In this document: positions 1-64,000 of the stretch, piece by piece | How the letters are laid out: every line of letters begins with the position of its first letter | Position numbering within the stretch: the first letter of the stretch is position 1 | DNA from: a virus | Lineage: Duplodnaviria > Heunggongvirae > Uroviricota > Caudoviricetes | IMG/VR virus record: IMGVR_UViG_2651869695_000003 | Length of the DNA: 64,000 nucleotides | Reading direction: 5' to 3' (one strand) | Notes under the pieces: generated by a model | Seen by the model: the letters and a program-made list of their open reading frames with translations, nothing else | Told to the model about the DNA's origin: nothing | Databases searched by the model: none | Program-made: the position numbers and the translations under genes

Positions 1-591
1 TCAATGGCAACGGATAACTGTGCCCGCTGGGTGTTGTCTGTTGTGCGTCGGGATCTCGGTTTTGATGATAGTCACGTTGTGACAATACCGGAACTGTGCT
101 GGTGGCTGATTCGTAATGACCTGGCGGATGCCTTACCGGAAAGTGCAGCCCGTAAGGCACTGAGATTACCGAAGCCTGTTGTGCAGGCGGTCACCCGGGA
201 AAGTGACCTTGTGCCTTCGGTTCCTGCCACCAGCATTATCCAGGATAAAGCGAAAAAGGTGCTGGCGCTGAAAGTGGATCCGGAGTCGCTGGAGTCTTTT
301 ATGTTACGCCCAAAACGCCGCCGCTGGGTTAATGAAAAGTACACGCGCTGGGTTAAGACACAGCCGTGTGCATGTTGTGGAAAGCCTGCTGATGATCCCC
401 ACCACCTGATAGGTCACGGTCAGGGTGGAATGGGTACAAAAGCGCATGACCTCTTTGTGTTGCCTTTGTGCAGAAAGCATCACGACGAGCTGCATGCGGA
501 TACCGTGGCATTTGAAGAGAAGTATGGCTCCCAACTGGAGCTGATATTTCGTTTTATCGATCGCGCGCTGGCGATTGGGGTGTTGGCCTGA
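1..591 (+). CDS. DUF968/YdfU-like prophage early-region protein, C-terminal part (5' end left of window)
   Basis: ORF open to window edge; identical to C-terminal ~196 aa of the full 331-aa copy at 46175..47170; Cys/His-rich C-terminus (CxxC...HH...H). Confidence 0.5.
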   Translation, partial: SMATDNCARWVLSVVRRDLGFDDSHVVTIPELCWWLIRNDLADALPESAARKALRLPKPVVQAVTRESDLVPSVPATSIIQDKAKKVLALKVDPESLESFMLRPKRRRWVNEKYTRWVKTQPCACCGKPADDPHHLIGHGQGGMGTKAHDLFVLPLCRKHHDELHADTVAFEEKYGSQLELIFRFIDRALAIGVLA

Positions 592-605
592 TTTGGTGGA
601 GAAAG

Positions 606-974
606 TTGATGCGTGATATTCAGATGGTTCTGGAGCGTTGGGGAGCATGGGCGGCGAGTGATAGTTCTGGAGTAGACTATTCGCCTATAGCTGCTGGGTT
701 TAAGGGGCTTCTTCCCTACACAAGCAAAACACGTCAGGCTTGTTCAGATAGTGATGCATTAATTATTGAAGGTTGTCTTGCTCGTCTAAAGCAAAAAAAG
801 CCAGATGAGCACTCGCTGCTTGTGGCACATTATTTATACAGAATATCCAAGCGTAAGATTGCAAAGGTGCGTGGAAAGGATGAAAAATTGGTACGCATAG
901 AAATACAACTAGCCGAAGGATTTATTGATGGTTGCCTTTCAATGTTGGATTTTAACCTTGAAATGGACGCTTAG
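606..974 (+). CDS. Late-gene antitermination protein Q (QuuD-like)
   Basis: N-terminus MRDIQMVLERWGAWAA... and C-terminal ...EGxxDGxLxMLDxxLEMD match my recollection of E. coli prophage Q antiterminators; position upstream of lysis genes. Confidence 0.7.
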   Translation: MMRDIQMVLERWGAWAASDSSGVDYSPIAAGFKGLLPYTSKTRQACSDSDALIIEGCLARLKQKKPDEHSLLVAHYLYRISKRKIAKVRGKDEKLVRIEIQLAEGFIDGCLSMLDFNLEMDA

Positions 975-980
975 GGTTGC

Positions 981-1010
981 ACAGGTTGGCCCCATATGAG
1001 GCCAACCTGT
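981..1010. other. 11-bp-stem hairpin between convergent Q and cassette membrane gene (possible bidirectional terminator)
   Basis: ACAGGTTGGCC-N8-GGCCAACCTGT read directly; no clear T-run. Confidence 0.3.
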
Positions 1011-1471
1011 CACAAGTGGGGGAAGATTTTTCGTAACACTAACCAACACCTTCCGAAGGTATATAGCGAAATTATAAGGGAGGATAAGCCTAACAGTATG
1101 AACAGGAAATCAATAGGTTTGCCCGCAACAATAACATCATCAGGTAGAAACATCGCTATCAATGGAAATATACATGCGACGATGAGAGTTAACCCTGTTG
1201 AAAGTAATCTATTTACCAGAGTTGGTAACACGTTGTTTTGCTTAAGGGCATTAATTGCTCCTTCCTTATCGCTGTTTGCACTACTAAATATAGATATTGC
1301 AGCCAGAACAAAACCAAACAGGATGCCTGATATAGTCGAGAGCACCCCCGCTGTTGTGAGTACGTCAGCATGCTTCATCGGTTTAAACAGTTTTGTCGCT
1401 GCATAGGTCAACAGAATCCAGAGGACGCATTTCCAGAGAAAAGTGGCTAATTCTCTCATTGTGTCCTCCAT
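1010..1471 (-). CDS. Four-TM small membrane protein (cassette gene 2), function unknown
   Basis: 153-aa ORF with four hydrophobic helices; AT-rich; directly downstream of 313-aa ORF on same strand, antisense to phage late operon. Confidence 0.55.
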   Translation of the reverse strand: MEDTMRELATFLWKCVLWILLTYAATKLFKPMKHADVLTTAGVLSTISGILFGFVLAAISIFSSANSDKEGAINALKQNNVLPTLVNRLLSTGLTLIVACIFPLIAMFLPDDVIVAGKPIDFLFILLGLSSLIISLYTFGRCWLVLRKIFPHL

Positions 1472-1480
1472 GCTTGGTTA

Positions 1481-2422
1481 TTAGTCTCTGCTAGCGAGCT
1501 CATACTGTGCAAGATAGTTCGCGTTATCAATTTTAGCAGATATCATCGCCGTTCTGATATCAGAATCGGATGGATAACCGCTTTTGACAATGATTGTCTT
1601 TGTACTGACCAATACTTGGTCAAGTAGACTTTTGGGCGTTCTATTGGATGGCTCTGTTACATCAATTTTTTTAATTTTTAGACCTCCAGAACCTTTTGGA
1701 AAAAGTTCAAGTAGTTCCTTAATAGCATCGGTGACAGAAGTTTTTAGATAGTTAAACCCTTGTTTTTTCGGGCGAATCCGACCTCGCATATTTAATCTTA
1801 GATGCGACCCGCCCATACCAACAACCATGTCAATAATTTCATTAGCTAAAGGGTTTTTAATCTTATAATTAGCTTTGTTAAAGTTTCTTGGAGCAGCAAC
1901 TATAAGATCGAAACTACGTAGGATATTTCCGTCCTCAAGCAGTTCCTTCATGCTCTCTTGTTTCCAAATGGCTTCAAAAGTGACGCTTTTTAAATCAGTT
2001 TTGTTATACAAAATGAATGCCAGATCATTTACTTTGGGCCCTATATGGTTGAGGGTCATAGCTAATAAGTCCGTTTCGTAGTAATAGATAAAATATGTTC
2101 TTTCAACTACAGAATCTTTATCATTTAAAGGAATTGTTCTCTCACTACCTGTAGCATCCTCGATGAACGGTAGTAGGCATTCCCTTCTCCACGATACGTA
2201 ACCAAAGTAACATTGCAGTGTGGTATCTTTTTGAAGAATAACTAACTTTAACCCTCGACTTGGGGTGTCTGTTGTGTAAGTTATTGGAAAAGTTACAGTA
2301 TCTGCTGTGGTCATTTGCTCAAAGGCTAGTTTTGCAGCAGATGTGCCATATTTTTTGCTTCCATTACCAGTGAAAAAACCAACTCTCACTCGCCTGGTTT
2401 TATTCTTATTTTCTGTACTCAT
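1481..2422 (-). CDS. Hypothetical 313-aa cytoplasmic protein (cassette gene 1), candidate defence/exclusion factor
   Basis: Long AT-rich ORF, no recognised motif by eye; located in Q-to-lysis moron hotspot. Confidence 0.55.
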   Translation of the reverse strand: MSTENKNKTRRVRVGFFTGNGSKKYGTSAAKLAFEQMTTADTVTFPITYTTDTPSRGLKLVILQKDTTLQCYFGYVSWRRECLLPFIEDATGSERTIPLNDKDSVVERTYFIYYYETDLLAMTLNHIGPKVNDLAFILYNKTDLKSVTFEAIWKQESMKELLEDGNILRSFDLIVAAPRNFNKANYKIKNPLANEIIDMVVGMGGSHLRLNMRGRIRPKKQGFNYLKTSVTDAIKELLELFPKGSGGLKIKKIDVTEPSNRTPKSLLDQVLVSTKTIIVKSGYPSDSDIRTAMISAKIDNANYLAQYELASRD

Positions 2423-2544
2423 TATCGATCCGAAATAATTTTAGCAACCGTGTGAAAAATACAACAAAAAAAAGAGGAAATCATTAGCGCGGTCCGCAAA
2501 AAACATTGTAATCTGTTAAGAGTGGTTACTTCGCCACACAGCTT

Positions 2545-2575
2545 AAACCCGCCGTCGAGCGGGTTTTGTCGTTTC
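2545..2575 (+). terminator. Rho-independent terminator (tR'-like) upstream of holin
   Basis: AAACCCGC-CGTCGA-GCGGGTTT hairpin followed by TGTCGTTTCT. Confidence 0.5.
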
Positions 2576-2718
2576 TGTGGCTGGGGATTCGTTGGTCCTG
2601 GCCTATTCCGCAGTTCTCCATCGGTTCGGCTTCTTTGATGTTTCCGCTTCTGATTTGCGGTACATGATGTTCCCTCAATTTGCACCTGCTGTATCAGCGA
2701 GGTGAGAGATAACTACAA

Positions 2719-3045
2719 ATGCCTCATAACCCAAATACCTGGCTGGAGTTGGTCCAGAGCTGGTGGCGTGGAGACACACCGCTGGGCGCAGTGATTATGT
2801 CGATCGTTATGGCTGGCTTGCGCATTGCCTATTTTGGCGGTGGTGGTGGCTGGAAACGAAAAACGCTCGAGATTTTGCTCTGTGGTGCTCTGACGCTGAC
2901 TTTTGCATCCGCTCTTGAGTATGTCGGATGGCCTAAATCTCTTTCTGTTGCCATTGGTGGCGGCGTTGGGCTGATCGGGGTCGATGCTATTCGTGGGGCT
3001 GCAATGAGAGTAATCGGTAATAAGTTTGGTGGCTCTAAGGAGTAA
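2719..3045 (+). CDS. Holin, lambda S-like
   Basis: 108 aa, hydrophobic helices, charged C-terminus, immediately upstream of endolysin; pattern resembles lambda S. Confidence 0.7.
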   Translation: MPHNPNTWLELVQSWWRGDTPLGAVIMSIVMAGLRIAYFGGGGGWKRKTLEILLCGALTLTFASALEYVGWPKSLSVAIGGGVGLIGVDAIRGAAMRVIGNKFGGSKE

Positions 3046-3048
3046 TTT

Positions 3049-3531
3049 ATGCAGGTACTAAATTCCCAGCGTAAAGCTTTCCTCGATATGGTGGCATGGT
3101 CAGAAGGAACGGATAACGGGCGACAACCGACACGTAACCACGGTTATGACGTTATTGTCGGAGGTGAACTGTTCACTGATTACTCCGATCACCCTCGCAA
3201 ACTTGTCACGCTAAACCCGAAACTTAAATCAACAGCCGCAGGACGTTATCAGCTTCTTTCACGCTGGTGGGATGCTTACCGTAAGCAGCTTGGGCTGAAA
3301 GACTTCTCTCCAAAAAGCCAGGATGCTGTGGCATTGCAGCAGATTAAAGAGCGTGGTGCTTTACCGATGATTGATCGCGGCGATATCCGTCAGGCTATTG
3401 ATCGTTGCAGCAATATCTGGGCGTCATTGCCGGGCGCTGGTTATGGTCAGTTCGAACATAAGGTTGACAGCCTGATTGAAAAATTCAAAGAATCGGGCGG
3501 AACGGTCAGAGAAATTCAGCTATATGAGTAG
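3049..3531 (+). CDS. R: Endolysin, lambda R-type lytic transglycosylase
   Basis: Translation near-identical to lambda R as I recall it ([21 protein letters not shown]...[24 protein letters not shown]...). Confidence 0.85.
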
Positions 3532-3988
3532 AGTAACTGCGATTCTGTCCTCTCTGGTTATCTGCACCATCGTCTGCCTATCATGGGCTGTTAATCATTA
3601 TCGTGATAACGCCATCGCCTACAAAGAACAGCGCGATAAAGCGAAGGAAAAACTCAGCCAGGCGAACGCCACCATTACTGAGATGCAGCAGCGCCAGCGT
3701 GATGTTTCTGCGCTCGATGCGAAATACACCGGAGAACTTGCAAATGCTAAAGCAACTATTGAACAGCTTCAGCGTGATGTTGCTGTTGGCACTAAGCGGC
3801 TGTTCCTCGCCGCTAGTTGCCCGAGAGTGCAATCAACGACCATTACCACCAGCCTGGATGATGCTACCGCCCCCCGACTTACTGACACCGCTCAACGGGA
3901 TTATTTCACCCTCAGAGAGAGAATTGAAATCAGTTATAAACAGATAAGAGCATTGCAGGACTATATCTCTAGTCAGTGTGAAAAATAA
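3524..3988 (+). CDS. Rz: i-spanin Rz
   Basis: Start ATG overlaps R stop (ATGAGTAG); MSRVTAI...[15 protein letters not shown] matches lambda Rz N-terminus; ORF track start 3476 is an upstream extension. Confidence 0.8.
3744..3947 (+). CDS. Rz1: o-spanin Rz1 lipoprotein, embedded in Rz in +1 frame
   Basis: Signal peptide ending ...LLALSGC then [27 protein letters not shown], matching lambda Rz1 proline-rich motif; taken from internal Met of 114-aa ORF. Confidence 0.75.
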
Positions 3989-4069
3989 AATTGCTTTCGA
4001 TGTATGGATCTGGACATCTTTTTTTTCTACTATGCTGACTGAGAATTGAAACGTATATGGATATTCTAT

Positions 4070-4828
4070 ATGAAAAGAAAAAAATTAGAAGGTCCCGGGT
4101 GTGAATCATATGAAGGGTTAGATGTTGAATATTATATTGATTCCGAAACGGGGGAATTTAAAGCGGTTTATACATTCAATAATGAAATTGTAGATCGCAT
4201 AAAATTGAGTGGGCGTATTGCCGATAGAGCATCTTCACTGTCCCTAATTCATAGGGACTTAAAAAGTGCTAAAGAGTGGTACCAAATAGCTAATGAACTG
4301 GCAGGGAGAAACGAATTAAGGACAGATGGCAAGTTATACGGGAATATACTTGATCTAGATTTATCAAGTGAAATTAGAGCGTTATTTGTGGCAAGCCTAA
4401 CGTTTTATGGTAAAGCTTTCTCTGAAGCTAAAGGGAGAAAGTTAAAGATGGAGCGTGATTGGCTTGATTCTGAATATTTTGGGTTGCATGACTGTATTAT
4501 TAACTACAGGCATAATTTTGCAGCACATAGCGGCAACCAAGACTATGAGTCAGCAGAAACTTCATTGTTACTAATAAGGAAAAATGGGAAAACATTTTAT
4601 CAAGCAGTGACAGATAGAAAACAACTGAGCATGATTGGTGTCGAGGACGAGCATGTTGATATGATTAATTTATTTGAACATGCGATACAGGTTGTTGAGA
4701 AAAAATATAATGAAACATTAGAGAGAATTAGAACCTATGTCATGCAAAAGAGTTATTCTTTTTGGTGTTTAGCTGCCACAGGGAAAGATCCCGTCAATTT
4801 AGATAAGTTAAATAAGAAGAAAAAATAA
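4070..4828 (+). CDS. Hypothetical AT-rich moron protein between Rz and HNH
   Basis: 252-aa ORF from first ATG (ORF track starts at TTG 4046); low GC versus neighbours; no recognisable domain. Confidence 0.45.
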   Translation: MKRKKLEGPGCESYEGLDVEYYIDSETGEFKAVYTFNNEIVDRIKLSGRIADRASSLSLIHRDLKSAKEWYQIANELAGRNELRTDGKLYGNILDLDLSSEIRALFVASLTFYGKAFSEAKGRKLKMERDWLDSEYFGLHDCIINYRHNFAAHSGNQDYESAETSLLLIRKNGKTFYQAVTDRKQLSMIGVEDEHVDMINLFEHAIQVVEKKYNETLERIRTYVMQKSYSFWCLAATGKDPVNLDKLNKKKK

Positions 4829-4907
4829 ACCTACTCTTCACATTAGTAACATTAGTAGATGCTAAGCCACTAGCAATCGATGGTGGCTTTTTTATTGGAG
4901 CTTACCA

Positions 4908-5258
4908 ATGCCACCACGAACCCCAAAAGCCTGCCGTGTTCGCGGCTGCCGCTCTACAACCACAGACCCGTCAGGCTACTGCGAAAGCCACAAAAGCGAA
5001 GGCTGGAAGCAATACAAGCCAGGTCAGTCCCGTCATCAGCGCGGTTATGGTTCGAAGTGGGACGCTATCCGCGCGCGTGTGCTGAAGCGTGACAAAGGTT
5101 TATGTCAGTTATGTCTGCGTGCCGGTGTGGTGCGTGAGGCGAAAACCGTTGACCACATCATCCCTAAAGCGCATGGCGGCACTGATGCCGACTGTAATCT
5201 GCAGAGTCTGTGTTGGCCGTGTCATAAGGCGAAGACGGCCCGTGAACGGTTAAAGTGA
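4908..5258 (+). CDS. HNH endonuclease (terminase-associated)
   Basis: CxxC ... DHIIPKAHGGTD ... CWPCH motifs; position immediately upstream of terminase small subunit as in HK97-like phages. Confidence 0.75.
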   Translation: MPPRTPKACRVRGCRSTTTDPSGYCESHKSEGWKQYKPGQSRHQRGYGSKWDAIRARVLKRDKGLCQLCLRAGVVREAKTVDHIIPKAHGGTDADCNLQSLCWPCHKAKTARERLK

Positions 5259-5284
5259 TAATAACTCTCAACTGTCTGAGGGGA

Positions 5285-5344
5285 GGGGCGGGTCACATCC
5301 CTGTGACCTGACGTCTTCCGGACTGCCCGCCCCATCGTTTTTTT
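5285..5344. other. GC-rich nested palindrome plus T-run between HNH and terS (candidate cos/packaging region or terminator)
   Basis: GGGGCGGG...GGTCACA-TCCC-TGTGACC...CCCGCCCC then TTTTTTT. Confidence 0.3.
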
Positions 5345-5374
5345 ATACCCGCGAAAAATGAAATTTAACCAGGA

Positions 5375-5878
5375 GTGCCGCATATGGCTGGAACGACGGG
5401 GCGTTCCGGGCGTCGCCCCAAGCCAACGGCGCGCAAGGCGCTGGCCGGAAATCCCGGCAAGCGAGCCCTGAACAAAGATGAACCTGTTTTTACGCCCATC
5501 AAAGGTGTTGAGCCACCGGAGTGGTTCGCTGAAGAAGATCTCCCTCTCGCCACGATCATGTGGCAACTGACAACCAAAGAACTCTGCGGTCAGGGCCTGC
5601 TGTGCGTGACTGACCTCGCGGTGCTTGAGCGGTGGTGCGTGGCCTACGAGTTCTGGCGACGTGCCGTGAAAAATATTGCCAGACAGGGCAACACCATCAC
5701 CGGTGCAATGGGCGGTATGGTCAAAAATCCGGAGCTGACCGCCAAAAAAGAACAGGAGTCCGAGATGAGCAGTACGGGGGCAATGCTCGGACTCGACCCC
5801 AGCAGCCGCCAGCGTCTGATTGGCCTGGCGGGGAAGAAGAAAGCCACTAACCCGTTTCTGAAAATCATCGAATCATGA
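5375..5878 (+). CDS. Terminase small subunit
   Basis: 167-aa basic ORF between HNH and large terminase, translationally coupled to next gene. Confidence 0.7.
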
Positions 5879-7608
5879 GCCGGAAATCTTACCCCAACGT
5901 AAATGCTGCCAATCAGTATGCCCGGGATGTCGTGCGCGGAAAGATTGTGGCCTGCCAGTTTGTGATTCAGGCCTGCCAGCGCCATCTTGATGACCTGATG
6001 GCGGAAAAAAGTAAGTCGTTTCGTTACCGCTTCGACAAGGACCTGGCTGAACGGGCCGCCAAATTTATTCAGCTGTTGCCGCACACCAAGGGTGAGTGGG
6101 CATTCAAGAGGATGCCCATCACGCTGGAGCCGTGGCAGCTCTTTGTGATCTGCTGCGCGTTTGGCTGGGTCAATAAAGGCTCCCGGCTGCGCCGCTTCAG
6201 GGAGGTGTATACCGAAATCCCCCGTAAGAACGGCAAATCGGCAATCTCTGCCGGTGTCGCTCTGTATTGTTTTGCCTGTGATAACGAGTTCGGCGCGGAA
6301 GTGTATTCCGGTGCCACGACGGAGAAACAGGCATGGGAAGTCTTTCGCCCGGCGCGACTGATGTGTAAACGCACACCAATGCTGACGGAAGCGTTCGGGA
6401 TTGAGGTTAACGCCTCAAACATGAACCGTCCGGAGGATGGCGCGCGGTTTGAACCGCTGATCGGTAACCCCGGTGATGGTTCATCACCCCACTGTGCGGT
6501 GGTGGATGAATATCACGAGCACGCCACCGATGCGCTTTACACCACGATGCTTACCGGGATGGGGGCGCGACGTCAGCCACTGATGTGGGCCATTACTACT
6601 GCCGGGTACAACATTGAGGGGCCGTGCTACGACAAGCGGCGGGAAGTTATCGAGATGCTCAACGGGTCGGTGCCTAACGATGAACTGTTCGGGATCATCT
6701 ATACCGTTGATGAAGGTGACGACTGGACCGACCCGCAGGTGCTGGAAAAAGCCAATCCAAATATTGGCGTGTCGGTTTATCGCGAATTTTTGTTAAGTCA
6801 GCAACAGCGTGCGAAAAATAACGCCCGTCTGGCAAACGTCTTTAAAACAAAACACCTCAATATCTGGGTGTCGGCGCGTTCGGCGTATTTCAACCTGGTG
6901 AGCTGGCAGAGCTGCGAGGATAAATCACTGACCCTTGAGCAGTTCGAGGGGCAGCCGTGCATTCTGGCCTTTGACTTGGCGCGTAAACTGGATATGAACA
7001 GCATGGCGCGACTTTATACCCGCGAGATTGACGGTAAAACGCATTACTACAGTGTGGCCCCGCGTTTCTGGGTACCGTATGACACGGTGTACAGCGTCGA
7101 GAAAAATGAAGATCGACGGACAGCCGAACGCTTTCAGAAATGGGTGGAAATGGGCGTTCTGACCGTTACCGATGGTGCGGAAGTGGATTATCGCTACATC
7201 CTCGAGGAGGCCAAAGCGGCGAACAAAATCAGCCCGGTCAGTGAGTCACCCATCGACCCCTTCGGGGCGACCGGGCTGTCACATGACCTTGCTGATGAAG
7301 ACCTGAACCCCATCACTATCATTCAGAACTACACCAACATGTCCGATCCGATGAAAGAGCTGGAAGCGGCAATTGAATCGGGGCGCTTTCATCATGATGG
7401 CAATCCCATCATGACCTGGTGTATCGGCAACGTGGTCGGCAAAACCATTCCGGGTAACGATGATGTGGTGAAGCCCGTCAAAGAGCAGGCGGAAAACAAA
7501 ATCGATGGTGCAGTTGCGCTGATTATGGCGGTTGGCAGAGCCATGCTGTACGAGAAAGAAGACACGCTGTCTGACCACATTGAGTCCTATGGGATCCGCT
7601 CGCTTTAA
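5875..7608 (+). CDS. Terminase large subunit
   Basis: 577 aa; ATPase and nuclease regions typical of TerL (VVDEYHE ... [10 protein letters not shown]). Confidence 0.9.
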
Positions 7609-7619
7609 CTGAGGTAATT

Positions 7620-7802
7620 ATGATCATGCTGATTCTCGCGCCTCTGGTGGGCGTGCTGGGGGCGCTTTTGCTGGCGTATGGTGCCTGGCTGATTTATCCC
7701 CCGGCGGGGTTTGTTGTTGCCGGGGCGTTGTGTCTGTTCTGGTCGTGGCTGGTGGCGCGATATCTCGACCGTACACAGTCGTCTGTCGGCGGAGGTAAAT
7801 AG
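7620..7802 (+). CDS. Small hydrophobic protein
   Basis: 60-aa ORF with two predicted TM helices between terL and portal. Confidence 0.35.
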
Positions 7803-9043
7803 TGTTCTTTTCGGGATTATTTCAACGAAAAAGTGACGCACCAGTGACCACGCCAGCAGAGCTGGCGGATGCTATCGGGTTGTCCTACGACACCTATATC
7901 GGAAAGCAGATCAGCAGCCAGCGGGCCATGCGACTGACGGCGGTTTTTTCCTGCGTCAGGGTGCTGGCAGAGTCGGTCGGGATGTTGCCCTGCAATCTGT
8001 ATCACCTGAACGGCAGCCTGAAAAAGAGAGCCACCGGCGAGCGTCTGCATAAGCTGATCTCCACGCATCCCAATGGCTATATGACGCCGCAGGAGTTCTG
8101 GGAGCTGGTGGTCACCTGTCTGTGCTTGCGGGGAAACTTTTACGCCTACAAAGTGAAAGGATTTGGCGAAGTGGCTGAACTGCTGCCCGTCGATCCCGGC
8201 TGTGTGGTACCGAAGCTTAACAGTAGCTGGGAGCCGGTCTATCAGGTCACATTCCCGGACGGCTCCACGGATGTACTGAGCCAGGAAGATATCTGGCATG
8301 TGCGCACGCTGACGCTGGACGGTCTGGTGGGACTGAATCCCATCGCCTATGCCCGCGAGGCAATATCGCTGGCAGCTGCGACCGAAGAGCACGGGGCCAG
8401 ACTGTTCAGCAATGGTGCGGTGACGTCCGGTGTGTTGCGTACAGAGCAGACGCTGTCGGATCAGGCTTATGAGCGCCTGAAGAAAGATTTTGAGGAGCGT
8501 CACACCGGGCTTGGCAATGCTCACCGCCCGATGATCCTTGAGATGGGGCTGGACTGGAAGTCGATGGCGCTGAACGCCGAGGACAGCCAGTTCCTGGAAA
8601 CCCGCAAGTTTCAGCTTGAAGAAATCTGTCGTCTGTTCCGGGTGCCATTGCACATGGTGCAGAACACCGATCGCGCCACCTTCAACAATATCGAAGAGCT
8701 GGGGCTGGGATTTATCAACTATTCACTGGTGCCGTATCTGACCCGCATTGAGCAGCGGATCAACACCGGACTGGTACGAAAAAGTAAGCAGGGCGTTTAT
8801 TACGCCAAATTTAACGCCGGGGCGTTACTGCGCGGGGATATGAAGTCCCGTTTTGAAGCCTACGCCACCGGTATCAACTGGGGAATTTACTCTCCCAATG
8901 ACTGCCGCGACCTGGAAGATATGAATCCGCGTCCCGGTGGGGATGTCTATCTCACGCCGATGAATATGACCACGAAACCCTCCGATGGCAGTAAAGCCGG
9001 TAAGCAGAAGGATAACGCCAATGCAGACGAAACAACGTCTTGA
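7802..9043 (+). CDS. Portal protein (HK97-like)
   Basis: 413 aa, gene order after TerL. Confidence 0.85.
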   Translation: MFFSGLFQRKSDAPVTTPAELADAIGLSYDTYIGKQISSQRAMRLTAVFSCVRVLAESVGMLPCNLYHLNGSLKKRATGERLHKLISTHPNGYMTPQEFWELVVTCLCLRGNFYAYKVKGFGEVAELLPVDPGCVVPKLNSSWEPVYQVTFPDGSTDVLSQEDIWHVRTLTLDGLVGLNPIAYAREAISLAAATEEHGARLFSNGAVTSGVLRTEQTLSDQAYERLKKDFEERHTGLGNAHRPMILEMGLDWKSMALNAEDSQFLETRKFQLEEICRLFRVPLHMVQNTDRATFNNIEELGLGFINYSLVPYLTRIEQRINTGLVRKSKQGVYYAKFNAGALLRGDMKSRFEAYATGINWGIYSPNDCRDLEDMNPRPGGDVYLTPMNMTTKPSDGSKAGKQKDNANADETTS

Positions 9044-9671
9044 TGTACCGCTGAGTCTGAAATCTGTCAGTGACTCCGGTGAGTTTGAAGGGTATGGCTC
9101 CGTCTTTGGTGTAAAGGACAGCCACGATGATGTGGTGATGTCCGGGGCATTTGCTGCTTCCCTGCGGGCGTGGAGTGACAGAAAAGCGTTACCTGCGCTG
9201 CTCTGGCAGCACCGCATGGATGAGCCCATCGGTGTTTACACCGAAATGAAGGAAGACGATGTCGGGCTTTACGTCAGGGGGCGATTGCTCATTGATGATG
9301 ATCCCCTGGCAAAACGCGCACATGCACACATGAAGGCCGGTTCGTTAACCGGCCTTTCTATTGGGTACGTCCTGAAGGACTGGGAATACGACCGGACGAA
9401 AGAAGCCTTTCTGCTGAAAGAAATCGACCTCTGGGAAGTCAGTCTGGTGACGTTCCCGTCTAACGACGAGGCACGGATCAGCGACGTCAAGAACGCGCTG
9501 GCTCGCGGGGAAATCCCCGAACAGAAAAAAATCGAAAGAGTCCTGCGTGATGTCGGACTCTCCCGTACCCAGGCCAAAGCATTCATGGCCGGGGGCTATA
9601 GCGCACTGTCCCTGCGCGACGCTGAGGATGTGAGCTCTGCACTGAATGCACTGAAAAATCTGAACTTCTAA
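9021..9671 (+). CDS. Prohead protease (HK97-like)
   Basis: Position between portal and capsid; AAGGA 9 nt upstream of ATG 9021; ORF track start 8985 is an upstream extension. Confidence 0.8.
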   Translation: MQTKQRLDVPLSLKSVSDSGEFEGYGSVFGVKDSHDDVVMSGAFAASLRAWSDRKALPALLWQHRMDEPIGVYTEMKEDDVGLYVRGRLLIDDDPLAKRAHAHMKAGSLTGLSIGYVLKDWEYDRTKEAFLLKEIDLWEVSLVTFPSNDEARISDVKNALARGEIPEQKKIERVLRDVGLSRTQAKAFMAGGYSALSLRDAEDVSSALNALKNLNF

Positions 9672-9685
9672 TCAGGAGAAATACG

Positions 9686-10891
9686 ATGGCGGTAGATATT
9701 AAAGATGTCGAACAGGTCGCGCAGGAGCTGCAGCAGAAGTTTGACGACTTCAAAGCAAAGAACGACAAGCGCGTGGATGCGATTGAGCAGGAAAAAGGCA
9801 AGCTTGCCGGACAGGTGGAAACCCTGAACGGGAAACTCAGCGAGCTGGAAAATCTCAAAAGCGACCTTGAAAAAGAGCTGCTTGAGCTGAAACGTCCGGC
9901 AGGTGGATCGCAAAATAAACTGGCCACCGAGCATAAAGAGGCGTTTGTGGGCTTCCTGCGTAAAGGCCGTGAAGACGGTCTGCGCGATCTGGAGCGTAAG
10001 GCATTGCAGGTGGGCACCGATGAAGACGGTGGCTACGCCGTGCCGGAAGAACTGGATCGCAACATTCTTAACCTGCTGAAAGATGAAGTGGTGATGCGTC
10101 AGGAAGCCACGGTGATCACCGTTGGCGGTTCCGACTACAAAAAACTGGTGAATCTGGGCGGTACGGCTTCCGGATGGGTGGGGGAAACGGATACGCGATC
10201 CCAGACTGCCACCTCCAGACTGGAGCTGATTGAACCTCTCATGGGGGAAATCTACGGCAACCCGCAGGCTACCCAGAAAATGCTGGACGATGCCTTCTTC
10301 AACGTGGAGGCCTGGATCAACAGCGAGCTGGCGACCGAATTTGCCGAACAGGAAGAAATTGCCTTTACCACCGGCGATGGTACCAAGAAGCCAAAAGGGT
10401 TCCTGGCGTATGAATCTACTGATGAAACCGATAAGATCCGGGCGTTCGGCAAACTTCAGCATATTGTATCCGGCGAAGCGACCGCGGTGACCGCAGACGC
10501 CATTATCAAACTGATTTACACGCTGCGTAAGGCACACCGCACTGGCGCGAAGTTCATGATGAACAACAACAGCCTGTTTGCCATCCGTCTGCTGAAAGAC
10601 ACCGAGGGTAACTATCTGTGGCGTCCGGGGCTGGAACTGGGGCAGCCGTCCTCTCTGGCGGGTTACGGTATCGCTGAAAACGAACAGATGCCGGATATCG
10701 CCGCTGATGCGAAAGCCATTGCATTTGGTAACTTCAAACGGGGTTACACCATCGTTGACCGTATCGGCACCCGCATTCTGCGTGACCCGTACACCAATAA
10801 ACCGTTTGTCGGTTTTTATACCACCAAGCGCACCGGCGGGATGCTGGTCGATTCGCAGGCCATCAAACTGCTGAAGATTGCAGCGGCGTAA
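9686..10891 (+). CDS. Major capsid protein (HK97 fold family)
   Basis: 401 aa with N-terminal coiled-coil delta-like region followed by capsid domain; follows protease. Confidence 0.85.
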   Translation: MAVDIKDVEQVAQELQQKFDDFKAKNDKRVDAIEQEKGKLAGQVETLNGKLSELENLKSDLEKELLELKRPAGGSQNKLATEHKEAFVGFLRKGREDGLRDLERKALQVGTDEDGGYAVPEELDRNILNLLKDEVVMRQEATVITVGGSDYKKLVNLGGTASGWVGETDTRSQTATSRLELIEPLMGEIYGNPQATQKMLDDAFFNVEAWINSELATEFAEQEEIAFTTGDGTKKPKGFLAYESTDETDKIRAFGKLQHIVSGEATAVTADAIIKLIYTLRKAHRTGAKFMMNNNSLFAIRLLKDTEGNYLWRPGLELGQPSSLAGYGIAENEQMPDIAADAKAIAFGNFKRGYTIVDRIGTRILRDPYTNKPFVGFYTTKRTGGMLVDSQAIKLLKIAAA

Positions 10892-10898
10892 TCACTCA

Positions 10899-10918
10899 GG
10901 GGCGCGGAACCGCGCCCC
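10899..10918 (+). terminator. Stable hairpin downstream of capsid gene
   Basis: GGGGCGCG-GAAC-CGCGCCCC; weak T tract. Confidence 0.35.
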
Positions 10919-10940
10919 CTGTTCTGACGGGTGAAGAATC

Positions 10941-11141
10941 ATGATCCTGAAACAAGATCTGAAATGGTCACCGGACGGTATGCGTGTTGAGGTCATTCGG
11001 GCCGGTGAGTATGACGACGGGGCGCTTCCTGCCCGGGTGCAGGAGATTGCACTTCAGGCCGGGTTAGCAGAGCGCGGAATCAGTGCAAAAAGCAGTAAAG
11101 CGGCAAAAGAGAAAAAAGCCACGACCAGTAAAGAGGGCTGA
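10941..11141 (+). CDS. Small hypothetical head-module protein
   Basis: 66-aa ORF in operon context. Confidence 0.4.
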   Translation: MILKQDLKWSPDGMRVEVIRAGEYDDGALPARVQEIALQAGLAERGISAKSSKAAKEKKATTSKEG

Positions 11142-11143
11142 GT

Positions 11144-11467
11144 ATGCTTCTGACAATGGAAGAGATTAAAGCCCAACTCCGGCTGGATGAGGATTTCGAT
11201 GCTGATGACCGCCATCTGCAACTGCTGGCCTGTGCGGCACAAAAGCGGACGGAAACGTATCTGAACCGGAAGCTCTATGCACCGGATGAAACCATTCCGG
11301 ACAGCGATCCGGACGGGCTGCACCTGCCGGATGATATTCGTCTGGGGATGCTGATGCTTATCAGCCATTTTTACGAAAACCGCTCGTCGGTTACGGAAGT
11401 GGAGAAACTCGACATGCCGCAGAGTTTTGGCTGGCTTGTCGGCCCGTACAGGTACTTTCCGCAATGA
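11144..11467 (+). CDS. Head-tail connector (gp6-like)
   Basis: 107 aa; N-terminus MLLTMEEIKAQLRLDEDFDADD typical of this family; synteny. Confidence 0.6.
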   Translation: MLLTMEEIKAQLRLDEDFDADDRHLQLLACAAQKRTETYLNRKLYAPDETIPDSDPDGLHLPDDIRLGMLMLISHFYENRSSVTEVEKLDMPQSFGWLVGPYRYFPQ

Positions 11468-11874
11468 AAATTCGTCAGGCGCAGACCAGCGCAACCTACA
11501 TTCTGCCGGACCCCGGTGAACTGAATAAACGCGTCCTGATCCGCCAGCGGGTGGATATGCCCGCGGATAACTTTGGCGTGGAGCCTCAATACCCGGTTAC
11601 GTTCCGGACATGGGCGAAGGTTATCCAGACCAGTGCCACCACCTGGCAGGAAACCGCGCAGACCGGGGACGCCATCACCCATTACATCACCATTCGTTAC
11701 CGCCGGGGGATCACCGCTGATTATGAGGTGGTCTGCGGTGACAGTGTGTACCGGGTGAAACGTCAGCGCGATCTGAACGGGGCGCGGCGCTTTCTGCTGC
11801 TGGAGTGTACGGAGCTGGGCGAATGTGGGCAGAGTCACGGAGGCAACAATGACGACTTCCTTTTTGCACGTTGA
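11464..11874 (+). CDS. Head closure / head-tail adaptor protein
   Basis: 136 aa, synteny after connector. Confidence 0.55.
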   Translation: MKIRQAQTSATYILPDPGELNKRVLIRQRVDMPADNFGVEPQYPVTFRTWAKVIQTSATTWQETAQTGDAITHYITIRYRRGITADYEVVCGDSVYRVKRQRDLNGARRFLLLECTELGECGQSHGGNNDDFLFAR

Positions 11875-12355
11875 TTTTCAGCAGCCCGCGGAGATGCGCT
11901 TTAACCGCGCCCGTGTCCGGCGGGCGTTTGTCACGATTGGTCAGCGTCATATGCGTGATGCCCGTCGGCTGGTGATGCGCCGTGCGCGGTCGGCACCGGG
12001 TGAAAACCCCGGTTATCAGACCGGACGCCTGGCTCGTTCGATTGGTTACATGGTACCCAGAGCCAGTAAACATCGCCCTGGTTTTATGGCACGTATAGCC
12101 CCTAACCAGCGTAATGGAGAGGGAAACCGCCGTATCACCGGTGATTTTTATCCGGCTTTTTTGTTCTATGGCGTGAGGCGAGGGGCAAAGCGTCGTCGCA
12201 GCCATCATCGTGGTGCATCCGGTGGCAGCGGCTGGCGACTGGCTCCACGTAATAACTTCATGGTGGAAACGCTTGAAAAGAACCGCAGCTGGACACGCTA
12301 TTTTCTGGCGCGGGAATTGCGTAAATCACTGAAGCCGGAGCGACGACACAGATGA
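11825..12355 (+). CDS. Virion morphogenesis protein (HK97 gp10-like), start uncertain
   Basis: 176-aa basic ORF, synteny. Confidence 0.5.
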   Translation: MGRVTEATMTTSFLHVDFQQPAEMRFNRARVRRAFVTIGQRHMRDARRLVMRRARSAPGENPGYQTGRLARSIGYMVPRASKHRPGFMARIAPNQRNGEGNRRITGDFYPAFLFYGVRRGAKRRRSHHRGASGGSGWRLAPRNNFMVETLEKNRSWTRYFLARELRKSLKPERRHR

Positions 12356-12912
12356 AACTGACGCCTGTTATTGCTGCACTGCGTGCCCGCTGTCCATATT
12401 TTGAAAACCGGGTTGCAGGCGCGGCCCAGTTCAAAAATCTGCCGGAGGTCGGAAAGCTGAAACTCCCGGCGGCATATGTTGTACCGGGTGATGATTCTCC
12501 GGGAGAAAACAAAAGCCAGACCGACTACTGGCAGGAGCTGAAAGAGGGCTTCTCCGTGGTTGTCATACTGAGTAACGGGCGTGATGAGCGCGGTCAGTTT
12601 GCTTCGTATGATGTGGTGGACGATGTCCGGCAGATGCTCTTTAAGGCCCTGCTGGGCTGGAACCCGGAAGCGTGCGGTAACCCGATTAACTATGACGGCG
12701 GCACGCTGCTGGATCTGAATCGTCATGAGCTGATTTATCAGTTCGATTTTTCGATCATCAGCGAGCTGACCGAAGACGATACCCGCCAGCAGGATGACCT
12801 GAACAGTCTGGATGAACTGCGAACGCTGGCGATTGATGTTGATTATCTCGATCCCGGTAACGGGCCTGACGGCGATATCGAACATCACACCGAAATAACC
12901 CTTCCTTCCTGA
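12352..12912 (+). CDS. Tail completion / neck protein (putative)
   Basis: 186 aa, translationally coupled, precedes sheath. Confidence 0.5.
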   Translation: MKLTPVIAALRARCPYFENRVAGAAQFKNLPEVGKLKLPAAYVVPGDDSPGENKSQTDYWQELKEGFSVVVILSNGRDERGQFASYDVVDDVRQMLFKALLGWNPEACGNPINYDGGTLLDLNRHELIYQFDFSIISELTEDDTRQQDDLNSLDELRTLAIDVDYLDPGNGPDGDIEHHTEITLPS

Positions 12913-12920
12913 GAATCTTC

Positions 12921-13091
12921 ATGTTTGTGAAACCTGTTAAAGGGCGGTCAGTGCCTGACCCTGCCCGCGGTGACCTTTTGCCCGCCGAAGGGCGAAATGT
13001 TGACGAGAACAACTACTGGCTGCGCCGTGAAGCAGCGGGTGATATCCGGCGCGTGAATAAAAAGGTGAACACCGATGACGATAAGCTTTAA
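12921..13091 (+). CDS. Small protein upstream of tail sheath (56 aa)
   Basis: ORF below the track's 60-aa cutoff, read manually; overlaps sheath start. Confidence 0.35.
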   Translation: MFVKPVKGRSVPDPARGDLLPAEGRNVDENNYWLRREAAGDIRRVNKKVNTDDDKL

Positions 13092-14571
13092 CACCATTCC
13101 GTCGAATACGCTGGTTCCGCTGTTTTATGCGGAAATGGATAACCAGGCGGCGAATACTGCACAGGACAACGGAGCATCGCTGCTGATTGGTCATGCCAAT
13201 AACGGTGCAGAGATTGTTGCCAACAGTCTGGTGCTGATGCCGTCGGCAGACTATGCACGCCAGATTTGTGGTGCGGGAAGTCAGCTGGCGCGTATGGTCG
13301 AGGCTTATCGCCAGACCGACCCGTTTGGTGAGCTGTATGTGATTGCCGTTCCGGAAGCCACAGGCGCGGCGGCAACGGTTACGCTGACGGTGACCGGGGA
13401 AGCAACCGAAAGCGGCACGGTGAATGTCTATGTGGGACGTACCCGCGTGCAGGCTCCGGTGACCAACGGCGATAACGTCACGACGATTGCCAGCAGTATC
13501 AAAGATGCCATCAATGCCGTTCCGACTCTGCCGTTTACAGCTTCATCTTCGGCTGGCGTGGTCACACTGACCGCGCGTCATAAGGGGCTTTGCGGGAATG
13601 AAATTCCTGTCAGCCTCAATTACTACGGCTTCGGTGGGGGCGAAGTGCTGCCAGCGGGCGTACAGATTGCCGTGGCGACGGGGAACGCCGGAACGGGCGC
13701 TCCTGTTCTCACCGGCGCGGTGGCTGCAATGGCGGATGAGCCGTTTGATTATATCGGCCTGCCGTTCAACGACACGGCCTCCGTTAACACGCTGGTGACC
13801 GAGATGAACGATACCAGCGGTCGCTGGAGCTATGCGCGTCAGCTGTATGGTCATGTGTATACGGCAAAGATCGGCACGCTGTCAGAACTGGTGACCGCAG
13901 GTGACCAGTTTAACCAGCAGCACATTACCCTAGCGGGGTACGAAAAAGACACCCAGACGCCTGCCGACGAGCTGGCGGCAAGCCGTACCGCCCGCGCAGC
14001 GGTGTTTATCCGCAACGATCCGGCACGTCCCACGCAGACCGGTGAGCTGGTGGGTATGCTGCCTGCGCCGAAGGGGAAACGGTTCACGATGACCGAGCAG
14101 CAGACCCTGCTGTCTCATGGCGTGGCAACGGCGTATGTCGAAAGCGGGGTGCTGCGCATTCAGCGTGATGTCACCACGTACAGGAAAAATGCTTACGGGG
14201 TTGCGGATAACAGCTACCTCGACAGCGAGACGCTGCATACCAGTGCGTATGTACTGCGCAAACTGAAATCCGTCATTACCAGTAAGTACGGGCGTCACAA
14301 GCTTGCCAGCGACGGTACCCGCTTTGGTCCCGGTCAGGCGATTGTCACCCCGGCGGTAATCAAAGGGGAACTGCTGGCAACCTACCGTCAGCTTGAGCGT
14401 GCGGGGATCGTGGAAAACTACGAACTGTTTAAGCAGTACCTGGTTGTGGAGCGTGATGCCAGCGATCCGAACCGCCTGAACACGCTGTTCCCGCCTGACT
14501 ATGTTAACCAGTTGCGTGTTTTTGCCGTGGTTAACCAGTTCCGTCTTCAGTATTCAGAGGAGTCTGCATAA
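13075..14571 (+). CDS. Tail sheath protein (Mu L-like)
   Basis: 498 aa, followed by 118-aa tube gene; contractile-tail synteny. Confidence 0.85.
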   Translation: MTISFNTIPSNTLVPLFYAEMDNQAANTAQDNGASLLIGHANNGAEIVANSLVLMPSADYARQICGAGSQLARMVEAYRQTDPFGELYVIAVPEATGAAATVTLTVTGEATESGTVNVYVGRTRVQAPVTNGDNVTTIASSIKDAINAVPTLPFTASSSAGVVTLTARHKGLCGNEIPVSLNYYGFGGGEVLPAGVQIAVATGNAGTGAPVLTGAVAAMADEPFDYIGLPFNDTASVNTLVTEMNDTSGRWSYARQLYGHVYTAKIGTLSELVTAGDQFNQQHITLAGYEKDTQTPADELAASRTARAAVFIRNDPARPTQTGELVGMLPAPKGKRFTMTEQQTLLSHGVATAYVESGVLRIQRDVTTYRKNAYGVADNSYLDSETLHTSAYVLRKLKSVITSKYGRHKLASDGTRFGPGQAIVTPAVIKGELLATYRQLERAGIVENYELFKQYLVVERDASDPNRLNTLFPPDYVNQLRVFAVVNQFRLQYSEESA

Positions 14572-14927
14572 TGGCCCGTATCGGGGGAACCTGTTATTTC
14601 AAAATTGACGGTCAGCAGCTATCGCTGACCGGCGGCATTGAGGTGCCCATGAACAGGACGGTCAATGATGACATCATCGGCCTGGACGGTTCAGTGGACC
14701 GCAAGGAAACTCACCGTGCGCCTTATGTCAAAGGGACCTTCAAGGTGCCGAAGAATTTTCCGGTGAGCAAAATCACCTCGTCTGATGAGATGACCATCAC
14801 TGCCGAGCTGGCGAACGGTCAGGTCTATGTATTGTCGTCCGCCTGGCTGCACGGAGAAGCGAACCATAATGCCGAAGAAGGCACGGTTGATCTTGAGTTC
14901 CACGGTGAAGAAGGGGATTACCAGTAA
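14571..14927 (+). CDS. Tail tube protein (Mu M-like)
   Basis: 118 aa, directly after sheath. Confidence 0.75.
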   Translation: MARIGGTCYFKIDGQQLSLTGGIEVPMNRTVNDDIIGLDGSVDRKETHRAPYVKGTFKVPKNFPVSKITSSDEMTITAELANGQVYVLSSAWLHGEANHNAEEGTVDLEFHGEEGDYQ

Positions 14928-15196
14928 TGAAAGAGCTTGAGTTAAAGAAACCGATTATCGCTCATGGTGAGACACTCTCCGTACTGGAGTTTGATGAACC
15001 CACCGGGAAGGATGTCCGCGAGCTGGGGTATCCCTACCAGATGAATCAGGATGAGTCCGTCAGACTTCTGGCGCATGTGGTGTCGAAATACATTGTGCGG
15101 CTGGCGAAAGTGCCGCAAAGCTCTGTCGACCAGATGTCTCCGGCAGACCTGAATGCAGCGGCGTGGCTTGTGGCTGGTTTTTTCCTCCAGGCCTGA
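14927..15196 (+). CDS. Tail assembly chaperone (short form)
   Basis: 89 aa immediately upstream of tape measure gene. Confidence 0.6.
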   Translation: MKELELKKPIIAHGETLSVLEFDEPTGKDVRELGYPYQMNQDESVRLLAHVVSKYIVRLAKVPQSSVDQMSPADLNAAAWLVAGFFLQA

Positions 15197-15345
15197 CGGC
15201 TGAATACCTCACTGATCGCTTCTTTGACTGCGCCAGTTACTGGCGCATTAATCCCTTCGAATTGCTGAATATGCCGATCAGTGAAATTCCCTTGCTGGTC
15301 AGTCAGGCAAACAGGATAGAGCAGGAGAAACGCACACATGGCTGA
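14927..15345 (+). CDS. Tail assembly chaperone, -1 frameshift fusion product (long form)
   Basis: Overlapping -1 frame ORF 15163..15345; slippery heptamer T TTT TTC at 15178..15184. Confidence 0.5.
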
Positions 15346-17173
15346 ATTTGAGCTTAAGGCGTTGATCACCGGTGTCGACAGGCTTTCTCCCGCGCTGTCG
15401 AAAATGCAAAAGAAAATCCGGGGATTTAAACGCCAGGCGGAAGAAGCGTCACAGGGTGGGCTGGCGCTTGGTGGCGGACTGGCAGCGGGTCTGACGCTTT
15501 CCCTGAAATCTTATGCCGATCAGGAAAACGCCGCCACCGGGCTGAAAGTCGCCATGATGGATGCGAACGGCGAGGTTGGAAAGAGCTTTCAGGACATCAA
15601 TAAACTGGCTATTGGCCTGGGTAACCAGCTACCCGGTACAACGGCTGATTTCCAGAACATGATGCAGATGCTGGTGCGTCAGGGGATCCCGGCAGAAAAC
15701 ATTCTTGGTGGTGTGGGTAAAGCGACAGCTTATCTTGCGGTACAACTGAAAAAAACACCGGAAGCGGCTGCTGAGTTTGCTGCAAAGATGCAGGATGCTA
15801 CCGGAACGGCGTCAGAAGACATGATGGGGCTGTTCGACACTATCCAGAAGGCGTTTTATCTGGGCGTTGATGATACCAACATGTTGTCCTTCTTCACTAA
15901 AACCAGTTCTGTTCTGAAAATGGTGAATAAGGACGGTCTTCAGGCTGCACAGAGTCTTGCCCCCATCAGTGTCATGATGGATCAGATGGGGATGAACGGG
16001 GAGTCGGCAGGTAATGCCCTGCGAAAAGTTATCCAGTCCGGATTAAGCGTTAAGAAAATCAGGGACGTCAATAAAATCATGGCCCGCCAGAAACTCGGGG
16101 TACAGCTCGATTTTACTGATGGCAAAGGGAGTTTTGGCGGTCTTGATAACATGTTCAGGCAACTGGCAAAGCTGCGAAAACTGACCGACGTTAAGCGAAC
16201 CGGTGTACTTAAGGCAATATTTGGTGATGATGCCGAAACCCTTCAGGTGGTCAATGCGCTGATCGATAAAGGAAAGGATGGCTACGATCAGATCCAGCAG
16301 AAGATGAATAAACAGGCCAGCCTGAATAAACGTGTTCAGGCTCAGCTTGGTACGCTGTCCAACCTGTGGGAGGCAATGACGGGGACCGCAACTAACGGCC
16401 TTGCGGCTATTGGCGGCGCATTTTCTGGTGACGCTAAAAATATCACGCAATGGCTGGGGGAGTTAGGGGAAAAATTCACGAAGTTTGCGGATGAAAATCC
16501 CCGGGTTATTCGCGGCGTCGTCGGGCTTGCTGCCGGTCTTGCGATTCTGAAACTGGGATTGATGGGCGTTGGCGGTGCCATCAGTATTGTCAGCAGGATC
16601 ATGTCGATGACGCCGATTGGCATGATTGCGACGGCGATAGCCCTGGCTGCGGGATTAATTATCACTAACTGGGATGTTGTCGGACCTTATTTTAAGAAAC
16701 TCTGGGAAACCATTGGTCCTTATTTTGAGACTGGCTGGGAACTTCTTAAGAAGGTTTTTGCCTGGTCGCCGCTGGGGATGGTGATCAATAACTGGGGACC
16801 GGTTGTTAAGTGGTTTCAGGATATGTGGGACAAGCTGAAGCCAATTATTGAGTGGTTTACCGACAGTTCCGGTGACACGGTCGATGCCATTAACTCTGCG
16901 CAGTGGGGCGCGGGTGCTTATGATGCTTATGGGACGGGAATACCGGCGCGGGGATACACACCTTATCCGGCGGTAGATCCGGCTCAGTCAAACAACGCCT
17001 CCGATGCCACAGGCCTGAATCCCTTCATGATTAACAAAGCTTCTGCGCCAAAAGTTGATGGTGAGATCAAGGTCTCTTTTGTGAATTCGCCTCCGGGTAT
17101 GCGGGTTATGGAAACGCGATCCAGCGGTTTTGATGTCAGCCATGATGTTGGCTATACGCGCTTTGGCAGGTAA
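15338..17173 (+). CDS. Tail tape measure protein
   Basis: 611 aa, Ala/Gly-rich helical, hydrophobic C-terminal segment. Confidence 0.85.
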   Translation: MAEFELKALITGVDRLSPALSKMQKKIRGFKRQAEEASQGGLALGGGLAAGLTLSLKSYADQENAATGLKVAMMDANGEVGKSFQDINKLAIGLGNQLPGTTADFQNMMQMLVRQGIPAENILGGVGKATAYLAVQLKKTPEAAAEFAAKMQDATGTASEDMMGLFDTIQKAFYLGVDDTNMLSFFTKTSSVLKMVNKDGLQAAQSLAPISVMMDQMGMNGESAGNALRKVIQSGLSVKKIRDVNKIMARQKLGVQLDFTDGKGSFGGLDNMFRQLAKLRKLTDVKRTGVLKAIFGDDAETLQVVNALIDKGKDGYDQIQQKMNKQASLNKRVQAQLGTLSNLWEAMTGTATNGLAAIGGAFSGDAKNITQWLGELGEKFTKFADENPRVIRGVVGLAAGLAILKLGLMGVGGAISIVSRIMSMTPIGMIATAIALAAGLIITNWDVVGPYFKKLWETIGPYFETGWELLKKVFAWSPLGMVINNWGPVVKWFQDMWDKLKPIIEWFTDSSGDTVDAINSAQWGAGAYDAYGTGIPARGYTPYPAVDPAQSNNASDATGLNPFMINKASAPKVDGEIKVSFVNSPPGMRVMETRSSGFDVSHDVGYTRFGR

Positions 17174-17233
17174 TGAAAAATTAATCTGTTAATGAGTCCC
17201 ACTCCGGTGGGATTTTTTATGTACGGAGTTTAT

Positions 17234-18562
17234 ATGACGTGGAAAGACAGACTTCAGGACGCGTCATTTCGCGGTGTGCCGTTTAAGGTTGAAGAAGAAA
17301 GTGCGGGAACCGGTCGTCGTGTGGAAACGCACGAATACCCGAACCGCGACAAACCCTATACCGAAGACCTGGGGAAAATCACTTTCCGCCCGTCCATCAC
17401 GGCTTATGTGGTGGGAGATGACTGCTTTGACCAGCGCGATCGCCTGATTGACGCGCTGAATAAACCCGGTCCCGGCACGCTTGTCCATCCGACTTACGGT
17501 GAGCTGAAAGTCTGTGTTGACGGAGAGGTTCGGGTCAGCACATCGAAGAGTGAAGGGCGTATTGTCCGCTTTGACCTGAAGTTTGTCGAAGCGGGAGAAC
17601 TCTCTTACCCCACATCAGGTGCGGCGACGGCGCAGACGCTGATGTCATCCTGTTCTGCACTGGATGACTGCATCAGTGACAGTTTCAGTAGTTTCAGTAT
17701 CGATGGCGTGGCAGATTTTGTGCAGAACGACGTCGTCGGTAATGCCAGCACAATGCTTGGGTATGTTTCTGATGCGATGAAAGTGGTGGATTCTGCCGTA
17801 TCGGATGCCGCCAGGCTGTTGCAGGGGGATATCTCGGTACTTCTGCCGCCGCCATCGTCAGGCAAAAATTTCGTTGAGCAGGTGCAGAAAATGTGGCGTA
17901 CCGGGAAACGCCTTTATGGTAACGCCAGCGACCTGGTCACCATGATCAAAACGCTTTCCGGTGTCAGCCTCGGCAGCGATCTGCAACCGCGCGGCGTCTG
18001 GAAAACGGACAGTAAAACCACCGCCACGGCTACGCAGCAGCGTAACGTGGTTGCCAGCACCCTTCGTACGACCGCAATCAGCGAAGCGGCGTATGCCGTC
18101 ACCCGATTGCCTGCGCCAACAACTTCCGCGGTGATGCAGAATGCCGCAGTGGGGCAGGCAACAACACCTGCGCAGAGCACTGGCTGGCCTTCCGTCACGC
18201 ATCCGGCACTGAACAATGCACCGGCGGTGAAAAACACAGTTGACCTGCCGACGTGGGAAGAACTGACTGACATTCGCGACACACTGAATACGGCAATTGA
18301 TAAGGAGTTGTCCCGTACAACCAGTGATGCGCTGTTTCTGGCGCTGCGCCGGGTGAAAGCAGATCTGAATGCGGATATCAACACGCGCCTTGAACAGTCT
18401 GCACGGATCATTCAGCGCACGCCGGATGAGGTTTTACCCGCGCTGGTGCTGGCGGCGACCTGGTTTGATAACGCGGCGCGTGACGCGGACATTATCCGGC
18501 GTAATGCCATTACGCATCCCGGCTTTGTGCCGGTGATCCCTCTGAAGGTGCCAGTGCAATGA
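17234..18562 (+). CDS. DNA circularisation protein N-like (Mu gpN family)
   Basis: Motif WKDRLQDASFRGVPF at N-terminus; GGAG 6 nt upstream of ATG 17234; ORF track start 17192 is an upstream extension. Confidence 0.7.
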   Translation: MTWKDRLQDASFRGVPFKVEEESAGTGRRVETHEYPNRDKPYTEDLGKITFRPSITAYVVGDDCFDQRDRLIDALNKPGPGTLVHPTYGELKVCVDGEVRVSTSKSEGRIVRFDLKFVEAGELSYPTSGAATAQTLMSSCSALDDCISDSFSSFSIDGVADFVQNDVVGNASTMLGYVSDAMKVVDSAVSDAARLLQGDISVLLPPPSSGKNFVEQVQKMWRTGKRLYGNASDLVTMIKTLSGVSLGSDLQPRGVWKTDSKTTATATQQRNVVASTLRTTAISEAAYAVTRLPAPTTSAVMQNAAVGQATTPAQSTGWPSVTHPALNNAPAVKNTVDLPTWEELTDIRDTLNTAIDKELSRTTSDALFLALRRVKADLNADINTRLEQSARIIQRTPDEVLPALVLAATWFDNAARDADIIRRNAITHPGFVPVIPLKVPVQ

Positions 18563-19638
18563 ACGATAACGTCACGCTACGGGTAAATGGCCGGGAGTGG
18601 AATGGCTGGACATCGGTGCGCATCGGTGCCGGTATTGAACGGCTGGCGCGGGATTTCAGTGTGGAGATCACTCGCCAGTGGCCGGGAGATGAGGGTATCA
18701 CCACGCTTCAGCCGCGCATTAAAAACGGTTCAAAAGTGGAAGTGCTGATTGGTGATGAGCTGGTGATCACCGGCTGGGTGGAGGCGACGCCCGTTCGGTA
18801 CGATGCCCGTTCGGTCAGCACCGGTATTGCCGGACGTAGTCTGACGGCTGACCTGATTGACTGTGCAGCCGAACCGACACAGTTTAACGGACGCTCGCTG
18901 GTGCAGATTGCGCAGGCGCTTGCTGCGCCTTTCGGCATTGAGGTGGTGAACAGCGGTGCGCCGTCGGGTGTTATTCCTGATGTTCAGCCTGATCACGGTG
19001 AAACGGTGATTGAGGTAATCAACAAAATACTCGGTCAGCAGCAGGCGCTGGCTTACGACGACCCGCACGGCAGGCTGGTGATTGGCGGTATTGGCTCAAC
19101 GCGGGCACATACCGCGCTGGTACTTGGGGAAAACATCCTTTCCTGTGATACGGAGAAGAGTATCCGGGACCGGTTTTCTGTTTACCAGGTGGCGGGGCAG
19201 CGTGCCGGAAACGACGATGATTTCGGTGAGGCCACCACCACCGCGCTGCGGGCCCGCACAGAGGACGCATTTATTGCCCGTTACCGTCCGATGTATATCA
19301 GGCAGACAGGGCAGGCTACGGGGGCAGGCTGTATTGCGCGTGCTGACTTTGAAGCCCGGCAACGGGCGGCGCGGACGGATGAAACCACCTATGTGGTGCA
19401 GGGCTGGCGACAGGGTAACGGTACGCTGTGGCAACCCAACCAGCGGGTGATTGTCTTTGATCCGGTCTGTGGTTTTGACAATACCGAACTGCTTGTTTCG
19501 GAAGTCACGTTTACTCAGGACCAGAACGGCACCCTGACGGAAATCCGTGTCGGCCCGCCTGATGCTTATCTGCCTGAACCTGAAGCCCCCGGCGCGCGGA
19601 AAAAGAAAAAAGCCAGAGTACAGGAGGACCCGTTCTGA
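18559..19638 (+). CDS. Baseplate/tail protein (Mu gpP-like)
   Basis: 359 aa, synteny. Confidence 0.7.
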   Translation: MNDNVTLRVNGREWNGWTSVRIGAGIERLARDFSVEITRQWPGDEGITTLQPRIKNGSKVEVLIGDELVITGWVEATPVRYDARSVSTGIAGRSLTADLIDCAAEPTQFNGRSLVQIAQALAAPFGIEVVNSGAPSGVIPDVQPDHGETVIEVINKILGQQQALAYDDPHGRLVIGGIGSTRAHTALVLGENILSCDTEKSIRDRFSVYQVAGQRAGNDDDFGEATTTALRARTEDAFIARYRPMYIRQTGQATGAGCIARADFEARQRAARTDETTYVVQGWRQGNGTLWQPNQRVIVFDPVCGFDNTELLVSEVTFTQDQNGTLTEIRVGPPDAYLPEPEAPGARKKKKARVQEDPF

Positions 19639-20186
19639 TGAGGACGATTGAAGCCATGCAGCGACAACTTCTCGGCCTGATTGGGCGGGCAGTGGTGAAA
19701 AGCATCAGTGCCGCCACGAAATGTCAGACCGTGGATGTGTCCCTGATTGCCGGTGAACCCAAAGCCGGGGTTGAACATCTTGAACCCTACGGTTTTACCG
19801 CAAGGGCAAACAGCGGTGCGGAAGCGGTGGTGTTGTTTCCGGATGGCGACCGTTCTCATGCGGTGGTTGTTACGGTGTCGGACCGGCGCTACCGCCTGAA
19901 AGGGCTGCAGACGGGTGAGGTGGCTGTCTATGACGATCAGGGGCAGTCTGTGACGCTGACCCGGGAGGGGATCGTGGTGGACGGTGCAGGTAAAACGATC
20001 ACGTTTCGCAATGCGCCCAGAGCACGTTTTGAAATGGACCTGGAAGTGACCGGACAGGTGAAAGACCTGTGCGACTCCGGCGGCACCACCATGTCAGCGA
20101 TGCGGCTTGCCTATAACGGCCATTGTCACAGAGAGAACGGTCAGGGCAGTAACACCGACAAACCGGATAAAGCGATGGAGGCATGA
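19638..20186 (+). CDS. Baseplate assembly protein V (spike)
   Basis: 182 aa, synteny. Confidence 0.7.
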   Translation: MRTIEAMQRQLLGLIGRAVVKSISAATKCQTVDVSLIAGEPKAGVEHLEPYGFTARANSGAEAVVLFPDGDRSHAVVVTVSDRRYRLKGLQTGEVAVYDDQGQSVTLTREGIVVDGAGKTITFRNAPRARFEMDLEVTGQVKDLCDSGGTTMSAMRLAYNGHCHRENGQGSNTDKPDKAMEA

Positions 20187-20611
20187 TGGAACTGTGGCTG
20201 ACGGTGAACGGTAAACGCACCTGCGCCAGCGCACCGCTGGATCCGCTGACCCGCGCCGTGGTGATTTCCCTGTTTACCTGGCGGCGGGCGGAGCCTGATG
20301 ACAATGCCGACGTCCCGATGGGATGGTGGGGGGATACCTGGCCTGCGGTACAGAATGACCGTTACGGCTCCCGGCTGTGGCTGCTTCAGCGCGGCAAACT
20401 GACCAATCAGCTGGTGCAGACGGTAAGGGGGTATATCCGCGAATGCCTGCAATGGATGATTGATGACGGTGTGGTGTCCCGTATTGATCTGGATATCCGC
20501 CGCACCGGGATTAATGAACTGGGTAACAGTATCACTCTCTGGCGTCGTGACGGACCGGTAATGATTTCTTTTGATGATCTGTGGAGTGCGATAACGCATG
20601 GCGGACAGTGA
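20183..20611 (+). CDS. Baseplate protein gp25/GPW-like
   Basis: 142 aa, synteny. Confidence 0.7.
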   Translation: MMELWLTVNGKRTCASAPLDPLTRAVVISLFTWRRAEPDDNADVPMGWWGDTWPAVQNDRYGSRLWLLQRGKLTNQLVQTVRGYIRECLQWMIDDGVVSRIDLDIRRTGINELGNSITLWRRDGPVMISFDDLWSAITHGGQ

Positions 20612-21656
20612 ATTTCAGCGCCCGACGCTGGCAGAAAATATCAGTATGCTCCGTAACGATTTATTCGCCAGGCTGGACGTCAGCGACACGCTCCGGCGCA
20701 TGGATGAAGACGTGCGGGCAAAGGTGTATGCGGCGGCGCTGCATACGGTTTACGGTTACATCGATTATCTGGCAATGAACATGCTGCCTGACCTGTGCGA
20801 TGAGTCCTGGCTGGCGAGACATGCTGCGATGAAACGGTGTCCGCGCAAGGGGGCCACGTCTGCCAGCGGGTATATGCGCTGGGAAGGTGTCAGCGATGGC
20901 CTGAAGGTGACCGCCGGGAGTGTTATTCAGCGCGATGATCTGGTTCAGTACACGGCAACTTCTGATGCAACCAGCTCAGGTGGAGTCCTGCGCGTGCCGA
21001 TCGCCTGCTCAACTGCAGGCGCGGTCGGTAACGCTGACGACGGTACGGCATTAATCCTGGTCACGCCGGTGAATGGTCTGCCGTCTTCCGGTGTGGCAGA
21101 TACCCTGACTGGCGGATTCGATACTGAAGATCTGGAAACGTGGCGCGCCCGCGTCATTGAGCGGTATTACTGGACGCCGCAGGGCGGGGCTGACGGGGAC
21201 TATGTCGTCTGGGCTAAAGAAGTGCCCGGCATTACCCGCGCATGGACATACCGTCACTGGATGGGAACGGGGACTGTCGGTGTGATGATTGCCGGCAGTG
21301 ACCTGATTAATCCCATTCCGGAAGAATCAACGGAAACGGCGGCAAGACAACATATCGGGCCACTGGCCCCGGTGGCAGGCTCTGATTTGTATGTGTTCAG
21401 GCCGGCGGCGCATACGGTGGATTTTCATATCCGCGTGACGCCGGACACACCAGAAATACGGGCTGCCATTACCGCGGAGTTGCGTTCGTTCCTGCTGCGT
21501 GATGGTTATCCGCAGGGAGAACTGAAGGTATCGCGTATCAGTGAGGCGATTTCCGGTGCGAACGGGGAATACAGCCATCAATTGCTTGCACCGGCGGACA
21601 ATATCTCCATTGCAAAAAATGAACTGGCGGTTCTGGGGACGATTTCATGGACGTGA
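20598..21656 (+). CDS. Baseplate J-like protein
   Basis: 352 aa, synteny. Confidence 0.8.
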
Positions 21657-22231
21657 CAAACGATGATTACATCCGTCTGTTGTCGGCACTGCTGCCGCCC
21701 GGTCCGGCGTGGTCAGCCAGCGATCCGGCGATTGCCGGTACGGCACCGTCATTAACCCGTGTTCATCAGCGTGCGGATGCCCTGATGCGGGAGCTGGATC
21801 CGCGCACCACCACCGAACTGATAAACCGCTGGGAGCGTCTGTGCGGCCTGCCGGATGAATGTATTCCTACAGGGACACAGACCCTTCGCCAGCGCCAGCA
21901 ACGGCTGGATGCGAAGGTTAACCTGTCGGGTGGCATCAACGAGGATTTTTATCTTGCACAGCTTGCTGCCCTGGGCAGACCAGATGCTACCATCACGCGA
22001 TACGACAAAAGCACGTTCACCTGCTCATCGGCCTGTACTGACGCGGTGAATGCGCCGGAATGGCGGTATTACTGGCAGATCAACATGCCAGCCGCCACCA
22101 ACACCACCTGGATGACATGTGGCGATCCCTGTGATTCCGCACTGCGTATCTGGGGCGACACCGTTGTCGAATGTGTGCTTAACAAACTCTGCCCGTCGCA
22201 TACCTACGTAATTTTTAAATATCCGGAGTAA
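21647..22231 (+). CDS. Tail protein, YmfQ/Mu gp48-like (DUF2313)
   Basis: 194 aa; immediately upstream of tail fibre. Confidence 0.65.
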
Positions 22232-22234
22232 TCC

Positions 22235-23218
22235 ATGCATCGTATAGACACGAAAACCGCGCAGAAGGATAAGTTCGGCGCGGGTAAGAACGGTTTTACC
22301 CGTGGTAACCCCCAGACCGGCACACCTGCCACCGATCTTGATGATGACTACTTTGATATGTTGCAGGAAGAACTCTGCAGCGTGGTGGAGGCATCCGGTG
22401 CCAGCCTGGAGAAGGGGCGGCATGACCAGCTGCTTACCGCGCTTCGTGCGCTGCTGTTAAGCCGCAAGAATCCGTTTAGCGATATCAAATCGGATGGCAC
22501 GGTGAAAACGGCTCTCGAAAACCTTGGTTTGGGAGAAGCCAGATTCTCTGGTCGTTTGTTAAACACGAATATTTTTAAAAGCTCTGGAAAATATATCCCA
22601 ACACTAGGGACAAAAAAGATAAGGGTCATTGCCTCTGGTGGCGGTGGCGGCGGCGGTGGGGTTCCTGAAACAACAGAAAATCAGCAGGCAACAGCCGGAG
22701 CTGGATTGAGCGGTGCATTTATTGAAGCATTTTTCGAGGTTGATAATGATTTCGAAGTCAACGTTATTATCGGTGCTGCAGGTAAAGGGGGGGGAGCCGG
22801 AAGAAATTCAGGTAGTGAAGGTGGCACAACTTATTTCGGTTCCCTGATAACTGCACCGGGTGGTACAGGCGGTGGCGCGGGGGGAGCATCTGCAAACACA
22901 TCATATATTCAGGGTATTTCATGGGGTGCCAGTCCGACATCGTCCGGTACTGTACTAAGAGCATTTCGCTGTAGTGCAAAAACACCAGGAGCAATGGTTA
23001 TCTCTGTTAAAGCTGTTGCAGGTGGTACCGGGGGGGATACACCACTAGGTTCAGGCGGTATAGGTGGTGCAAGTTCTTCATCATTCAGCGGACGTGGTGG
23101 TGGTAAAGCTGAGGGCTTTGGTGCTGGCGGAGGCGGAGCCTGCGCACCTGCCGGAAGTGAGGCTCAATCGGGAGGTGACGGTGCCCCGGGAATAGTTATT
23201 GTTGAGGAGTATGCCTGA
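22235..23218 (+). CDS. Tail fibre protein, variant A (constant N-terminus 102 aa + Gly-rich variable C-terminus)
   Basis: First 102 aa identical to the fibre at 23869..24531; C-terminus rich in GGxGG repeats. Confidence 0.8.
22512..22537. other. Candidate Din-family invertase crossover site (left)
   Basis: CTCTCGAAAACC-TT-GGTTTGGGAGAA fits the hix/gix/cix-type pattern (TTnTCnnAAACC-NN-GGTTTnnGAnAA, from memory); lies at the constant/variable junction. Confidence 0.55.
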
Positions 23219-23481
23219 TGAGTAATTTTGCTCTGATTGAACATGGCGTGGTGAAAAATATTATTATCTGGGATGGAGAGGGTGATTTATTCTCTAACTG
23301 CGAAATTATAAATATTGATCATATAGATGCAGGCGTCGGTTGGTTCTATTCTGACGGAGAGTTTATAGCACCACCGGAACCGGAAATGACTGAATATGAT
23401 GTTGGTAATATCGACGCGGTGATGGAATCAGATACCAGCACCGCGCCGGACGTCATCTGGCCTGAACTGCCGGAGGCGTAG
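23218..23481 (+). CDS. Tail fibre assembly protein for variant A
   Basis: 87 aa; start overlaps fibre A stop (TGATG); C-terminus ...[12 protein letters not shown] resembles Tfa C-termini. Confidence 0.55.
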   Translation: MSNFALIEHGVVKNIIIWDGEGDLFSNCEIINIDHIDAGVGWFYSDGEFIAPPEPEMTEYDVGNIDAVMESDTSTAPDVIWPELPEA

Positions 23482-23872
23482 GCCATTCAATATCTGGCGC
23501 ACCGGAAGTATCGACCAGTTCCAGTGCGTCCAGGTAATCCAGCCACAAATTATATTGCGCCAGTTCCTCACCTTTCAGACGACCAATAGCGGCTTTACCA
23601 GGCCATTGCTTACTGTTCATGTATTCGTTGGCCTGTTCAATAAGTATACTTTTCATTCCCTCCGCTTCAGCTATTTCCTGTTCCTGTGTCTTCGCTGGAT
23701 ATTCAGTAAGTACAGGGTAGTTATCCGGATTATTGATAATAATTTTCCCCGTACTCTGACCATTCATAAGTTCATAATAAAGAGCATCTTCAATATCGAA
23801 AGCATCATCGGGAATATCGCTGTTATTTTCAGAGAAAAATCCCTGAACAGATGGGGACCATTTCATTTTCAT
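23453..23872 (-). CDS. Tail fibre assembly protein for variant B
   Basis: 139 aa; coupled to fibre B; C-terminus ...[15 protein letters not shown]; 3' end overlaps convergent tfa A by 29 nt. Confidence 0.7.
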
Positions 23873-24531
23873 AATTTCCCAATTCCTAAAATGTGGACAT
23901 CATCAGCCTTACGGGCATTCCAGGTGACAATTACATCGGTAGAGTGACGATTAACTGAGATTGCATATGCTTCGTTAGTCGAGCCAGAAACTTTTGTAGC
24001 AAACACAGCAAACAGGACACCAAATGACTGGGGCCATTTATAGCCTGACAGCTGATAATTACCATTATTCAGTGTTACAGCTTTGGCTGCTGCACTTGAT
24101 GGAATCGTCAGCCACTGAAGTATCAACCCTCCTGGCAAAAGTTGTTTTCCGTAATAATCCCTCACCCCACTAAATGAAGCCATGTCCGGTATCTGATTTT
24201 CCCCTGTTCCCACATTTCGTTTTGCCGCTTCTCCCAAACCAAGGTTTTCGAGAGCCGTTTTCACCGTGCCATCCGATTTGATATCGCTAAACGGATTCTT
24301 GCGGCTTAACAGCAGCGCACGAAGCGCGGTAAGCAGCTGGTCATGCCGCCCCTTCTCCAGGCTGGCACCGGATGCCTCCACCACGCTGCAGAGTTCTTCC
24401 TGCAACATATCAAAGTAGTCATCATCAAGATCGGTGGCAGGTGTGCCGGTCTGGGGGTTACCACGGGTAAAACCGTTCTTACCCGCGCCGAACTTATCCT
24501 TCTGCGCGGTTTTCGTGTCTATACGATGCAT
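23869..24531 (-). CDS. Tail fibre protein, variant B (same constant N-terminus, different C-terminal receptor-binding region)
   Basis: N-terminal 102 aa identical to variant A, then unrelated C-terminus. Confidence 0.8.
24229..24254. other. Candidate Din-family invertase crossover site (right, inverted)
   Basis: TTCTCCCAAACC-AA-GGTTTTCGAGAG, reverse complement of left site. Confidence 0.55.
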
Positions 24532-24534
24532 GGA

Positions 24535-25119
24535 TTACTCCGGATATTTAAAAATTACGTAGGTATGCGACGGGCAGAGTTTGTTAAGCACACATTCGAC
24601 AACGGTGTCGCCCCAGATACGCAGTGCGGAATCACAGGGATCGCCACATGTCATCCAGGTGGTGTTGGTGGCGGCTGGCATGTTGATCTGCCAGTAATAC
24701 CGCCATTCCGGCGCATTCACCGCGTCAGTACAGGCCGATGAGCAGGTGAACGTGCTTTTGTCGTATCGCGTGATGGTAGCATCTGGTCTGCCCAGGGCAG
24801 CAAGCTGTGCAAGATAAAAATCCTCGTTGATGCCACCCGACAGGTTAACCTTCGCATCCAGCCGTTGCTGGCGCTGGCGAAGGGTCTGTGTCCCTGTAGG
24901 AATACATTCATCCGGCAGGCCGCACAGACGCTCCCAGCGGTTTATCAGTTCGGTGGTGGTGCGCGGATCCAGCTCCCGCATCAGGGCATCCGCACGCTGA
25001 TGAACACGGGTTAATGACGGTGCCGTACCGGCAATCGCCGGATCGCTGGCTGACCACGCCGGACCGGGCGGCAGCAGTGCCGACAACAGACGGATGTAAT
25101 CATCGTTTGTCACGTCCAT
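24535..25119 (-). CDS. Tail protein YmfQ/gp48-like (copy 2)
   Basis: Reverse-complement identical copy of 21647..22231. Confidence 0.65.
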
Positions 25120-26168
25120 GAAATCGTCCCCAGAACCGCCAGTTCATTTTTTGCAATGGAGATATTGTCCGCCGGTGCAAGCAATTGATGGCTGTATTCC
25201 CCGTTCGCACCGGAAATCGCCTCACTGATACGCGATACCTTCAGTTCTCCCTGCGGATAACCATCACGCAGCAGGAACGAACGCAACTCCGCGGTAATGG
25301 CAGCCCGTATTTCTGGTGTGTCCGGCGTCACGCGGATATGAAAATCCACCGTATGCGCCGCCGGCCTGAACACATACAAATCAGAGCCTGCCACCGGGGC
25401 CAGTGGCCCGATATGTTGTCTTGCCGCCGTTTCCGTTGATTCTTCCGGAATGGGATTAATCAGGTCACTGCCGGCAATCATCACACCGACAGTCCCCGTT
25501 CCCATCCAGTGACGGTATGTCCATGCGCGGGTAATGCCGGGCACTTCTTTAGCCCAGACGACATAGTCCCCGTCAGCCCCGCCCTGCGGCGTCCAGTAAT
25601 ACCGCTCAATGACGCGGGCGCGCCACGTTTCCAGATCTTCAGTATCGAATCCGCCAGTCAGGGTATCTGCCACACCGGAAGACGGCAGACCATTCACCGG
25701 CGTGACCAGGATTAATGCCGTACCGTCGTCAGCGTTACCGACCGCGCCTGCAGTTGAGCAGGCGATCGGCACGCGCAGGACTCCACCTGAGCTGGTTGCA
25801 TCAGAAGTTGCCGTGTACTGAACCAGATCATCGCGCTGAATAACACTCCCGGCGGTCACCTTCAGGCCATCGCTGACACCTTCCCAGCGCATATACCCGC
25901 TGGCAGACGTGGCCCCCTTGCGCGGACACCGTTTCATCGCAGCATGTCTCGCCAGCCAGGACTCATCGCACAGGTCAGGCAGCATGTTCATTGCCAGATA
26001 ATCGATGTAACCGTAAACCGTATGCAGCGCCGCCGCATACACCTTTGCCCGCACGTCTTCATCCATGCGCCGGAGCGTGTCGCTGACGTCCAGCCTGGCG
26101 AATAAATCGTTACGGAGCATACTGATATTTTCTGCCAGCGTCGGGCGCTGAAATTCACTGTCCGCCAT
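25110..26168 (-). CDS. Baseplate J-like protein (copy 2)
   Basis: Identical inverted copy of 20598..21656. Confidence 0.8.
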
Positions 26169-26583
26169 GCGTTATCGCACTCCACAGATCATCAAAAGAA
26201 ATCATTACCGGTCCGTCACGACGCCAGAGAGTGATACTGTTACCCAGTTCATTAATCCCGGTGCGGCGGATATCCAGATCAATACGGGACACCACACCGT
26301 CATCAATCATCCATTGCAGGCATTCGCGGATATACCCCCTTACCGTCTGCACCAGCTGATTGGTCAGTTTGCCGCGCTGAAGCAGCCACAGCCGGGAGCC
26401 GTAACGGTCATTCTGTACCGCAGGCCAGGTATCCCCCCACCATCCCATCGGGACGTCGGCATTGTCATCAGGCTCCGCCCGCCGCCAGGTAAACAGGGAA
26501 ATCACCACGGCGCGGGTCAGCGGATCCAGCGGTGCGCTGGCGCAGGTGCGTTTACCGTTCACCGTCAGCCACAGTTCCATCAT
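26155..26583 (-). CDS. Baseplate gp25/GPW-like (copy 2)
   Basis: Identical inverted copy of 20183..20611. Confidence 0.7.
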   Translation of the reverse strand: MMELWLTVNGKRTCASAPLDPLTRAVVISLFTWRRAEPDDNADVPMGWWGDTWPAVQNDRYGSRLWLLQRGKLTNQLVQTVRGYIRECLQWMIDDGVVSRIDLDIRRTGINELGNSITLWRRDGPVMISFDDLWSAITHGGQ

Positions 26584-27128
26584 GCCTCCATCGCTTTATC
26601 CGGTTTGTCGGTGTTACTGCCCTGACCGTTCTCTCTGTGACAATGGCCGTTATAGGCAAGCCGCATCGCTGACATGGTGGTGCCGCCGGAGTCGCACAGG
26701 TCTTTCACCTGTCCGGTCACTTCCAGGTCCATTTCAAAACGTGCTCTGGGCGCATTGCGAAACGTGATCGTTTTACCTGCACCGTCCACCACGATCCCCT
26801 CCCGGGTCAGCGTCACAGACTGCCCCTGATCGTCATAGACAGCCACCTCACCCGTCTGCAGCCCTTTCAGGCGGTAGCGCCGGTCCGACACCGTAACAAC
26901 CACCGCATGAGAACGGTCGCCATCCGGAAACAACACCACCGCTTCCGCACCGCTGTTTGCCCTTGCGGTAAAACCGTAGGGTTCAAGATGTTCAACCCCG
27001 GCTTTGGGTTCACCGGCAATCAGGGACACATCCACGGTCTGACATTTCGTGGCGGCACTGATGCTTTTCACCACTGCCCGCCCAATCAGGCCGAGAAGTT
27101 GTCGCTGCATGGCTTCAATCGTCCTCAT
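26580..27128 (-). CDS. Baseplate assembly protein V (copy 2)
   Basis: Identical inverted copy of 19638..20186. Confidence 0.7.
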   Translation of the reverse strand: MRTIEAMQRQLLGLIGRAVVKSISAATKCQTVDVSLIAGEPKAGVEHLEPYGFTARANSGAEAVVLFPDGDRSHAVVVTVSDRRYRLKGLQTGEVAVYDDQGQSVTLTREGIVVDGAGKTITFRNAPRARFEMDLEVTGQVKDLCDSGGTTMSAMRLAYNGHCHRENGQGSNTDKPDKAMEA

Positions 27129-28207
27129 CAGAACGGGTCCTCCTGTACTCTGGCTTTTTTCTTTTTCCGCGCGCCGGGGGCTTCAGGTTCAGGCAGATAA
27201 GCATCAGGCGGGCCGACACGGATTTCCGTCAGGGTGCCGTTCTGGTCCTGAGTAAACGTGACTTCCGAAACAAGCAGTTCGGTATTGTCAAAACCACAGA
27301 CCGGATCAAAGACAATCACCCGCTGGTTGGGTTGCCACAGCGTACCGTTACCCTGTCGCCAGCCCTGCACCACATAGGTGGTTTCATCCGTCCGCGCCGC
27401 CCGTTGCCGGGCTTCAAAGTCAGCACGCGCAATACAGCCTGCCCCCGTAGCCTGCCCTGTCTGCCTGATATACATCGGACGGTAACGGGCAATAAATGCG
27501 TCCTCTGTGCGGGCCCGCAGCGCGGTGGTGGTGGCCTCACCGAAATCATCGTCGTTTCCGGCACGCTGCCCCGCCACCTGGTAAACAGAAAACCGGTCCC
27601 GGATACTCTTCTCCGTATCACAGGAAAGGATGTTTTCCCCAAGTACCAGCGCGGTATGTGCCCGCGTTGAGCCAATACCGCCAATCACCAGCCTGCCGTG
27701 CGGGTCGTCGTAAGCCAGCGCCTGCTGCTGACCGAGTATTTTGTTGATTACCTCAATCACCGTTTCACCGTGATCAGGCTGAACATCAGGAATAACACCC
27801 GACGGCGCACCGCTGTTCACCACCTCAATGCCGAAAGGCGCAGCAAGCGCCTGCGCAATCTGCACCAGCGAGCGTCCGTTAAACTGTGTCGGTTCGGCTG
27901 CACAGTCAATCAGGTCAGCCGTCAGACTACGTCCGGCAATACCGGTGCTGACCGAACGGGCATCGTACCGAACGGGCGTCGCCTCCACCCAGCCGGTGAT
28001 CACCAGCTCATCACCAATCAGCACTTCCACTTTTGAACCGTTTTTAATGCGCGGCTGAAGCGTGGTGATACCCTCATCTCCCGGCCACTGGCGAGTGATC
28101 TCCACACTGAAATCCCGCGCCAGCCGTTCAATACCGGCACCGATGCGCACCGATGTCCAGCCATTCCACTCCCGGCCATTTACCCGTAGCGTGACGTTAT
28201 CGTTCAT
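27128..28207 (-). CDS. Baseplate/tail protein gpP-like (copy 2)
   Basis: Identical inverted copy of 18559..19638. Confidence 0.7.
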   Translation of the reverse strand: MNDNVTLRVNGREWNGWTSVRIGAGIERLARDFSVEITRQWPGDEGITTLQPRIKNGSKVEVLIGDELVITGWVEATPVRYDARSVSTGIAGRSLTADLIDCAAEPTQFNGRSLVQIAQALAAPFGIEVVNSGAPSGVIPDVQPDHGETVIEVINKILGQQQALAYDDPHGRLVIGGIGSTRAHTALVLGENILSCDTEKSIRDRFSVYQVAGQRAGNDDDFGEATTTALRARTEDAFIARYRPMYIRQTGQATGAGCIARADFEARQRAARTDETTYVVQGWRQGNGTLWQPNQRVIVFDPVCGFDNTELLVSEVTFTQDQNGTLTEIRVGPPDAYLPEPEAPGARKKKKARVQEDPF

Positions 28208-29532
28208 TGCACTGGCACCTTCAGAGGGATCACCGGCACAAAGCCGGGATGCGTAATGGCATTACGCCGGATAATGTCCGCGTCACGCGCCGCGTTATCA
28301 AACCAGGTCGCCGCCAGCACCAGCGCGGGTAAAACCTCATCCGGCGTGCGCTGAATGATCCGTGCAGACTGTTCAAGGCGCGTGTTGATATCCGCATTCA
28401 GATCTGCTTTCACCCGGCGCAGCGCCAGAAACAGCGCATCACTGGTTGTACGGGACAACTCCTTATCAATTGCCGTATTCAGTGTGTCGCGAATGTCAGT
28501 CAGTTCTTCCCACGTCGGCAGGTCAACTGTGTTTTTCACCGCCGGTGCATTGTTCAGTGCCGGATGCGTGACGGAAGGCCAGCCAGTGCTCTGCGCAGGT
28601 GTTGTTGCCTGCCCCACTGCGGCATTCTGCATCACCGCGGAAGTTGTTGGCGCAGGCAATCGGGTGACGGCATACGCCGCTTCGCTGATTGCGGTCGTAC
28701 GAAGGGTGCTGGCAACCACGTTACGCTGCTGCGTAGCCGTGGCGGTGGTTTTACTGTCCGTTTTCCAGACGCCGCGCGGTTGCAGATCGCTGCCGAGGCT
28801 GACACCGGAAAGCGTTTTGATCATGGTGACCAGGTCGCTGGCGTTACCATAAAGGCGTTTCCCGGTACGCCACATTTTCTGCACCTGCTCAACGAAATTT
28901 TTGCCTGACGATGGCGGCGGCAGAAGTACCGAGATATCCCCCTGCAACAGCCTGGCGGCATCCGATACGGCAGAATCCACCACTTTCATCGCATCAGAAA
29001 CATACCCAAGCATTGTGCTGGCATTACCGACGACGTCGTTCTGCACAAAATCTGCCACGCCATCGATACTGAAACTACTGAAACTGTCACTGATGCAGTC
29101 ATCCAGTGCAGAACAGGATGACATCAGCGTCTGCGCCGTCGCCGCACCTGATGTGGGGTAAGAGAGTTCTCCCGCTTCGACAAACTTCAGGTCAAAGCGG
29201 ACAATACGCCCTTCACTCTTCGATGTGCTGACCCGAACCTCTCCGTCAACACAGACTTTCAGCTCACCGTAAGTCGGATGGACAAGCGTGCCGGGACCGG
29301 GTTTATTCAGCGCGTCAATCAGGCGATCGCGCTGGTCAAAGCAGTCATCTCCCACCACATAAGCCGTGATGGACGGGCGGAAAGTGATTTTCCCCAGGTC
29401 TTCGGTATAGGGTTTGTCGCGGTTCGGGTATTCGTGCGTTTCCACACGACGACCGGTTCCCGCACTTTCTTCTTCAACCTTAAACGGCACACCGCGAAAT
29501 GACGCGTCCTGAAGTCTGTCTTTCCACGTCAT
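28204..29532 (-). CDS. DNA circularisation protein N-like (copy 2)
   Basis: Identical inverted copy of 17234..18562. Confidence 0.7.
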   Translation of the reverse strand: MTWKDRLQDASFRGVPFKVEEESAGTGRRVETHEYPNRDKPYTEDLGKITFRPSITAYVVGDDCFDQRDRLIDALNKPGPGTLVHPTYGELKVCVDGEVRVSTSKSEGRIVRFDLKFVEAGELSYPTSGAATAQTLMSSCSALDDCISDSFSSFSIDGVADFVQNDVVGNASTMLGYVSDAMKVVDSAVSDAARLLQGDISVLLPPPSSGKNFVEQVQKMWRTGKRLYGNASDLVTMIKTLSGVSLGSDLQPRGVWKTDSKTTATATQQRNVVASTLRTTAISEAAYAVTRLPAPTTSAVMQNAAVGQATTPAQSTGWPSVTHPALNNAPAVKNTVDLPTWEELTDIRDTLNTAIDKELSRTTSDALFLALRRVKADLNADINTRLEQSARIIQRTPDEVLPALVLAATWFDNAARDADIIRRNAITHPGFVPVIPLKVPVQ

Positions 29533-29592
29533 ATAAACTCCGTACATAAAAAATCCCACCGGAGTGGGACTCATTAACAGATTAATTTTTCA

Positions 29593-31428
29593 TTACCTGC
29601 CAAAGCGCGTATAGCCAACATCATGGCTGACATCAAAACCGCTGGATCGCGTTTCCATAACCCGCATACCCGGAGGCGAATTCACAAAAGAGACCTTGAT
29701 CTCACCATCAACTTTTGGCGCAGAAGCTTTGTTAATCATGAAGGGATTCAGGCCTGTGGCATCGGAGGCGTTGTTTGACTGAGCCGGATCTACCGCCGGA
29801 TAAGGTGTGTATCCCCGCGCCGGTATTCCCGTCCCATAAGCATCATAAGCACCCGCGCCCCACTGCGCAGAGTTAATGGCATCGACCGTGTCACCGGAAC
29901 TGTCGGTAAACCACTCAATAATTGGCTTCAGCTTGTCCCACATATCCTGAAACCACTTAACAACCGGTCCCCAGTTATTGATCACCATCCCCAGCGGCGA
30001 CCAGGCAAAAACCTTCTTAAGAAGTTCCCAGCCAGTCTCAAAATAAGGACCAATGGTTTCCCAGAGTTTCTTAAAATAAGGTCCGACAACATCCCAGTTA
30101 GTGATAATTAATCCCGCAGCCAGGGCTATCGCCGTCGCAATCATGCCAATCGGCGTCATCGACATGATCCTGCTGACAATACTGATGGCACCGCCAACGC
30201 CCATCAATCCCAGTTTCAGAATCGCAAGACCGGCAGCAAGCCCGACGACGCCGCGAATAACCCGGGGATTTTCATCCGCAAACTTCGTGAATTTTTCCCC
30301 TAACTCCCCCAGCCATTGCGTGATATTTTTAGCGTCACCAGAAAATGCGCCGCCAATAGCCGCAAGGCCGTTAGTTGCGGTCCCCGTCATTGCCTCCCAC
30401 AGGTTGGACAGCGTACCAAGCTGAGCCTGAACACGTTTATTCAGGCTGGCCTGTTTATTCATCTTCTGCTGGATCTGATCGTAGCCATCCTTTCCTTTAT
30501 CGATCAGCGCATTGACCACCTGAAGGGTTTCGGCATCATCACCAAATATTGCCTTAAGTACACCGGTTCGCTTAACGTCGGTCAGTTTTCGCAGCTTTGC
30601 CAGTTGCCTGAACATGTTATCAAGACCGCCAAAACTCCCTTTGCCATCAGTAAAATCGAGCTGTACCCCGAGTTTCTGGCGGGCCATGATTTTATTGACG
30701 TCCCTGATTTTCTTAACGCTTAATCCGGACTGGATAACTTTTCGCAGGGCATTACCTGCCGACTCCCCGTTCATCCCCATCTGATCCATCATGACACTGA
30801 TGGGGGCAAGACTCTGTGCAGCCTGAAGACCGTCCTTATTCACCATTTTCAGAACAGAACTGGTTTTAGTGAAGAAGGACAACATGTTGGTATCATCAAC
30901 GCCCAGATAAAACGCCTTCTGGATAGTGTCGAACAGCCCCATCATGTCTTCTGACGCCGTTCCGGTAGCATCCTGCATCTTTGCAGCAAACTCAGCAGCC
31001 GCTTCCGGTGTTTTTTTCAGTTGTACCGCAAGATAAGCTGTCGCTTTACCCACACCACCAAGAATGTTTTCTGCCGGGATCCCCTGACGCACCAGCATCT
31101 GCATCATGTTCTGGAAATCAGCCGTTGTACCGGGTAGCTGGTTACCCAGGCCAATAGCCAGTTTATTGATGTCCTGAAAGCTCTTTCCAACCTCGCCGTT
31201 CGCATCCATCATGGCGACTTTCAGCCCGGTGGCGGCGTTTTCCTGATCGGCATAAGATTTCAGGGAAAGCGTCAGACCCGCTGCCAGTCCGCCACCAAGC
31301 GCCAGCCCACCCTGTGACGCTTCTTCCGCCTGGCGTTTAAATCCCCGGATTTTCTTTTGCATTTTCGACAGCGCGGGAGAAAGCCTGTCGACACCGGTGA
31401 TCAACGCCTTAAGCTCAAATTCAGCCAT
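29593..31428 (-). CDS. Tail tape measure protein (copy 2)
   Basis: Identical inverted copy of 15338..17173. Confidence 0.85.
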   Translation of the reverse strand: MAEFELKALITGVDRLSPALSKMQKKIRGFKRQAEEASQGGLALGGGLAAGLTLSLKSYADQENAATGLKVAMMDANGEVGKSFQDINKLAIGLGNQLPGTTADFQNMMQMLVRQGIPAENILGGVGKATAYLAVQLKKTPEAAAEFAAKMQDATGTASEDMMGLFDTIQKAFYLGVDDTNMLSFFTKTSSVLKMVNKDGLQAAQSLAPISVMMDQMGMNGESAGNALRKVIQSGLSVKKIRDVNKIMARQKLGVQLDFTDGKGSFGGLDNMFRQLAKLRKLTDVKRTGVLKAIFGDDAETLQVVNALIDKGKDGYDQIQQKMNKQASLNKRVQAQLGTLSNLWEAMTGTATNGLAAIGGAFSGDAKNITQWLGELGEKFTKFADENPRVIRGVVGLAAGLAILKLGLMGVGGAISIVSRIMSMTPIGMIATAIALAAGLIITNWDVVGPYFKKLWETIGPYFETGWELLKKVFAWSPLGMVINNWGPVVKWFQDMWDKLKPIIEWFTDSSGDTVDAINSAQWGAGAYDAYGTGIPARGYTPYPAVDPAQSNNASDATGLNPFMINKASAPKVDGEIKVSFVNSPPGMRVMETRSSGFDVSHDVGYTRFGR

Positions 31429-31839
31429 GTGTGCGTTTCTCCTGCTCTATCCTGTTTGCCTGACTGACCAGCAAGGGAATTTCACTGATCGGCATATTCA
31501 GCAATTCGAAGGGATTAATGCGCCAGTAACTGGCGCAGTCAAAGAAGCGATCAGTGAGGTATTCAGCCGTCAGGCCTGGAGGAAAAAACCAGCCACAAGC
31601 CACGCCGCTGCATTCAGGTCTGCCGGAGACATCTGGTCGACAGAGCTTTGCGGCACTTTCGCCAGCCGCACAATGTATTTCGACACCACATGCGCCAGAA
31701 GTCTGACGGACTCATCCTGATTCATCTGGTAGGGATACCCCAGCTCGCGGACATCCTTCCCGGTGGGTTCATCAAACTCCAGTACGGAGAGTGTCTCACC
31801 ATGAGCGATAATCGGTTTCTTTAACTCAAGCTCTTTCAT
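31421..31839 (-). CDS. Tail assembly chaperone incl. -1 frameshift extension (copy 2)
   Basis: Identical inverted copy of 14927..15345; slippery site at 31582..31588. Confidence 0.5.
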
Positions 31840-32195
31840 TACTGGTAATCCCCTTCTTCACCGTGGAACTCAAGATCAACCGTGCCTTCTTCGGCATTAT
31901 GGTTCGCTTCTCCGTGCAGCCAGGCGGACGACAATACATAGACCTGACCGTTCGCCAGCTCGGCAGTGATGGTCATCTCATCAGACGAGGTGATTTTGCT
32001 CACCGGAAAATTCTTCGGCACCTTGAAGGTCCCTTTGACATAAGGCGCACGGTGAGTTTCCTTGCGGTCCACTGAACCGTCCAGGCCGATGATGTCATCA
32101 TTGACCGTCCTGTTCATGGGCACCTCAATGCCGCCGGTCAGCGATAGCTGCTGACCGTCAATTTTGAAATAACAGGTTCCCCCGATACGGGCCAT
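31839..32195 (-). CDS. Tail tube protein (copy 2)
   Basis: Identical inverted copy of 14571..14927. Confidence 0.75.
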   Translation of the reverse strand: MARIGGTCYFKIDGQQLSLTGGIEVPMNRTVNDDIIGLDGSVDRKETHRAPYVKGTFKVPKNFPVSKITSSDEMTITAELANGQVYVLSSAWLHGEANHNAEEGTVDLEFHGEEGDYQ

Positions 32196-33691
32196 TATGC
32201 AGACTCCTCTGAATACTGAAGACGGAACTGGTTAACCACGGCAAAAACACGCAACTGGTTAACATAGTCAGGCGGGAACAGCGTGTTCAGGCGGTTCGGA
32301 TCGCTGGCATCACGCTCCACAACCAGGTACTGCTTAAACAGTTCGTAGTTTTCCACGATCCCCGCACGCTCAAGCTGACGGTAGGTTGCCAGCAGTTCCC
32401 CTTTGATTACCGCCGGGGTGACAATCGCCTGACCGGGACCAAAGCGGGTACCGTCGCTGGCAAGCTTGTGACGCCCGTACTTACTGGTAATGACGGATTT
32501 CAGTTTGCGCAGTACATACGCACTGGTATGCAGCGTCTCGCTGTCGAGGTAGCTGTTATCCGCAACCCCGTAAGCATTTTTCCTGTACGTGGTGACATCA
32601 CGCTGAATGCGCAGCACCCCGCTTTCGACATACGCCGTTGCCACGCCATGAGACAGCAGGGTCTGCTGCTCGGTCATCGTGAACCGTTTCCCCTTCGGCG
32701 CAGGCAGCATACCCACCAGCTCACCGGTCTGCGTGGGACGTGCCGGATCGTTGCGGATAAACACCGCTGCGCGGGCGGTACGGCTTGCCGCCAGCTCGTC
32801 GGCAGGCGTCTGGGTGTCTTTTTCGTACCCCGCTAGGGTAATGTGCTGCTGGTTAAACTGGTCACCTGCGGTCACCAGTTCTGACAGCGTGCCGATCTTT
32901 GCCGTATACACATGACCATACAGCTGACGCGCATAGCTCCAGCGACCGCTGGTATCGTTCATCTCGGTCACCAGCGTGTTAACGGAGGCCGTGTCGTTGA
33001 ACGGCAGGCCGATATAATCAAACGGCTCATCCGCCATTGCAGCCACCGCGCCGGTGAGAACAGGAGCGCCCGTTCCGGCGTTCCCCGTCGCCACGGCAAT
33101 CTGTACGCCCGCTGGCAGCACTTCGCCCCCACCGAAGCCGTAGTAATTGAGGCTGACAGGAATTTCATTCCCGCAAAGCCCCTTATGACGCGCGGTCAGT
33201 GTGACCACGCCAGCCGAAGATGAAGCTGTAAACGGCAGAGTCGGAACGGCATTGATGGCATCTTTGATACTGCTGGCAATCGTCGTGACGTTATCGCCGT
33301 TGGTCACCGGAGCCTGCACGCGGGTACGTCCCACATAGACATTCACCGTGCCGCTTTCGGTTGCTTCCCCGGTCACCGTCAGCGTAACCGTTGCCGCCGC
33401 GCCTGTGGCTTCCGGAACGGCAATCACATACAGCTCACCAAACGGGTCGGTCTGGCGATAAGCCTCGACCATACGCGCCAGCTGACTTCCCGCACCACAA
33501 ATCTGGCGTGCATAGTCTGCCGACGGCATCAGCACCAGACTGTTGGCAACAATCTCTGCACCGTTATTGGCATGACCAATCAGCAGCGATGCTCCGTTGT
33601 CCTGTGCAGTATTCGCCGCCTGGTTATCCATTTCCGCATAAAACAGCGGAACCAGCGTATTCGACGGAATGGTGTTAAAGCTTATCGTCAT
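32195..33691 (-). CDS. Tail sheath protein (copy 2)
   Basis: Identical inverted copy of 13075..14571. Confidence 0.85.
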   Translation of the reverse strand: MTISFNTIPSNTLVPLFYAEMDNQAANTAQDNGASLLIGHANNGAEIVANSLVLMPSADYARQICGAGSQLARMVEAYRQTDPFGELYVIAVPEATGAAATVTLTVTGEATESGTVNVYVGRTRVQAPVTNGDNVTTIASSIKDAINAVPTLPFTASSSAGVVTLTARHKGLCGNEIPVSLNYYGFGGGEVLPAGVQIAVATGNAGTGAPVLTGAVAAMADEPFDYIGLPFNDTASVNTLVTEMNDTSGRWSYARQLYGHVYTAKIGTLSELVTAGDQFNQQHITLAGYEKDTQTPADELAASRTARAAVFIRNDPARPTQTGELVGMLPAPKGKRFTMTEQQTLLSHGVATAYVESGVLRIQRDVTTYRKNAYGVADNSYLDSETLHTSAYVLRKLKSVITSKYGRHKLASDGTRFGPGQAIVTPAVIKGELLATYRQLERAGIVENYELFKQYLVVERDASDPNRLNTLFPPDYVNQLRVFAVVNQFRLQYSEESA

Positions 33692-33845
33692 CGGTGTTCA
33701 CCTTTTTATTCACGCGCCGGATATCACCCGCTGCTTCACGGCGCAGCCAGTAGTTGTTCTCGTCAACATTTCGCCCTTCGGCGGGCAAAAGGTCACCGCG
33801 GGCAGGGTCAGGCACTGACCGCCCTTTAACAGGTTTCACAAACAT
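33675..33845 (-). CDS. Small protein upstream of sheath (copy 2)
   Basis: Inverted copy of 12921..13091. Confidence 0.35.
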   Translation of the reverse strand: MFVKPVKGRSVPDPARGDLLPAEGRNVDENNYWLRREAAGDIRRVNKKVNTDDDKL

Positions 33846-33853
33846 GAAGATTC

Positions 33854-34414
33854 TCAGGAAGGAAGGGTTATTTCGGTGTGATGTTCGATATCGCCGTCAG
33901 GCCCGTTACCGGGATCGAGATAATCAACATCAATCGCCAGCGTTCGCAGTTCATCCAGACTGTTCAGGTCATCCTGCTGGCGGGTATCGTCTTCGGTCAG
34001 CTCGCTGATGATCGAAAAATCGAACTGATAAATCAGCTCATGACGATTCAGATCCAGCAGCGTGCCGCCGTCATAGTTAATCGGGTTACCGCACGCTTCC
34101 GGGTTCCAGCCCAGCAGGGCCTTAAAGAGCATCTGCCGGACATCGTCCACCACATCATACGAAGCAAACTGACCGCGCTCATCACGCCCGTTACTCAGTA
34201 TGACAACCACGGAGAAGCCCTCTTTCAGCTCCTGCCAGTAGTCGGTCTGGCTTTTGTTTTCTCCCGGAGAATCATCACCCGGTACAACATATGCCGCCGG
34301 GAGTTTCAGCTTTCCGACCTCCGGCAGATTTTTGAACTGGGCCGCGCCTGCAACCCGGTTTTCAAAATATGGACAGCGGGCACGCAGTGCAGCAATAACA
34401 GGCGTCAGTTTCAT
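33854..34414 (-). CDS. Tail completion / neck protein (copy 2)
   Basis: Identical inverted copy of 12352..12912. Confidence 0.5.
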   Translation of the reverse strand: MKLTPVIAALRARCPYFENRVAGAAQFKNLPEVGKLKLPAAYVVPGDDSPGENKSQTDYWQELKEGFSVVVILSNGRDERGQFASYDVVDDVRQMLFKALLGWNPEACGNPINYDGGTLLDLNRHELIYQFDFSIISELTEDDTRQQDDLNSLDELRTLAIDVDYLDPGNGPDGDIEHHTEITLPS

Positions 34415-34941
34415 CTGTGTCGTCGCTCCGGCTTCAGTGATTTACGCAATTCCCGCGCCAGAAAATAGCGTGTCCAGCTGCGGTTCTTTTCAAGCGTTTC
34501 CACCATGAAGTTATTACGTGGAGCCAGTCGCCAGCCGCTGCCACCGGATGCACCACGATGATGGCTGCGACGACGCTTTGCCCCTCGCCTCACGCCATAG
34601 AACAAAAAAGCCGGATAAAAATCACCGGTGATACGGCGGTTTCCCTCTCCATTACGCTGGTTAGGGGCTATACGTGCCATAAAACCAGGGCGATGTTTAC
34701 TGGCTCTGGGTACCATGTAACCAATCGAACGAGCCAGGCGTCCGGTCTGATAACCGGGGTTTTCACCCGGTGCCGACCGCGCACGGCGCATCACCAGCCG
34801 ACGGGCATCACGCATATGACGCTGACCAATCGTGACAAACGCCCGCCGGACACGGGCGCGGTTAAAGCGCATCTCCGCGGGCTGCTGAAAATCAACGTGC
34901 AAAAAGGAAGTCGTCATTGTTGCCTCCGTGACTCTGCCCAC
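34411..34941 (-). CDS. Virion morphogenesis protein gp10-like (copy 2)
   Basis: Identical inverted copy of 11825..12355. Confidence 0.5.
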   Translation of the reverse strand: MGRVTEATMTTSFLHVDFQQPAEMRFNRARVRRAFVTIGQRHMRDARRLVMRRARSAPGENPGYQTGRLARSIGYMVPRASKHRPGFMARIAPNQRNGEGNRRITGDFYPAFLFYGVRRGAKRRRSHHRGASGGSGWRLAPRNNFMVETLEKNRSWTRYFLARELRKSLKPERRHR

Positions 34942-35302
34942 ATTCGCCCAGCTCCGTACACTCCAGCAGCAGAAAGCGCCGCGCCCCGTTCAGATCGCGC
35001 TGACGTTTCACCCGGTACACACTGTCACCGCAGACCACCTCATAATCAGCGGTGATCCCCCGGCGGTAACGAATGGTGATGTAATGGGTGATGGCGTCCC
35101 CGGTCTGCGCGGTTTCCTGCCAGGTGGTGGCACTGGTCTGGATAACCTTCGCCCATGTCCGGAACGTAACCGGGTATTGAGGCTCCACGCCAAAGTTATC
35201 CGCGGGCATATCCACCCGCTGGCGGATCAGGACGCGTTTATTCAGTTCACCGGGGTCCGGCAGAATGTAGGTTGCGCTGGTCTGCGCCTGACGAATTTTC
35301 AT
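34892..35302 (-). CDS. Head closure protein (copy 2)
   Basis: Identical inverted copy of 11464..11874. Confidence 0.55.
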   Translation of the reverse strand: MKIRQAQTSATYILPDPGELNKRVLIRQRVDMPADNFGVEPQYPVTFRTWAKVIQTSATTWQETAQTGDAITHYITIRYRRGITADYEVVCGDSVYRVKRQRDLNGARRFLLLECTELGECGQSHGGNNDDFLFAR

Positions 35303-35622
35303 TGCGGAAAGTACCTGTACGGGCCGACAAGCCAGCCAAAACTCTGCGGCATGTCGAGTTTCTCCACTTCCGTAACCGACGAGCGGTTTTCGTAAAAATG
35401 GCTGATAAGCATCAGCATCCCCAGACGAATATCATCCGGCAGGTGCAGCCCGTCCGGATCGCTGTCCGGAATGGTTTCATCCGGTGCATAGAGCTTCCGG
35501 TTCAGATACGTTTCCGTCCGCTTTTGTGCCGCACAGGCCAGCAGTTGCAGATGGCGGTCATCAGCATCGAAATCCTCATCCAGCCGGAGTTGGGCTTTAA
35601 TCTCTTCCATTGTCAGAAGCAT
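35299..35622 (-). CDS. Head-tail connector gp6-like (copy 2)
   Basis: Identical inverted copy of 11144..11467. Confidence 0.6.
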   Translation of the reverse strand: MLLTMEEIKAQLRLDEDFDADDRHLQLLACAAQKRTETYLNRKLYAPDETIPDSDPDGLHLPDDIRLGMLMLISHFYENRSSVTEVEKLDMPQSFGWLVGPYRYFPQ

Positions 35623-35624
35623 AC

Positions 35625-35825
35625 TCAGCCCTCTTTACTGGTCGTGGCTTTTTTCTCTTTTGCCGCTTTACTGCTTTTTGCACTGATTCCGCGCTCTGCT
35701 AACCCGGCCTGAAGTGCAATCTCCTGCACCCGGGCAGGAAGCGCCCCGTCGTCATACTCACCGGCCCGAATGACCTCAACACGCATACCGTCCGGTGACC
35801 ATTTCAGATCTTGTTTCAGGATCAT
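35625..35825 (-). CDS. Small hypothetical head-module protein (copy 2)
   Basis: Identical inverted copy of 10941..11141. Confidence 0.4.
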   Translation of the reverse strand: MILKQDLKWSPDGMRVEVIRAGEYDDGALPARVQEIALQAGLAERGISAKSSKAAKEKKATTSKEG

Positions 35826-35874
35826 GATTCTTCACCCGTCAGAACAGGGGGCGCGGTTCCGCGCCCCTGAGTGA

Positions 35875-37080
35875 TTACGCCGCTGCAATCTTCAGCAGTT
35901 TGATGGCCTGCGAATCGACCAGCATCCCGCCGGTGCGCTTGGTGGTATAAAAACCGACAAACGGTTTATTGGTGTACGGGTCACGCAGAATGCGGGTGCC
36001 GATACGGTCAACGATGGTGTAACCCCGTTTGAAGTTACCAAATGCAATGGCTTTCGCATCAGCGGCGATATCCGGCATCTGTTCGTTTTCAGCGATACCG
36101 TAACCCGCCAGAGAGGACGGCTGCCCCAGTTCCAGCCCCGGACGCCACAGATAGTTACCCTCGGTGTCTTTCAGCAGACGGATGGCAAACAGGCTGTTGT
36201 TGTTCATCATGAACTTCGCGCCAGTGCGGTGTGCCTTACGCAGCGTGTAAATCAGTTTGATAATGGCGTCTGCGGTCACCGCGGTCGCTTCGCCGGATAC
36301 AATATGCTGAAGTTTGCCGAACGCCCGGATCTTATCGGTTTCATCAGTAGATTCATACGCCAGGAACCCTTTTGGCTTCTTGGTACCATCGCCGGTGGTA
36401 AAGGCAATTTCTTCCTGTTCGGCAAATTCGGTCGCCAGCTCGCTGTTGATCCAGGCCTCCACGTTGAAGAAGGCATCGTCCAGCATTTTCTGGGTAGCCT
36501 GCGGGTTGCCGTAGATTTCCCCCATGAGAGGTTCAATCAGCTCCAGTCTGGAGGTGGCAGTCTGGGATCGCGTATCCGTTTCCCCCACCCATCCGGAAGC
36601 CGTACCGCCCAGATTCACCAGTTTTTTGTAGTCGGAACCGCCAACGGTGATCACCGTGGCTTCCTGACGCATCACCACTTCATCTTTCAGCAGGTTAAGA
36701 ATGTTGCGATCCAGTTCTTCCGGCACGGCGTAGCCACCGTCTTCATCGGTGCCCACCTGCAATGCCTTACGCTCCAGATCGCGCAGACCGTCTTCACGGC
36801 CTTTACGCAGGAAGCCCACAAACGCCTCTTTATGCTCGGTGGCCAGTTTATTTTGCGATCCACCTGCCGGACGTTTCAGCTCAAGCAGCTCTTTTTCAAG
36901 GTCGCTTTTGAGATTTTCCAGCTCGCTGAGTTTCCCGTTCAGGGTTTCCACCTGTCCGGCAAGCTTGCCTTTTTCCTGCTCAATCGCATCCACGCGCTTG
37001 TCGTTCTTTGCTTTGAAGTCGTCAAACTTCTGCTGCAGCTCCTGCGCGACCTGTTCGACATCTTTAATATCTACCGCCAT
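35875..37080 (-). CDS. Major capsid protein (copy 2)
   Basis: Identical inverted copy of 9686..10891. Confidence 0.85.
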   Translation of the reverse strand: MAVDIKDVEQVAQELQQKFDDFKAKNDKRVDAIEQEKGKLAGQVETLNGKLSELENLKSDLEKELLELKRPAGGSQNKLATEHKEAFVGFLRKGREDGLRDLERKALQVGTDEDGGYAVPEELDRNILNLLKDEVVMRQEATVITVGGSDYKKLVNLGGTASGWVGETDTRSQTATSRLELIEPLMGEIYGNPQATQKMLDDAFFNVEAWINSELATEFAEQEEIAFTTGDGTKKPKGFLAYESTDETDKIRAFGKLQHIVSGEATAVTADAIIKLIYTLRKAHRTGAKFMMNNNSLFAIRLLKDTEGNYLWRPGLELGQPSSLAGYGIAENEQMPDIAADAKAIAFGNFKRGYTIVDRIGTRILRDPYTNKPFVGFYTTKRTGGMLVDSQAIKLLKIAAA

Positions 37081-37094
37081 CGTATTTCTCCTGA

Positions 37095-37745
37095 TTAGAA
37101 GTTCAGATTTTTCAGTGCATTCAGTGCAGAGCTCACATCCTCAGCGTCGCGCAGGGACAGTGCGCTATAGCCCCCGGCCATGAATGCTTTGGCCTGGGTA
37201 CGGGAGAGTCCGACATCACGCAGGACTCTTTCGATTTTTTTCTGTTCGGGGATTTCCCCGCGAGCCAGCGCGTTCTTGACGTCGCTGATCCGTGCCTCGT
37301 CGTTAGACGGGAACGTCACCAGACTGACTTCCCAGAGGTCGATTTCTTTCAGCAGAAAGGCTTCTTTCGTCCGGTCGTATTCCCAGTCCTTCAGGACGTA
37401 CCCAATAGAAAGGCCGGTTAACGAACCGGCCTTCATGTGTGCATGTGCGCGTTTTGCCAGGGGATCATCATCAATGAGCAATCGCCCCCTGACGTAAAGC
37501 CCGACATCGTCTTCCTTCATTTCGGTGTAAACACCGATGGGCTCATCCATGCGGTGCTGCCAGAGCAGCGCAGGTAACGCTTTTCTGTCACTCCACGCCC
37601 GCAGGGAAGCAGCAAATGCCCCGGACATCACCACATCATCGTGGCTGTCCTTTACACCAAAGACGGAGCCATACCCTTCAAACTCACCGGAGTCACTGAC
37701 AGATTTCAGACTCAGCGGTACATCAAGACGTTGTTTCGTCTGCAT
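37095..37745 (-). CDS. Prohead protease (copy 2)
   Basis: Identical inverted copy of 9021..9671. Confidence 0.8.
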   Translation of the reverse strand: MQTKQRLDVPLSLKSVSDSGEFEGYGSVFGVKDSHDDVVMSGAFAASLRAWSDRKALPALLWQHRMDEPIGVYTEMKEDDVGLYVRGRLLIDDDPLAKRAHAHMKAGSLTGLSIGYVLKDWEYDRTKEAFLLKEIDLWEVSLVTFPSNDEARISDVKNALARGEIPEQKKIERVLRDVGLSRTQAKAFMAGGYSALSLRDAEDVSSALNALKNLNF

Positions 37746-38964
37746 TGGCGTTATCCTTCTGCTTACCGGCTTTACTGCCATCGGAGGGTTTCGTGGTCAT
37801 ATTCATCGGCGTGAGATAGACATCCCCACCGGGACGCGGATTCATATCTTCCAGGTCGCGGCAGTCATTGGGAGAGTAAATTCCCCAGTTGATACCGGTG
37901 GCGTAGGCTTCAAAACGGGACTTCATATCCCCGCGCAGTAACGCCCCGGCGTTAAATTTGGCGTAATAAACGCCCTGCTTACTTTTTCGTACCAGTCCGG
38001 TGTTGATCCGCTGCTCAATGCGGGTCAGATACGGCACCAGTGAATAGTTGATAAATCCCAGCCCCAGCTCTTCGATATTGTTGAAGGTGGCGCGATCGGT
38101 GTTCTGCACCATGTGCAATGGCACCCGGAACAGACGACAGATTTCTTCAAGCTGAAACTTGCGGGTTTCCAGGAACTGGCTGTCCTCGGCGTTCAGCGCC
38201 ATCGACTTCCAGTCCAGCCCCATCTCAAGGATCATCGGGCGGTGAGCATTGCCAAGCCCGGTGTGACGCTCCTCAAAATCTTTCTTCAGGCGCTCATAAG
38301 CCTGATCCGACAGCGTCTGCTCTGTACGCAACACACCGGACGTCACCGCACCATTGCTGAACAGTCTGGCCCCGTGCTCTTCGGTCGCAGCTGCCAGCGA
38401 TATTGCCTCGCGGGCATAGGCGATGGGATTCAGTCCCACCAGACCGTCCAGCGTCAGCGTGCGCACATGCCAGATATCTTCCTGGCTCAGTACATCCGTG
38501 GAGCCGTCCGGGAATGTGACCTGATAGACCGGCTCCCAGCTACTGTTAAGCTTCGGTACCACACAGCCGGGATCGACGGGCAGCAGTTCAGCCACTTCGC
38601 CAAATCCTTTCACTTTGTAGGCGTAAAAGTTTCCCCGCAAGCACAGACAGGTGACCACCAGCTCCCAGAACTCCTGCGGCGTCATATAGCCATTGGGATG
38701 CGTGGAGATCAGCTTATGCAGACGCTCGCCGGTGGCTCTCTTTTTCAGGCTGCCGTTCAGGTGATACAGATTGCAGGGCAACATCCCGACCGACTCTGCC
38801 AGCACCCTGACGCAGGAAAAAACCGCCGTCAGTCGCATGGCCCGCTGGCTGCTGATCTGCTTTCCGATATAGGTGTCGTAGGACAACCCGATAGCATCCG
38901 CCAGCTCTGCTGGCGTGGTCACTGGTGCGTCACTTTTTCGTTGAAATAATCCCGAAAAGAACAC
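37723..38964 (-). CDS. Portal protein (copy 2)
   Basis: Identical inverted copy of 7802..9043. Confidence 0.85.
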   Translation of the reverse strand: MFFSGLFQRKSDAPVTTPAELADAIGLSYDTYIGKQISSQRAMRLTAVFSCVRVLAESVGMLPCNLYHLNGSLKKRATGERLHKLISTHPNGYMTPQEFWELVVTCLCLRGNFYAYKVKGFGEVAELLPVDPGCVVPKLNSSWEPVYQVTFPDGSTDVLSQEDIWHVRTLTLDGLVGLNPIAYAREAISLAAATEEHGARLFSNGAVTSGVLRTEQTLSDQAYERLKKDFEERHTGLGNAHRPMILEMGLDWKSMALNAEDSQFLETRKFQLEEICRLFRVPLHMVQNTDRATFNNIEELGLGFINYSLVPYLTRIEQRINTGLVRKSKQGVYYAKFNAGALLRGDMKSRFEAYATGINWGIYSPNDCRDLEDMNPRPGGDVYLTPMNMTTKPSDGSKAGKQKDNANADETTS

Positions 38965-39146
38965 TATTTACCTCCGCCGACAGACGACTGTGTACGGTCG
39001 AGATATCGCGCCACCAGCCACGACCAGAACAGACACAACGCCCCGGCAACAACAAACCCCGCCGGGGGATAAATCAGCCAGGCACCATACGCCAGCAAAA
39101 GCGCCCCCAGCACGCCCACCAGAGGCGCGAGAATCAGCATGATCAT
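38964..39146 (-). CDS. Small hydrophobic protein (copy 2)
   Basis: Identical inverted copy of 7620..7802. Confidence 0.35.
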
Positions 39147-39157
39147 AATTACCTCAG

Positions 39158-40891
39158 TTAAAGCGAGCGGATCCCATAGGACTCAATGTGGTCAGACAGC
39201 GTGTCTTCTTTCTCGTACAGCATGGCTCTGCCAACCGCCATAATCAGCGCAACTGCACCATCGATTTTGTTTTCCGCCTGCTCTTTGACGGGCTTCACCA
39301 CATCATCGTTACCCGGAATGGTTTTGCCGACCACGTTGCCGATACACCAGGTCATGATGGGATTGCCATCATGATGAAAGCGCCCCGATTCAATTGCCGC
39401 TTCCAGCTCTTTCATCGGATCGGACATGTTGGTGTAGTTCTGAATGATAGTGATGGGGTTCAGGTCTTCATCAGCAAGGTCATGTGACAGCCCGGTCGCC
39501 CCGAAGGGGTCGATGGGTGACTCACTGACCGGGCTGATTTTGTTCGCCGCTTTGGCCTCCTCGAGGATGTAGCGATAATCCACTTCCGCACCATCGGTAA
39601 CGGTCAGAACGCCCATTTCCACCCATTTCTGAAAGCGTTCGGCTGTCCGTCGATCTTCATTTTTCTCGACGCTGTACACCGTGTCATACGGTACCCAGAA
39701 ACGCGGGGCCACACTGTAGTAATGCGTTTTACCGTCAATCTCGCGGGTATAAAGTCGCGCCATGCTGTTCATATCCAGTTTACGCGCCAAGTCAAAGGCC
39801 AGAATGCACGGCTGCCCCTCGAACTGCTCAAGGGTCAGTGATTTATCCTCGCAGCTCTGCCAGCTCACCAGGTTGAAATACGCCGAACGCGCCGACACCC
39901 AGATATTGAGGTGTTTTGTTTTAAAGACGTTTGCCAGACGGGCGTTATTTTTCGCACGCTGTTGCTGACTTAACAAAAATTCGCGATAAACCGACACGCC
40001 AATATTTGGATTGGCTTTTTCCAGCACCTGCGGGTCGGTCCAGTCGTCACCTTCATCAACGGTATAGATGATCCCGAACAGTTCATCGTTAGGCACCGAC
40101 CCGTTGAGCATCTCGATAACTTCCCGCCGCTTGTCGTAGCACGGCCCCTCAATGTTGTACCCGGCAGTAGTAATGGCCCACATCAGTGGCTGACGTCGCG
40201 CCCCCATCCCGGTAAGCATCGTGGTGTAAAGCGCATCGGTGGCGTGCTCGTGATATTCATCCACCACCGCACAGTGGGGTGATGAACCATCACCGGGGTT
40301 ACCGATCAGCGGTTCAAACCGCGCGCCATCCTCCGGACGGTTCATGTTTGAGGCGTTAACCTCAATCCCGAACGCTTCCGTCAGCATTGGTGTGCGTTTA
40401 CACATCAGTCGCGCCGGGCGAAAGACTTCCCATGCCTGTTTCTCCGTCGTGGCACCGGAATACACTTCCGCGCCGAACTCGTTATCACAGGCAAAACAAT
40501 ACAGAGCGACACCGGCAGAGATTGCCGATTTGCCGTTCTTACGGGGGATTTCGGTATACACCTCCCTGAAGCGGCGCAGCCGGGAGCCTTTATTGACCCA
40601 GCCAAACGCGCAGCAGATCACAAAGAGCTGCCACGGCTCCAGCGTGATGGGCATCCTCTTGAATGCCCACTCACCCTTGGTGTGCGGCAACAGCTGAATA
40701 AATTTGGCGGCCCGTTCAGCCAGGTCCTTGTCGAAGCGGTAACGAAACGACTTACTTTTTTCCGCCATCAGGTCATCAAGATGGCGCTGGCAGGCCTGAA
40801 TCACAAACTGGCAGGCCACAATCTTTCCGCGCACGACATCCCGGGCATACTGATTGGCAGCATTTACGTTGGGGTAAGATTTCCGGCTCAT
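39158..40891 (-). CDS. Terminase large subunit (copy 2)
   Basis: Identical inverted copy of 5875..7608. Confidence 0.9.
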
Positions 40892-41391
40892 GATTCGATG
40901 ATTTTCAGAAACGGGTTAGTGGCTTTCTTCTTCCCCGCCAGGCCAATCAGACGCTGGCGGCTGCTGGGGTCGAGTCCGAGCATTGCCCCCGTACTGCTCA
41001 TCTCGGACTCCTGTTCTTTTTTGGCGGTCAGCTCCGGATTTTTGACCATACCGCCCATTGCACCGGTGATGGTGTTGCCCTGTCTGGCAATATTTTTCAC
41101 GGCACGTCGCCAGAACTCGTAGGCCACGCACCACCGCTCAAGCACCGCGAGGTCAGTCACGCACAGCAGGCCCTGACCGCAGAGTTCTTTGGTTGTCAGT
41201 TGCCACATGATCGTGGCGAGAGGGAGATCTTCTTCAGCGAACCACTCCGGTGGCTCAACACCTTTGATGGGCGTAAAAACAGGTTCATCTTTGTTCAGGG
41301 CTCGCTTGCCGGGATTTCCGGCCAGCGCCTTGCGCGCCGTTGGCTTGGGGCGACGCCCGGAACGCCCCGTCGTTCCAGCCATATGCGGCAC
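40888..41391 (-). CDS. Terminase small subunit (copy 2)
   Basis: Identical inverted copy of 5375..5878. Confidence 0.7.
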
Positions 41392-41421
41392 TCCTGGTTA
41401 AATTTCATTTTTCGCGGGTAT

Positions 41422-41481
41422 AAAAAAACGATGGGGCGGGCAGTCCGGAAGACGTCAGGTCACAGGGATGTGACCCGCCCC
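41422..41481. other. GC-rich nested palindrome / candidate cos region (copy 2)
   Basis: Inverted copy of 5285..5344. Confidence 0.3.
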
Positions 41482-41507
41482 TCCCCTCAGACAGTTGAGA
41501 GTTATTA

Positions 41508-41858
41508 TCACTTTAACCGTTCACGGGCCGTCTTCGCCTTATGACACGGCCAACACAGACTCTGCAGATTACAGTCGGCATCAGTGCCGCCATGCGCTTT
41601 AGGGATGATGTGGTCAACGGTTTTCGCCTCACGCACCACACCGGCACGCAGACATAACTGACATAAACCTTTGTCACGCTTCAGCACACGCGCGCGGATA
41701 GCGTCCCACTTCGAACCATAACCGCGCTGATGACGGGACTGACCTGGCTTGTATTGCTTCCAGCCTTCGCTTTTGTGGCTTTCGCAGTAGCCTGACGGGT
41801 CTGTGGTTGTAGAGCGGCAGCCGCGAACACGGCAGGCTTTTGGGGTTCGTGGTGGCAT
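41508..41858 (-). CDS. HNH endonuclease (copy 2)
   Basis: Identical inverted copy of 4908..5258. Confidence 0.75.
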   Translation of the reverse strand: MPPRTPKACRVRGCRSTTTDPSGYCESHKSEGWKQYKPGQSRHQRGYGSKWDAIRARVLKRDKGLCQLCLRAGVVREAKTVDHIIPKAHGGTDADCNLQSLCWPCHKAKTARERLK

Positions 41859-41937
41859 TGGTAAGCTCCAATAAAAAAGCCACCATCGATTGCTAGTGGC
41901 TTAGCATCTACTAATGTTACTAATGTGAAGAGTAGGT

Positions 41938-42696
41938 TTATTTTTTCTTCTTATTTAACTTATCTAAATTGACGGGATCTTTCCCTGTGGCAGCTAAACA
42001 CCAAAAAGAATAACTCTTTTGCATGACATAGGTTCTAATTCTCTCTAATGTTTCATTATATTTTTTCTCAACAACCTGTATCGCATGTTCAAATAAATTA
42101 ATCATATCAACATGCTCGTCCTCGACACCAATCATGCTCAGTTGTTTTCTATCTGTCACTGCTTGATAAAATGTTTTCCCATTTTTCCTTATTAGTAACA
42201 ATGAAGTTTCTGCTGACTCATAGTCTTGGTTGCCGCTATGTGCTGCAAAATTATGCCTGTAGTTAATAATACAGTCATGCAACCCAAAATATTCAGAATC
42301 AAGCCAATCACGCTCCATCTTTAACTTTCTCCCTTTAGCTTCAGAGAAAGCTTTACCATAAAACGTTAGGCTTGCCACAAATAACGCTCTAATTTCACTT
42401 GATAAATCTAGATCAAGTATATTCCCGTATAACTTGCCATCTGTCCTTAATTCGTTTCTCCCTGCCAGTTCATTAGCTATTTGGTACCACTCTTTAGCAC
42501 TTTTTAAGTCCCTATGAATTAGGGACAGTGAAGATGCTCTATCGGCAATACGCCCACTCAATTTTATGCGATCTACAATTTCATTATTGAATGTATAAAC
42601 CGCTTTAAATTCCCCCGTTTCGGAATCAATATAATATTCAACATCTAACCCTTCATATGATTCACACCCGGGACCTTCTAATTTTTTTCTTTTCAT
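41938..42696 (-). CDS. Hypothetical AT-rich moron protein (copy 2)
   Basis: Identical inverted copy of 4070..4828. Confidence 0.45.
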   Translation of the reverse strand: MKRKKLEGPGCESYEGLDVEYYIDSETGEFKAVYTFNNEIVDRIKLSGRIADRASSLSLIHRDLKSAKEWYQIANELAGRNELRTDGKLYGNILDLDLSSEIRALFVASLTFYGKAFSEAKGRKLKMERDWLDSEYFGLHDCIINYRHNFAAHSGNQDYESAETSLLLIRKNGKTFYQAVTDRKQLSMIGVEDEHVDMINLFEHAIQVVEKKYNETLERIRTYVMQKSYSFWCLAATGKDPVNLDKLNKKKK

Positions 42697-42777
42697 ATAG
42701 AATATCCATATACGTTTCAATTCTCAGTCAGCATAGTAGAAAAAAAAGATGTCCAGATCCATACATCGAAAGCAATT

Positions 42778-43242
42778 TTATTTTTCACACTGACTAGAGA
42801 TATAGTCCTGCAATGCTCTTATCTGTTTATAACTGATTTCAATTCTCTCTCTGAGGGTGAAATAATCCCGTTGAGCGGTGTCAGTAAGTCGGGGGGCGGT
42901 AGCATCATCCAGGCTGGTGGTAATGGTCGTTGATTGCACTCTCGGGCAACTAGCGGCGAGGAACAGCCGCTTAGTGCCAACAGCAACATCACGCTGAAGC
43001 TGTTCAATAGTTGCTTTAGCATTTGCAAGTTCTCCGGTGTATTTCGCATCGAGCGCAGAAACATCACGCTGGCGCTGCTGCATCTCAGTAATGGTGGCGT
43101 TCGCCTGGCTGAGTTTTTCCTTCGCTTTATCGCGCTGTTCTTTGTAGGCGATGGCGTTATCACGATAATGATTAACAGCCCATGATAGGCAGACGATGGT
43201 GCAGATAACCAGAGAGGACAGAATCGCAGTTACTCTACTCAT
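42778..43242 (-). CDS. Rz: i-spanin Rz (copy 2)
   Basis: Identical inverted copy of 3524..3988. Confidence 0.8.
42819..43022 (-). CDS. Rz1: o-spanin Rz1 (copy 2)
   Basis: Identical inverted copy of 3744..3947. Confidence 0.75.
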
Positions 43243-43717
43243 ATAGCTGAATTTCTCTGACCGTTCCGCCCGATTCTTTGAATTTTTCAATCAGGCTGTC
43301 AACCTTATGTTCGAACTGACCATAACCAGCGCCCGGCAATGACGCCCAGATATTGCTGCAACGATCAATAGCCTGACGGATATCGCCGCGATCAATCATC
43401 GGTAAAGCACCACGCTCTTTAATCTGCTGCAATGCCACAGCATCCTGGCTTTTTGGAGAGAAGTCTTTCAGCCCAAGCTGCTTACGGTAAGCATCCCACC
43501 AGCGTGAAAGAAGCTGATAACGTCCTGCGGCTGTTGATTTAAGTTTCGGGTTTAGCGTGACAAGTTTGCGAGGGTGATCGGAGTAATCAGTGAACAGTTC
43601 ACCTCCGACAATAACGTCATAACCGTGGTTACGTGTCGGTTGTCGCCCGTTATCCGTTCCTTCTGACCATGCCACCATATCGAGGAAAGCTTTACGCTGG
43701 GAATTTAGTACCTGCAT
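43235..43717 (-). CDS. R: Endolysin, lambda R-type (copy 2)
   Basis: Identical inverted copy of 3049..3531. Confidence 0.85.
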
Positions 43718-43720
43718 AAA

Positions 43721-44047
43721 TTACTCCTTAGAGCCACCAAACTTATTACCGATTACTCTCATTGCAGCCCCACGAATAGCATCGACCCCGATCAGCCCAA
43801 CGCCGCCACCAATGGCAACAGAAAGAGATTTAGGCCATCCGACATACTCAAGAGCGGATGCAAAAGTCAGCGTCAGAGCACCACAGAGCAAAATCTCGAG
43901 CGTTTTTCGTTTCCAGCCACCACCACCGCCAAAATAGGCAATGCGCAAGCCAGCCATAACGATCGACATAATCACTGCGCCCAGCGGTGTGTCTCCACGC
44001 CACCAGCTCTGGACCAACTCCAGCCAGGTATTTGGGTTATGAGGCAT
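43721..44047 (-). CDS. Holin (copy 2)
   Basis: Identical inverted copy of 2719..3045. Confidence 0.7.
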   Translation of the reverse strand: MPHNPNTWLELVQSWWRGDTPLGAVIMSIVMAGLRIAYFGGGGGWKRKTLEILLCGALTLTFASALEYVGWPKSLSVAIGGGVGLIGVDAIRGAAMRVIGNKFGGSKE

Positions 44048-44190
44048 TTGTAGTTATCTCTCACCTCGCTGATACAGCAGGTGCAAATTGAGGGAACATC
44101 ATGTACCGCAAATCAGAAGCGGAAACATCAAAGAAGCCGAACCGATGGAGAACTGCGGAATAGGCCAGGACCAACGAATCCCCAGCCACA

Positions 44191-44221
44191 GAAACGACAA
44201 AACCCGCTCGACGGCGGGTTT
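44191..44221 (-). terminator. tR'-like rho-independent terminator (copy 2)
   Basis: Inverted copy of 2545..2575. Confidence 0.5.
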
Positions 44222-44343
44222 AAGCTGTGTGGCGAAGTAACCACTCTTAACAGATTACAATGTTTTTTGCGGACCGCGCTAATGATTTCCTCTTTTTTTT
44301 GTTGTATTTTTCACACGGTTGCTAAAATTATTTCGGATCGATA

Positions 44344-45285
44344 ATGAGTACAGAAAATAAGAATAAAACCAGGCGAGTGAGAGTTGGTTTTTTCACTGGT
44401 AATGGAAGCAAAAAATATGGCACATCTGCTGCAAAACTAGCCTTTGAGCAAATGACCACAGCAGATACTGTAACTTTTCCAATAACTTACACAACAGACA
44501 CCCCAAGTCGAGGGTTAAAGTTAGTTATTCTTCAAAAAGATACCACACTGCAATGTTACTTTGGTTACGTATCGTGGAGAAGGGAATGCCTACTACCGTT
44601 CATCGAGGATGCTACAGGTAGTGAGAGAACAATTCCTTTAAATGATAAAGATTCTGTAGTTGAAAGAACATATTTTATCTATTACTACGAAACGGACTTA
44701 TTAGCTATGACCCTCAACCATATAGGGCCCAAAGTAAATGATCTGGCATTCATTTTGTATAACAAAACTGATTTAAAAAGCGTCACTTTTGAAGCCATTT
44801 GGAAACAAGAGAGCATGAAGGAACTGCTTGAGGACGGAAATATCCTACGTAGTTTCGATCTTATAGTTGCTGCTCCAAGAAACTTTAACAAAGCTAATTA
44901 TAAGATTAAAAACCCTTTAGCTAATGAAATTATTGACATGGTTGTTGGTATGGGCGGGTCGCATCTAAGATTAAATATGCGAGGTCGGATTCGCCCGAAA
45001 AAACAAGGGTTTAACTATCTAAAAACTTCTGTCACCGATGCTATTAAGGAACTACTTGAACTTTTTCCAAAAGGTTCTGGAGGTCTAAAAATTAAAAAAA
45101 TTGATGTAACAGAGCCATCCAATAGAACGCCCAAAAGTCTACTTGACCAAGTATTGGTCAGTACAAAGACAATCATTGTCAAAAGCGGTTATCCATCCGA
45201 TTCTGATATCAGAACGGCGATGATATCTGCTAAAATTGATAACGCGAACTATCTTGCACAGTATGAGCTCGCTAGCAGAGACTAA
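44344..45285 (+). CDS. Hypothetical 313-aa cassette protein (copy 2)
   Basis: Identical inverted copy of 1481..2422; here in context of the complete prophage. Confidence 0.55.
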   Translation: MSTENKNKTRRVRVGFFTGNGSKKYGTSAAKLAFEQMTTADTVTFPITYTTDTPSRGLKLVILQKDTTLQCYFGYVSWRRECLLPFIEDATGSERTIPLNDKDSVVERTYFIYYYETDLLAMTLNHIGPKVNDLAFILYNKTDLKSVTFEAIWKQESMKELLEDGNILRSFDLIVAAPRNFNKANYKIKNPLANEIIDMVVGMGGSHLRLNMRGRIRPKKQGFNYLKTSVTDAIKELLELFPKGSGGLKIKKIDVTEPSNRTPKSLLDQVLVSTKTIIVKSGYPSDSDIRTAMISAKIDNANYLAQYELASRD

Positions 45286-45294
45286 TAACCAAGC

Positions 45295-45756
45295 ATGGAG
45301 GACACAATGAGAGAATTAGCCACTTTTCTCTGGAAATGCGTCCTCTGGATTCTGTTGACCTATGCAGCGACAAAACTGTTTAAACCGATGAAGCATGCTG
45401 ACGTACTCACAACAGCGGGGGTGCTCTCGACTATATCAGGCATCCTGTTTGGTTTTGTTCTGGCTGCAATATCTATATTTAGTAGTGCAAACAGCGATAA
45501 GGAAGGAGCAATTAATGCCCTTAAGCAAAACAACGTGTTACCAACTCTGGTAAATAGATTACTTTCAACAGGGTTAACTCTCATCGTCGCATGTATATTT
45601 CCATTGATAGCGATGTTTCTACCTGATGATGTTATTGTTGCGGGCAAACCTATTGATTTCCTGTTCATACTGTTAGGCTTATCCTCCCTTATAATTTCGC
45701 TATATACCTTCGGAAGGTGTTGGTTAGTGTTACGAAAAATCTTCCCCCACTTGTGA
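45295..45756 (+). CDS. Four-TM membrane protein (cassette gene 2, copy 2)
   Basis: Identical inverted copy of 1010..1471. Confidence 0.55.
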   Translation: MEDTMRELATFLWKCVLWILLTYAATKLFKPMKHADVLTTAGVLSTISGILFGFVLAAISIFSSANSDKEGAINALKQNNVLPTLVNRLLSTGLTLIVACIFPLIAMFLPDDVIVAGKPIDFLFILLGLSSLIISLYTFGRCWLVLRKIFPHL

Positions 45757-45791
45757 CAGGTTGGCCTCATATGGGGCCAACCTGTGCAACC

Positions 45792-46160
45792 CTAAGCGTC
45801 CATTTCAAGGTTAAAATCCAACATTGAAAGGCAACCATCAATAAATCCTTCGGCTAGTTGTATTTCTATGCGTACCAATTTTTCATCCTTTCCACGCACC
45901 TTTGCAATCTTACGCTTGGATATTCTGTATAAATAATGTGCCACAAGCAGCGAGTGCTCATCTGGCTTTTTTTGCTTTAGACGAGCAAGACAACCTTCAA
46001 TAATTAATGCATCACTATCTGAACAAGCCTGACGTGTTTTGCTTGTGTAGGGAAGAAGCCCCTTAAACCCAGCAGCTATAGGCGAATAGTCTACTCCAGA
46101 ACTATCACTCGCCGCCCATGCTCCCCAACGCTCCAGAACCATCTGAATATCACGCATCAA
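45792..46160 (-). CDS. Antitermination protein Q (copy 2)
   Basis: Identical inverted copy of 606..974. Confidence 0.7.
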   Translation of the reverse strand: MMRDIQMVLERWGAWAASDSSGVDYSPIAAGFKGLLPYTSKTRQACSDSDALIIEGCLARLKQKKPDEHSLLVAHYLYRISKRKIAKVRGKDEKLVRIEIQLAEGFIDGCLSMLDFNLEMDA

Positions 46161-46174
46161 CTTTCTCCACCAAA

Positions 46175-47170
46175 TCAGGCCAACACCCCAATCGCCAGCG
46201 CGCGATCGATAAAACGAAATATCAGCTCCAGTTGGGAGCCATACTTCTCTTCAAATGCCACGGTATCCGCATGCAGCTCGTCGTGATGCTTTCTGCACAA
46301 AGGCAACACAAAGAGGTCATGCGCTTTTGTACCCATTCCACCCTGACCGTGACCTATCAGGTGGTGGGGATCATCAGCAGGCTTTCCACAACATGCACAC
46401 GGCTGTGTCTTAACCCAGCGCGTGTACTTTTCATTAACCCAGCGGCGGCGTTTTGGGCGTAACATAAAAGACTCCAGCGACTCCGGATCCACTTTCAGCG
46501 CCAGCACCTTTTTCGCTTTATCCTGGATAATGCTGGTGGCAGGAACCGAAGGCACAAGGTCACTTTCCCGGGTGACCGCCTGCACAACAGGCTTCGGTAA
46601 TCTCAGTGCCTTACGGGCTGCACTTTCCGGTAAGGCATCCGCCAGGTCATTACGAATCAGCCACCAGCACAGTTCCGGTATTGTCACAACGTGACTATCA
46701 TCAAAACCGAGATCCCGACGCACAACAGACAACACCCAGCGGGCACAGTTATCCGTTGCCATTGATTCCAGCCGTTCCGTGAACTGATCGCGCAGCTGGT
46801 TATCGCAGTGCCAGCACAAACGGATTGCGCCCGGAGCGTGTCGCATTGTTGTCATGTTCTCGCTGTGCCAGTCGGAATGAGGCCACTGGCAGCCTTTTTC
46901 ACGAAGTAACCAGCTTTCAAGACATTCCACGCCACCAGCACGACGGATCACTGCCTCATTGCGGAATACGGCCCGAACGGCAGGATCATCCGCCAGCGGT
47001 TGTGATGCCGCCGGAACGGCACCACTGGCGAAAGATGAATAACGTTCCGGCTCAGGCTCCAGCAGGACACGCCCCTGCATAAACAGGGGCATCAACTCTG
47101 AACCTGGCCTGAACAATACGATCCCCATACGCGGGGCAATTTCAGGGGTCAGTAGTGCTCTCACGGTCAC
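46175..47170 (-). CDS. DUF968/YdfU-like prophage protein, full length (331 aa)
   Basis: C-terminal 196 aa duplicated at 1..591; Cys/His-rich C-terminus. Confidence 0.5.
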   Translation of the reverse strand: MTVRALLTPEIAPRMGIVLFRPGSELMPLFMQGRVLLEPEPERYSSFASGAVPAASQPLADDPAVRAVFRNEAVIRRAGGVECLESWLLREKGCQWPHSDWHSENMTTMRHAPGAIRLCWHCDNQLRDQFTERLESMATDNCARWVLSVVRRDLGFDDSHVVTIPELCWWLIRNDLADALPESAARKALRLPKPVVQAVTRESDLVPSVPATSIIQDKAKKVLALKVDPESLESFMLRPKRRRWVNEKYTRWVKTQPCACCGKPADDPHHLIGHGQGGMGTKAHDLFVLPLCRKHHDELHADTVAFEEKYGSQLELIFRFIDRALAIGVLA

Positions 47171-47171
47171 C

Positions 47172-47969
47172 TCAATGAACGGTATCGAGCAGCTTTAACA
47201 GCTCAGAGAATCGGGATTCGAAGAAATGCGGCTGCGTCTCGCGCGGATTTGCGGGACTGGTGATGTTCTTGCCGAACATGCAGCCTTTCGCTGTCAGCGA
47301 CCAGAATTTTTTGATGTTGTTAATCGCGGTACGGCTGTATCGTTCGCGCTGCTCGACGATCCCCAGCTTCACCATCTGGTGATATGCCTGATTAGCCGTC
47401 AGGCGGATACCATACTGTTTCAGCAGTGCACTCAGTGACAGCGTAGGGCGACTTGAGCCATCGTGTGCATCAGCAGGAGCATCAATGGCATAGCGCGGTG
47501 CCAGATTCGGTAAGCCAACAGCCTCCTGAAGTTTCTGACAGGCTCCAAGCACTGAAGAGTTAGACAGATTTAACTCCCGGCGCATAAAGTCCAGCAGAAT
47601 CACGCCAGCCTGCATCTTGTCAGCAGCCTGTCCGGATAATTTTTCAGGTGCGCTGGTTACCATGTCGAAAGTACGGATCACCTTCAGATGGAATGACGGG
47701 CTGATCCACATTGCATAGGCATACACCAGTTCTTTGCAGACATACGTCCCCTGGTTATTTCCGCCACGAATAACGTTAACTGGCGCTATATTGACCGAGT
47801 TGCAAATCTGCAACTCGCTTATTAAACGTTCGGTTTGCTCATTGCGGAGCCAGAATGCAGGCTTATGTTTATCCAGAGAACCGGCAGCCCTGTGCAAATC
47901 GTTCAGGCTGTAACGCCCATAAGCATCACGACGAACTTCAATACCATCAATAACCATCAGATTATTCAT
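47172..47969 (-). CDS. KilA-N domain protein (antirepressor-like)
   Basis: N-terminal region (MNNLMVIDGIEVRRDAYGRYSLNDLHRAAG...) resembles KilA-N/Bro-N domains; nin-region position. Confidence 0.6.
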   Translation of the reverse strand: MNNLMVIDGIEVRRDAYGRYSLNDLHRAAGSLDKHKPAFWLRNEQTERLISELQICNSVNIAPVNVIRGGNNQGTYVCKELVYAYAMWISPSFHLKVIRTFDMVTSAPEKLSGQAADKMQAGVILLDFMRRELNLSNSSVLGACQKLQEAVGLPNLAPRYAIDAPADAHDGSSRPTLSLSALLKQYGIRLTANQAYHQMVKLGIVEQRERYSRTAINNIKKFWSLTAKGCMFGKNITSPANPRETQPHFFESRFSELLKLLDTVH

Positions 47970-47988
47970 ACTTCGTTTCTCCTCTTAA

Positions 47989-48378
47989 TCAGGCGGCTGC
48001 ACCCGCCGGTTTCTCGTACTTACTGATAGTGATCTCGACCTTCCCTTCCGGGATAACCGGTCCCCACTCCACCAGCATTCTTTTCACCTGACTGTCGTCT
48101 TCCCACACACCCGCGTGGGTCAGGGCGTCAAACAGCGCCTTGTTATAGTTGTCCAGATCGCGGATCCGGTTATCCGGAGGAAACAACACGATCTCCACTG
48201 AAGCAGGTGCCGACGTTGGTTTTGGCAGACGACGTAACTGCTCAAATATTGCTGCACACGCCGCGCTCTGGAATTTGCGCCCCGCCGCGCTTATCAGGCT
48301 CTTACCAGCAAACGCCCCTTTGTTGGGGTGTCGCCAGTACGTGTTCACGCTGGGCGGAAAAGGCAGGATCAGCTTCAT
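47989..48378 (-). CDS. rusA: Holliday junction resolvase RusA
   Basis: PFPPSVNTYWR ... RDLDNYNKALFDALTHAGVWEDDSQV matches conserved RusA motifs. Confidence 0.8.
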   Translation of the reverse strand: MKLILPFPPSVNTYWRHPNKGAFAGKSLISAAGRKFQSAACAAIFEQLRRLPKPTSAPASVEIVLFPPDNRIRDLDNYNKALFDALTHAGVWEDDSQVKRMLVEWGPVIPEGKVEITISKYEKPAGAAA

Positions 48379-48701
48379 ACTTTCAGGCCCCTCTCATGTA
48401 ACCAGTGGGCTGCACGCAGCCTGGCGTTTTCCTCACCGGCAAGCAGTGAGCGGATAATCCCGACCGCCTCGCTGTCGTCGTCCTTCACCGCGGTATGAAG
48501 CGTTATCCCCCGTGCCACGCCACGCTTTATCGTGATGACGCCTTTTTTCTCCAGTGCGCGAAGATGCTCCACCGCTGCATTCACTGAACGGTATCCCAGC
48601 ATGGTAGCCACCTCCTGATTGGTTGGTGGGAAGCCACGTTCTTTCTGGTAAGAAATCAGCATATCCAGCACCTGCTGCTGGCATTGAGTTAACGTCGTCA
48701 T
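48375..48701 (-). CDS. LexA-like N-terminal DNA-binding domain protein (no peptidase domain)
   Basis: LTQCQQQVLDMLISYQKERGFPPTNQEVATMLGYRSVNAAVEHLRALEKKGVI resembles LexA winged-helix domain; start taken at internal Met coupled to upstream stop (TAATG). Confidence 0.55.
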   Translation of the reverse strand: MTTLTQCQQQVLDMLISYQKERGFPPTNQEVATMLGYRSVNAAVEHLRALEKKGVITIKRGVARGITLHTAVKDDDSEAVGIIRSLLAGEENARLRAAHWLHERGLKV

Positions 48702-49195
48702 TAAGCCCCCACGTAATTCCCTGACAGATACCACTCTTCACCTGATGCAGCCCGCTTACTGCTTTTCCGTAAACACCGTTCACGACGCGCCAGAAAATTG
48801 TTTCGTTCTGGCTGGGAGTGGCTTTCACGGAATGCCGCCATCCACACCGTTGCAGCACGACGGTATAAGCCCCTGGACTCCAGTTCTTCCGCCTGGCGGG
48901 TCAGGCACAAAATCACCCGCGGGTCGTTAGTGCCGACATAGAAATTGCGCACAGGTCTGGTTTCACGAACTGGTTGTGGTTCCGGATCCTGCGCTCTCTC
49001 AGTCAGGCGCGGGAAATGTCTGTGTGTATCTCCTTCACAACGGTGAGCCACACGCCCACTCTGACGTAACTTGCTTGCTGACTGCAGAACGCGCTGCCGT
49101 GAGTAACCTGCAAAAGCATCCGCAATGTCTCCGGAAGTACAGCCCGGATGGGCTTCAATGAATTTCTGAACGTCATTCAAAAGACTCATGCTCAC
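48701..49195 (-). CDS. Hypothetical early-region protein (164 aa)
   Basis: ORF translationally coupled to flanking genes; function not recognised. Confidence 0.4.
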   Translation of the reverse strand: MSMSLLNDVQKFIEAHPGCTSGDIADAFAGYSRQRVLQSASKLRQSGRVAHRCEGDTHRHFPRLTERAQDPEPQPVRETRPVRNFYVGTNDPRVILCLTRQAEELESRGLYRRAATVWMAAFRESHSQPERNNFLARRERCLRKSSKRAASGEEWYLSGNYVGA

Positions 49196-50133
49196 CCCCT
49201 GAATCCTGCCGGGATCTGGCTGTAGTCCACATTGTCGTAACTGGCTTTGAAGTACGGGTCTTCGCGTTTTTCTGTGTACGTGCTGACGGACGGCGATAAG
49301 CGCAGGGAAAGCTCATCCCATTTTTCCCGCAGCTTCGACGGGCTGAGCACGTTACGGCACCAGAACGGATCGCGGCTGACGCGGCTGTACATCTCGCAGA
49401 TTTGTTTGTGAGTACGACCATCCTGCACACACATCAGGCGAATTTCGTTTGCCCAGGCTGTCCAGTTCGGTTCTTTGGGACGAACCACCTCGCCGTCACA
49501 TTCGGCAGCCTGCTCGTACAGGGCGATGATTTTTTTCCAGAGCCACTGTGCGCAGGTCAAATCATCCTGCGTCCCCCACTGGCGCTTTTTAGGGCTGAAT
49601 ACAACCGCATCAGGATGGCGAGTTAAAAAATCCTGTTCAGCCGTCTGCGTGTCCGGTTGCGAAGCGTCCGGACGAGAAGGTTTTTTATCTGACGGATCAT
49701 GTTTTGATTTTACTGACGGATCCCCGCCAGATTCTGACGGGTGAAAACCCGCTTTTTTGCCAGATTTCGACGCATCAAATTTTGACGGGTCAGATTTTGA
49801 TGCGTCAGATTTTGACGGGTCAGAATCTGACAGTTGAGAAAATGCCGCTGCCTGAAGCTTCGCAACGTTAAGCTGATAAACATTCGACGCATTGCGGTTA
49901 CCCTGGCGACGCGCCTTACGCGTTAACCAGCCTTCTGCTTCCAGCCGTGCGATAGCCGTTCTGACGGTACTCATCCCCGCGCCAATCTGACGGGCAATGG
50001 TTTCAATTGATGGCCAGCACACACCTTCGTCATTACTGAAATCAGCCAGGCGGGCCATAATTGCCACGCTGGATAACTTCATGCCTGATGCAGCGCAACC
50101 ATCCCATACATAGCCGGTTAATTTAGTGCTCAT
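49192..50133 (-). CDS. Replication initiation protein (O-like; HTH N-terminus, internal pentapeptide repeats)
   Basis: N-terminal winged-helix-like region; internal tandem 15-bp DNA repeats; position downstream of cro/cII-like genes. Confidence 0.55.
   Translation of the reverse strand: MSTKLTGYVWDGCAASGMKLSSVAIMARLADFSNDEGVCWPSIETIARQIGAGMSTVRTAIARLEAEGWLTRKARRQGNRNASNVYQLNVAKLQAAAFSQLSDSDPSKSDASKSDPSKFDASKSGKKAGFHPSESGGDPSVKSKHDPSDKKPSRPDASQPDTQTAEQDFLTRHPDAVVFSPKKRQWGTQDDLTCAQWLWKKIIALYEQAAECDGEVVRPKEPNWTAWANEIRLMCVQDGRTHKQICEMYSRVSRDPFWCRNVLSPSKLREKWDELSLRLSPSVSTYTEKREDPYFKASYDNVDYSQIPAGFRG
49728..49835. repeat. Iteron-like tandem 15-bp direct repeats inside replication gene (candidate ori)
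   Basis: CAGATTTTGAYGSGT units at 49728, 49761, 49776, 49791, 49806, 49821 read directly. Confidence 0.5.
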
Positions 50134-50142
50134 GACCGACCT

Positions 50143-50481
50143 CTATTTCCCTGAATTTACGACGAAACTGTTCGAGCGGACTGAAGCATTCATGCTCATA
50201 ACCTTCGCGGAGGTAGATAACCCGTTGTGTTTCCGGCTCCCAACGAATGACTCTGACGGGTACTCCGTAGTGATCTTTGAACCAGCGGTTAACTTGTCGC
50301 AAAGGACTGTCTCCTTCTGCCGGTTGAAATCACCCACAGCCCACTCTGCAAAGCTGTGGGTTACAATTTCCCTGTCACCTGGTACATTCACTGCATAGCA
50401 ATATTCCACCTTCGCTTTTCCACCCGGAACAGGAAGCGCAATCAGTTGCGAGCGACGGTAGTGTGTTGTTAAACTGTTCAT
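50143..50481 (-). CDS. Hypothetical early protein (112 aa)
   Basis: Start overlaps upstream stop; otherwise unsupported. Confidence 0.3.
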
Positions 50482-51047
50482 GCGTTAGTTTCTCCACAAC
50501 CAGAAGCAATCGACGCCACGACGCCCGGAGCTGCACACTCGCGGGCGTCATTACTTTCTGAAATGCAAAAAATTTTGTAGACCAGTGCTGCATGCTCCTG
50601 CAGCTTCGAAATTGAGAGATACAGCTCGTCGTTAATTGCTGTCTTCTCATGCGGTTCCACTACACCGTCTTCGATTGCTGAACGAATCTGTTTTGAATAA
50701 CTGCCGATCTGTTCAATGACTTCCAGCAGACGCTGGTTAATATCGGCGTTGTCCACATCCTCGACGTCAGGAAGAGACACAAAGACGCCATTTGCAGACT
50801 GCGCCACAGCATCAGCAATGAAGTGAGTGCCACCAGCACGCTGTAAAACCATTGCCCATCCCAGCGGGAAAATCTGATCGCCATCTGCACGAAGGCGGTT
50901 GAATAAAGCGTTTTCTGTTACATCGAGCCAGTCAGCCGCTTCAGCGTAACCACCCGGCAACGCCGCGATAGTTTTTCTGACAGCTTTCACGTACCACTCA
51001 GGCTGTTTTTCTATTTTCCAGTGATGCTTACCCACAATTAGCCTCAT
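50478..51047 (-). CDS. CII-like phage regulatory protein (putative)
   Basis: 189 aa directly downstream of cro-like gene; weak resemblance to enterobacterial phage CII-type regulators. Confidence 0.4.
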
Positions 51048-51078
51048 CGTTCTGTGGTTAAAAATTGAAAGTGTTCTG

Positions 51079-51279
51079 CTAATCTTTCGGATAGATATCC
51101 GGTCTTAAGTCAGATTTCGTAATTGCACCTGACGTGCATTGCTCAAGTTTTTTAGCCAGCACAAAACTGGCTTTTTTATAGCCATTGAAAACCAGCCGTA
51201 AGTAGCCAGGTGTTGAGCCAACTTTTCCGGCCAACTCGCCCTGCTGTTCTTTGGTTAAAGAGTCCCAATACGCTTTCAT
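51079..51279 (-). CDS. Cro/YdaS-like HTH regulator
   Basis: 66-aa HTH protein divergent from cI-like repressor; start at first ATG of the longer ORF 51079..51582. Confidence 0.6.
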   Translation of the reverse strand: MKAYWDSLTKEQQGELAGKVGSTPGYLRLVFNGYKKASFVLAKKLEQCTSGAITKSDLRPDIYPKD

Positions 51280-51282
51280 ACA

Positions 51283-51354
51283 ATATGTACCTCCGATGTA
51301 CATATTACATGATTGAAATGAACCTTCAAGATACTTGTACCTTAACGGTACAAG
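51283..51354. promoter_or_regulatory. Operator region (OR-like): two TGTAC-N7-GTACA inverted repeats between cro and cI
   Basis: ATATGTAC-N7-GTACATAT at 51283..51305 and CTTGTACC-N5-GGTACAAG at 51334..51354. Confidence 0.45.
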
Positions 51355-51369
51355 GGTTTTAATTTCGTT

Positions 51370-52044
51370 ATGAAAACAATCCATGACATCCGGCGGTCTA
51401 ACGCCAGAAAACTGAGAGATGGTGTTGGCGGGAATTCTTCCTTTGCCACTATGATTGATCGCGAGCCAACCCAGACCAGCAGGTTTATGGGAGATGGTGC
51501 TACTAAAAATATCGGTGACAGCATGGCACGACACATCGAAAAATGTTTCGACCTGCCTGTCGGATGGCTCGATCAAGAACACCAGACAACGAACATCACA
51601 AAAAAACCTGATGTTTCAATCACTAATAAACAAATCACATTAGTCCCTGTCATATCATGGGTACAGGCCGGAGCATGGAAAGAAGTTGGATATTCTGAGG
51701 TTGATTTGAGCACAGCAGAAACGTATCCCTGCCCTGTACCCTGTGGGGAAATGACTTATATCTTGCGGGTGATAGGTGATTCAATGATTGATGAGTACCG
51801 CCCGGGAGACATGATTTTTGTCGATCCTGAAGTACCTGCCTGCCACGGTGACGACGTTATTGCATTGATGCACGATACAGGTGAAACCACCTTCAAAAGG
51901 TTGATAGAAGATGGGACACAGCGTTATCTCAAAGCGTTAAACCCAAACTGGCCTGAGCCTTACATTAAGATCAACGGTAATTGCTCTATAATTGGTACAG
52001 TGATTTTCTCAGGAAAACCAAGAAGATACAAAATCAAAGCCTAA
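51370..52044 (+). CDS. CI-like repressor (HTH + S24 LexA-type peptidase domain)
   Basis: C-terminal ...VIGDSMIDEYRPGDMIFVDP... autocleavage domain motif; divergent from cro; no SD (possibly leaderless like lambda PRM transcript). Confidence 0.8.
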   Translation: MKTIHDIRRSNARKLRDGVGGNSSFATMIDREPTQTSRFMGDGATKNIGDSMARHIEKCFDLPVGWLDQEHQTTNITKKPDVSITNKQITLVPVISWVQAGAWKEVGYSEVDLSTAETYPCPVPCGEMTYILRVIGDSMIDEYRPGDMIFVDPEVPACHGDDVIALMHDTGETTFKRLIEDGTQRYLKALNPNWPEPYIKINGNCSIIGTVIFSGKPRRYKIKA

Positions 52045-52057
52045 TCAATGTTTATGA

Positions 52058-52079
52058 ACCTGCTTCGGCAGGTTTTTTT
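52058..52079 (+). terminator. Rho-independent terminator after repressor gene
   Basis: ACCTGC-TTCG-GCAGGT followed by TTTTTTT. Confidence 0.55.
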
Positions 52080-52083
52080 ATAC

Positions 52084-52115
52084 TTGACAATGTACCTTTG
52101 AGATACATAATGTAC
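52084..52115 (+). promoter_or_regulatory. PL-like promoter with overlapping operator half-sites
   Basis: TTGACA (52084..52089), 16-bp spacer, CATAAT (52106..52111); TGTAC/ATACA half-sites overlap. Confidence 0.45.
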
Positions 52116-52216
52116 CCAAGCGAAACAACGAACAGGCAGGACGCCCACGAAGTAGCCGCCTGGGGCATATGAAGTCCAGGATGATTCGTTGAGTCATGTT
52201 GTGCCACTAGGCACTC

Positions 52217-52513
52217 ATGTTAAAGCAGGTGTATGAAATGAAAGTCCAGATTTTAAACAATAACTGTGAAGTCGTTTGGTCATACGACATAGCCGCCCCT
52301 GTAGATCAGAGCGGCGATAGCTGGACCAATGGGAAACATCAGATTATGGCTGGAGTTGTGTTCTCTTTACGCCGTGCTTTGGAACAGGCTGAAGTATTTC
52401 CATCAGACCCTGAATGGAAATGGCCTTTTTCTATTTGTCCAAATTCGGAGAGCACATTTCAGAAAATTGGTCAGAAAGTCGCACTCGAAGAGCATCAGCC
52501 AACTGTTTCCTGA
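52217..52513 (+). CDS. Hypothetical early-left protein (98 aa)
   Basis: First ORF downstream of PL-like promoter; overlaps a competing minus-strand ORF. Confidence 0.3.
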   Translation: MLKQVYEMKVQILNNNCEVVWSYDIAAPVDQSGDSWTNGKHQIMAGVVFSLRRALEQAEVFPSDPEWKWPFSICPNSESTFQKIGQKVALEEHQPTVS

Positions 52514-52676
52514 TTTTTTCAGGTAACTCGTCGGCATCGCAGAAACAACAACGCTCGATCATGTTGAAAGCCGATTCGTAGAACTGTTTTTGCTGAGTGT
52601 CGCTGAGACAGGAAAAGAGCGACGTTACGATGATTTTATTAATTGCATTATCAAGTTCTTTTTCATCAAAAGTCAT
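52431..52676 (-). CDS. Hypothetical protein (81 aa), alternative to overlapping plus-strand ORF
   Basis: Protein-like composition; only one of the two overlapping ORFs is likely real. Confidence 0.25.
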   Translation of the reverse strand: MTFDEKELDNAINKIIVTSLFSCLSDTQQKQFYESAFNMIERCCFCDADELPEKIRKQLADALRVRLSDQFSEMCSPNLDK

Positions 52677-53095
52677 TTGATTTTCCTTTTATGTATACGG
52701 GCTTAAAAGGATACCACCGAGCCTGAAGTGGTGAAAAGACAGGCACATAACAGCTAAGTATTTTCAACCAGAGAGAATCCTTAGCGTTGTGGTGAATGCG
52801 GCTCAGCGCACGCGGGTTAAGGTTGAGGCTGACAGTCGACCTTCTGTGGATACCCACCCGTCTGGTGTGCAACCTTCGCCAGGCACCGGGAGGCACCCGG
52901 CACCACAACTTTATGCTGTGTGTAGTCCTGGCGGTACCAGTTTGTACCCTTGCTTCCGGCTGGTACCGTCCTTTTTACAAAACAGAGAAGAGCATCACCG
53001 GACGACGGGCTCATAACCCAATCCATCCGGGCGGCTGCCACCGCAGGTGTTCTTCTCTGTTTTGTGGAGAAACTAATCGGCCTTGCAGGGTCGAT

Positions 53096-53476
53096 ATGAT
53101 GAGGAGCAGCAAAATGGCTAGCGAACGCAGTACTGATGTGCAGGCATTTATCGGGGAGCTGGACGGCGGCGTATTTGAAACCAAAATCGGCGCAGTTCTC
53201 AGTGAAGTCGCTTCCGGTGTGATGAACACGAAAACCAAAGGTAAGGTCTCACTCAACCTGGAAATCGAACCATTTGATGAGAACCGTGTGAAAATCAAAC
53301 ACAAACTCTCATATGTTCGCCCGACTAACCGCGGGAAAATTTCTGAAGAAGACACCACCGAAACGCCGATGTATGTCAATCGCGGTGGTCGCCTGACTAT
53401 TCTGCAGGAAGACCAGGGACAATTACTGACTCTTGCCGGTGAACCTGACGGAAAACTCCGCGCAGCAGGTCATTAA
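53096..53476 (+). CDS. Hypothetical early protein (~126 aa)
   Basis: Start taken at internal MMRSSKMASER...; upstream part of ORF 52796..53476 looks non-coding. Confidence 0.4.
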   Translation: MMRSSKMASERSTDVQAFIGELDGGVFETKIGAVLSEVASGVMNTKTKGKVSLNLEIEPFDENRVKIKHKLSYVRPTNRGKISEEDTTETPMYVNRGGRLTILQEDQGQLLTLAGEPDGKLRAAGH

Positions 53477-53541
53477 TATCGTTTTTAATTAACTGATTAT
53501 TTATCTCATCACTGAATATTTTTATATAGTGAGGACTTATT

Positions 53542-54366
53542 ATGTCTCAGAACTTAGACGCAACCGCAATTAATCAAATCCATGCCCTTATTTCTGCTCA
53601 GGGTGTTAATGAAATTATCAGTAAGATTGGTGCCGACGCAGTGGCATTACCTGAAAATTTCCGCATTCATGATCTGGAAAAATTTAATTTAAATCGCTTC
53701 CGTTTCCGTGGTGCGCTTTCCACTGCCAGCATCGATGACTTTACCCGTTATTCTAAAGATCTTGCAGATGAAGGCACCCGCTGCTTTATCGATGCCGATA
53801 ATATGCGAGCCGTCAGTGTGCTTAACCTGGGTACTATTGATGAACCAGGTCACGCAGATAACACTGCCAATCTCAAACTGAAAAAGACAGCACCGTTCTC
53901 TGCCCTGTTGTCTGTTAACGGCGAGCGTAACTCCCAGAAGTCACTGGCAGAATGGATTGAAGACTGGGCCGACTACCTTGTGGGCTTTGATGCTAATGGT
54001 GACGCCATTCAGGCAACCAAAGCGGCTGCGGCGATCCGTAAAATCACAATTGAAGCGAACCAGACCGCTGATTTTGAAGATAATGACTTCAGCAGCAAAC
54101 GCTCCCTGATGGAGTCTGTCGAAGCGAAGACCAAAGACATTATGCCAGTGGCATTTGAATTTAAATGCGTTCCGTTTGAAGGTCTGAAAGAACGTCCGTT
54201 TAAATTACGCCTCAGCATTATCACTGGCGATCGTCCTGTACTGGTTCTGCGCATTATTCAGCTGGAAGCGGTACAGGAAGAAATGACTAACGAATTTCGT
54301 GATCTGCTTGTTGAGAAATTCAAGGACAGCAAAGTAGAAACCTTTATTGGTACTTTCACCGCCTGA
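53542..54366 (+). CDS. YfdQ-like prophage protein (DUF2303)
   Basis: 274 aa; recalled resemblance to E. coli prophage YfdQ family; followed by YfdR-like gene. Confidence 0.5.
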
Positions 54367-54493
54367 TTTCATTACTGCAAATGCCCCTGCGGGGGCATTT
54401 ATGGAAACGTAATTAACTCAATAATCACCGGATGGTGAGGGCTTCCTTTTACCAGAATTCAGCGCGGTGCAGTGCATATACGTGGAGAACAAA

Positions 54494-55018
54494 ATGTCAT
54501 TTATTAGAACTTTTTCCGGGAAGCATTTTTATTATGAAAGGATAAATAAAGACGACATCGATATTAACGATATCGCGGTTTCCCTTTCAAATATCTGTCG
54601 CTTTGCCGGTCATCTTTCGCACTTCTACAGCGTCGCCCAACATGCGGTTCTTTGCAGCCAGCTGGTGCCGCAGGAATTTGCTTTTGAAGCGTTAATGCAT
54701 GATGCAACAGAAGCGTATTGCCAGGACATTCCCGCACCACTGAAACGCCTTCTTCCTGACTATAAACGAATGGAAGAAAAAATAGACGCCGTAATCCGTG
54801 AGAAATACGGGTTACCCCCGGTTATGAGTACGCCCGTGAAATATGCCGATCTCATCATGCTGGCAACCGAACGCCGCGATCTCGGGCTTGATGATGGCTC
54901 TTTCTGGCCCGTACTGGAAGGTATCCCGGCAACAGAGATGTTCAAAGTTATTCCACTGTCGCCAGGCCATACCTATGGGATGTTTATGGAACGCTTTAAA
55001 GAGTTAACTGAGTCGTAA
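54494..55018 (+). CDS. HD-domain phosphohydrolase (YfdR-like 5'-deoxynucleotidase)
   Basis: H...HD...E motifs (HFYSVAQHAV ... MHDATEAY ... D); start at internal Met. Confidence 0.55.
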   Translation: MSFIRTFSGKHFYYERINKDDIDINDIAVSLSNICRFAGHLSHFYSVAQHAVLCSQLVPQEFAFEALMHDATEAYCQDIPAPLKRLLPDYKRMEEKIDAVIREKYGLPPVMSTPVKYADLIMLATERRDLGLDDGSFWPVLEGIPATEMFKVIPLSPGHTYGMFMERFKELTES

Positions 55019-55126
55019 AAATCAGCACGTACGAATTCAAACTCTGCCATAAAAGAACATATAAGTAATTTATTAACATATAGATATAGGTTATATTACA
55101 AATTGAAAAATTATTGGAGAGCAACA

Positions 55127-55993
55127 ATGAATCAAAATCCATTCTCATTCTATGACTTTCTTGGATATTTAATACCAGGTGGTTTTTTTATCCTATTAAT
55201 GTATTTCTGTGGTTTGACATTCGATCTAGATATTGTTATTGACTTAAGTGAATTGCTCAGAGGTCAAAGTCAAATCTTTGGCATTTTGAACTACGCTTCA
55301 ATAGTTATTATATCTTATATAGCTGGACATTTTATTTCTATCACGTCAGCATTTTTTATCGAAAAATACATGAATAAAGAATTAGGATATCCTTCCAAAT
55401 ATCTATTTAAAAAATTGATAGATACCTCAGAAAGCATTTGTAGCCCATCATGCGATGAGAGAAGCGCTGATAAAAAAACAAAAATAAAGAATCGCATAAT
55501 CAAATGCGTATTATGTCCAATAATACTATGGGATTTTATAACACAAAAACTATGTTATTCTCAATCTCTACCATTTCATTTAGCTAATACAACATGGTTA
55601 ATGATCAAAGAAGGTTATGAGAAAAAGTTCATAACAAATCGCCAATTATTACAAGATAAAAACGGACTTGATGATGATCTCTTCAGATTGGCATATCATT
55701 ATGTTTATGAGTTTTCAAAACAACATCAAACAAAAATTCAAAACTATGTTGCATTATATGGTTTTTGCAGAAACATATGTTTAATCTTTATAATTTCATT
55801 TTGGGTATCAGTTCCAACCTTTATTTATCGATTATGTACTCATAGTGATTATCTTTATAGTTTACTTTCAATAATGCTTAGCTTTTTCTTCGTCTATGTC
55901 TTCTATGTTGGTTTTGTTAAATTTTATAGAAGATATACTTTAGAAGTATTAATGGCATTTGCTGTACTTCAAAGTAACGACACTATTCGTTAA
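55127..55993 (+). CDS. AT-rich multi-pass membrane protein (cargo)
   Basis: Several hydrophobic helices; GGAGA 6 nt upstream of ATG 55127; very low GC. Confidence 0.5.
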   Translation: MNQNPFSFYDFLGYLIPGGFFILLMYFCGLTFDLDIVIDLSELLRGQSQIFGILNYASIVIISYIAGHFISITSAFFIEKYMNKELGYPSKYLFKKLIDTSESICSPSCDERSADKKTKIKNRIIKCVLCPIILWDFITQKLCYSQSLPFHLANTTWLMIKEGYEKKFITNRQLLQDKNGLDDDLFRLAYHYVYEFSKQHQTKIQNYVALYGFCRNICLIFIISFWVSVPTFIYRLCTHSDYLYSLLSIMLSFFFVYVFYVGFVKFYRRYTLEVLMAFAVLQSNDTIR

Positions 55994-56034
55994 TAATGTT
56001 GCTCCCGTGTGCAGACGGGATAATGGAGAAACGT

Positions 56035-56241
56035 ATGCTGAACCTCGATTGTGTTCCTATCTCAACTTATTGCAAAGAAACTGGCGAAACTCCTGAAGCA
56101 ATAAACAAACGTGTACAGCGCGGTGTTTGGCGTGAAGGTGTTCAGGTTTTAAAGGTTGAAGGCGTTAAGGAGAGGTGGATTGATCTTAGTGAGGTTGCAA
56201 AATGGGCCAGACAAAACTGCTCAAACTACCGCGCGGCGTAA
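56035..56241 (+). CDS. Excisionase-like DNA-binding protein
   Basis: Small basic protein immediately upstream of and overlapping integrase. Confidence 0.55.
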   Translation: MLNLDCVPISTYCKETGETPEAINKRVQRGVWREGVQVLKVEGVKERWIDLSEVAKWARQNCSNYRAA

Positions 56242-57377
56242 CAATCAGGAAACACCGCCAGGGAGAAACGATCAATATAACTTTCACCTACAAAGGAGTT
56301 AGATGTCGTGAGCCACTTTCCAATCTGGAAGTAACACCAAAGAACATTAAATACGCCGAGCGTACACTCGGCGAAATCCATAATAAGATCGAAAGGGGAA
56401 CATTCATTTATGCAGAATATTTTCCCCGTTCTGCTCGTTTGAAAATTTTTGGTAATGCTGCCACTGGCAAAACGGTAAAAATGTACCTGGACGAATATCT
56501 TGAAATCTGCGAAACGAGGAAACTATCACCATCCACGATTGGTGGTTATAAAAAATGCCGGAGTGCGTTAGCCTCGCTTCACATTTGCCCTGCAAGTGAA
56601 TTAACACCAGCAACCCTGAAAGCGTGGATTCAAAGCCAAAAAACGACCTTAAAAACCATTCGCAACCAGTTATCTTTCCTGCGGTCAGCACTTGATGAAG
56701 CCGTAACCGATGGGGTACTTCAAATTAATCCCGTATCGTTAGTAACTGCTTCGCGCTACCAAAGTGATAAGTCAGAAGCAGAAAGCAGCTACGTGGTTGA
56801 TCCGCTATCACCAGCAGAAGTTGATGCATTACTAGCAGCAGCCGGAAACAAACAATGGGAGAATCTGTTCCGGTTCGCTATACATACAGGTCTGCGTAGT
56901 TCTGAATTATGTGCCCTTCGATGGCGTGATATTGACTTTGTAGGGATGACTGCCCACGTCCAGAGCGCCAGTGTTGTTGGTGTAATCAAAGGTACCAAAA
57001 CAAAAGCAGGTACTCGAAAAGTTGAACTGACAGATGAAGCAATGTCTGCACTAATAAATCAGAAACCGTTCACTTTCATGAAGGACGCGACTGTCTTTGA
57101 AGATCCAAAAACCAATAAACCTTGGGCCAGCGCAGACGCCATAAGAAAGAAGGCATGGGTGCCAACTTTACGTAAAGCCGGAGTCCGTTACCGTAATCCT
57201 TATCAAACTAGACATACATTTGCTACAAAACACATTAGTCAAGGTGTTAATTTGTTTTGGTTAGCCGCTCAAATGGGGCATAAAGGACCAGAAATGCTAT
57301 TTAGGCATTACGGCCGTTATCTTAAAGATTATGATAACAATAGCACACACAATCATTTGATAAATTGTACTAATTAA
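56202..57377 (+). CDS. Tyrosine integrase (phage integrase family)
   Basis: C-terminal catalytic region with R...HxxR...Y pattern (TRHTFATKHI ... LFRHYGRY). Confidence 0.9.
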   Translation: MGQTKLLKLPRGVTIRKHRQGETINITFTYKGVRCREPLSNLEVTPKNIKYAERTLGEIHNKIERGTFIYAEYFPRSARLKIFGNAATGKTVKMYLDEYLEICETRKLSPSTIGGYKKCRSALASLHICPASELTPATLKAWIQSQKTTLKTIRNQLSFLRSALDEAVTDGVLQINPVSLVTASRYQSDKSEAESSYVVDPLSPAEVDALLAAAGNKQWENLFRFAIHTGLRSSELCALRWRDIDFVGMTAHVQSASVVGVIKGTKTKAGTRKVELTDEAMSALINQKPFTFMKDATVFEDPKTNKPWASADAIRKKAWVPTLRKAGVRYRNPYQTRHTFATKHISQGVNLFWLAAQMGHKGPEMLFRHYGRYLKDYDNNSTHNHLINCTN

Positions 57378-57416
57378 ATGATAATCTCTACTTCTGATTG
57401 GAAGTAGAGATTTCAC

Positions 57417-58235
57417 ATGAATAACACAGATTTAATAAAAATGTTAGGTTACTCAATTACCACTACCGACTTCATAGCCATAATAAGTGTCATAATTGCA
57501 TTTTTTGCAATGTACCAAACATGGCAGCAAAGAATAATTTCAAACAAACCTCAAATCTTACCTAAGAATATAAAATTCACATGGATGCACAGAGATAACT
57601 TGAAATTATTTAAGAACATAGAAATATCACCAACCACTTTGAATATAGAGCTTCTCAACATAGGTCTTGGCCCAGCTATAAAAATAAACCACTACTGGTC
57701 TGAAGAGTATGAGAAATATATTAAGATAAACAAATTCAAAATAGATAATAACAACACACAAAAATCACATGAGATATTTTTGCAAAATGAAGAGTTTTTT
57801 ACAATCAAAGACAACAATAACTTCTTGAATGTTGATATTTTTGGTAGAGGTCCGCAAAAACATAATAGCTTTCAAAAAAAAGGAACTTTGATAGAATTTA
57901 TAACTCCGAATATTAAAGACAAAGAGAAAACAACCATACCATTTCCCCCATTGGTGCCGGAATTAATTGGTAATTATCTTGTAACCACCTCCATCTCATC
58001 GTTTATAGGGCCGGACCTTATCCTTGAATATAGAGATGTAAACAATAAGAAAAGAAAGAAAATTTTCACAACAGAATTTAAGAGCGTATCTTTTTACGGA
58101 AATGGCTTAGATCTAATTTTAGACATAGATATTCTTTTCACATCCAAACAGTGTTGGACACAGGTTGTCCTAGAAAGGATACGCAAAAGCTACGCAGATT
58201 TTATGGATGAGCATGATTTTAATAAAAACAGATAG
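57417..58235 (+). CDS. AT-rich hypothetical protein with N-terminal TM anchor (cargo between int and att)
   Basis: 272-aa ORF, Asn/Lys/Ile-rich, very low GC. Confidence 0.5.
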   Translation: MNNTDLIKMLGYSITTTDFIAIISVIIAFFAMYQTWQQRIISNKPQILPKNIKFTWMHRDNLKLFKNIEISPTTLNIELLNIGLGPAIKINHYWSEEYEKYIKINKFKIDNNNTQKSHEIFLQNEEFFTIKDNNNFLNVDIFGRGPQKHNSFQKKGTLIEFITPNIKDKEKTTIPFPPLVPELIGNYLVTTSISSFIGPDLILEYRDVNNKKRKKIFTTEFKSVSFYGNGLDLILDIDILFTSKQCWTQVVLERIRKSYADFMDEHDFNKNR

Positions 58236-58242
58236 TTAAAAA

Positions 58243-58279
58243 AATTCGGACTCGGGTTCAACTCCCGCCAGCTCCACCA
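58243..58279 (+). other. Partial tmRNA (ssrA) 3' end = prophage att core / junction
   Basis: TTCGGACTCGGGTTCAACTCCCGCCAGCTCCACCA matches my recollection of the E. coli tmRNA 3' end; no tmRNA body upstream. Confidence 0.6.
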
Positions 58280-58326
58280 AAATTCTCCATCGGTGATTAC
58301 CAGAGTCATCCGATGAAGTCCTAAGA

Positions 58327-58358
58327 GCCCGCACGGCGCAAGCCCTGCGGGCTTTTTT
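58327..58358 (+). terminator. Rho-independent terminator (native ssrA-downstream terminator)
   Basis: GCCCGCA...TGCGGGC hairpin followed by TTTTTT. Confidence 0.5.
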
Positions 58359-58412
58359 GTGCCTTGAATTTGTCCCGCGAAGTCTGATGCCAACTAATTA
58401 AATCCGAACCTT

Positions 58413-58465
58413 TTAGGCACCTTGTTAGGCACCTCATAAAGCTTTATTGTTTTTGAGGTGCCTAA
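58413..58465. repeat. Three copies of 9-mer TTAGGCACC (two direct, one inverted) upstream of integrase pseudogene
   Basis: 58413..58421, 58425..58433, inverted at 58457..58465. Confidence 0.5.
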
Positions 58466-58540
58466 AACTATGGAAACCCGGCAATGGCAAGACAAACCAA
58501 ACCTCTATCCGTTAAAGAAATCGAATCTGCTAAACCCAAG

Positions 58541-60485
<1,945 letters not shown>

Positions 60486-61721
60486 AGTGACACCAAGGAA
60501 GCGGACTACGTTCTCTATGATGGCGATGGCCTTGAGCTACTTATCAAATCCAGCGGGAGTAAAATCTGGCAGTTTCGCTACATTCGCCCTGTCACCAAGA
60601 AACGTGCGAAGAAGAGCATAGGCCCCTACCCGTCAGTTACGCTTGCCGATGCCAGAAACTACCGGGCAGAGTCACGCTCTCTCCTGGCGAAACAAATCGA
60701 TCCACAGGAACATCAGCAAGAACAACTTCGCAGTTCGCTTGAAGCTAAAACCAATACTTTCCAACTCGTGGCTGAACGATGATGGAATGTGAAGAAAGCC
60801 AGCGTGACAGAGGACTATGCCGACGATATCTGGCGCTCTATTGAAGAGATGTCTTTCCTGCAATTGGCGACGTTAGCGTTACAGATATTAAAGCTCACAC
60901 ACTGGTTCAGGCCGTCCAACCGGTTCAGGCCAGAGGAGCAAAACCGTTTGTCGCCTGTGCCAGCGCATTAATGAGGTCATGACCTATGCCCAAAACACAT
61001 GGCTGATTGATGCTGTTCCCAGCGTTAATATTGGTAAAGCCTTCGAGAAGCCTCAGTAAAAGAACATGCCCAGCATTCGACCGGATCAGCTACCTCAACT
61101 GATGCAGACAATGCGAACAGCCAGCATTAGCCTTTCCACACGCTGCCTGTTCATGTGGCAACTTCTTACTATTACCCGCCCTGCCGAAGCGGCTGAAGCT
61201 CGCTGGGAAGAGATAGACATAGAAGCACAAGAGTGGAAGATTCCTGCAGCACGCATGAAAACGAACCGCGACCATACTGTTCCATTGTCAGATGAAGCAA
61301 TTGCGATACTGGAGATGATGAAGCCGTTAAGTGGAAATCGAGAATTTATCTTTCCCAGCCGCATCAAGCCAAACCAGCCGATGAACAGTCAGACCGTAAA
61401 CGCATAGCTAAAACGCGCAGGTTTTGGTGGGGTGCTCGTTTCACACGGCCTGCGATCTATCGCCAGTACAGCCCTTAATGAACAAGGCTTTCCGCCTGAT
61501 GCCATTGAGGCAGCACTTGCCCATGTAGACAAGAATGAAGTTCGTCGCTCTTATAACCGCAGCGATTACCTGGAGCAGCGTCGTCCAATGATGCAGTGGT
61601 GGACGAATTTTGTTCAAGCGGCAGATCGTGGAAGTATTATTGAAGGTGGGATGAAAGGAATGCGATTGGTTGGATAACGATTCACTCTGCCTACGTTATT
61701 ACAAATAGCGTCCGATTAGAG

Positions 61722-62641
61722 GTGTGATTCATAGACATCGTTTCAATTTTCTCAGTTCAAGTTCAAGCTTGTAATTCTGTTCCTGTATATGCTCTTCATT
61801 GGGCTGATACTTTGCATGAACGGCATCGGAGTATGGTGTTTTCTCAGCAAGTTCAAAGTAGCGCTCCATCGGAGTTTTACCGTTGTGAGCGCTATGAGGA
61901 CGTTCCCAGTTATAGTAATGCTGCCATTCTGCCTGCAGTTCCTTCAGGTCATCAGCAGAAAGATCTACGGTAGCGTAAGACTCTGCTTTGTCTGTCTTTT
62001 GGGAACGTTCAACCTTTCCGTTAAGATGAGGTGACGCTGGCTTATTTGGACGAAACTTGATGCCGTATTATTTTAATCTTTCCTGCACTTTAACGGCAAA
62101 AAATTCTCTTCTCCGGTCTGTCTGAGAGCGCTATATCGGGAAAGGCATTTCTTCAATAACACAATCAATAAAATCCAGTGAGTTTACCGCCGTGCGACGA
62201 GAGTAGAGCCTCAGGACTCTGTAGCGAGTGCAATCATCAACAGATGTGTACTGATATAAGCCGGGGCCAATTTTACAGGTATCCATCTGAACCCGATCAC
62301 CGGGAACAGGGCGTTCGTAGCGAATGAAATCAACTTCACGCCGAAATTTAACAACAGGTTTAACCTGATTCTGGCAAAGGACTTTGTGGATTGTTGCTAT
62401 TGCCAGTGAGTCGTTTTAACTCGCTTTGAATACGTCTTGCACCCAGATTTCGCTGAGAACGTAACTCCAGAATCAGAGCGACTTCGCAAGTACCGGTTTT
62501 CGTTGATGGTGAACGCTTGAGGCGACGGCATATAAATCCCGCATCACCGGACGTTTCATAGAATTTTACCCACTGTAGCCGCTGCTGAATTTCCCTGTAC
62601 ATAGTGAGGTATTATAGTGAAACGATGTCTATGAATCACAC
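61722..62641. mobile_element. Degenerate IS (rve/DDE transposase fragments, IS481/IS3-like) with perfect 24-bp terminal inverted repeats
   Basis: GTGTGATTCATAGACATCGTTTCA at both ends in inverted orientation; minus-strand translation contains ...YNWERPHSAHNGKTPMERY (transposase C-terminus) but frame is broken. Confidence 0.55.
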
Positions 62642-62781
62642 AATTCAAAAATGACGATCAAACAATTCTGTGAACAGGAACATATTCTGGTGTCCACAGA
62701 AGGTCATTTTACTGGTGTAACGGATGAGGTACTGGCTGAGTTAAATCTCAAGCGACGTGTCGGTATTCTGTTAACAGCTTT

Positions 62782-63003
62782 TTGGTGATACCAGACATAT
62801 TACGATTAACTGACATGATTGCTGTTGTACCCAGCCGTATGGTCCCGAACAACAGTGACCTTACTATCATTCCCTTACCGATTAAAATTCCAGGCTTCAC
62901 TAAAAGCATGGCGTGGCACGAGCGTACTCATCATGATCCAGCCCATCAATGGATTCGCGCTTTGTGCTTTGAGATAAACCAGCACTCCACAACGGTGATA
63001 TAA
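62782..63003 (+). pseudogene. LysR-family regulator 3' fragment (putative)
   Basis: C-terminal-domain-like sequence in two frames, beginning right after the IS. Confidence 0.35.
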
Positions 63004-63138
63004 GTTTTCTTATTCAGATCATAAAGAATAACGATTGGCATTATAACACAATAATCTCAATAATTGTTGCTGCCACATTGAATACGGCTTCTGAAGCAAC
63101 ATGCTCAGCACAATTAATTACCGTAACTGGAGAAATTT

Positions 63139-63635
63139 ATGAACGAGATTAACTGGCCTGAAGGTTTTGTTCCTGGTTTTACTGATAACTTTGTTTCCAA
63201 TGAAATGATTATCTCTGGTCTTAATGTTAAAGATATCTGGCCGCTTCTGAGTCAGCCATTCCTGTGGCCAAAAATTGTGCTGATATTCGCTTTTACGATA
63301 ACAAAAAGCCAGAACTGGAAAATGGGGTGCGTTTCTATTTCAAAACCTTTGGTTTTCCTGTTGAAGCTCAGGTTGTGGAGTTTGTCCCACCGATGGAAGG
63401 CAAACCTGCTCGTCTGGCCTGGCACGGATGGTCCGGTGAAGAAAATACTACTCAACGTCTCGATGTACATCATGCATGGTTACTGGAGGATCTTTCCAGT
63501 AACCGGGTACGTATCCTGACGCAGGAAACACAGAACGGAGTTCCGGCAAAAGAACTGGCAAATACTCGCCCGAACCCAATGCTGAATGGTCACCAGGCAT
63601 GGCTTGATGGCCTAGTTGAAGCAGCAACGAAATAA
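63139..63635 (+). pseudogene. Frameshifted small protein (SRPBCC-like?)
   Basis: Two overlapping ORFs (63139..63519 and 63264..63635) that together give one ~165-aa protein. Confidence 0.35.
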
Positions 63636-63662
63636 TGACTGACTTTCTACTGTCATATCACT

Positions 63663-63685
63663 AAGGTTGCGCTTAATCGCAACCT
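63663..63685 (+). terminator. Hairpin followed by A/T tract downstream of frameshifted gene
   Basis: AGGTTGCG-CTTA-ATCGCAACCT then TCAAAAATTTTT. Confidence 0.35.
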
Positions 63686-63928
63686 CAAAAATTTTTATCA
63701 CTTTTTTACTCTTACTATTAGCCACGGGTAAAAAGTGGCGTTTTCGCAACCAGTGAACGGTCACCTAAAAAATCACCGAAATTCTTATCAGTAGCTGAAG
63801 TAATGGTATTGCCGAGGACCATGTAAATCGTCTGAAAATGATGAAACTACAGATGTATGGTTGTTCTGGATTCGAATTACTGAGGCGAAGGGAAATGAGT
63901 CCACTGGCATGAAAATCTCCCCTAAGTT

Positions 63929-63961
63929 CTGTCTCTTGATCAGATCTCCTGATCAAGAGAC
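63929..63961. repeat. Palindromic IS-terminus-like sequence
   Basis: CTGTCTCTTGATCAGATCT followed by inverted CTGATCAAGAGAC; the first 19 bp match my recollection of the IS50 inside end. Confidence 0.3.
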
Positions 63962-64000
63962 TTCATCACCAGGTAACCCTCAACCATATCCTGAAGTCTG

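Follow-up and report, generated by a model that had tools for sequence, protein, structure and literature searches.

The 64,000-nt stretch of phage DNA analysed here (the window) probably carries a locus of repeated phage RNA units on its + strand: an STnc100-like small RNA that ends at an intrinsic terminator (T1), followed by a truncated second unit. The STnc100/PasD family is already known, and what is new here is a divergent variant with a pseudoknot, located in an early-left operon. Unit 1 would be complete, comprising an entry hairpin (P0, 52753-85), a five-helix core of ~125 nt that is closed by P1 and includes a pseudoknot, a linker, and T1. All features described below lie on the + strand unless stated otherwise.

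The prophage is of the SfV-like, lambdoid type (99.8% identity to phage SfV), and of 5426 complete E. coli genomes, 2785 carry the same DNA. The gene order, which runs from a cI-like gene through a terminator, a pL-like promoter, orf33 and the RNA locus to yfdP, fixes the + strand as the direction of the operon. Transcription of this strand into the RNA locus likely originates at the pL-like promoter (TTGACA-16-CATAAT, 52084..52111), which was found by a promoter scan with 11 of 12 matches, lies 3′ of the cI-like gene and its terminator, and is separated from the core by ~670 nt. An earlier reading of the region, made from the letters alone, had proposed a structured non-coding leader in an early-left operon on the + strand, and its location in a lambdoid prophage, 3′ of a cI-like repressor and a pL-like promoter, bears this out. 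The non-coding gap that it put at about 380 bp is real but longer, measuring 437 nt from the start of a minus-strand ORF (52676) to the yfdP ATG (53114), or 600 nt if counted from the end of orf33 (52513). Similarly, the interval it marked (52860-53095) is indeed structured, but it cuts the main element in half, because the structured core starts at 52786. The yfdP gene (53114-53476; PHROG 204) has its ribosome-binding site at 53102..53116, with the Shine-Dalgarno sequence GAGGAG at 53102-07 and ATG at 53114-16, as judged by the ORF list and the RefSeq and SfV annotation. In the CPS-53 prophage of MG1655, only ~20 nt are kept 5′ of the yfdP ATG and the RNA element is absent, and K-12 data sets are therefore uninformative for this locus.

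A repeat search recovered all three inverted repeats of the sequence-only reading at the places it gave, but they belong together, as P5, T1 and a P0-type hairpin of a repeated RNA unit whose centre, the pseudoknotted core, falls largely outside the marked interval. The first (GGTACCAG/CTGGTACC) has the arms described, with CGGTACCAG (52932-52940) pairing to CTGGTACCG (52960-52968) over 9 nt at 100% complementarity, although the arms are 19 nt apart rather than the 21 nt reported. The second (ACAAAACAGAGAAGA, 52977-52991, and TCTTCTCTGTTTTGT, 53051-53065) has the 59 nt between its arms that had been claimed. Its arms extend to 25 nt with 84% complementarity according to the repeat tool (52977-53001 / 53041-53065), and as RNA, with G-U pairs counted, there are 25 contiguous pairs (52972-52996 with 53046-53070). 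The GC-rich repeats form the third, CCGGG (52886-52890) pairing with CCCGG (52896-52900) around an AGGCA loop. When positions 52740-53120 are folded as a whole, the + strand reaches -162.6 kcal/mol (z = -6.0, with 0 of 100 shuffles as good) and the - strand -141.5 kcal/mol (z = -3.0), a difference of ~21 kcal/mol in favor of the + strand.

STnc100 is a Gammaproteobacterial prophage sRNA first listed in Salmonella (Rfam RF02076). Positions 52756-52978 match this family on the + strand over the full model length (positions 1-206) with 41.2 bits and E = 1.5e-6, which is significant full-length homology in both sequence and structure but falls short of the gathering score of 47, such that the window copy is not a called member by the Rfam rule. 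At gathering thresholds the whole window gives no Rfam match, and within 50000-56000 no other Rfam family was found at E <= 1. Against a model (R1) derived from 53 diverse copies in phages, the window core reaches 85.2 bits, inside the range of the other 104 matches, and a joint covariance model gives 70-100 bits to window-type and Rfam-type copies alike. Sub-threshold STnc100 matches on the same strand are also present in ST64B, phiES15 and the P1-like phages SJ46 and JL22, whereas copies in HK639, L045, L085 and L076 score 52-81 bits. The window and STnc100 share the blocks UGGUGAAU and CACCGGGAGGCACCCGGCACC, and the STnc100 core helices P1, P2, H3, P4 and P5 are all present by covariation, together with an intrinsic terminator on the 3′ side. 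By homology, then, unit 1 is a divergent member of a prophage RNA superfamily that holds STnc100 and to which PasD is added in the preprint's account (bioRxiv 10.64898/2026.05.13.724894). The match to this sRNA family also makes a small RNA, which had been mentioned only as a further possibility, the better reading. Literature searches with sequence strings returned irrelevant matches only.

Copies of the element are numerous, with the P5 20-mer occurring in at least 120 viral contigs and 107 distinct core variants recognized. Model R1 finds a single core in the window, and the rightward operon has none; a second weak match at 54368-54480 was interpreted as a terminator hairpin resembling P2 rather than another core. 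A terminator follows P1 at a distance of 20-35 nt in roughly 60% of copies, and in about one third a promoter ends ~6 nt before P1. Some phages (L076, L038 and L029) carry tandem arrays of core plus terminator. Window-type copies occupy early-left leaders (SfV, ST64B, phiES15 and Klebsiella phages) and the tciA-ban leader of P1, 5′ of tciA. About half of them have no terminator and lie 27-120 nt before the next start codon, for example in P1-like phages (tciA, +27 nt), Klebsiella L136 (~+40 nt) and L013, L027 and L049. Rfam-passing copies instead form the 5′ end of a late leader RNA, 3′ of Q21-type antiterminators. Automatic picking of upstream ORFs was noisy, and the neighboring Q gene was confirmed only for HK639 and L045.

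P0 (GCUAAGuAUUUUC / GAGAAUcCUUAGC, 52753..52785; inverted repeat I5, fold z = -5.0) lies directly 5′ of the core, and its position is taken by a hairpin of other sequence in ST64B, phiES15, the P1-like phages, L080 and lambda. The pseudoknotted core domain (52786..52909), supported by the STnc100 match, model R1 and covariation, consists of P1 (52786-94 with 52901-09), P2 (52798-52802 with 52808-13), H3 (52814-16 with 52857-59), P4 (52860-67 with 52877-84) and P5 (52886-90 with 52896-900, the CCGGG/CCCGG hairpin). In addition, AAGGUUG (52819-25) pairs with CAACCUU in the P4 loop (52870-76) as an H-type pseudoknot. Among 102 distinct copies, 96.7% of the cells in the nested helices are paired, compared with 82.2% after shuffling and 40-50% with a slid partner. 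The covariation score of the core helices is 0.412 versus 0.133, and 17 of the 26 core base pairs have changed on both sides. For the pseudoknot, the number of contiguous pairs is 7.14 with its own partner and 4.94 +/- 0.12 with permuted partners, none of 5000 permutations is as high, and 65 different sequence pairs back the interaction. In phiES15, for example, a U-A pair of the pseudoknot is replaced in compensatory fashion by C-G. One Klebsiella phage has exchanged P1 for a 16-bp helix of unrelated sequence, and in phage LLS P5 reads GGUGG/CCACC with the AGGCA loop retained. The covariance check across relatives that had been recommended thus finds helices and pseudoknot covarying strongly over ~100 copies, and these data support a five-helix junction with an H-type pseudoknot. 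Neither feature appears in the Rfam consensus structure line, nor in the RNAalifold model as the preprint describes it (bioRxiv 10.64898/2026.05.13.724894). A local minimum-free-energy hairpin (AAGGUUGA/UCGACCUU, 52819-26 / 52836-43) was rejected because ST64B and phiES15 have not retained it, whereas the pseudoknot partner CAACCUU is conserved. Finally, the helices contain 142 G-U pairs against 23 A-C pairs, and this excess fixes the + strand as the paired RNA strand.

Between the core and T1 runs a conserved single-stranded linker (UGCUGUGUGUAGUC, 52914..52927) that is near-identical in ST64B, phiES15, phiNP and LLS although the adjoining helices change. The linker is a candidate seed or Hfq-contact region; a search confined to the window found no complementary sites above chance. 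T1 (52930..52976) is predicted to be a G+C-rich hairpin followed by a U run, the signature of an intrinsic terminator, with a 13-bp stem (52930-42 with 52958-70), a 15-nt loop, and a C followed by UUUUU at 52972-76 (fold -21.4 kcal/mol, z = -3.7). T1 escaped a simple terminator scan, since its loop is longer than usual and goes beyond 8 nt. At the same place, relatives have hairpins of other sequence followed by 5-7 U, with compensatory pairs. The earlier suggestion that terminators act in this region therefore holds for one hairpin, T1, on account of its five U and the differing stems among relatives. A riboswitch-like switch between P4 and T1, based on the complementarity of CGCCAGG and CCUGGCG, was discarded because inspection showed no conservation of it in ST64B or phiES15 and revealed no other conserved alternative pairing between core and T1. 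The best candidate promoter just 5′ of the core (AAGACA-17-TATTTT) is unconvincing and is not conserved in relatives.

Beyond T1 lies the hairpin HP2 (52972..53070; fold -51.2 kcal/mol, z = -7.4), with a 25-bp lower stem (52972-96 with 53046-70) and a branched top. Its lower stem pairs the U run of T1 with GGAGA. In lambda, JL22, L027 and L080 the counterpart of HP2 in the alignment is P0 together with the core 5′ end, and HP2 shows compensatory changes in ST64B, phiNP, LLS and L101. Judged by these alignments, it is a P0-type hairpin together with the first P1 bases (GUGGAGAA) of the truncated second unit. A further hairpin, HP3 (AUCGGCCU-UGCA-GGGUCGAU, 53076..53095; fold z = -3.0), immediately precedes the yfdP ribosome-binding site, and ST64B, phiNP, LLS and L101 have a hairpin of other sequence there. 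In these same four phages the order T1, HP2, HP3 is conserved with compensatory changes, and HP2 and HP3 form the 5′ leader of yfdP.

Transcripts that start at the pL-like promoter, or at a weak local one, would mostly end at T1. By analogy with the Hfq-dependent PasD, the most likely product is a small RNA of ~140-220 nt ending at T1. It would be stable and structured, with its length set by its 5′ end through processing at P0/P1 or a local start. Like its Hfq-dependent relatives, the unit 1 RNA may act in trans via the linker. Transcripts that read through T1 would fold HP2, whose 25-bp duplex is likely an RNase III site, and a cut there would separate the RNA from the yfdP-yfdQ-yfdR-xis-int message. 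By its helix length, HP2 is a candidate RNase III substrate in read-through transcripts: the enzyme requires ~20 bp or more of largely uninterrupted double-stranded RNA, and the predicted stem has 25 bp. As a counterpoint to the small-RNA reading, the fold is more elaborate and more conserved than an ordinary base-pairing sRNA needs.

Alternatively, the core may act in cis as a leader on its own transcript, through put-like processive antitermination, with RNA polymerase or the message modified such that transcription from pL gets past T1 and terminators beyond it, or through effects on the stability or translation of downstream genes. We consider this possible, if on balance unlikely; T1 and HP2 would in that case constitute the attenuator and processing module gating yfdPQR-xis-int. 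The core is always on the strand of the downstream genes, in operon leaders, and several copies without a terminator adjoin a ribosome-binding site, as in P1 tciA and Klebsiella L136. For such copies close to start codons, a co-transcribed leader fits better than a free-standing sRNA gene. Moreover, Rfam-passing copies start at about +1 of late promoters 3′ of Q21-type Q, with at least one terminator before the lysis genes; the phage has no recognizable N; and the conserved pseudoknotted fold points to recognition by a macromolecule. However, an HK022-type put RNA was rejected because neither putL and putR of HK022 nor the putL-like RNA of HK639 resembles the core in sequence or structure, a comparison made by visual inspection only. 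The single core copy in the window, with none in the rightward operon, also speaks against such a leader, as does the lack, on inspection, of conserved alternative pairing between core and T1. Furthermore, the tandem arrays and the discrete RNAs verified by Northern analysis indicate that termination right after the core is common, whereas an efficient antiterminator should have the reverse effect.

A broader and more doubtful proposal is that the core, beyond serving as an Hfq-sRNA scaffold, is a structured RNA domain widespread in phages whose activity depends on its fold. On this view, the core could bind a host machine such as RNA polymerase, the ribosome, an RNase or a tRNA-handling enzyme, and either affect elongation, processing or translation in cis or serve as a decoy. 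In phages of Enterobacteriaceae its sites include Q21-type late 5′ ends, early-left leaders, the P1 tciA-ban leader and tandem arrays. Two observations would suit mimicry. First, P5 stacked directly on P1 resembles a tRNA acceptor/T-arm minihelix. Second, HP2/P0 presents a look-alike of the initiator-tRNA anticodon arm: the motif ACGGGCUCAUAACCCAAUCC at the tip of HP2 (53003..53022), identified by alignment with metY, includes 14 nt (CGGGCUCAUAACCC) identical to the anticodon arm of the E. coli initiator tRNA. The related motif ACGGGnUCAUnnCCCAAUC recurs within HP2 of ST64B and 5′ of the core in P1-like phages and L027, always on the strand of the core. ARAGORN found no tRNA or tmRNA genes in the window.

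The proposal of a nut-like site (boxA plus a boxB hairpin) for an N-type antiterminator, made from position, is largely refuted and now seems very improbable. Beyond the location 3′ of a pL-like promoter, it can draw on the P0 3′ arm of relatives, which may read UGCUCUUU and resemble boxA, but these words are base-paired inside P0. A scan of 52050-53120 gave no match to boxA ([C/U]GCUCUU[A/U]), orf33 and the other small ORFs lack an arginine-rich motif or family annotation that would mark an N-like protein, put RNA similarity is likewise missing, and the core also occurs in late leaders and P1, contexts in which N plays no part. That the long, perfect palindrome arms might instead serve at the DNA level, as an operator, recombination site or cruciform, is similarly hard to credit, given that G-U pairs are frequent and A-C pairs rare, that pairing and fold energy favor one strand, and that a pseudoknot and multi-helix junction are meaningless in DNA. 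Least credible is protein coding, as an in-frame yfdP extension (52796-53476) or the PGAP product at ~52789-53099: ORFs of 75 and 226 aa exist, RefSeq annotates a pseudogene there ("frameshifted hypothetical protein") and several phage records a "hypothetical protein", but no coding signal was found at the RNA locus, indels of 1 nt and 25 nt separate the relatives, substitutions compensate for one another across helices, MG1655 yfdP dispenses with nearly all of the sequence 5′ of the same ATG, and a strong Shine-Dalgarno sequence precedes ATG 53114.

About half of the complete E. coli genomes carry this DNA, which also occurs in Shigella, Salmonella, Klebsiella, Cronobacter and P1-like phages, yet its annotation today is either none or the wrong "frameshifted" label. 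Our results extend the STnc100/PasD superfamily past the Rfam threshold and beyond the late region. STnc100/PasD-type RNAs are carried beside Shiga toxin and lysis genes, and the fold supplies exact disrupting and compensatory mutations for probing these abundant prophage RNAs. Expression of yfdPQR-xis-int from pL must pass a predicted terminator and a long, processing-type hairpin. If the core does act through its fold, it would represent a new class of phage regulatory RNA.

The hairpins of the lambda N leader and the T7 early sites are RNase III processing sites, and HP2 resembles them in being an irregular duplex of at least 25 bp with a branched top and in lying after an RNA element and ahead of the first cistron downstream. 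It differs in its descent from the P0 hairpin of a truncated STnc100-type unit. The put RNAs are, like the window core, cis-encoded structured RNAs in lambdoid early leaders, 5′ of terminators (PMC9378689; HK639 annotation), but they are ~70 nt long with two stem-loops, whereas the core is a pseudoknotted domain of ~125 nt. In HK639 a putL-like RNA of the left operon coexists with an STnc100 copy in the late leader, and hence these are distinct elements. Rfam-passing STnc100 copies fill exactly the slot of lambda 6S RNA (the pR'-tR' late leader) and StxS, which is laid out as a Q gene, a constitutive promoter (TTGACx-N17/18-TAAATT), the leader RNA, a terminator and holin. Lambda itself carries a degenerate unit (P0 plus P1) just past tR'. 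The window copy, in contrast, is early-left, with no nearby Q gene and no adjoining promoter, and we know of no pseudoknot described for lambda 6S RNA or StxS.

Among the small RNAs of this superfamily, PasD1 and PasD2 of EPEC E2348/69 show Hfq-dependent stability and have RIL-seq targets (PMC8550237), and 11 STnc100 copies are expressed in EDL933, one of them confirmed by Northern analysis (PMC5331693). The preprint's description judges PasD and STnc100 to be related by common structure and ancestry, and through it PasD is linked to the window copy (bioRxiv 10.64898/2026.05.13.724894). Both are intergenic in lambdoid prophages, but PasD adjoins Q and lpxR in the late region, whereas the window copy is early-left. 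The window copy has P1, P2, P4 and P5 in the same order as STnc100 and shares with it the P5-to-P1 sequence CACCGGGAGGCACCCGGCACCA, the GGUGAAU start and the 3′ terminator. It departs from STnc100 in P2/H3, which reads GCGGCUCAGCGC...GGG/CCC instead of CCCCCUGUGCGGAGGGG...GCG/CGC, and it has no promoter directly 5′, lying in the early-left operon rather than in the late region.

The DNA upstream of yfdP contains, on the + strand, a non-coding, pseudoknotted RNA unit that belongs to the STnc100/PasD superfamily and bears a terminator signature; the remnant unit that follows this complete unit forms the yfdP leader. The surrounding sequence matches Shigella phage SfV at 99.8% identity and recurs in 2785 of the 5426 complete E. 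coli genomes. On its + strand, a LexA-type cI-like repressor gene (51370-52044) and a terminator are followed by a pL-like promoter-like site, TTGACA-16-CATAAT (52084-52111), orf33 (52217-52513, 98 aa), a non-coding stretch, and yfdP (53114-53476), with yfdQ and yfdR behind it. This order identifies the + strand as the "leftward" early operon, as the sequence-only reading had assumed; in related genomes xis and int come after yfdR. A minus-strand ORF (81 aa, 52431-52676) overlaps orf33 on the opposite strand, and likely only one of the two is real; if it is the 81-aa ORF, that gene is convergent with pL transcription. These two ORFs and yfdP match only PHROG families of unknown function (a separate one for each of the overlapping pair) and no Pfam domain.

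BLAST searches with the 5′ part of the element found relatives in ST64B (88%), phiES15 (77%) and the P1-like phages SJ46 and JL22 (~71%), all of them co-oriented with downstream genes and carrying below-threshold STnc100 matches on the downstream-gene strand. Their alignment holds two conserved blocks, UUGUGGUGAAUGCGGCUmAGCGCACGCGGG and CACCGGGAGGCACCCGGCACCrCAA, between which the segments are variable yet self-complementary. At least 120 IMG/VR contigs share the 20-mer ACCGGGAGGCACCCGGCACC, and the matches listed comprise 107 distinct core variants. A covariance model (R1), built from 53 aligned representatives at ≤90% identity, retrieved 105 copies, spread over 77 loci, at E ≤ 0.001, mostly with 70-103 bits (85.2 bits for the window). 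In the window, an entry hairpin, P0 (52753-65/52773-85), precedes a core composed of P1 (52786-94/52901-09), a junction AAU (52795-97), P2 (52798-802/52808-13), H3 (52814-16/52857-59), P4 (52860-67/52877-84) and P5 (52886-90/52896-900), all on the + strand.

Covariance analysis across related prophages, proposed earlier as a check, revealed strong covariation of both the helices and the pseudoknot. Standard pairs fill 96.7% of alignment cells in the nested helices, compared with 82.2% for shuffled partners and 40-50% when partners are slid by 1-3 columns. Both sides have changed in 17 of 26 helix pairs, positions in P4 alone each take six pair types, and the covariation score is 0.412 versus 0.133, in an alignment that was fitted to R1 and hence leans towards its structure; the margin is large nonetheless. 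P5 looks invariant in the set gathered by 20-mer, as that choice dictates, and varies only among copies retrieved with R1, namely in mEp460, locus L019 and phage LLS (GGUGG/CCACC, with the loop AGGCA kept). A Klebsiella phage copy (73.7 bits) has P1 swapped for a 16-bp helix of unrelated sequence. Because G-U pairs outnumber A-C pairs in the helices by 142 to 23, the RNA strand is the + strand. The pseudoknot, which appears neither in the Rfam structure line nor in RNAalifold output, forms between the 6-10 nt directly after H3 and the P4 loop (AAGGUUG 52819-25/CAACCUU 52870-76 in the window, + strand). With their own partners these segments form a mean of 7.14 contiguous pairs, versus 4.94 ± 0.12 when reassigned at random, and none of 5000 permutations reached the observed value (65 distinct helix sequences). 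For example, phiES15 has AAGGCUG/CAGCCUU, a clean compensatory change.

Two further sequences flank or resemble the unit. A 45-nt block, GGATACCACCGAGCCTGAAGTGGTGAAAAGACAGGCAcATAACAGC (52708-52753; L136 1501-1546), adjoins it upstream and is ~96% identical in several Klebsiella phages that nonetheless have diverged cores after it; its minus strand reads as a hairpin plus T-run shortly before the 81-aa ORF starts. Between yfdQ and yfdR, a weak R1 match (54368-54480, +; 19.9 bits, E = 3e-4) centers on a P2-like hairpin, AAAUGCCCCUGCGGGGGCAUUU, and mEp460 has a weak match in the same place (14.4 bits). This match is probably just a terminator-like hairpin.

The order of elements after the core is common to the six sequences on which this comparison rests: ST64B, an IMG/VR relative (L043), phiNP, LLS, mEp460 and the distant L101. 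A single-stranded conserved linker (UGCUGUGUGuAGUC, 52914-27, + in the window) is followed by a hairpin with 5-7 U, a long hairpin, GUGGAGAnAC, a small hairpin and the ribosome-binding site of the yfdP homologue, and the stems differ in sequence among relatives through compensatory changes. The first hairpin, T1, is a GGTACCAG/CTGGTACC repeat with a 13-bp stem and a 15-nt loop followed by CUUUUU, which is a terminator signature that a simple terminator scan missed only because of the loop length. All inverted repeats listed in the sequence-only reading are present, although its interval begins midway through the main element. In T1, CGGTACCAG (52932-40) does pair with CTGGTACCG (52960-68), across a spacer of 19 nt rather than 21, and CCGGG (52886-90) with CCCGG (52896-900) is the GC-rich repeat. 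The stem of the long hairpin, HP2, was likewise correctly seen as ACAAAACAGAGAAGA (52977-91)/TCTTCTCTGTTTTGT (53051-65) with a 59-nt spacer, but not its extent: a repeat tool extends the arms to 25 nt, and HP2 has 25 contiguous pairs rather than 15, from the T1 U-run (52972) to GGAGA (53070), at -51.2 kcal/mol. The RNA of 52740-53120 folds at -162.6 kcal/mol on the + strand (z = -6.0 against dinucleotide shuffles) and at -141.5 on the minus strand (z = -3.0); individual elements give z = -7.4 (HP2), -5.0 (P0), -3.7 (T1) and -3.0 (the small hairpin HP3).

An alignment set HP2, with the bases that follow, against what precedes the intact cores of lambda, JL22, L027, L049 and L080, matching ACAaAACAGaGAAGAGCAU...GUGuUCUUcUCUGUUUUGUGGaGAA in the window to ACAACAGGUAAGAGCAU...GUGCUCUUUCCGUUGUGGUGAAU in the others. 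By this sequence comparison HP2 is a P0-type hairpin, descended from a P0, so that the window has one complete unit and a second one cut just after the start of P1. At the tip of HP2 (53003-53022), CGGGCUCAUAACCC matches the initiator tRNA of E. coli (metY) exactly over 14 nt of the anticodon stem-loop, which take in its three G-C pairs and its CUCAUAA loop. Same-strand copies of a looser motif, ACGGGnUCAUnnCCCAAUC, adjoin window-type cores in ST64B, in P1-like phages and in one IMG/VR contig (L005 2757-72; L007 2457-72; L008 2178-93 and 2457-72; L027 10129-45). The look-alike at the HP2 tip may be mimicry or chance.

At E-value thresholds the sole Rfam match is STnc100 (RF02076), at 52756-52978 (+), with 41.2 bits (E = 1.5e-6, model positions 1-206); no family reaches its gathering score anywhere in the window. 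The copy is thus not called STnc100 by Rfam's criterion (41.2 < 47), yet it is clearly homologous, and we hold this homology and the architecture of the unit with high confidence. The overall picture that we favor, and consider reasonably probable, is an STnc100/PasD-type unit yielding a small RNA that ends at T1, with a remnant in the yfdP leader. Most transcription, entering at pL or at a weak local promoter (AAGACA-17-TATTTT), would stop at T1 to give an RNA of ~140-220 nt, whose exact length would be set by its 5′ end. On the model of PasD, this RNA might bind Hfq and pair with targets via the conserved linker beside the terminator, a trans-acting mechanism that we propose only tentatively. 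RNA reading through T1 would fold HP2 and be processed there, and the length of the helix makes HP2 a plausible RNase III substrate in such transcripts.

Simple pattern rules assign a sigma-70-type promoter, typically TTGACx-N17/18-TAAATT and ending ~6 nt before P1, to about one-third of copies, and a strict terminator 20-35 nt after P1 to ~60%. In HK639 and L045, whose copies exceed the Rfam gathering score, the unit lies between the Q gene and the lysis genes; both Q proteins belong to PHROG 943, and that of HK639 matches the Q21 structures 6P18 and 6JNX (E = 6e-46). Hence, in such phages, the constitutive late leader RNA has Rfam-recognized STnc100 as its 5′ part. Window-type copies (P2 = GCGGCUmAGCGC) occur in early-left leaders or before P1 tciA, and about half of them are without a terminator, 27-120 nt before a start codon. 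Units also occur in tandem, with five copies in L076, four each in L038 and L019, and three in L029.

These arrays of three to five STnc100-type units (L076 4376-5464 and 8376-8520; L038 1722-3286; L029 369-993; L019 2321-3354) are found in late regions of IMG/VR prophage contigs, repeating every ~250 nt in L029 and L038; a terminator ends most units, and several are without a recognizable promoter. In L085, L015, L030, L045 and L122, another conserved block, CCUGGUAAAUCGGUAGCUCGGACUAUUAGG, follows the late-leader core at a distance of ~100-140 nt and precedes the terminator in front of the holin gene. Other small-RNA matches or annotations close to the relatives are isrK in ST64B (L005 21-97, -; 64.3 bits, over its gathering score), isrI in L076 (5220-5316, +) and an "M3-like RNA" in HK639 (L009 37910-37969). 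Lambda keeps a degenerate unit between tR′ and S (NC_001416; L135 1285-1446, which is lambda 44784-44945), with P0 AAGAGCAUUG...CAGUGCUCUU, P1 GUUGUGCUG/CAGCACAAC and an unrelated 64-nt interior.

The main rival to a small RNA ending at T1 is a leader that functions in cis. The core is strictly co-oriented with downstream genes, some copies without a terminator abut ribosome-binding sites, others lie at +1 of Q21-type late operons, and the fold is more elaborate than a seed scaffold requires. However, relatives give discrete RNAs, core-plus-terminator arrays exist, the put RNAs of HK022 and HK639 show no likeness when compared by reading, and a conserved alternative pairing with T1 was not found; we regard this function as unlikely. 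We give a similarly low probability to a core that serves, in cis or by mimicry, as a fold-dependent, machine-binding phage RNA. A nut-like site, suggested in the sequence-only reading, is highly improbable: there is no boxA in 52050-53120, the window's P0 3′ arm being AUCCUUAG, and no N-like protein among orf33, the overlapping minus-strand ORF and yfdP. The P0 3′ arm of P1-like phages and lambda (L007, L008, L135, L080) is UGCUCUUU, which resembles the boxA consensus and is base-paired in P0. Several phage records list hypothetical proteins over the RNA locus, and RefSeq (PGAP) has a "frameshifted hypothetical protein" pseudogene at ~52789-53099 (NZ_AP022177, H7R11_RS13265), but 1-nt and 25-nt indels between close relatives, together with the covariation, rule out coding, which we give almost no credence, and we regard this annotation as an artefact. 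An inverted repeat acting at the DNA level can be dismissed with similar assurance, as only one strand supports the pairing.

What appears to be new is that the family reaches early-left leaders, P1 leaders and lambda, that Rfam-threshold copies are tied to Q21-type late promoters, that the core contains a pseudoknot and that HP2 derives from a P0 hairpin. The small RNA STnc100 is encoded by prophages in multiple copies. There are 11 in EDL933, with RNA-seq reads for all and a Northern blot for one (PMC5331693), and a copy is located 75 nt downstream of stx2B (PMC12370729). A 2026 preprint concluded that STnc100 has its ancestry and structure in common with PasD1 and PasD2 (10.64898/2026.05.13.724894), which are Hfq-dependent EPEC small RNAs with RIL-seq targets (PMC8550237); the window copy is placed near PasD by way of STnc100. 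Late-leader STnc100 copies in Q21-type phages occupy the same slot as the 6S RNA of lambda. Compared with Rfam STnc100, the window copy has other P2 and H3 sequences, is without an adjacent promoter, sits in the early-left operon and carries an attached remnant unit, and these four differences set it apart as an STnc100 variant.

Follow-up and report, generated by a model that had tools for sequence, protein, structure and literature searches.

The 288-aa protein encoded directly upstream of xis-int in the window (a 64,000-nucleotide stretch of a lambdoid, CPS-53/SfV-like prophage of the Caudoviricetes; IMG/VR record IMGVR_UViG_2651869695_000003) represents a family of inner-membrane proteins that, as judged by profile similarity, is a distinct, insert-bearing, stand-alone branch distantly related to Csx27. 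We tentatively interpret this protein as a phage-exclusion or abortive-infection effector of the inner membrane, a role that we regard as quite possible if still short of probable. The interpretation draws on the remote homology of the protein, on the residence of a paralogue in an anti-phage hotspot, on the behaviour of the gene as a cassette and on its base composition. The gene lies within the early-left/integration module of the prophage, and the gene and its associated elements are as follows.

55127..55993, + strand: coding sequence of the 288-aa Csx27-like membrane protein (PHROG 12528; resembles RefSeq WP_001075212.1, "hypothetical protein")
55116..55119, + strand: ribosome-binding site GGAG, 7 nt 5' of the ATG, invariant among the variants that could be aligned upstream
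55069..55097, + strand: candidate sigma-70 promoter (TTTATT at 55069-55074, 17-nt spacer, TATATT at 55092-55097)
55014..56003, + strand: AT-rich cassette of 990 bp, GC 0.28, delimited by the homology break points against relatives

In the list of open reading frames the gene appears as 55103-55993 on the + strand, opening with TTG. Counted from an in-frame ATG at 55127 to the TAA stop at 55991-55993 the protein has exactly 288 aa, and this start is supported by the GGAG seven nucleotides ahead of it. A preliminary description of this DNA had listed an AT-rich gene for a 288-aa protein with multiple hydrophobic helices, situated between a YfdR-like gene and an excisionase, and all of these features were confirmed. 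The gene alone has a GC content of 0.286 (28.6%) and a GC3 of 0.219, and GC over 54950-55999 is 0.26-0.31 compared to 0.43-0.50 on both flanks. At the base composition of the gene ~8% of random codons are stops, so that by our own arithmetic a 288-codon frame would be open by chance with a probability of ~1e-11. The dN/dS ratio was 0.19 against a variant of 85% identity and 0.17 against a variant of 78% identity. The 288-aa ORF is a real gene under purifying selection. Taken with the strongly conserved polar residues described below, a dN/dS of ~0.17 indicates that the protein has a specific activity and is not a passive membrane anchor.

The limits of the cassette were revealed by comparison with related phages. 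Compared to phage SfV and the E. coli prophages L164 and L165, the window loses homology at 55013, five bases ahead of the yfdR stop codon, and regains it at 56004. Sibling prophages of E. coli share yfdR and xis-int with the window (~92% nucleotide identity) but have yfdS and a 71-aa ORF in this slot (610 bp, GC 0.465), and in SfV, Kati and an Stx2a phage the slot is taken by still other small ORFs. The upstream neighbour in the window (54467-55018) encodes a YfdR-like HD-domain protein (YfdR-like match, E 3e-5), for which the RefSeq name in UTI89 is yfdR 5'-deoxynucleotidase. On the other side, a small ORF at 55996/56035-56241, annotated as an excisionase in Citrobacter phage phiNP, is followed by a tyrosine integrase gene at 56202-57377 (Arm-DNA-bind_2 and Phage_integrase). 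The yfdPQR genes, the 288-aa gene and xis-int are all on one strand. A consensus scan detected no terminator-like site between yfdR, the 288-aa gene and xis, suggesting that the gene may be read with the early-left operon in lytic growth and not in the lysogen. About 60 nt 5' of the gene move with it even where the upstream gene differs. Within this segment, both hexamers of the candidate promoter and their spacing are preserved in variants of 78-85% identity, including L108 and L110, which have a different upstream gene; the TTTATT-17-TATATT element scores below the threshold of the consensus scan. The gene is a self-contained cassette, composed of a candidate promoter, a ribosome-binding site and the ORF, that is swapped between temperate phages. 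A functional pairing with a second AT-rich ORF beyond int (57417-58235) was also considered, and an obligatory pairing was rejected because each of the two is found without the other.

Directly upstream of xis-int the gene recurs in at least four unrelated backbones, namely CPS-53/SfV-like E. coli prophages, a Salmonella prophage whose left arm is minimal and whose repressor gene is followed by this one, Enterobacter/Klebsiella phages that have a DUF4224 xis and another integrase, and a Photobacterium element. Its GC content is below that of the flanks in 78 of 80 species-level loci, by a median of 8.5 points and by up to 27 points in Pseudomonas, compared to +1.2 points for background ORFs, and it is likewise below the flanks in every viral locus examined. 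All-against-all clustering together with Pfam and PADLOC scans of 79 diverse chromosomal loci revealed no conserved neighbour, which fits a single-gene system. The 148 immediate neighbours fell into 141 Pfam families. Occasional neighbours were integrases, glycosyltransferases, sugar-nucleotide enzymes, type I R-M subunits and AbiEii-like AAA_21 ATPases, and only a few of the immediate neighbours were defence genes. A tyrosine recombinase was present within 8 kb in only 11 of the 80 diverse chromosomal loci, and the upstream neighbour was co-directional in 68 of 73. By analogy with the DUF4760 protein described below, an upstream gene for a protein with an N-terminal TM helix was also considered as a hidden partner and rejected, since such a gene occurred in 13 of 73 loci against a background of 22%.

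The family is large. The window protein matches PHROG 12528, to which no function is assigned, over its full length (E 8e-174, residues 1-288 against profile positions 1-288 of 288). There were 593 word-indexed homologues, and a profile search of 1.84 billion representatives retrieved 951 clusters at E <=0.001 and 207 at <=1e-30, nearly all of them 260-320 aa long and aligned end to end. Genome scans located members in more than 12 phyla, with representatives in the Gamma- and Betaproteobacteria, Desulfobacterota, Campylobacterota, Bacteroidota (many of them Flavobacteriia), Gemmatimonadota, Chloroflexota, Spirochaetota, Bacillota, Acholeplasmataceae, Acidobacteriota and Verrucomicrobiota. Of 5426 complete E. 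coli genomes, 205 carry the same or almost the same gene (176 of them at >=99% identity), among them UTI89, S88, APEC O1, IHE3034, NU14 and the type strain, and its product is always named "hypothetical protein". The 78%-identical variant is recorded in more than 1000 Salmonella contigs; plasmid copies are rare (4 records). Longer members showed no informative domain fusions and differed only by loop insertions, extra TM helices and low-complexity tails. Pfam has no family for the window protein or for 137 diverse members, and the window protein matched no holin, spanin or other lysis or structural family in PHROG or Pfam. The preliminary description had named homology to a phage structural or lysis protein as evidence that would count against its view, and none was found in Pfam, PHROG, profile or structure comparisons. 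A literature search found no paper on any member, and the databases name all of them "hypothetical protein".

Kyte-Doolittle hydropathy of the window protein revealed four hydrophobic spans, with a polar, K/R-rich middle region of ~125 aa between the second and the third. These parts of the protein are encoded as follows.

55160..55228, + strand: TM1, aa 12-34 (hydropathy, model helix 8-31, conservation)
55274..55360, + strand: TM2, aa 50-78 (hydropathy, conservation, model)
55364..55741, + strand: predicted cytoplasmic helical insert, aa 80-205 (charge, profile alignment, model helices, conservation)
55745..55822, + strand: TM3, aa 207-232 (hydropathy, conservation, model)
55853..55927, + strand: TM4, aa 243-267 (hydropathy, conservation, model)

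Across the family the middle region has a net charge of +6.5, which by the positive-inside rule places it in the cytoplasm. Charge counts also place the C-terminus on the cytoplasmic side and two short loops outside, suggesting that both termini are inside and that essentially all conserved polar residues are at the cytoplasmic face. The predicted periplasmic loops are short and poorly conserved. TM1 is preceded by the signature motif N-P-F-S-x-Y-D-F-L-G-Y-x-x-P-G (aa 4-18), and positions of the N-terminal motif and TM1 are 88-100% conserved among 137 sequences. In the TM2 region Y64, G67, S74 and E79 are invariant and H68 is near-invariant. The insert has Y88-P89-S90 as a conserved motif, a pair of hydrophobic helices around P131, and the residues H191, E195, H200 and K203. 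TM3 opens with the conserved N206-Y-V-A-L-Y-G-F-x-R215, and TM4 runs into a conserved predicted cytoplasmic tail, F263-x-K265-F-Y-R-R-x-x-L-E273-x-x-M276. These motifs and residues stay invariant or nearly so among members down to 27-35% identity. An AlphaFold model based on the 137-sequence alignment was all-helical and formed a compact single domain (pLDDT 90.8, pTM 0.89) in which TM2, TM3 and TM4 are long helices that reach into the cytoplasm and bundle there with the helices of the insert. A profile search of the PDB returned only chance-level matches to ITPR2 (E 0.15 or worse), and Foldseek against the BFVD viral structures returned nothing at E 0.001 or better.

The preliminary description had recognised no family by eye, and profile searches now provide one in PHROG 12528 and a distant relationship in Csx27. 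PADLOC Csx27 matched the window protein at E 1.4e-5, aligning residues 6-268 with positions 4-188 of its 206, which points to an insertion of ~80 aa relative to Csx27; the predicted cytoplasmic insert is without a counterpart in this profile. The same model matched 97 of the 137 diverse members (best E 2.2e-10), and the independent NCBIfam CAS_Csx27 model, the sole recurrent family, matched 25 of them (best 2e-6). Against the window protein the NCBIfam model (NF040557) gave 14.9 bits (E 0.02) over the N-terminal 39 residues only; its equivalog cut-off is 65 bits, and all scores of the family are far below it. PADLOC v2.0.0 gave only weak matches of the window protein to Csx27 and tm_4, both CRISPR VI-B accessory models, and no significant match to any validated anti-phage system. 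No cas13b gene or CRISPR array is near the gene, whose neighbours are yfdR, xis and int. The protein is ruled out as Csx27 proper by the score of 14.9 against the 65 bits of the cut-off, by its insert and by the lack of cas13b and CRISPR array. Makarova et al. 2019 (FEMS Microbiol Lett 366:fnz088) proposed a wider Csx27 family, with which the present family agrees in its profile similarity to Csx27 and its four-TM architecture. The partners reported for the wider family are the natural-transformation machinery, ubiquitin-system multidomain proteins and WYL-HTH proteins. Competence, ubiquitin-like and WYL genes were not among the recurrent neighbours in our set (148 neighbours, 79 loci).

A second line of evidence comes from P2-like phages. 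Between their portal gene gpQ and replication gene gpA, tblastn identified a paralogue of the window protein with 42% identity (42.5%). Experiments support the gpA-gpQ locus of P2 as an anti-phage hotspot (Rousset et al. 2022, PMC9122126), and the pair of a DUF4760 protein (1 TM) and a 4TM protein is listed there as system #3 with 1102 occurrences (PMC9122126, Table S5B). This makes DUF4760 + 4TM the third most abundant catalogued cassette of the hotspot. The main text of that study does not discuss system #3, and its table of cloned systems does not contain the sequence (PMC9122126). A tblastn search of the window with the DUF4760 protein gave nothing at E below 0.29.

How could such a protein protect a lysogen? 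In the reading that we favour, it would be a stand-alone inner-membrane protein that spans the membrane four times, has its two termini in the cytoplasm together with a helical insert of ~125 aa, is carried by temperate phages and shields the lysogen, and hence the prophage, from other phages at the cytoplasmic membrane. It would be expressed in the lysogen, have anti-phage activity and work by a channel or blocking mechanism. The conserved cluster at the predicted cytoplasmic face, formed by D10, H68, E79, H191, H200, K203, N206, R215, K265, R268 and E273, may serve in sensing or gating. On infection, the protein might dissipate the membrane potential, as Csx28 and RexB do in abortive infection. 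It might instead block incoming phage DNA at the inner membrane, which would be superinfection exclusion of the Sie type. A broader proposal is that the family is a widespread single-gene anti-phage system with a novel fold, in which one polypeptide both senses and acts at the membrane, and that it is a free-living ancestor or relative of Csx27; we consider this conceivable but doubtful. The preliminary description had suggested exclusion machinery or lysogenic conversion by surface modification. The first of these gains circumstantial support from the kinship with Csx27, the paralogue in the P2 hotspot and the cassette structure, whereas no family match was found for the second.

An alternative is that the gene serves the phage itself as an early-lytic accessory gene, transcribed with an early-left operon yfdP-yfdQ-yfdR-gene-xis-int; its possible roles include host takeover, counter-defence, control of membrane permeability and preventing re-infection of the infected cell. 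In lambdoid phages a non-essential "ea" region lies upstream of xis. The slot occupied by the cassette corresponds to this region and holds other small accessory ORFs in relatives, yfdPQR, the gene and xis-int share a strand on which no terminator-like site separates them, and in the Salmonella prophage the gene comes straight after the repressor and straight before xis-int. The co-directional upstream neighbour in 68 of 73 diverse loci is also consistent with transcription in an operon. In contrast, the promoter-like element accompanies the gene where the upstream gene is a different one, the paralogue sits in the old/tin locus of P2, an anti-phage hotspot, and most of the 80 diverse chromosomal copies have no recombinase within 8 kb, suggesting that many members work outside a lytic programme. 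We consider an early-lytic function unlikely.

The protein could also be a membrane enzyme or small-molecule transporter that is unrelated to phage conflict and hitch-hikes on mobile elements, for example with a substrate at the inner leaflet that is a lipid or is linked to one. Unusually many polar residues at the predicted cytoplasmic membrane interface are invariant or nearly so (the cluster named above together with Y14 and S74), and these residues would suit a membrane enzyme or transporter equally as well as a defence protein. The compact single domain of the model (pTM 0.89) and the glycosyltransferases and sugar-nucleotide enzymes of polysaccharide loci among some of the neighbours point in the same direction. 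However, no Pfam or NCBIfam enzyme or transporter family was matched across the 137 members, the loci offer no conserved operon partner or pathway context, and the persistent foreign GC content and patchy distribution are atypical of a housekeeping gene. On balance, a catalytic or transport role outside phage conflict appears improbable.

Lysogenic conversion of the O-antigen, LPS or another surface structure is very unlikely. The gene is integrase-proximal, as are gtrABV in SfV, and a few members of the family adjoin glycosyltransferase genes, but the gtr genes of SfV lie beyond int and before attR, outside the slot discussed here. Neither the window protein nor the 137 members matched GtrA, GtrB, Glycos_transf_2, a serotype-specific Gtr, Oac/Acyl_transf_3 or a PEtN transferase. 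The protein has only four TM helices, with its conserved residues predicted to be cytoplasmic and its periplasmic loops short and variable, and members occur in the Bacillota and Acholeplasmataceae, which lack LPS. Finally, a chance ORF or decaying remnant in AT-rich filler DNA, to which the very low GC content and the lack of any annotation beyond "hypothetical protein" might have pointed, is excluded by the ~1e-11 probability of the open frame, the dN/dS of 0.17-0.19, the intact copies at >=99% identity in 176 complete E. coli genomes, the 951 clusters (at 50% identity) aligned over their full length and the pLDDT of 90.8.

The location of the gene is unsurprising. It was already known that the P2 paralogue exists, in a supplementary table, and the kinship with Csx27 links the family to a known kind of defence-associated membrane protein. 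What is new is an unusually widespread family that has no annotation, Pfam model or solved structural relative. Since it has neither a Pfam model nor a structural relative, one functional assignment would carry over to about a thousand protein clusters. Should this protein act as an exclusion or abortive-infection effector, its gene would be one of the most common unvalidated defence genes that phages carry in the Enterobacteriaceae. As the closest stand-alone relative of Csx27, it also offers a tractable entry to the Csx27 mechanism in E. coli, and, should a single-gene anti-phage system be the correct description, its activity would explain the role of Csx27 in type VI-B systems. Were it instead an early-lytic gene or a membrane enzyme, it would still be a new fold with a defined residue set.

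The window protein can be compared with several known systems. P22 SieA, T4 Imm and HK97 gp15 are lone inner-membrane proteins of phages or prophages that act against incoming phage DNA, which is a mechanism of the kind proposed here. There is no detectable homology of the window protein to any of the three, and they are smaller and confined to narrow phage groups, whereas the present family spans more than 12 phyla. Lambda RexB is a prophage-encoded 4-TM protein that depolarises the membrane in abortive infection. Csx28 of type VI-B2 systems is a polytopic membrane protein that also depolarises the membrane (bioRxiv 10.1101/2021.11.02.466367, PMC12669027). These two are small, polytopic defence proteins of the inner membrane, and the likeness of the window protein to them would be one of function only; no sequence or fold similarity to either was detected. 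Csx28 and RexB need the partner sensors Cas13b and RexA, respectively, in contrast to the window protein, which has no conserved partner.

Closer in sequence is the PADLOC candidate PDC-M48A from the P2 hotspot, a 4-TM protein with a similar TM1 motif (…Y-N-I-F-N-N-L-F-P-G…). Six members of the family weakly match PDC-M48A, which in turn weakly matches Csx27, and at E ~1e-3 these matches are marginal. Unlike the window protein, PDC-M48A is ~160 aa long, lacks the insert and the C-terminal KFYRR…E, and belongs to a multi-gene candidate system. The 4TM component of system #3 is a clear paralogue with the same motifs and of the same length class, and both genes are AT-rich cargo of temperate coliphages. 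The two differ in that the window gene has no DUF4760 partner, the DUF4760 protein being confined to P2-like loci, and in that its neighbours are yfdR and xis-int in a lambdoid prophage, in place of gpA and gpQ. The remaining comparison is with Csx27 of type VI-B1 systems (PDLC01605), which by prediction has four TM helices and forms a channel (PMC7642515), and which is reported to down-regulate Cas13b (PMC11662929). The window protein is ~80 aa longer than Csx27 (~200 aa) owing to its predicted cytoplasmic helical insert, and it is phage-borne and stands alone, without cas13b or a CRISPR array. The two proteins nevertheless share four predicted TM helices, a common TM1 motif and a reproducible profile similarity that spans TM1 to TM4, and both are tied to mobile or defence contexts.

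The 288-aa membrane protein gene is accompanied, on the far side of int, by a second AT-rich ORF, which occupies the slot from int to the prophage end. The features of this part of the window are as follows.

56004-56019: small hairpin, CCCGT-GTGCAG-ACGGG, just upstream of xis
57417-58235, plus strand: second AT-rich ORF (272 aa, GC about 0.29-0.33) with an N-terminal TM anchor
58340-58354: terminator-like hairpin, preceding an istB/istA-like ORF pair
58607-60406, minus strand: two adjoining ORFs (244 aa and 354 aa), directly past the prophage end

The second AT-rich ORF matches phrog_7259, and Pfam and PADLOC scans of its product gave no matches. Its homologues in sibling prophages, which share yfdR and xis-int, are just 22-30% identical, whereas the neighbouring integrase region is ~92% identical at the nucleotide level, marking this as a very fast-diverging, arms-race-like gene. 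The ORF was seen both with and without the 288-aa gene and was therefore ruled out as its obligate partner. The hairpin upstream of xis lies at the exact point where homology to the sibling prophages restarts and is kept in them as GCCCGTGTGCAGCGGGC; it may have a regulatory role or mark a recombination junction. Judged by their translations, the two ORFs past the prophage end read like istB and istA of an IS21-family element, and the genes at this position differ in the UTI89 copy of the prophage.

Among 79 diverse chromosomal loci encoding homologues of the 288-aa protein (L004-L083), the upstream gene was co-oriented with the family member in 68 of 73. This is more than expected from a rough background estimate of ~70% on the same strand for neighbouring genes in general. 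These co-oriented genes are separated from the family member by modest gaps and are mutually unrelated. In the P2-hotspot cassette, which carries a paralogue of the 288-aa protein, the DUF4760 partner gene was located at 4464-4958 of Escherichia phage vB_EcoM-705R2 (L003; ON470623.1; 99% identity). The GenBank record omits this gene and has a minus-strand hypothetical ORF annotated there.

The window also contains an inverted duplication, whose arms (1-22539 and 24227-46765; 22.5 kb each) are 100% identical and comprise the entire phage late/structural region. The two arm ends together with the loop were found in none of the complete E. coli genomes (best coverage, 87%), and the duplication therefore looks like an assembly fold-back at an invertible segment, not real biology. 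The loop between the arms (1687 bp) holds opposed tail-fibre C-terminus and tail-fibre-assembly genes, a layout resembling that of a Pin/Cin-type invertible segment.

Follow-up and report, generated by a model that had tools for sequence, protein, structure and literature searches.

A hypervariable membrane-anchored protein family encoded between the integrase and the ssrA attachment site of lambdoid prophages as a candidate phage-defence cassette

The open reading frame (ORF) at 57417..58235 (+) of a 64,000-nucleotide caudoviral DNA (IMG/VR record IMGVR_UViG_2651869695_000003; this whole analysed stretch is called the window) is a genuine prophage gene under constraint. It begins with ATG, ends with the stop codon at 58233-58235, and encodes a 272-amino-acid member of PHROG 7259, in which a predicted transmembrane helix precedes a beta-sandwich domain (about 230 amino acids) and a C-terminal helix. 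The gene is not an arbitrary insert but an allele of a hypervariable cassette carried along with one integrase type, and the source prophage is LLS-like, lambdoid, and integrated in the 3' end of ssrA. From the comparisons described below, we give a probability of about one-half to the reading that the product is a superinfection-exclusion or abortive-infection protein expressed in the lysogen.

The original prediction described a 272-aa, very AT-rich ORF with a product rich in Asn, Lys and Ile. These features were reproduced, with a GC content of 31% and with Ile, Lys and Asn making up 13.2%, 9.9% and 9.6% of the residues (pI 9.0). The GC content of the ORF (0.31) is lower than those of the integrase gene (0.43) and the downstream sequence (0.46), and the same pattern was observed in six other loci. 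Along the window, the GC content is about 0.30 over 57400-58000 and 0.43-0.50 in the flanks. The other possibility named in the original prediction was a non-coding AT-rich spacer, and a chance or decaying ORF without function in such a spacer would be consistent with the lack of an annotated domain, the weak Shine-Dalgarno sequence (GAGA) of the window allele, and a frameshifted copy carried on one viral contig (L022). However, at the base composition of the ORF, one codon in 12.5 would be a stop, so that 272 open codons have a probability of 1.5e-10; in 5,000 shuffles of the sequence, no open run exceeded 153 codons. The comparison with a 92% identical allele from C. freundii gave a dN/dS of 0.13 at a dS of 0.25, with purifying selection over the whole 272-aa protein and not at its end alone. 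Because of these values, the AlphaFold2 (AF2) model with a pLDDT of 85, and the roughly 1,500 homologue clusters with conserved motifs, the ORF is regarded as a real gene; the non-functional explanation is extremely improbable, and the selection and family data all but refute it.

The product matched the PHROG 7259 profile with E=1.3e-35 over residues 17-272 (positions 13-277 of 277), and the profile search collected 1,538 cluster representatives of the family at E<=1e-3. Full-length homologues showed 26-33% identity. Within the family, N81, G83 and A87 are invariant, and Q38, R39, W94, P177 and D207 are nearly invariant. An N-terminal transmembrane anchor, as originally proposed, was also predicted here: the protein has one hydrophobic segment (19-residue Kyte-Doolittle maximum of 2.13 at residues 14-32), and the AF2 model (pTM 0.80) places a helix at residues 16-42, corresponding to 57462..57542 (+). 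The count of Lys and Arg residues averaged 0.3 on the N-terminal side of this helix, against 3.0 in the first 15 residues beyond it, and 124 of 126 family members had the higher count on the C-terminal side. By the positive-inside rule, the short acidic N-terminal tail is predicted to be outside and the protein body in the cytoplasm. The body is modelled as a non-enzymatic beta-sandwich with three helices, a kind of fold that binds macromolecules, and it may resemble the seven-strand beta-sandwich domains of the PapD/MSP/ASH type.

The structure prediction suggested in the original note as a check was combined with fold searches against BFVD and PDB, which gave nothing specific, and a profile search with the family found no match among PDB sequences. 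Scans of the product against Pfam, NCBIfam and PADLOC returned sub-threshold noise only, with no Pfam match at or above the curated cutoff, SieB included. The Pfam scan of 126 aligned family members likewise gave sub-threshold noise and no relative. In PADLOC-DB 2.0.0, there was no match for the product, and the 126 members yielded one match at chance level (E=0.009). Neither a signal peptide nor a surface-exposed domain was found in the product. The protein ends in the tail D-F-M-D-E-H-D-F-N-K-N-R and the stop codon (58196..58235, +). When 12 alleles were compared, the tail residues were invariant or conservatively substituted and the DNA differences were mostly synonymous changes at third positions, a pattern that points to constraint at the protein level. 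The alleles from ST131 and phage LLS do not have this tail.

The gene occupies the last slot between the integrase and the att core, as the original prediction had stated. A tyrosine integrase of 391 aa is encoded at 56202..57377 (+; Pfam Arm-DNA-bind_2 1.1e-23, Phage_integrase 6e-16), and an excisionase-like ORF of 68 aa lies upstream at 56035..56241, overlapping the integrase start. The ORF begins 39 nt past the integrase gene and ends 21 nt ahead of the 23-bp ssrA (tmRNA) att core; it is the final gene before attR, downstream of xis-int, at the prophage periphery and outside the core phage modules. All of the retrieved homologues, which come from Klebsiella, Enterobacter, Citrobacter and E. 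coli, lie in the same order of xis, int, family gene and ssrA-att. Distant family members had no integrase nearby and belonged to other mobile elements, being either flanked by IS elements or part of a conjugative-type region; the gene stands alone in every context seen. In a phage collection, megablast with the ORF gave no match, and tblastn with its product detected phage LLS only. Gene 31 of this Escherichia phage (PQ299149; PMC12315714) encodes a family member with 26% identity (tblastn 2e-14) and has the same xis-int-gene-attP(ssrA) layout in a viable, experimentally propagated lambdoid phage. Both the allele and its C-terminal tail differ from those of the window; the annotation goes no further than hypothetical protein, and the passages of PMC12315714 covered here contain no discussion of it.

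Across sister prophages, the integrases are 84-96% identical, whereas the ORF products are only 29-37% identical. At the nucleotide level, the identity is about 0.8 for int, 0.2-0.55 for the ORF, and 0.66-0.79 for the arm and core. The presence or absence of the gene in related prophages, another check suggested originally, was analysed in 5,426 complete E. coli genomes, of which 407 carry this integrase type (at least 80% nucleotide identity). The window allele was found in 3 and a second family allele in 50, and at least 350 of the 407 genomes carry neither of these two searched alleles. In the sampled remainder, the int-att slot contained different cargo: AbiLi/AbiLii in strain XH990 (PADLOC 4e-101 and 5e-29) and, in UMNF18, DarT (Pfam 5.8e-23) together with a NADAR antitoxin. 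The slots of CFT073, 13C1079T and ST95-32 contained other cargo, and the contents recorded across the sampled genomes included a STAS-like three-gene set and unrelated hypothetical genes. A by-eye reading of the 127-aa cargo protein of CFT073 as HEPN-like was dropped, as it had no support from Pfam or PADLOC. The gene is thus dispensable, being absent or replaced in closely related phages, and it shares its slot with validated defence systems (AbiLi/AbiLii, DarT with NADAR). The original description of this site as a position for horizontally acquired cargo agrees well with the variability of the slot. Because the ORF is either strongly diverged or replaced by AbiL, DarTG or other cargo, we consider the int-att slot to be a hotspot of the defence type. 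Low GC content and hypervariability are compatible with other conflict or host-interaction roles as well.

Defence hotspots of temperate phages and their satellites are known from P2 and P4 and from the int-att cassettes of mycobacteriophages. The present slot resembles them in its fixed position at the edge, its borders of conserved phage genes, and its mutually exclusive cargo including AbiL, DarTG and genes of unknown function. It differs in its location, with int on one side and the attP arm on the other in an ssrA-integrating lambdoid phage, and in that one recurrent occupant is a single hypervariable family, which brings a conserved promoter and hairpin of its own and whose 3' end runs into the attP arm repeats. 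A further source on hotspots of this kind is PMC13586616. The hotspot argument for a defence function is one of guilt by association.

A sigma-70-like sequence, TTGATA-17 nt-GATAAT, is located at 57357..57385 (+), over the last codons and the stop codon of int, and is the predicted promoter of the ORF. It matches 10 of 12 positions and is the best promoter-like site within 55900-58500. The element TTGnnn-17-(A/G)ATAAT was equally placed in all 11 family-bearing loci examined, despite the differing C-terminal peptides of their integrases. The RNA that separates the int stop from the ORF start can form a 13-bp hairpin (57383..57412, +), and at the base of its stem the pyrimidine tract AUCUCU is paired with the purine tract that constitutes the Shine-Dalgarno sequence of the ORF. 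Hairpins of differing sequence at nine loci had dG values of -14.5 to -19.6 kcal/mol (z of -4.3 to -7.8), and not one of the 300 shuffles made for each locus was as stable. The differences between loci are compensatory and include G-U pairs that are workable only on the + strand. This pattern suggests that the hairpin masks the ribosome-binding site of the ORF. On the other side of the gene, the terminator scan found the native intrinsic terminator of ssrA, AAGCCCTGCGGGCTT followed by a T run, at 58340..58362 (+) downstream of attR, which likely stops the ORF transcripts. The gene appears to be flanked by a conserved promoter-like element and a downstream terminator.

From this arrangement, the gene would be expressed in the lysogen from its own promoter within the last codons of int, and on read-through transcripts from xis-int the pairing of the ribosome-binding site with the upstream pyrimidine tract would make its translation poor. 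The hairpin on the read-through RNA together with the separate promoter argues for an expression independent of the lytic operon. These elements bear on the explanation that the product serves phage-phage competition or counter-defence, acting during infection or induction and not in the protection of the lysogen, for example by blocking a host defence or by excluding co-infecting phages in the course of lytic growth. The maintenance of the gene in the viable phage LLS and its position at the end of the early-left operon, where read-through from xis-int is possible, are consistent with such a role, and hypervariability fits any conflict interface. However, it is the read-through transcripts on which the conserved hairpin would hide the ribosome-binding site, and the predicted promoter of the gene lies downstream of the 5' arm. 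In addition, in a decayed C. freundii remnant between two att cores, the family gene and its promoter are left with no more than about 230 nt of int, and the gene has been kept there without any lytic genes. We consider a role in competition or counter-defence quite unlikely.

The attR junction is located at 58245..58279 (+) and is ssrA-like. It starts with an imperfect ssrA T-arm copy contributed by the phage (58245-58256, one G-to-T difference), after which comes the core TTCAACTCCCGCCAGCTCCACCA (58257..58279), whose 23 bp are the same as those at the 3' end of ssrA. The core occurs once within the window and matches the annotated ssrA in E. coli genomes. It also gave a partial match to the Rfam tmRNA model with E=1.2e-6, below the gathering score. 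The sequence past CCACCA depends on the host and the sequence ahead of the core depends on the phage. A search for tRNA and tmRNA genes within the window found none, and therefore attL and the intact ssrA should lie outside the window.

Upstream of the core, two direct repeats, AAGGATACGC and AAGCTACGC, are present at 58175..58195 (+) and are candidate arm-type integrase sites of attP. Their TACGC cores are spaced by 11 bp, and the repeats encode R-I-R-K-S-Y-A of the ORF. A pair of repeats resembling (A)AG-x-TACGC was present 82-62 bp upstream of the core start (58257) in every locus, also where the slot has other cargo and the stretch is non-coding. The motif AAAGGATACGCAAA was also found on the other attP arm of phage LLS and at attL of an E. 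coli lysogen with the window allele. No convincing match to the IHF consensus was noted by eye in the AT-rich DNA that separates the arm repeats from the core. The last 20 or so codons of the gene would then include two integrase arm-type sites, which would fix the right-hand border of the exchangeable cassette. The original prediction had missed the hypervariable status of the cassette, the conserved promoter, the hairpin over the ribosome-binding site, and the overlap of the 3' end with the candidate arm sites.

The overlap raises the question of whether the ORF exists mainly for the attP arm DNA, or whether its product modulates Int/Xis or the ssrA junction. The strict adjacency to the integrase type in the subfamily of the window ORF, the two candidate repeats within its 3' end, and the invariance of the R-K-S-Y encoded by them would fit such an accessory of the integration module. 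Against it, the arm repeats remain as non-coding DNA when the slot has other cargo, most E. coli genomes with this integrase type do without the two searched alleles, distant family members have no integrase nearby, and purifying selection is not confined to the 3' end. This explanation is very unlikely.

Alleles of the family are common in clinical lineages: at least 999 contigs carry the ST131 allele, and no fewer than 1,000 carry one from Klebsiella. Among the GTDB representative genomes, an exact DNA pattern of the conserved tail gave no match and a peptide-pattern scan found no relatives, indicating that the gene is absent from species-representative genomes. In the DefensePredictor study, a machine-learning survey from 2026, Table S10 lists the exact product (WP_021574737.1) as 'Predicted novel defense gene' with a log-odds of 5.47, and the ST131 allele (WP_127490476.1) under the same label with 8.59; the cutoff was 4, and 45% of the tested units were validated (PMC13092281). 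This listing supports the defence-type cargo suggested originally, at the level of a prediction. Neither of these two accessions was found in the searched text of Table S6 of the same study, which contains the tested units. A main-text literature search with the accession numbers and the PHROG identifier gave no match, and Table S10 was the sole mention. No phenotype is known for any family member. A virulence role, also named in the original prediction, has no support.

The frequency in clinical lineages would also be consistent with a lysogenic-conversion factor, i.e., a membrane protein that alters host physiology (envelope stress, colonisation or bacterial competition) and is not directed against phages. 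The peripheral position, low GC content and separate promoter resemble those of classical morons, and the gene has been kept in the decayed C. freundii remnant. On the other hand, the product lacks a signal peptide and a surface-exposed domain, its body is predicted to be cytoplasmic, the alternatives in the slot are anti-phage systems, and an identity of 29-37% in otherwise near-identical modules is typical of arms-race genes and not of physiological ones. Lysogenic conversion is an unlikely explanation, and the exclusion or abortive-infection reading is the one that we prefer.

Superinfection-exclusion membrane proteins include HK97 gp15, SieA and SieB of P22, Imm and Sp of T4, lactococcal Sie2009, and streptococcal Ltp. 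Such proteins are small, non-enzymatic and anchored in the membrane; prophages encode them beside lysogeny or integration genes, and they are made in the lysogen. The product of the ORF is predicted to be alike in size class, membrane anchor (one strongly hydrophobic N-terminal helix), non-enzymatic nature, lysogen expression and gene position, but it has no sequence similarity or specific fold similarity to these proteins. Moreover, its large domain is predicted to be cytoplasmic, while the site of action of Sp, Ltp and Cor is outside the inner membrane. This location, unlike that of several classical exclusion proteins acting in the periplasm, and the character of a single-gene binder with no obvious effector stand against the defence reading. 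CBASS Cap15 and other effectors in which a transmembrane part is combined with a sensor depend on a partner enzyme that makes the signal. The ORF product may share with them a transmembrane segment followed by a compact beta-rich cytoplasmic domain, which could couple ligand binding to membrane disruption; it differs in that its gene has no partner in any locus examined and matches no PADLOC model.

Under the preferred reading, the product would be tethered to the inner membrane by its N-terminal helix, with the acidic tail outside and the body of about 230 amino acids in the cytoplasm, and its most likely role would be to shield the lysogen, and hence the prophage, against other phages. At the cytoplasmic side of the membrane, it would bind some part of an incoming phage. 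The outcome would be superinfection exclusion, if genome entry or early development is blocked, or abortive infection, if the membrane is made to fail. Which phages are recognised would be set by the hypervariable middle, at about residues 46-240. The survival of the gene in the decayed C. freundii remnant and the occurrence of distant family members on further mobile elements count in favour of this reading as well. A more specific proposal, which we make tentatively and regard as possible though doubtful, is that the family is a single-protein immune receptor, in which a membrane-tethered Ig-like sensor recognises proteins of incoming phages with its hypervariable middle, the hairpin ties expression to lysogeny, and the sharing of the 3' codons with the attP arm sites lets the cassette and the integration machinery be inherited and exchanged as a unit.

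If the family shows no phage phenotype, the gene would be an ordinary prophage accessory gene. If it is anti-phage, it would add a single-gene, non-enzymatic, membrane-anchored type of defence, and it would bear on the choice of phages for therapy against ST131 and Klebsiella, since alleles of this family, with about 1,500 clusters and no annotation, are carried in very common clinical lineages. The locus would also be a compact example of a defence cassette bounded by an integrase and attP arm sites, of a coding sequence that overlaps recombination sites, and of an RNA hairpin that may split lysogenic from lytic expression.

The open reading frame at 57417..58235 (+ strand) starts with ATG and encodes 272 amino acids. 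Its GC content was about 0.30–0.31, while the upstream integrase gene was 0.43 and the downstream DNA 0.46. The product, with a pI of 9.0, contained 13.2% Ile, 9.9% Lys and 9.6% Asn, in agreement with the very AT-rich, Asn/Lys/Ile-rich gene of the original prediction. Because stop codons are AT-rich, a 272-codon open frame is very unlikely in such DNA; the chance at this base composition was 1.5e-10, and the longest open run among 5,000 shuffles was 153 codons. Comparison with the Citrobacter freundii allele gave dS 0.25, dN 0.034 and dN/dS 0.13, with similar dN/dS for the N-terminal, middle and C-terminal parts. The reading as a non-coding AT-rich spacer, raised together with the original prediction, was excluded by this ratio, the family homologues and the conserved residues.

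A word-indexed search with the product returned 14 clusters, all of them Enterobacteriaceae "hypothetical proteins". One, from C. freundii, was 92% identical, and the others were 26–33% identical over the full length. PHROG 7259 (unknown function) matched the product end to end (E=1.3e-35). When 1.84 billion cluster representatives were searched with a profile, 1,538 proteins were collected at E<=1e-3, of which 737 passed E<=1e-10; the majority were of 240–280 aa and aligned from residue 1. The family is large and without annotation. In an alignment of 126 members, N81, G83 and A87 were invariant and form an N-x-G-x-G-x-A turn, and A25, Q38, R39, P45, G85, W94, P164, P177 and D207 were nearly so. 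The size of the family, the dN/dS and the chance estimate make a non-functional ORF hardly credible.

The structure prediction proposed as a check was performed by AF2 using the 126-sequence alignment, and gave pLDDT 85 and pTM 0.80. The predicted N-terminal TM anchor was recovered as the single hydrophobic segment of the product, residues 14–32 by hydropathy and a helix at 16–42 in the model. Strands (47–94), a helix (98–115), five short strands (128–175), a helix (179–191), three long strands (195–243) and a C-terminal helix (247–265) follow in the model, and the predicted fold is only generically Ig-like. On family average, the 13-residue N-tail has 0.3 K+R and 1.1 D+E, and the 15 residues past the TM helix have 3.0 K+R; K+R was higher C-terminal of the helix in 124 of the 126 members. 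Because of this distribution, the positive-inside rule would place the N-tail outside and the globular body in the cytoplasm.

The original description held in all its points, and the gene lies in the last slot before the att junction. An excisionase-like ORF (56035..56241, 68 aa) and a tyrosine integrase gene (56202..57377, 391 aa; Arm-DNA-bind_2 and Phage_integrase) are located upstream, and TTCGGACtCGGGTTCAACTCCCGCCAGCTCCACCA, a copy of the ssrA (tmRNA) 3' end with one mismatch, starts 10 bases past the stop codon and is followed by the ssrA terminator. This identity was supported by annotated ssrA matched in thousands of E. coli genomes, by a partial Rfam tmRNA match (E=1.2e-6) whose score under the gathering threshold fits a fragment, and by the Escherichia lambdoid phage LLS, which its authors annotate with "tmRNA pseudogene / attP" (PMC12315714). 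Since the 23-bp core is single-copy in the window and ARAGORN found no tmRNA gene there, the junction is attR, with the intact ssrA at attL beyond the window. One E. coli genome that carries this allele has ssrA at the opposite prophage end, 43 kb away.

Several other features were observed around this junction. Over the ssrA-terminator region (58270..58358, +), part of the Salmonella island sRNA IsrM was weakly matched in Rfam (E=5.6e-7; 32 bits, gathering score 376); this is probably common ssrA-flanking sequence and not an sRNA gene. Downstream of attR (58484..61677), a P4-type (CP4-57 intA-like) integrase gene, with its start near 58484 (MARQTKPLSVKEIESAKPK...), is split in two by a minus-strand IS21-family insertion (istB, 58607..59341; istA, 59342..60406) and continues from 60459. 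Two tandem integrative elements thus occupy ssrA, one of them IS-inactivated. In E. coli Res13 and CFT073 (loci L002 and L027), the "bacterial" flank just downstream of the att core, ATCATGATTGGACGGTG...GGATACGCAA..., was almost identical to both the attP right arm of LLS and the attL arm of Res13's prophage. Earlier occupants may have left relics at ssrA, or att arms may lie there in tandem.

All homologues fetched with their context, from Klebsiella, E. coli, Enterobacter, two Citrobacter species and metagenomic contigs, showed the order xis (68 aa), int (391 aa), about 40 nt, the family gene, about 10–45 nt and the ssrA core. The viable phage LLS has the same order, with gene 31 as the family member. 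Between homologous loci the integrases were 84–96% identical and the ORFs 29–37%, except for one pair at 53%. Mean pairwise nucleotide identity was about 0.8 along int, 0.2–0.55 from its last 40 nt across the ORF, and again 0.66–0.79 over the final 80 nt of the ORF and the core. Distant family members adjoin IS elements or sit in a conjugative-type region, each time as a single gene.

Presence and absence across related prophages, another proposed check, was analyzed in 5,426 complete E. coli genomes. The integrase type was carried by 407, this allele by three (99.5% identity) and a second allele by 50 (type, ST131 strain 751; 1.4e-60 against the family profile); two further alleles were absent from this set. 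In five sampled E. coli genomes the slot held other contents: AbiLi/AbiLii in XH990 (PADLOC, 4e-101 and 5e-29), DarT with a NADAR antitoxin in UMNF18 (Pfam DarT, 5.8e-23), a STAS-like (DUF4325) three-gene set in 13C1079T (Pfam), two reverse-strand hypothetical genes in CFT073, and an 82-aa ORF with a 272-aa multi-TM ORF in ST95-32, the last two without a match in family searches. The 13C1079T set (L031, 4165..6035, reverse strand) includes, besides the DUF4325 protein, one weakly similar to a histidine-kinase-like ATPase; no PADLOC match was found for it, and it may be another uncharacterised candidate system. This supports the predicted position typical of horizontally acquired cargo, and from this alternation the slot behaves like the known defence hotspots of P2, P4 and further temperate elements. 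In C. freundii (GCA_032192595.1; L035, 659..3863), the prophage has shrunk to a remnant of about 3.2 kb bounded by two ssrA att cores. An intact copy of the ORF (92% identical) is left there with its predicted promoter and hairpin upstream, some 230 nt from the end of int and a DUF4236 gene; the gene has thus lasted longer than the remainder of the phage.

The best sigma-70-like site in 55900–58500, TTGATA-17-GATAAT at 57357..57385, overlaps the end of int. TTGnnn-17 nt-(A/G)ATAAT was equally placed in 11 of 11 family-bearing loci examined, despite differing integrase C-terminal peptides. Immediately past the -10 element, every locus has a hairpin of 10–13 bp, with dG of -14.5 to -19.6 kcal/mol and z of -4.3 to -7.8 in the nine loci folded. 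The upper stems differ wholly in sequence between loci yet keep their pairing. An RNA structure is suggested by several G-U pairs, which exist on the + strand only. At the stem base the same kind of pairing recurs, a pyrimidine tract (AUCUCU, AUCCUC or AUUCCU) with a purine tract (AGAGAU, GAGGA or AGGGAU), and the latter is the Shine-Dalgarno sequence, 6–9 nt ahead of the start codon. A start site 6–8 nt past the -10 element would fall within the 5' arm, so that transcripts from this predicted promoter of the gene would lack the masking arm and be translatable, while read-through xis-int transcripts would form the full hairpin and hide the ribosome-binding site. On read-through the hairpin may also stabilise or terminate the int message.

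When anchored on the core, all loci, whatever their cargo, have two AAG-x-TACGC-type direct repeats, 11 bp apart and located 82–62 bp before the core. The window copies are AAGGATACGC (58175–58184) and AAGCTACGC (58187–58195), within the ORF end. The repeats are constrained as DNA, because they are kept in CFT073, XH990, UMNF18 and 13C1079T, where this stretch is non-coding. The 14-mer AAAGGATACGCAAA was found again on the opposite attP arm of LLS and at attL of an E. coli lysogen with this allele. Judging from these sequences, the repeats qualify well as candidate arm-type sites of the integrase. They encode R-I-R-K-S-Y-A of the product, and its C-terminal invariance is in part due to this. 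The rest of the tail, D-F-(M/I)-x-E-H-D-F-N-K-N-(R/K), is conserved as protein: the variable DNA positions across 12 alleles are nearly all synonymous third positions. No such tail is present in the ST131 or the LLS allele. In IMG/VR UViG 2734481921_000001 (L022, reverse strand 1..833), a family member is frameshifted with its last 130 codons open, and the conserved tail, arm repeats and core are all intact. That the gene itself serves as an integration accessory is very unlikely.

Elsewhere in the window, 1..22539 and 24227..46765 are perfect reverse complements (22.5 kb, zero mismatches, position i pairing with 46766-i), which gives two head-to-head copies of the phage late genes (head, tail, baseplate) around a unique 1.7-kb centre (22540..24226), a tail-fibre and tail-fibre-assembly region resembling an invertible segment. 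Either the repeat is an assembly artefact of the fold-back type, or an invertase has produced a head-to-head duplication. Just upstream of xis, a second AT-rich ORF of 296 aa (55103..55993, +; GC ~0.28) has several hydrophobic segments. Its product matches PHROG 12528 (unknown function; E=9e-174) and is weakly similar to Csx27, a type VI-B CRISPR accessory membrane protein (PADLOC 1.4e-5; NCBIfam below cutoff). Some sister prophages, CFT073 and L008/L013 among them, have an unannotated 288-aa ORF of similar size at this position, and others have different genes; this may be a second variable cargo position.

Selection, the predicted membrane anchor, a predicted non-enzymatic binder, hypervariability, mobility, dispensability, the AbiL/DarTG slot, the gene's own conserved predicted promoter and retention after prophage decay together argue for expression in the lysogen and protection from other phages. 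We give the reading as a defence or exclusion gene, taken as a whole, a probability of about one half. The locus behaves like prophage morons and temperate-phage defence hotspots. The cargo could instead be a non-defence conversion factor, which we consider unlikely, and a phage-side role in competition or counter-defence is somewhat less likely still. As a defence or exclusion protein, the product would bind some phage component on the cytoplasmic side of the membrane, its variable region setting the specificity, and would either block entry or early steps (exclusion) or cause membrane failure (abortive infection); the sequence gives no choice between the two. The product's size, location and absence of enzymatic motifs recall small membrane-bound exclusion proteins, but neither homology to exclusion proteins nor a match to any PADLOC-2023 model was found. 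DefensePredictor (PMC13092281) agrees as an independent computational source: with a cutoff of 4, it lists WP_021574737.1, the RefSeq name of this product, at a log-odds of 5.47 and the ST131 allele WP_127490476.1 at 8.59, both among 1,041 "predicted, uncharacterized" E. coli clusters (Table S10). In that study 45% of 94 tested units were validated; neither accession was found in the searched text of its table of tested units, including the part on validated systems.

The gene is best filed as an uncharacterised candidate for defence or exclusion, carried by a prophage in an int-att hotspot. To this the present analysis adds the size of the family and its prevalence in ST131 and Klebsiella, the cassette architecture with a hairpin over the ribosome-binding site, and a coding sequence that overlaps candidate attP arm sites.

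Follow-up and report, generated by a model that had tools for sequence, protein, structure and literature searches.

A truncated ssrA 3′ end as the very probable attR of a phiNP-type prophage, followed downstream by the decayed EspC island left end

The DNA analysed here (hereafter the window; the whole stretch of 64,000 nucleotides) was found to be draft contig JHST01000046.1 of assembly GCA_001266115.1, with identical coordinates. A literature search for a paper associated with the WGS accession JHST00000000 found none. The features of the window are listed in Table 1. From left to right it contains an inverted copy of part of a prophage, an invertible tail-fibre segment, the prophage body and its integration module, a short fragment of the tmRNA gene ssrA and, beyond this, an integrase pseudogene split by an insertion sequence.

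Table 1. Features of the 64,000-nt window, with coordinates relative to its first nucleotide.
Feature	Position	Strand	Details
Exact reverse complement of 24227-46765	1..22539		22,539 nt at 100%, starts at contig end
Invertible tail-fibre segment (Sv, tfa, tfa′, Sv′)	22540..24226		1,687-nt hinge
Prophage body: tail, head, terminase, lysis, Q, replication, cI, early-left operon	24227..55995		
Excisionase, xis	55996..56241	+	PHROG 2917, E=8e-45; position as xis in phiNP
Tyrosine integrase, phiNP type	56202..57377	+	Pfam Arm-DNA-bind_2 and Phage_integrase
ORF272, cargo in the int/attP slot	57417..58235	+	N-terminal TM helix, ~33-40% GC
Phage-arm (P) relic of ssrA homology	58242..58252	+	9/11 identity to ssrA; diagnostic T at 58252
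att core: ssrA T-stem, T-loop, acceptor 3′ strand, CCA	58253..58280	+	Holds phiNP 25-bp core, 58255-58279
Native ssrA downstream sequence with intrinsic terminator	58281..58359	+	Hairpin 58326-58353, T-run to 58358; A25 identity; terminator-like site
P4-type integrase of EspC island, first 19 codons	58484..58540	+	MARQTKPLSVKEIESAKPK; matches N-terminus of intact int in L004
IS100 (IS21 family)	58541..60492	-	istB 58607-59341, istA 59342-60406; Pfam IstB_IS21, rve
P4-type integrase pseudogene, remainder, frameshifted	60493..61677	+	Arm-DNA-bind_3 60459-60782; Phage_integrase fragments 61066-61407, 61432-61677
Further left part of EspC island	61678..63928		Collinear with E2348/69 to ~460 bp before espC

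The original prediction described a match of about 35 nt to the 3′ end of tmRNA, without the tmRNA body, immediately after the last phage gene. Positions 58242-58279 read AAATTCGGACTCGGGTTCAACTCCCGCCAGCTCCACCA and are followed by AAATTCTCCATCGGTGATTACCAGAGTCATCCGATGAAGTCCTAAGAGCCCGCACGGCGCAAGCCCTGCGGGCTTTTTTG. When aligned with the last 38 nt of E. coli ssrA (nt 326-363) from A25, E2348/69 and Res13, 36 of the 38 positions were identical. Counting from the 3′ end, the match consists of 27 exact nucleotides, a mismatch, a further 7 exact nucleotides (TTCGGAC) and a second mismatch, the first of these mismatches being a T in the window at 58252 against a G in ssrA. The stop codon of ORF272 lies 7 nt upstream of the fragment, and no similarity to ssrA was found to the left of 58242. 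The 27-mer CGGGTTCAACTCCCGCCAGCTCCACCA is present in a single copy in the 64-kb window (58253-58279) when up to three mismatches are allowed; hence this search of the whole window yielded no second copy of the att core. None would be expected by chance (0 in 100 shuffles).

No tRNA or tmRNA gene was found in the window by either ARAGORN or Rfam at gathering thresholds. A permissive scan with RF00023 gave a score of 26 bits (gathering score 47), with high posterior support only for the T-arm, the acceptor 3′ strand and CCA; the confident alignment was confined to the last ~45 nt, and the first T-stem pair was flagged as broken. The 3′ T-arm, acceptor 3′ strand and encoded CCA of E. coli ssrA are retained at the fragment (27/27), whilst the full tRNA-like domain and the mRNA-like domain (tag ORF and pseudoknots) were absent by ARAGORN and Rfam, and the fragment is not a tmRNA gene. 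The lack of a tmRNA gene, taken with an RF00023 match restricted to the 3′ end, therefore identifies a fragment without the tmRNA body, as had been predicted. An Rfam match to ‘IsrM’ at 58270-58358 was rejected as it covers the terminator hairpin only and scores 32 bits against a gathering score of 376. The remaining low-score Rfam matches were disregarded (E-values >1). Downstream of the fragment, 58280-58400 is identical to the sequence that follows intact ssrA in A25, including the terminator hairpin and T-run (58326-58359), which bears out the earlier description of this terminator as native-looking.

The integrase encoded upstream of the fragment shares 91.4% amino acid identity, over 98% of its length, with the Int of phiNP, a temperate phage of Citrobacter rodentium. 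The attP and attB of phiNP have been mapped experimentally to the 25-bp 3′ terminus of ssrA, TGGTGGAGCTGGCGGGAGTTGAACC, and its integration duplicates this 25-bp core and reconstitutes ssrA (PMC6456863). The reverse complement of the phiNP 25-mer is exactly positions 58255-58279 of the window, GGTTCAACTCCCGCCAGCTCCACCA. Moreover, the last 25 nt of the phiNP genome record (OR565852.1) are the same core, downstream of xis, int and a cargo gene. The layout of xis, int, cargo and attP is thus common to phiNP and this prophage, as is the overall synteny, that of a myovirus with a lambdoid early region. However, the int/attP slot is occupied by ORF272 in this prophage and by an AAA ATPase in phiNP. 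The two also differ in the extent of their exact ssrA identity, which is 27 nt in this prophage and 25 nt in phiNP; on its int side, the attP of phiNP resembles ssrA imperfectly over ~10 further nt, with the mismatch at another base. Imperfect homology is to be expected of the P arm, which after integration belongs to the non-functional attR copy and can drift freely.

At the DNA level, similarity to phiNP extends over 4.3 of 35.7 kb, comprising parts of the early region and xis-int. With only 12% of the prophage aligning, phiNP was rejected as a whole-genome relative. The structural genes of phiNP are unlike those of this prophage, which are of the SfII/SfI/SfIV type. The exact int-ORF272-attP module was found at the DNA level in no phage of the collection, with phiNP reaching 82% over xis-int only. 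The proposed use of the ssrA 3′ end as attB is supported by the phiNP-type Int, by the exact match to the mapped core and by the layout of the Res13 prophage described below. We infer that this phage uses the ssrA site from its 91%-identical integrase together with the comparative junctions.

ORF272 had no match in Pfam, NCBIfam, PADLOC or the PDB sequences, and its PHROG (7259) is of unknown function; a single-sequence AlphaFold2 model was unusable (pLDDT 36). An identical ORF272 protein adjoins the ssrA fragment in at least 10 other assemblies. ORF272 is a candidate moron for exclusion or defence. Upstream of xis, an ORF of 296 aa (55103-55993, + strand) matches PHROG 12528, also of unknown function. 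Its one PADLOC match, to the membrane protein Csx27, is weak (E=1.4e-5), and it has no Pfam domain.

The structural module of the prophage is 97-98% identical at the nucleotide level to SfII, SfI, SfIV and vB_EcoM-689R6, and this also holds for much of the early region. Matches to the Shigella phages SfII, SfI, SfIV and SfV and to Escherichia phage vB_EcoM-689R6 end at ~55013, before xis-int-ORF272-attP. Sf phages use tRNA-Thr (thrW) as their integration site and have gtr genes beside attP. Judged by nucleotide similarity, the prophage is a mosaic, an Sf-like myovirus with a phiNP-type integration module, as is indicated by the end of the Sf matches at ~55013 and by the confinement of phiNP similarity to 4.3 kb. 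Between the Q antiterminator and the lysis genes there are two ORFs of 313 aa and 153 aa on the opposite strand (44344-45756, + strand; mirrored at 1010-2422, - strand). The pair has a local GC content of ~0.41 and matches only PHROG 7651 and 8552, both of unknown function. In Res13 the same slot contains a KAP-family NTPase, and the Q/lysis slot looks like a second hotspot for cargo or defence genes.

The invertible segment forms the hinge between the prophage and its mirrored copy. It encodes alternative fibre C-termini and Caudo_TAP chaperones on opposite strands. On either side it has one of two inverted 26-bp sites, CTCTCGAAAACCTTGGTTTGGGAGAA (22512-22537 and 24229-24254), which we take to resemble hix/gix. 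Alternative fibre C-termini and chaperones on opposite strands are likewise found in the Hin/Gin/Pin/Cin segments (Mu G, P1 C and e14 P). In contrast to Mu G, P1 C and e14 P, however, the contig has no invertase gene, and perfect identity continues beyond the 25-bp inverted repeat to a length of 22.5 kb. A tblastn search of the window with the Res13 recombinase found no invertase gene; in Res13 this gene adjoins the segment. Complete genomes match the hinge and only ~20 nt of the second arm. Their inverted repeat is ~20-25 bp and its far side leads to the invertase gene. The palindrome of arm, segment and arm′ was found in no complete E. coli genome or phage record searched.

The 22.5-kb inverted repeat is most likely an assembly fold-back artefact, because the mirrored arm starts at the contig end and short reads could not have resolved a perfect repeat of 22.5 kb. 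In a culture containing both orientations of the segment, reads would support both fibre junctions and an assembler could exit the segment into the same arm that it came from. That the inverted duplication is instead real, a Gin/Pin-type invertase having recombined non-cognate sites of two identical prophage copies, we consider improbable. If, for instance, two copies lay in direct orientation on the chromosome, such an event would invert a large stretch of it, leaving an arm-G-arm′ palindromic joint and, reciprocally, a pin-G-pin′ joint, and would look the same in the contig as an artefact; if true, it would mean that a phage host-range switch enzyme was rearranging the host chromosome.

With the repeat read as a fold-back, the contig lacks attL and intact ssrA, and the ssrA-proximal 7-8 kb of the prophage is missing. 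The original prediction called for an intact ssrA and another att copy in the full genome, and held that the lack of ssrA within a prophage length on the other side would count against it. Intact ssrA and the other att copy were found in Res13, 43 kb away, and neither is present in this window. Formally, therefore, the window has no ssrA within a prophage length. This does not refute the model, since the fold-back of the contig at the invertible tail-fibre segment accounts for the absence of attL, the invertase gene and intact ssrA.

Other strains supply both occupied and empty forms of the site. The Res13 prophage is collinear with the prophage body described here and has the same int, ORF272 and attR arm, and its host retains an intact ssrA, beside smpB, 43 kb from the fragment. 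At the tail-fibre end of this prophage the order is tail genes, invertible segment, serine recombinase, umuDC, other cargo and then intact ssrA. Empty sites were found in A25 and E2348/69, where intact ssrA is joined directly to sequence identical to the window from 58280 onward. The comparison with empty-site strains that had been suggested thus gave intact ssrA fused to the same right flank. The att core is exact in attR, in attL (Res13) and in attB (A25, E2348/69). All lysogen attR sites examined have T in place of G in the first T-stem pair, whereas attL (Res13) and attB (A25, E2348/69) keep G. The T at 58252 is therefore derived from the phage, and the fragment is a hybrid P-core-B′ site rather than a broken gene. 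The same difference places strand exchange 3′ of 58252, inside the 27-28-bp block of identity.

These comparisons bear on a reading in which the fragment is what was left of ssrA after deletion or rearrangement of the tmRNA body, the strain having lost ssrA. Such a loss would account for the absence of an intact tmRNA gene from the 64 kb and of the expected attL end from the contig. It is nevertheless very improbable, as all the lysogens examined show the core joined to this same phage arm, T mismatch included, the core is the mapped phiNP site, and Res13, with the same junction, keeps an intact ssrA at the other end of its prophage. Moreover, the missing attL is explained by a fold-back that starts at the contig end.

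The suspicious 22.5-kb perfect fold-back on the same contig also raises the question of whether the junction between phage and ssrA fragment is itself an assembly chimera. This we regard as extremely unlikely, since the ORF272-core junction is identical in at least 10 other assemblies, and the full junction, from ORF272 through the core to the native terminator, is also present in draft assembly L004 and in the complete genome Z0117EC0098. The match for Res13 and UID2309220013 extends only to the core. With both alternatives weighed, we hold with high confidence that 58242-58359, judged from these sequence comparisons, is the attR of a phiNP-type prophage inserted in the ssrA 3′ end, with the decayed EspC island left end just downstream.

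Two further observations concern the junctions of related prophages. At the Res13 attR (L001, 24506-24650) and in L008 (~10839-10884), the core is followed by P′-arm-like sequence, TCATGATTGGACGG..., and not by the native terminator; L008 has in addition a small deletion within the core. This attP-like P-core-P′ joint in Res13 and L008 suggests a relic of an earlier, related tandem prophage. In E. coli Z0117EC0098 (L018, NZ_CP098195.1 1336500-1386400), an identical xis-int-ORF272-attR is attached to a lambda-like siphovirus structural module and is followed by a P2-like prophage. Z0117EC0098 shows the ssrA integration cassette to be exchanged as a module among unrelated phage bodies.

Beyond the terminator, the window is collinear with EPEC E2348/69 from the ssrA 3′ end toward espC (58242-63928, 5.7 kb) at 99.4% identity; the identity to A25 over the same region is 99.7%. 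The EspC pathogenicity island, 15.2 kb in size, is located at ssrA according to the summary of Mellies et al. 2001 given in PMC7545054. In E2348/69 and A25 the island abuts intact ssrA directly, whereas here the prophage intervenes. The contig ends ~0.5 kb short of the start of espC, which lies beyond the contig end. Collinearity with E2348/69 stops 72 nt before the end of the window and ~97 nt before the end of the contig, and the assembly probably broke because of a repeat or IS boundary at this point (63929).

The P4-type integrase pseudogene noted at this position was recovered as N-terminal codons, an Arm-DNA-bind_3 domain and catalytic fragments, and was found to be split by IS100, an interruption that the original prediction had not mentioned. 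IS100 is flanked by a 5-bp duplication, CCAAG (58536-58540 and 60493-60497), and has imperfect terminal inverted repeats at 58540-58568 and 60465-60493. Its identity to the copy that A25 has at this site is 99.2%, and it has an early nonsense codon in istB (MALAG* compared with MALAGQ in A25). The E2348/69 copy, again at the same site, is likewise annotated as defective, which argues for an old, immobile insertion shared by descent. When IS100 was removed in silico, the remainder of the gene aligned to an intact 415-aa integrase in three different frames; in the A25 and E2348/69 annotations the pseudogene carries a frameshift and an internal stop. Given the IS100 insertion and the three frames, an intact, potentially functional P4-type integrase is not present at the locus. 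The remnants of a second integrative element reported beyond the junction are, on this collinearity, the decayed left end of the EspC island.

The predicted landing of the prophage beside an older ssrA-associated island agrees with this degenerate right flank. The prophage probably joined the tandem array at the ssrA hotspot after the island, the simplest reading being that the element nearest to the intact gene is the latest to arrive. The island is degenerate and, in other strains, is not preceded by the prophage, which fits an older resident. In tandem arrays at tRNA and tmRNA genes, elements are stacked and an ssrA 3′-end copy delimits each one, Z1323HEC0423 being an example; there, a P4-like satellite bounded by another ssrA 3′ fragment lies between intact ssrA and the same EspC island. 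Res13, with ypjA of CP4-57 after its attR, is another example of stacking, and in other assemblies the present prophage lies ahead of different, intact P4-type integrase islands. In CP4-57 and P4-like elements at ssrA, a P4-type integrase lies directly 3′ of the ssrA end, as it does at this locus. The neighbour of the fragment here differs from those elements, however, in being a full-size tailed prophage with a non-P4 (Arm-DNA-bind_2) integrase.

Since this same 3′ end is the target of the P4-type integrases of ssrA islands, and the island int starts 205 nt downstream, the fragment might be considered primarily the attL of the EspC island, with the prophage having entered an island-borne site and not ssrA proper. 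We consider this unlikely as a separate explanation, because the attL of the island before phage entry and the intact ssrA 3′ end are the same DNA, and the distinction is semantic.

Under the preferred reading, that of an attR in the ssrA 3′ end, a temperate myovirus with an SfII/SfV-like body and a phiNP-type xis-int-attP would integrate at ssrA by site-specific recombination of the tyrosine-recombinase type. The phage attP would carry a copy of the ssrA 3′ end and is expected to read ...AAATTCGGACT-CGGGTTCAACTCCCGCCAGCTCCACCAA-P′ arm; the expected attB would be identical to that of A25. Strand exchange would take place inside the 27-28-bp block of identity, CGGGTTCAACTCCCGCCAGCTCCACCA(A), with an overlap that is probably the 7-nt T-loop, flanked by the inverted T-stem halves CGGG and CCCG. 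Such a placement follows the general pattern for tRNA-targeting integrases, and the exact cleavage positions are likewise putative. At attL, the ssrA body and core would be joined to the far end of the phage, that of the tail fibres and invertase, and ssrA would be reconstituted; intact ssrA is presumably still at the missing attL in this strain. At attR, the int-proximal phage arm and core would be joined to the native ssrA terminator, giving the fragment seen here, and this would be followed downstream by the former neighbour of ssrA, the EspC island with its degenerate left end.

Integration of the phiNP type at ssrA, the presence of the EspC island at ssrA and tandem arrays at tRNA and tmRNA genes are all established, and the finding is in this respect already known. 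For this contig, the right boundary of the prophage can now be set at 58252/58253-58280 and the integration module named as phiNP-type, with a site at the T-loop and 3′ end of ssrA. The contig to the left of ~nt 22,540 is not to be trusted, as a reversed duplicate of the prophage hides its true ssrA-proximal end. In this prophage family, the int/attP and Q/lysis slots carry variable genes with candidate anti-phage or fitness functions. With the neighbouring remnant named as the EspC island's left end, the host can be called EPEC-like, and the locus is an example of how mobile elements stack at the ssrA hotspot.

Follow-up and report, generated by a model that had tools for sequence, protein, structure and literature searches.

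[quoted passage not shown]

A short segment that is bounded by matching inverted repeats yet encodes only a broken transposase raises the question of whether it is a small non-autonomous element still open to mobilization in trans, or the remains of something larger. Such a segment lies in the 64,000-nucleotide stretch of DNA analysed here (the window), where a sequence-only reading had described a 920-bp element with perfect 24-bp terminal inverted repeats. These repeats are real. The 64-kb window contains two occurrences of the sequence GTGTGATTCATAGACATCGTTTCA, at 61722-61745 on the plus strand and at 62618-62641 on the minus strand, with 0 mismatches, and no such 24-nt match was obtained in any of 100 dinucleotide-preserving shuffles. 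A search for inverted repeats returned the same pair, with 24-nt arms showing 100% complementarity and separated by 872 nt. Although the repeats bound positions 61722-62641 as had been proposed, the true element extends from 61721 to 62642, corresponding to 922 bp with repeats that match at 24/25 positions. Moreover, what looks like a small element in its own right is a 1020-bp insertion sequence from which 98 bp have been lost, namely, a degraded, ISEc18-like IS481-family member. The features of the locus are listed in Table 1.

Table 1. Positions in the window of the element, its lesions and its neighbours.
Feature	Position	Strand	Basis or remark
Decayed IS481-family (ISEc18-like) insertion sequence	61721..62642	-	922 bp vs canonical 1020 bp; alignment to full-length copies
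IRL, beside transposase start	62618..62642	-	25/25 identical to canonical TGTGTGATTCATAGACATCGTTTCA
IRR, transposase-distal	61721..61745	+	24/25; outermost base G, not T
N-terminal transposase fragment, 80-aa ORF, helix-turn-helix lost	62360-62602	-	ORF list, Pfam
51-aa ORF	62131-62286	-	ORF list
46-aa ORF	61729-61869	-	ORF list
Remnant of rve/DDE core and C-terminus	61732..62442	-	Motifs VQMD, QTDR, KVER, YNWERPHS
Scar of 87-bp in-frame deletion	62522..62529	.	Master coding-strand nt 114-200, ~29 codons, roughly codons 25-54
Junction of 11-bp frameshifting deletion	62410..62411	.	Master nt 320-330, ~codon 94
Q190* (CAG to TAG)	62131..62133	-	Nonsense, specific to window copy
E211* (GAA to TAA)	62068..62070	-	Nonsense, also in pMAR2 copy
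Left neighbour: tyrosine integrase pseudogene, three ORF pieces	60459..61677	+	Pfam Arm-DNA-bind_3, Phage_integrase
Right neighbour: lysR-type regulator, C-terminal ~120 codons, frameshifted	62644..63003	+	Cut at ~codon 185 of 304
SRPBCC-domain gene, frameshifted; conserved partner downstream of lysR	63139..63635	+	PGAP

The limits of the element were set by comparison with full-length copies elsewhere in E. coli. A core reading TGTGATTC...GAATCACA is common to all copies, and the target duplications begin 2 bases outside this core. Because the duplications thus start 1 base beyond the limits first proposed, on both sides, the canonical element is 1020 bp long and carries 25-bp terminal inverted repeats (TGTGTGATTCATAGACATCGTTTCA) that start with TGTGTG. 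Its ends, TGTGTGATTC...GAATCACACA, fit TGT...ACA termini, as described for the related eukaryotic IS481EU elements (PMC10045372). Perfect 7-bp target duplications were seen at four of seven distinct full-length insertion sites, i.e., those of the EC1515 copy (CCTGACT), the C5 copy (CATTATT), the B7A copy (CATAAGG) and the O170 plasmid copy (TTTTATC). In the full-length C5 and B7A copies, which occupy different sites and have perfect duplications, the transposase-distal terminus reads TT instead of TG, such that the second base of this end seems to tolerate variation. By contrast, the outermost base of IRR is T in all other copies examined and is kept at the other seven insertion sites examined, with the window copy, which has GGTGTG at this end, being the sole exception. 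A simple point mutation, and not a deletion end-point, could account for the G at position 61721. No target duplication was found around the window copy at any boundary offset, the only match being a trivial 3-bp ATT at offsets that are not adjacent.

Assignment to a family relied on the NCBIfam model NF033577 (transpos_IS481), for which the curated cutoff is 224 bits. The intact master transposase scored 267.2 bits against this model, with the next best family, IS3, reaching only 93.7 bits (cutoff 160). Intact transposases, as had been sought, are encoded by copies in the EC1515 and SCEC020001 chromosomes (WP_021536680.1), in CFSAN061761 (WP_021543695.1) and on a plasmid of an O170:H18 strain (WP_216803968.1); WP_021536680.1 and WP_021543695.1 each score 267 bits against NF033577. 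The stitched translation of the window copy also gave NF033577 as its best match (190.7 bits; E 3.8e-56), falling under the 224-bit cutoff because some 33 residues are deleted. The membership of the window copy in the IS481 family follows from its 97% DNA identity to intact copies. In the masters, a single 323-aa ORF combines a helix-turn-helix region (Pfam HTH_28/HTH_32, residues 7-108) with an integrase core (rve/rve_3, residues 133-277), in which VQMD (residues 137-140), QTDRG (from residue 193) and KVERS (from residue 229) are candidate D-D-E motifs assigned by motif only. The presence of both domains in one ORF with no programmed frameshift is as expected of IS481 and sets these elements apart from IS3. 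Since IS481 elements encode one DDE transposase and generate target duplications of 2-15 bp (PMC10045372), the single DDE transposase and the 7-bp duplications seen here fit this family. Longer versions of the element elsewhere in the collection are annotated as 'IS481 family transposase', while a plasmid search revealed copies named by PGAP 'IS481-like element ISEc18 family transposase', such as WP_032084311.1 in NZ_AP027489.1. No evidence contradicting the identification as an IS481-family, ISEc18-like element was encountered. In the literature, no paper naming the window element in E2348/69 was found, with ISEc18 appearing only in tables of mobile elements.

The window copy lacks the open transposase frame of the masters. 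As had been noted from the sequence, the segment encodes only fragments of an rve/DDE transposase in different frames. Its ORFs (80, 51 and 46 aa) are short, are confined to the minus strand and occupy two frames, the 80-aa ORF being out of frame with the other two, and Pfam gave weak matches of the 80-aa and 51-aa ORFs to HTH_32 and rve. When the intact transposase was compared with the window by tblastn, residues 87-323 could be aligned at 90% identity, and the YNWERPHS...KTP motif reported earlier is present in the stitched translation. Base by base comparison with the intact EC1515 copy, taken as reference, revealed 29 differences. In the intact copy, two GCGACGGC repeats lie 87 bp apart; the window copy keeps one of these, and the 87-bp deletion takes out the helix-turn-helix. 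The reading frame is further disrupted by the 11-bp deletion, also present in plasmid copies of the same strains, and by the two nonsense mutations. To these are added 24 further substitutions, including the terminal base at 61721; homopolymer indels number 0 among the lesions. In both E2348/69 and RM14723, the segment is annotated by PGAP as a frameshifted, internally stopped pseudogene of an 'integrase core domain-containing protein'.

To determine the distribution of the element, 5426 complete E. coli genomes were searched by megablast, which placed the origin of the window in the EspC-island region of enteropathogenic E. coli. Over its length, the element is 100% identical in 11 genomes and 99.9% identical in nine more, these including four E2348/69-type O127:H6 assemblies. 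In this manner, the 87-bp-deleted form was found in 20/5426 genomes, at one place per chromosome; the genome-wide count proposed earlier thus showed it to be the sole copy of the element on each of the 20 chromosomes. A 1720-bp query comprising the element and 400 bp on each side was fully covered in the same 20 genomes only, and the 400-bp flanks provide an identical setting in all 20. The 87-bp-deleted form is, therefore, confined to one locus. By comparison, near-full-length copies occur in ~218/5426 genomes, at 1-3 places per genome. Neither blastn nor tblastn with the master revealed a second copy or fragment in the 64-kb window, the searches adding only a distant rve match to the istA gene of an IS21 element at 59525-60340. 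No empty site, in which the two flanks are joined, was found among the complete E. coli genomes, and the right flank was present in the same 20 genomes only.

The genes on either side are a tyrosine integrase pseudogene and a truncated LysR-like gene, just as had been read from the sequence, with Pfam recognizing Arm-DNA-bind_3 and Phage_integrase in the former and LysR_substrate in the latter. PGAP describes the left neighbour as 'integrase domain-containing protein, frameshifted; internal stop', and the end of the element lies 43 bp from the stop codon of this pseudogene. On the right, the LysR_substrate fragment at 62782-63003 corresponds to Pfam positions 146-204 of 209. In E2348/69, the order given by PGAP is ssrA, an IS21 pseudogene, the integrase pseudogene, the window element, a hypothetical protein, the SRPBCC pseudogene and espC. 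An integrase and five putative transposases have been assigned to the EspC island in a review (PMC7545054).

Relatives of the truncated lysR gene were found by scanning species-representative genomes. In Pantoea sp. AS142, an intact lysR gene (304 aa) is followed by a gene for an SRPBCC protein (168 aa) in the same order and orientation as in the window. DNA homology between Pantoea and the window amounts to 79.7% and extends from 62644 to 63634, beginning at the terminus of the insertion sequence, at lysR codon ~185. The breakpoint in lysR is thus seen directly, and the N-terminal half of the gene is absent anywhere in the window. The lysR-SRPBCC pair is intact in Pantoea, Rahnella and Yokenella, with protein identities of 77-81%. 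As the pair is present only in these 20 genomes of the complete E. coli collection, it represents decayed cargo of the island.

Several observations concern the remainder of the window. In an ARAGORN scan of the whole window, neither a tmRNA nor a tRNA was detected. Similarity to the EspC-island locus of E2348/69 does not begin until the last ~38 nt of ssrA, with a junction near 58242 that was found in no complete genome of the collection. Positions 57300-58280 match a site-specific integrase and a hypothetical gene of other strains, and G+C content is 0.30 at 57500-57999 as compared to 0.44-0.54 in neighbouring DNA. In the DNA upstream of the junction (1-58241), a second integrative element seems to be stacked in tandem at the attachment site in ssrA. 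An IS21-family element (istB, istA; 58649-60406, minus strand) separates the attachment remnant derived from ssrA from the integrase pseudogene; related genomes label it IS100kyp-like, and in E2348/69 it is annotated as a pseudogene. Among the 20 genomes, the left end of the island is variable, and RM14723 instead has intA, an IS3 element and a truncated integrase. At the other side, similarity to E2348/69 ends at 63928, where a palindromic sequence, CTGTCTCTTGATCAGATCTCCTGATCAAGAGAC, occupies 63928-63962. This sequence, which resembles an IS4/IS50-type end, may mark another insertion sequence boundary just before the end of the window.

Taken together, the anatomy and distribution of the element make it very probable that the segment is a dead copy of an ISEc18-like insertion sequence that inserted into the lysR gene of the island, lost the DNA on one side, underwent decay of its transposase and was inherited vertically. 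In the history proposed, a 1020-bp IS481-family element would have entered a lysR-type cargo gene of the ssrA-linked EspC pathogenicity island. We infer that loss of the transposase-distal DNA came after insertion, by way of either an IS-adjacent deletion or recombination with another copy. Such loss would have removed the 5' 555 bp of lysR together with one copy of the target duplication, perhaps also the outermost base (T) of that end, and would have brought the element to its present distance from the integrase stop codon. The 87-bp deletion probably arose by slippage between the two GCGACGGC repeats, taking with it the DNA-binding helix-turn-helix, and decay of the transposase would have continued with the 11-bp frameshifting deletion, the two nonsense mutations and further substitutions. 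Such a copy, predicted to make no transposase, would then have been passed on vertically with the island. No genome with an intermediate state, in which insertion has occurred but the flank is retained, was found in the collection. Likewise, no matching flanks, as a sign of reciprocal exchange by recombination between insertion sequences, were detected by eye among the window copy, the pMAR2 copy and the two pZ1323HEC0423-2 copies.

The 11-bp deletion has a wider distribution than does the 87-bp deletion. It was found in exactly 25 records, corresponding to 20 chromosomes and five plasmids of the same strains, and in four flank contexts. These are the EspC island (61721-62642 in the window), a site beside bfpL in pMAR2-type plasmids, a site between espT and nleH in pZ1323HEC0423-2, and a site by Tn3 and insertion sequence remnants in the same plasmid. 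The 7-bp target duplication was found at 0/4 of these loci. The two copies on pZ1323HEC0423-2 (NZ_CP148335.1) are 1001 bp each and differ by one base. Both carry the 11-bp deletion along with deletions of 7 bp and 1 bp, and they cease to resemble each other precisely at the termini of the insertion sequence, which indicates that a dead element was duplicated as a unit.

The copy beside bfpL on pMAR2, the EAF plasmid of E2348/69, is 98.4% identical to the window copy. The two have in common the 11-bp deletion, E211* and the lack of a target duplication, but the pMAR2 copy differs in having neither the 87-bp deletion nor Q190*, in retaining the canonical TG terminus and in its locus. It, too, is frameshifted and contains stops. 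When variable sites of the window, pMAR2 and pZ1322HEC0010-2 copies were set out in a matrix, a mosaic pattern emerged. The pMAR2 copy shares its bfpL-adjacent site, as well as 203T and 467T, with the Z1322 plasmid copy, which is without the 11-bp deletion, yet it has the 11-bp deletion and E211* in common with the copy on the chromosome of its own strain. Such mosaic sites suggest gene conversion between chromosome and plasmid. The presence of the 11-bp deletion at four loci thus reflects either gene conversion or the copying of dead elements in the past. That the dead lineage was copied to new sites by a transposase acting in trans is a rather doubtful proposition, with gene conversion among co-resident copies fitting the mosaic pattern at least as well. 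Were copying in trans to have occurred, ISEc18-like transposases of the IS481 family would work efficiently in trans, and 'dead' insertion sequence copies in virulence islands and plasmids would represent a latent source of rearrangements.

For the window copy itself, mobilization in trans at the present day is unsupported, and its immobility is argued from distribution and anatomy. The segment had been proposed to be non-autonomous and mobilizable in trans. We consider improbable such a reading, in which it would be a derivative resembling a large MITE, with functional ends, that has been, or could be, mobilized by a transposase supplied from elsewhere. Such mobilization would draw on what remains of the repeats, in which the internal part of both is retained (24/25 and 25/25), yet one end of the window copy has an altered outermost base, the canonical base being kept at the other seven sites. 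Cleavage and strand transfer at IS3/IS481-type and retroviral-type ends require a terminal CA-3'. A helper could in principle be provided by the intact, closely related transposases in circulation in E. coli, whether chromosomal or carried by conjugative plasmids. No cognate working transposase was, however, found in the same cell in either E2348/69, where the element is present in two places (the chromosome and pMAR2) and both copies are pseudogenes, or Z1323HEC0423, where all three copies are frameshifted. Many insertion sequence transposases, moreover, act preferentially in cis.

Past movement is addressed by the distribution of the dead copies. The four flank contexts of the lineage with the 11-bp deletion, and the two 1001-bp copies with similarity ending exactly at the element termini, have the look of a dead element copied as a unit. 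Against this, neither the window copy nor the other three 11-bp-deleted copies present a target duplication, the mosaic of variable sites favours gene conversion among copies in the same cell over transposition, and the 87-bp-deleted form occupies one locus in 20 of the 20 genomes. Membership in a MITE-like family was rejected, in that a single locus rather than several, no target duplication and, in E2348/69 and Z1323HEC0423, no resident helper were found.

Still less probable is co-option of the remnant, whereby the 80-aa peptide or the repeats would regulate genes of the island, or the 24-bp repeats would form a functional hairpin. Identity over the element is 99.9-100% across the 20 genomes, but the pseudogenes that flank it show the same degree of conservation; the 80-aa ORF has lost the helix-turn-helix, promoter and terminator scans of the element showed no excess over shuffled controls, the genes to the left and right are pseudogenes as well, and arms separated by 872 nt fit the termini of an insertion sequence and not a regulatory hairpin. 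That the transposase is really intact, with the breaks being sequencing or assembly errors, is refuted and retains next to no probability, given that the breaks are not homopolymer indels but large deletions (87 and 11 bp) and two base substitutions that recur in 20 independent complete genomes (11 at 100% and nine at 99.9% identity over the element), such that the transposase is truly broken, as had been claimed.

As a dead copy inherited with the island, the element is a routine insertion sequence pseudogene, having already been flagged as one in the RefSeq annotations of E2348/69 and its relatives. What is gained here is a correct statement of its boundaries and family (IS481, ISEc18-like), as well as an account of the truncation of lysR and of how fragments of an integrase gene and of lysR come to adjoin. 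In addition, the 87-bp deletion offers a stable lineage marker for the 20 genomes carrying this EspC island. The sharing of lesions between chromosomal and plasmid copies, a trace of either gene conversion or the earlier copying of dead elements, is mildly interesting.

When compared with known systems, the window copy resembles bacterial MITEs and other deletion derivatives of insertion sequences in keeping its terminal inverted repeats while encoding no working transposase. MITEs, however, are typically much shorter, are multicopy and have target duplications on either side, whereas the window copy is near-full-length, occupies one locus and has no duplication. The intact masters of the same lineage in EC1515, SCEC020001 and the O170:H18 plasmid have the same ends as the window copy and 97.1-97.5% DNA identity to it over shared columns. 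Unlike the window copy, these masters measure 1020 bp, keep the transposase frame open and lie between perfect 7-bp target duplications.

ISEc18, as represented by a PGAP-named copy rather than by the ISfinder reference sequence, has the same canonical length of 1020 bp and 25-bp repeats identical to those of the window lineage. The window copy is 98 bp shorter than ISEc18 and non-coding, and the ISEc18 name is withheld from the lineage by PGAP. The ISfinder threshold for assignment to the same insertion sequence is about >90% identity for DNA and >95% for protein. At the DNA level, the ISEc18 copy is 91.6% identical to the window copy and 92.1-93.1% identical to the full-length copies of the lineage, and its 323-aa transposase, likewise combining helix-turn-helix and rve domains, matches the master of the window lineage at 306/323 residues (94.7%).
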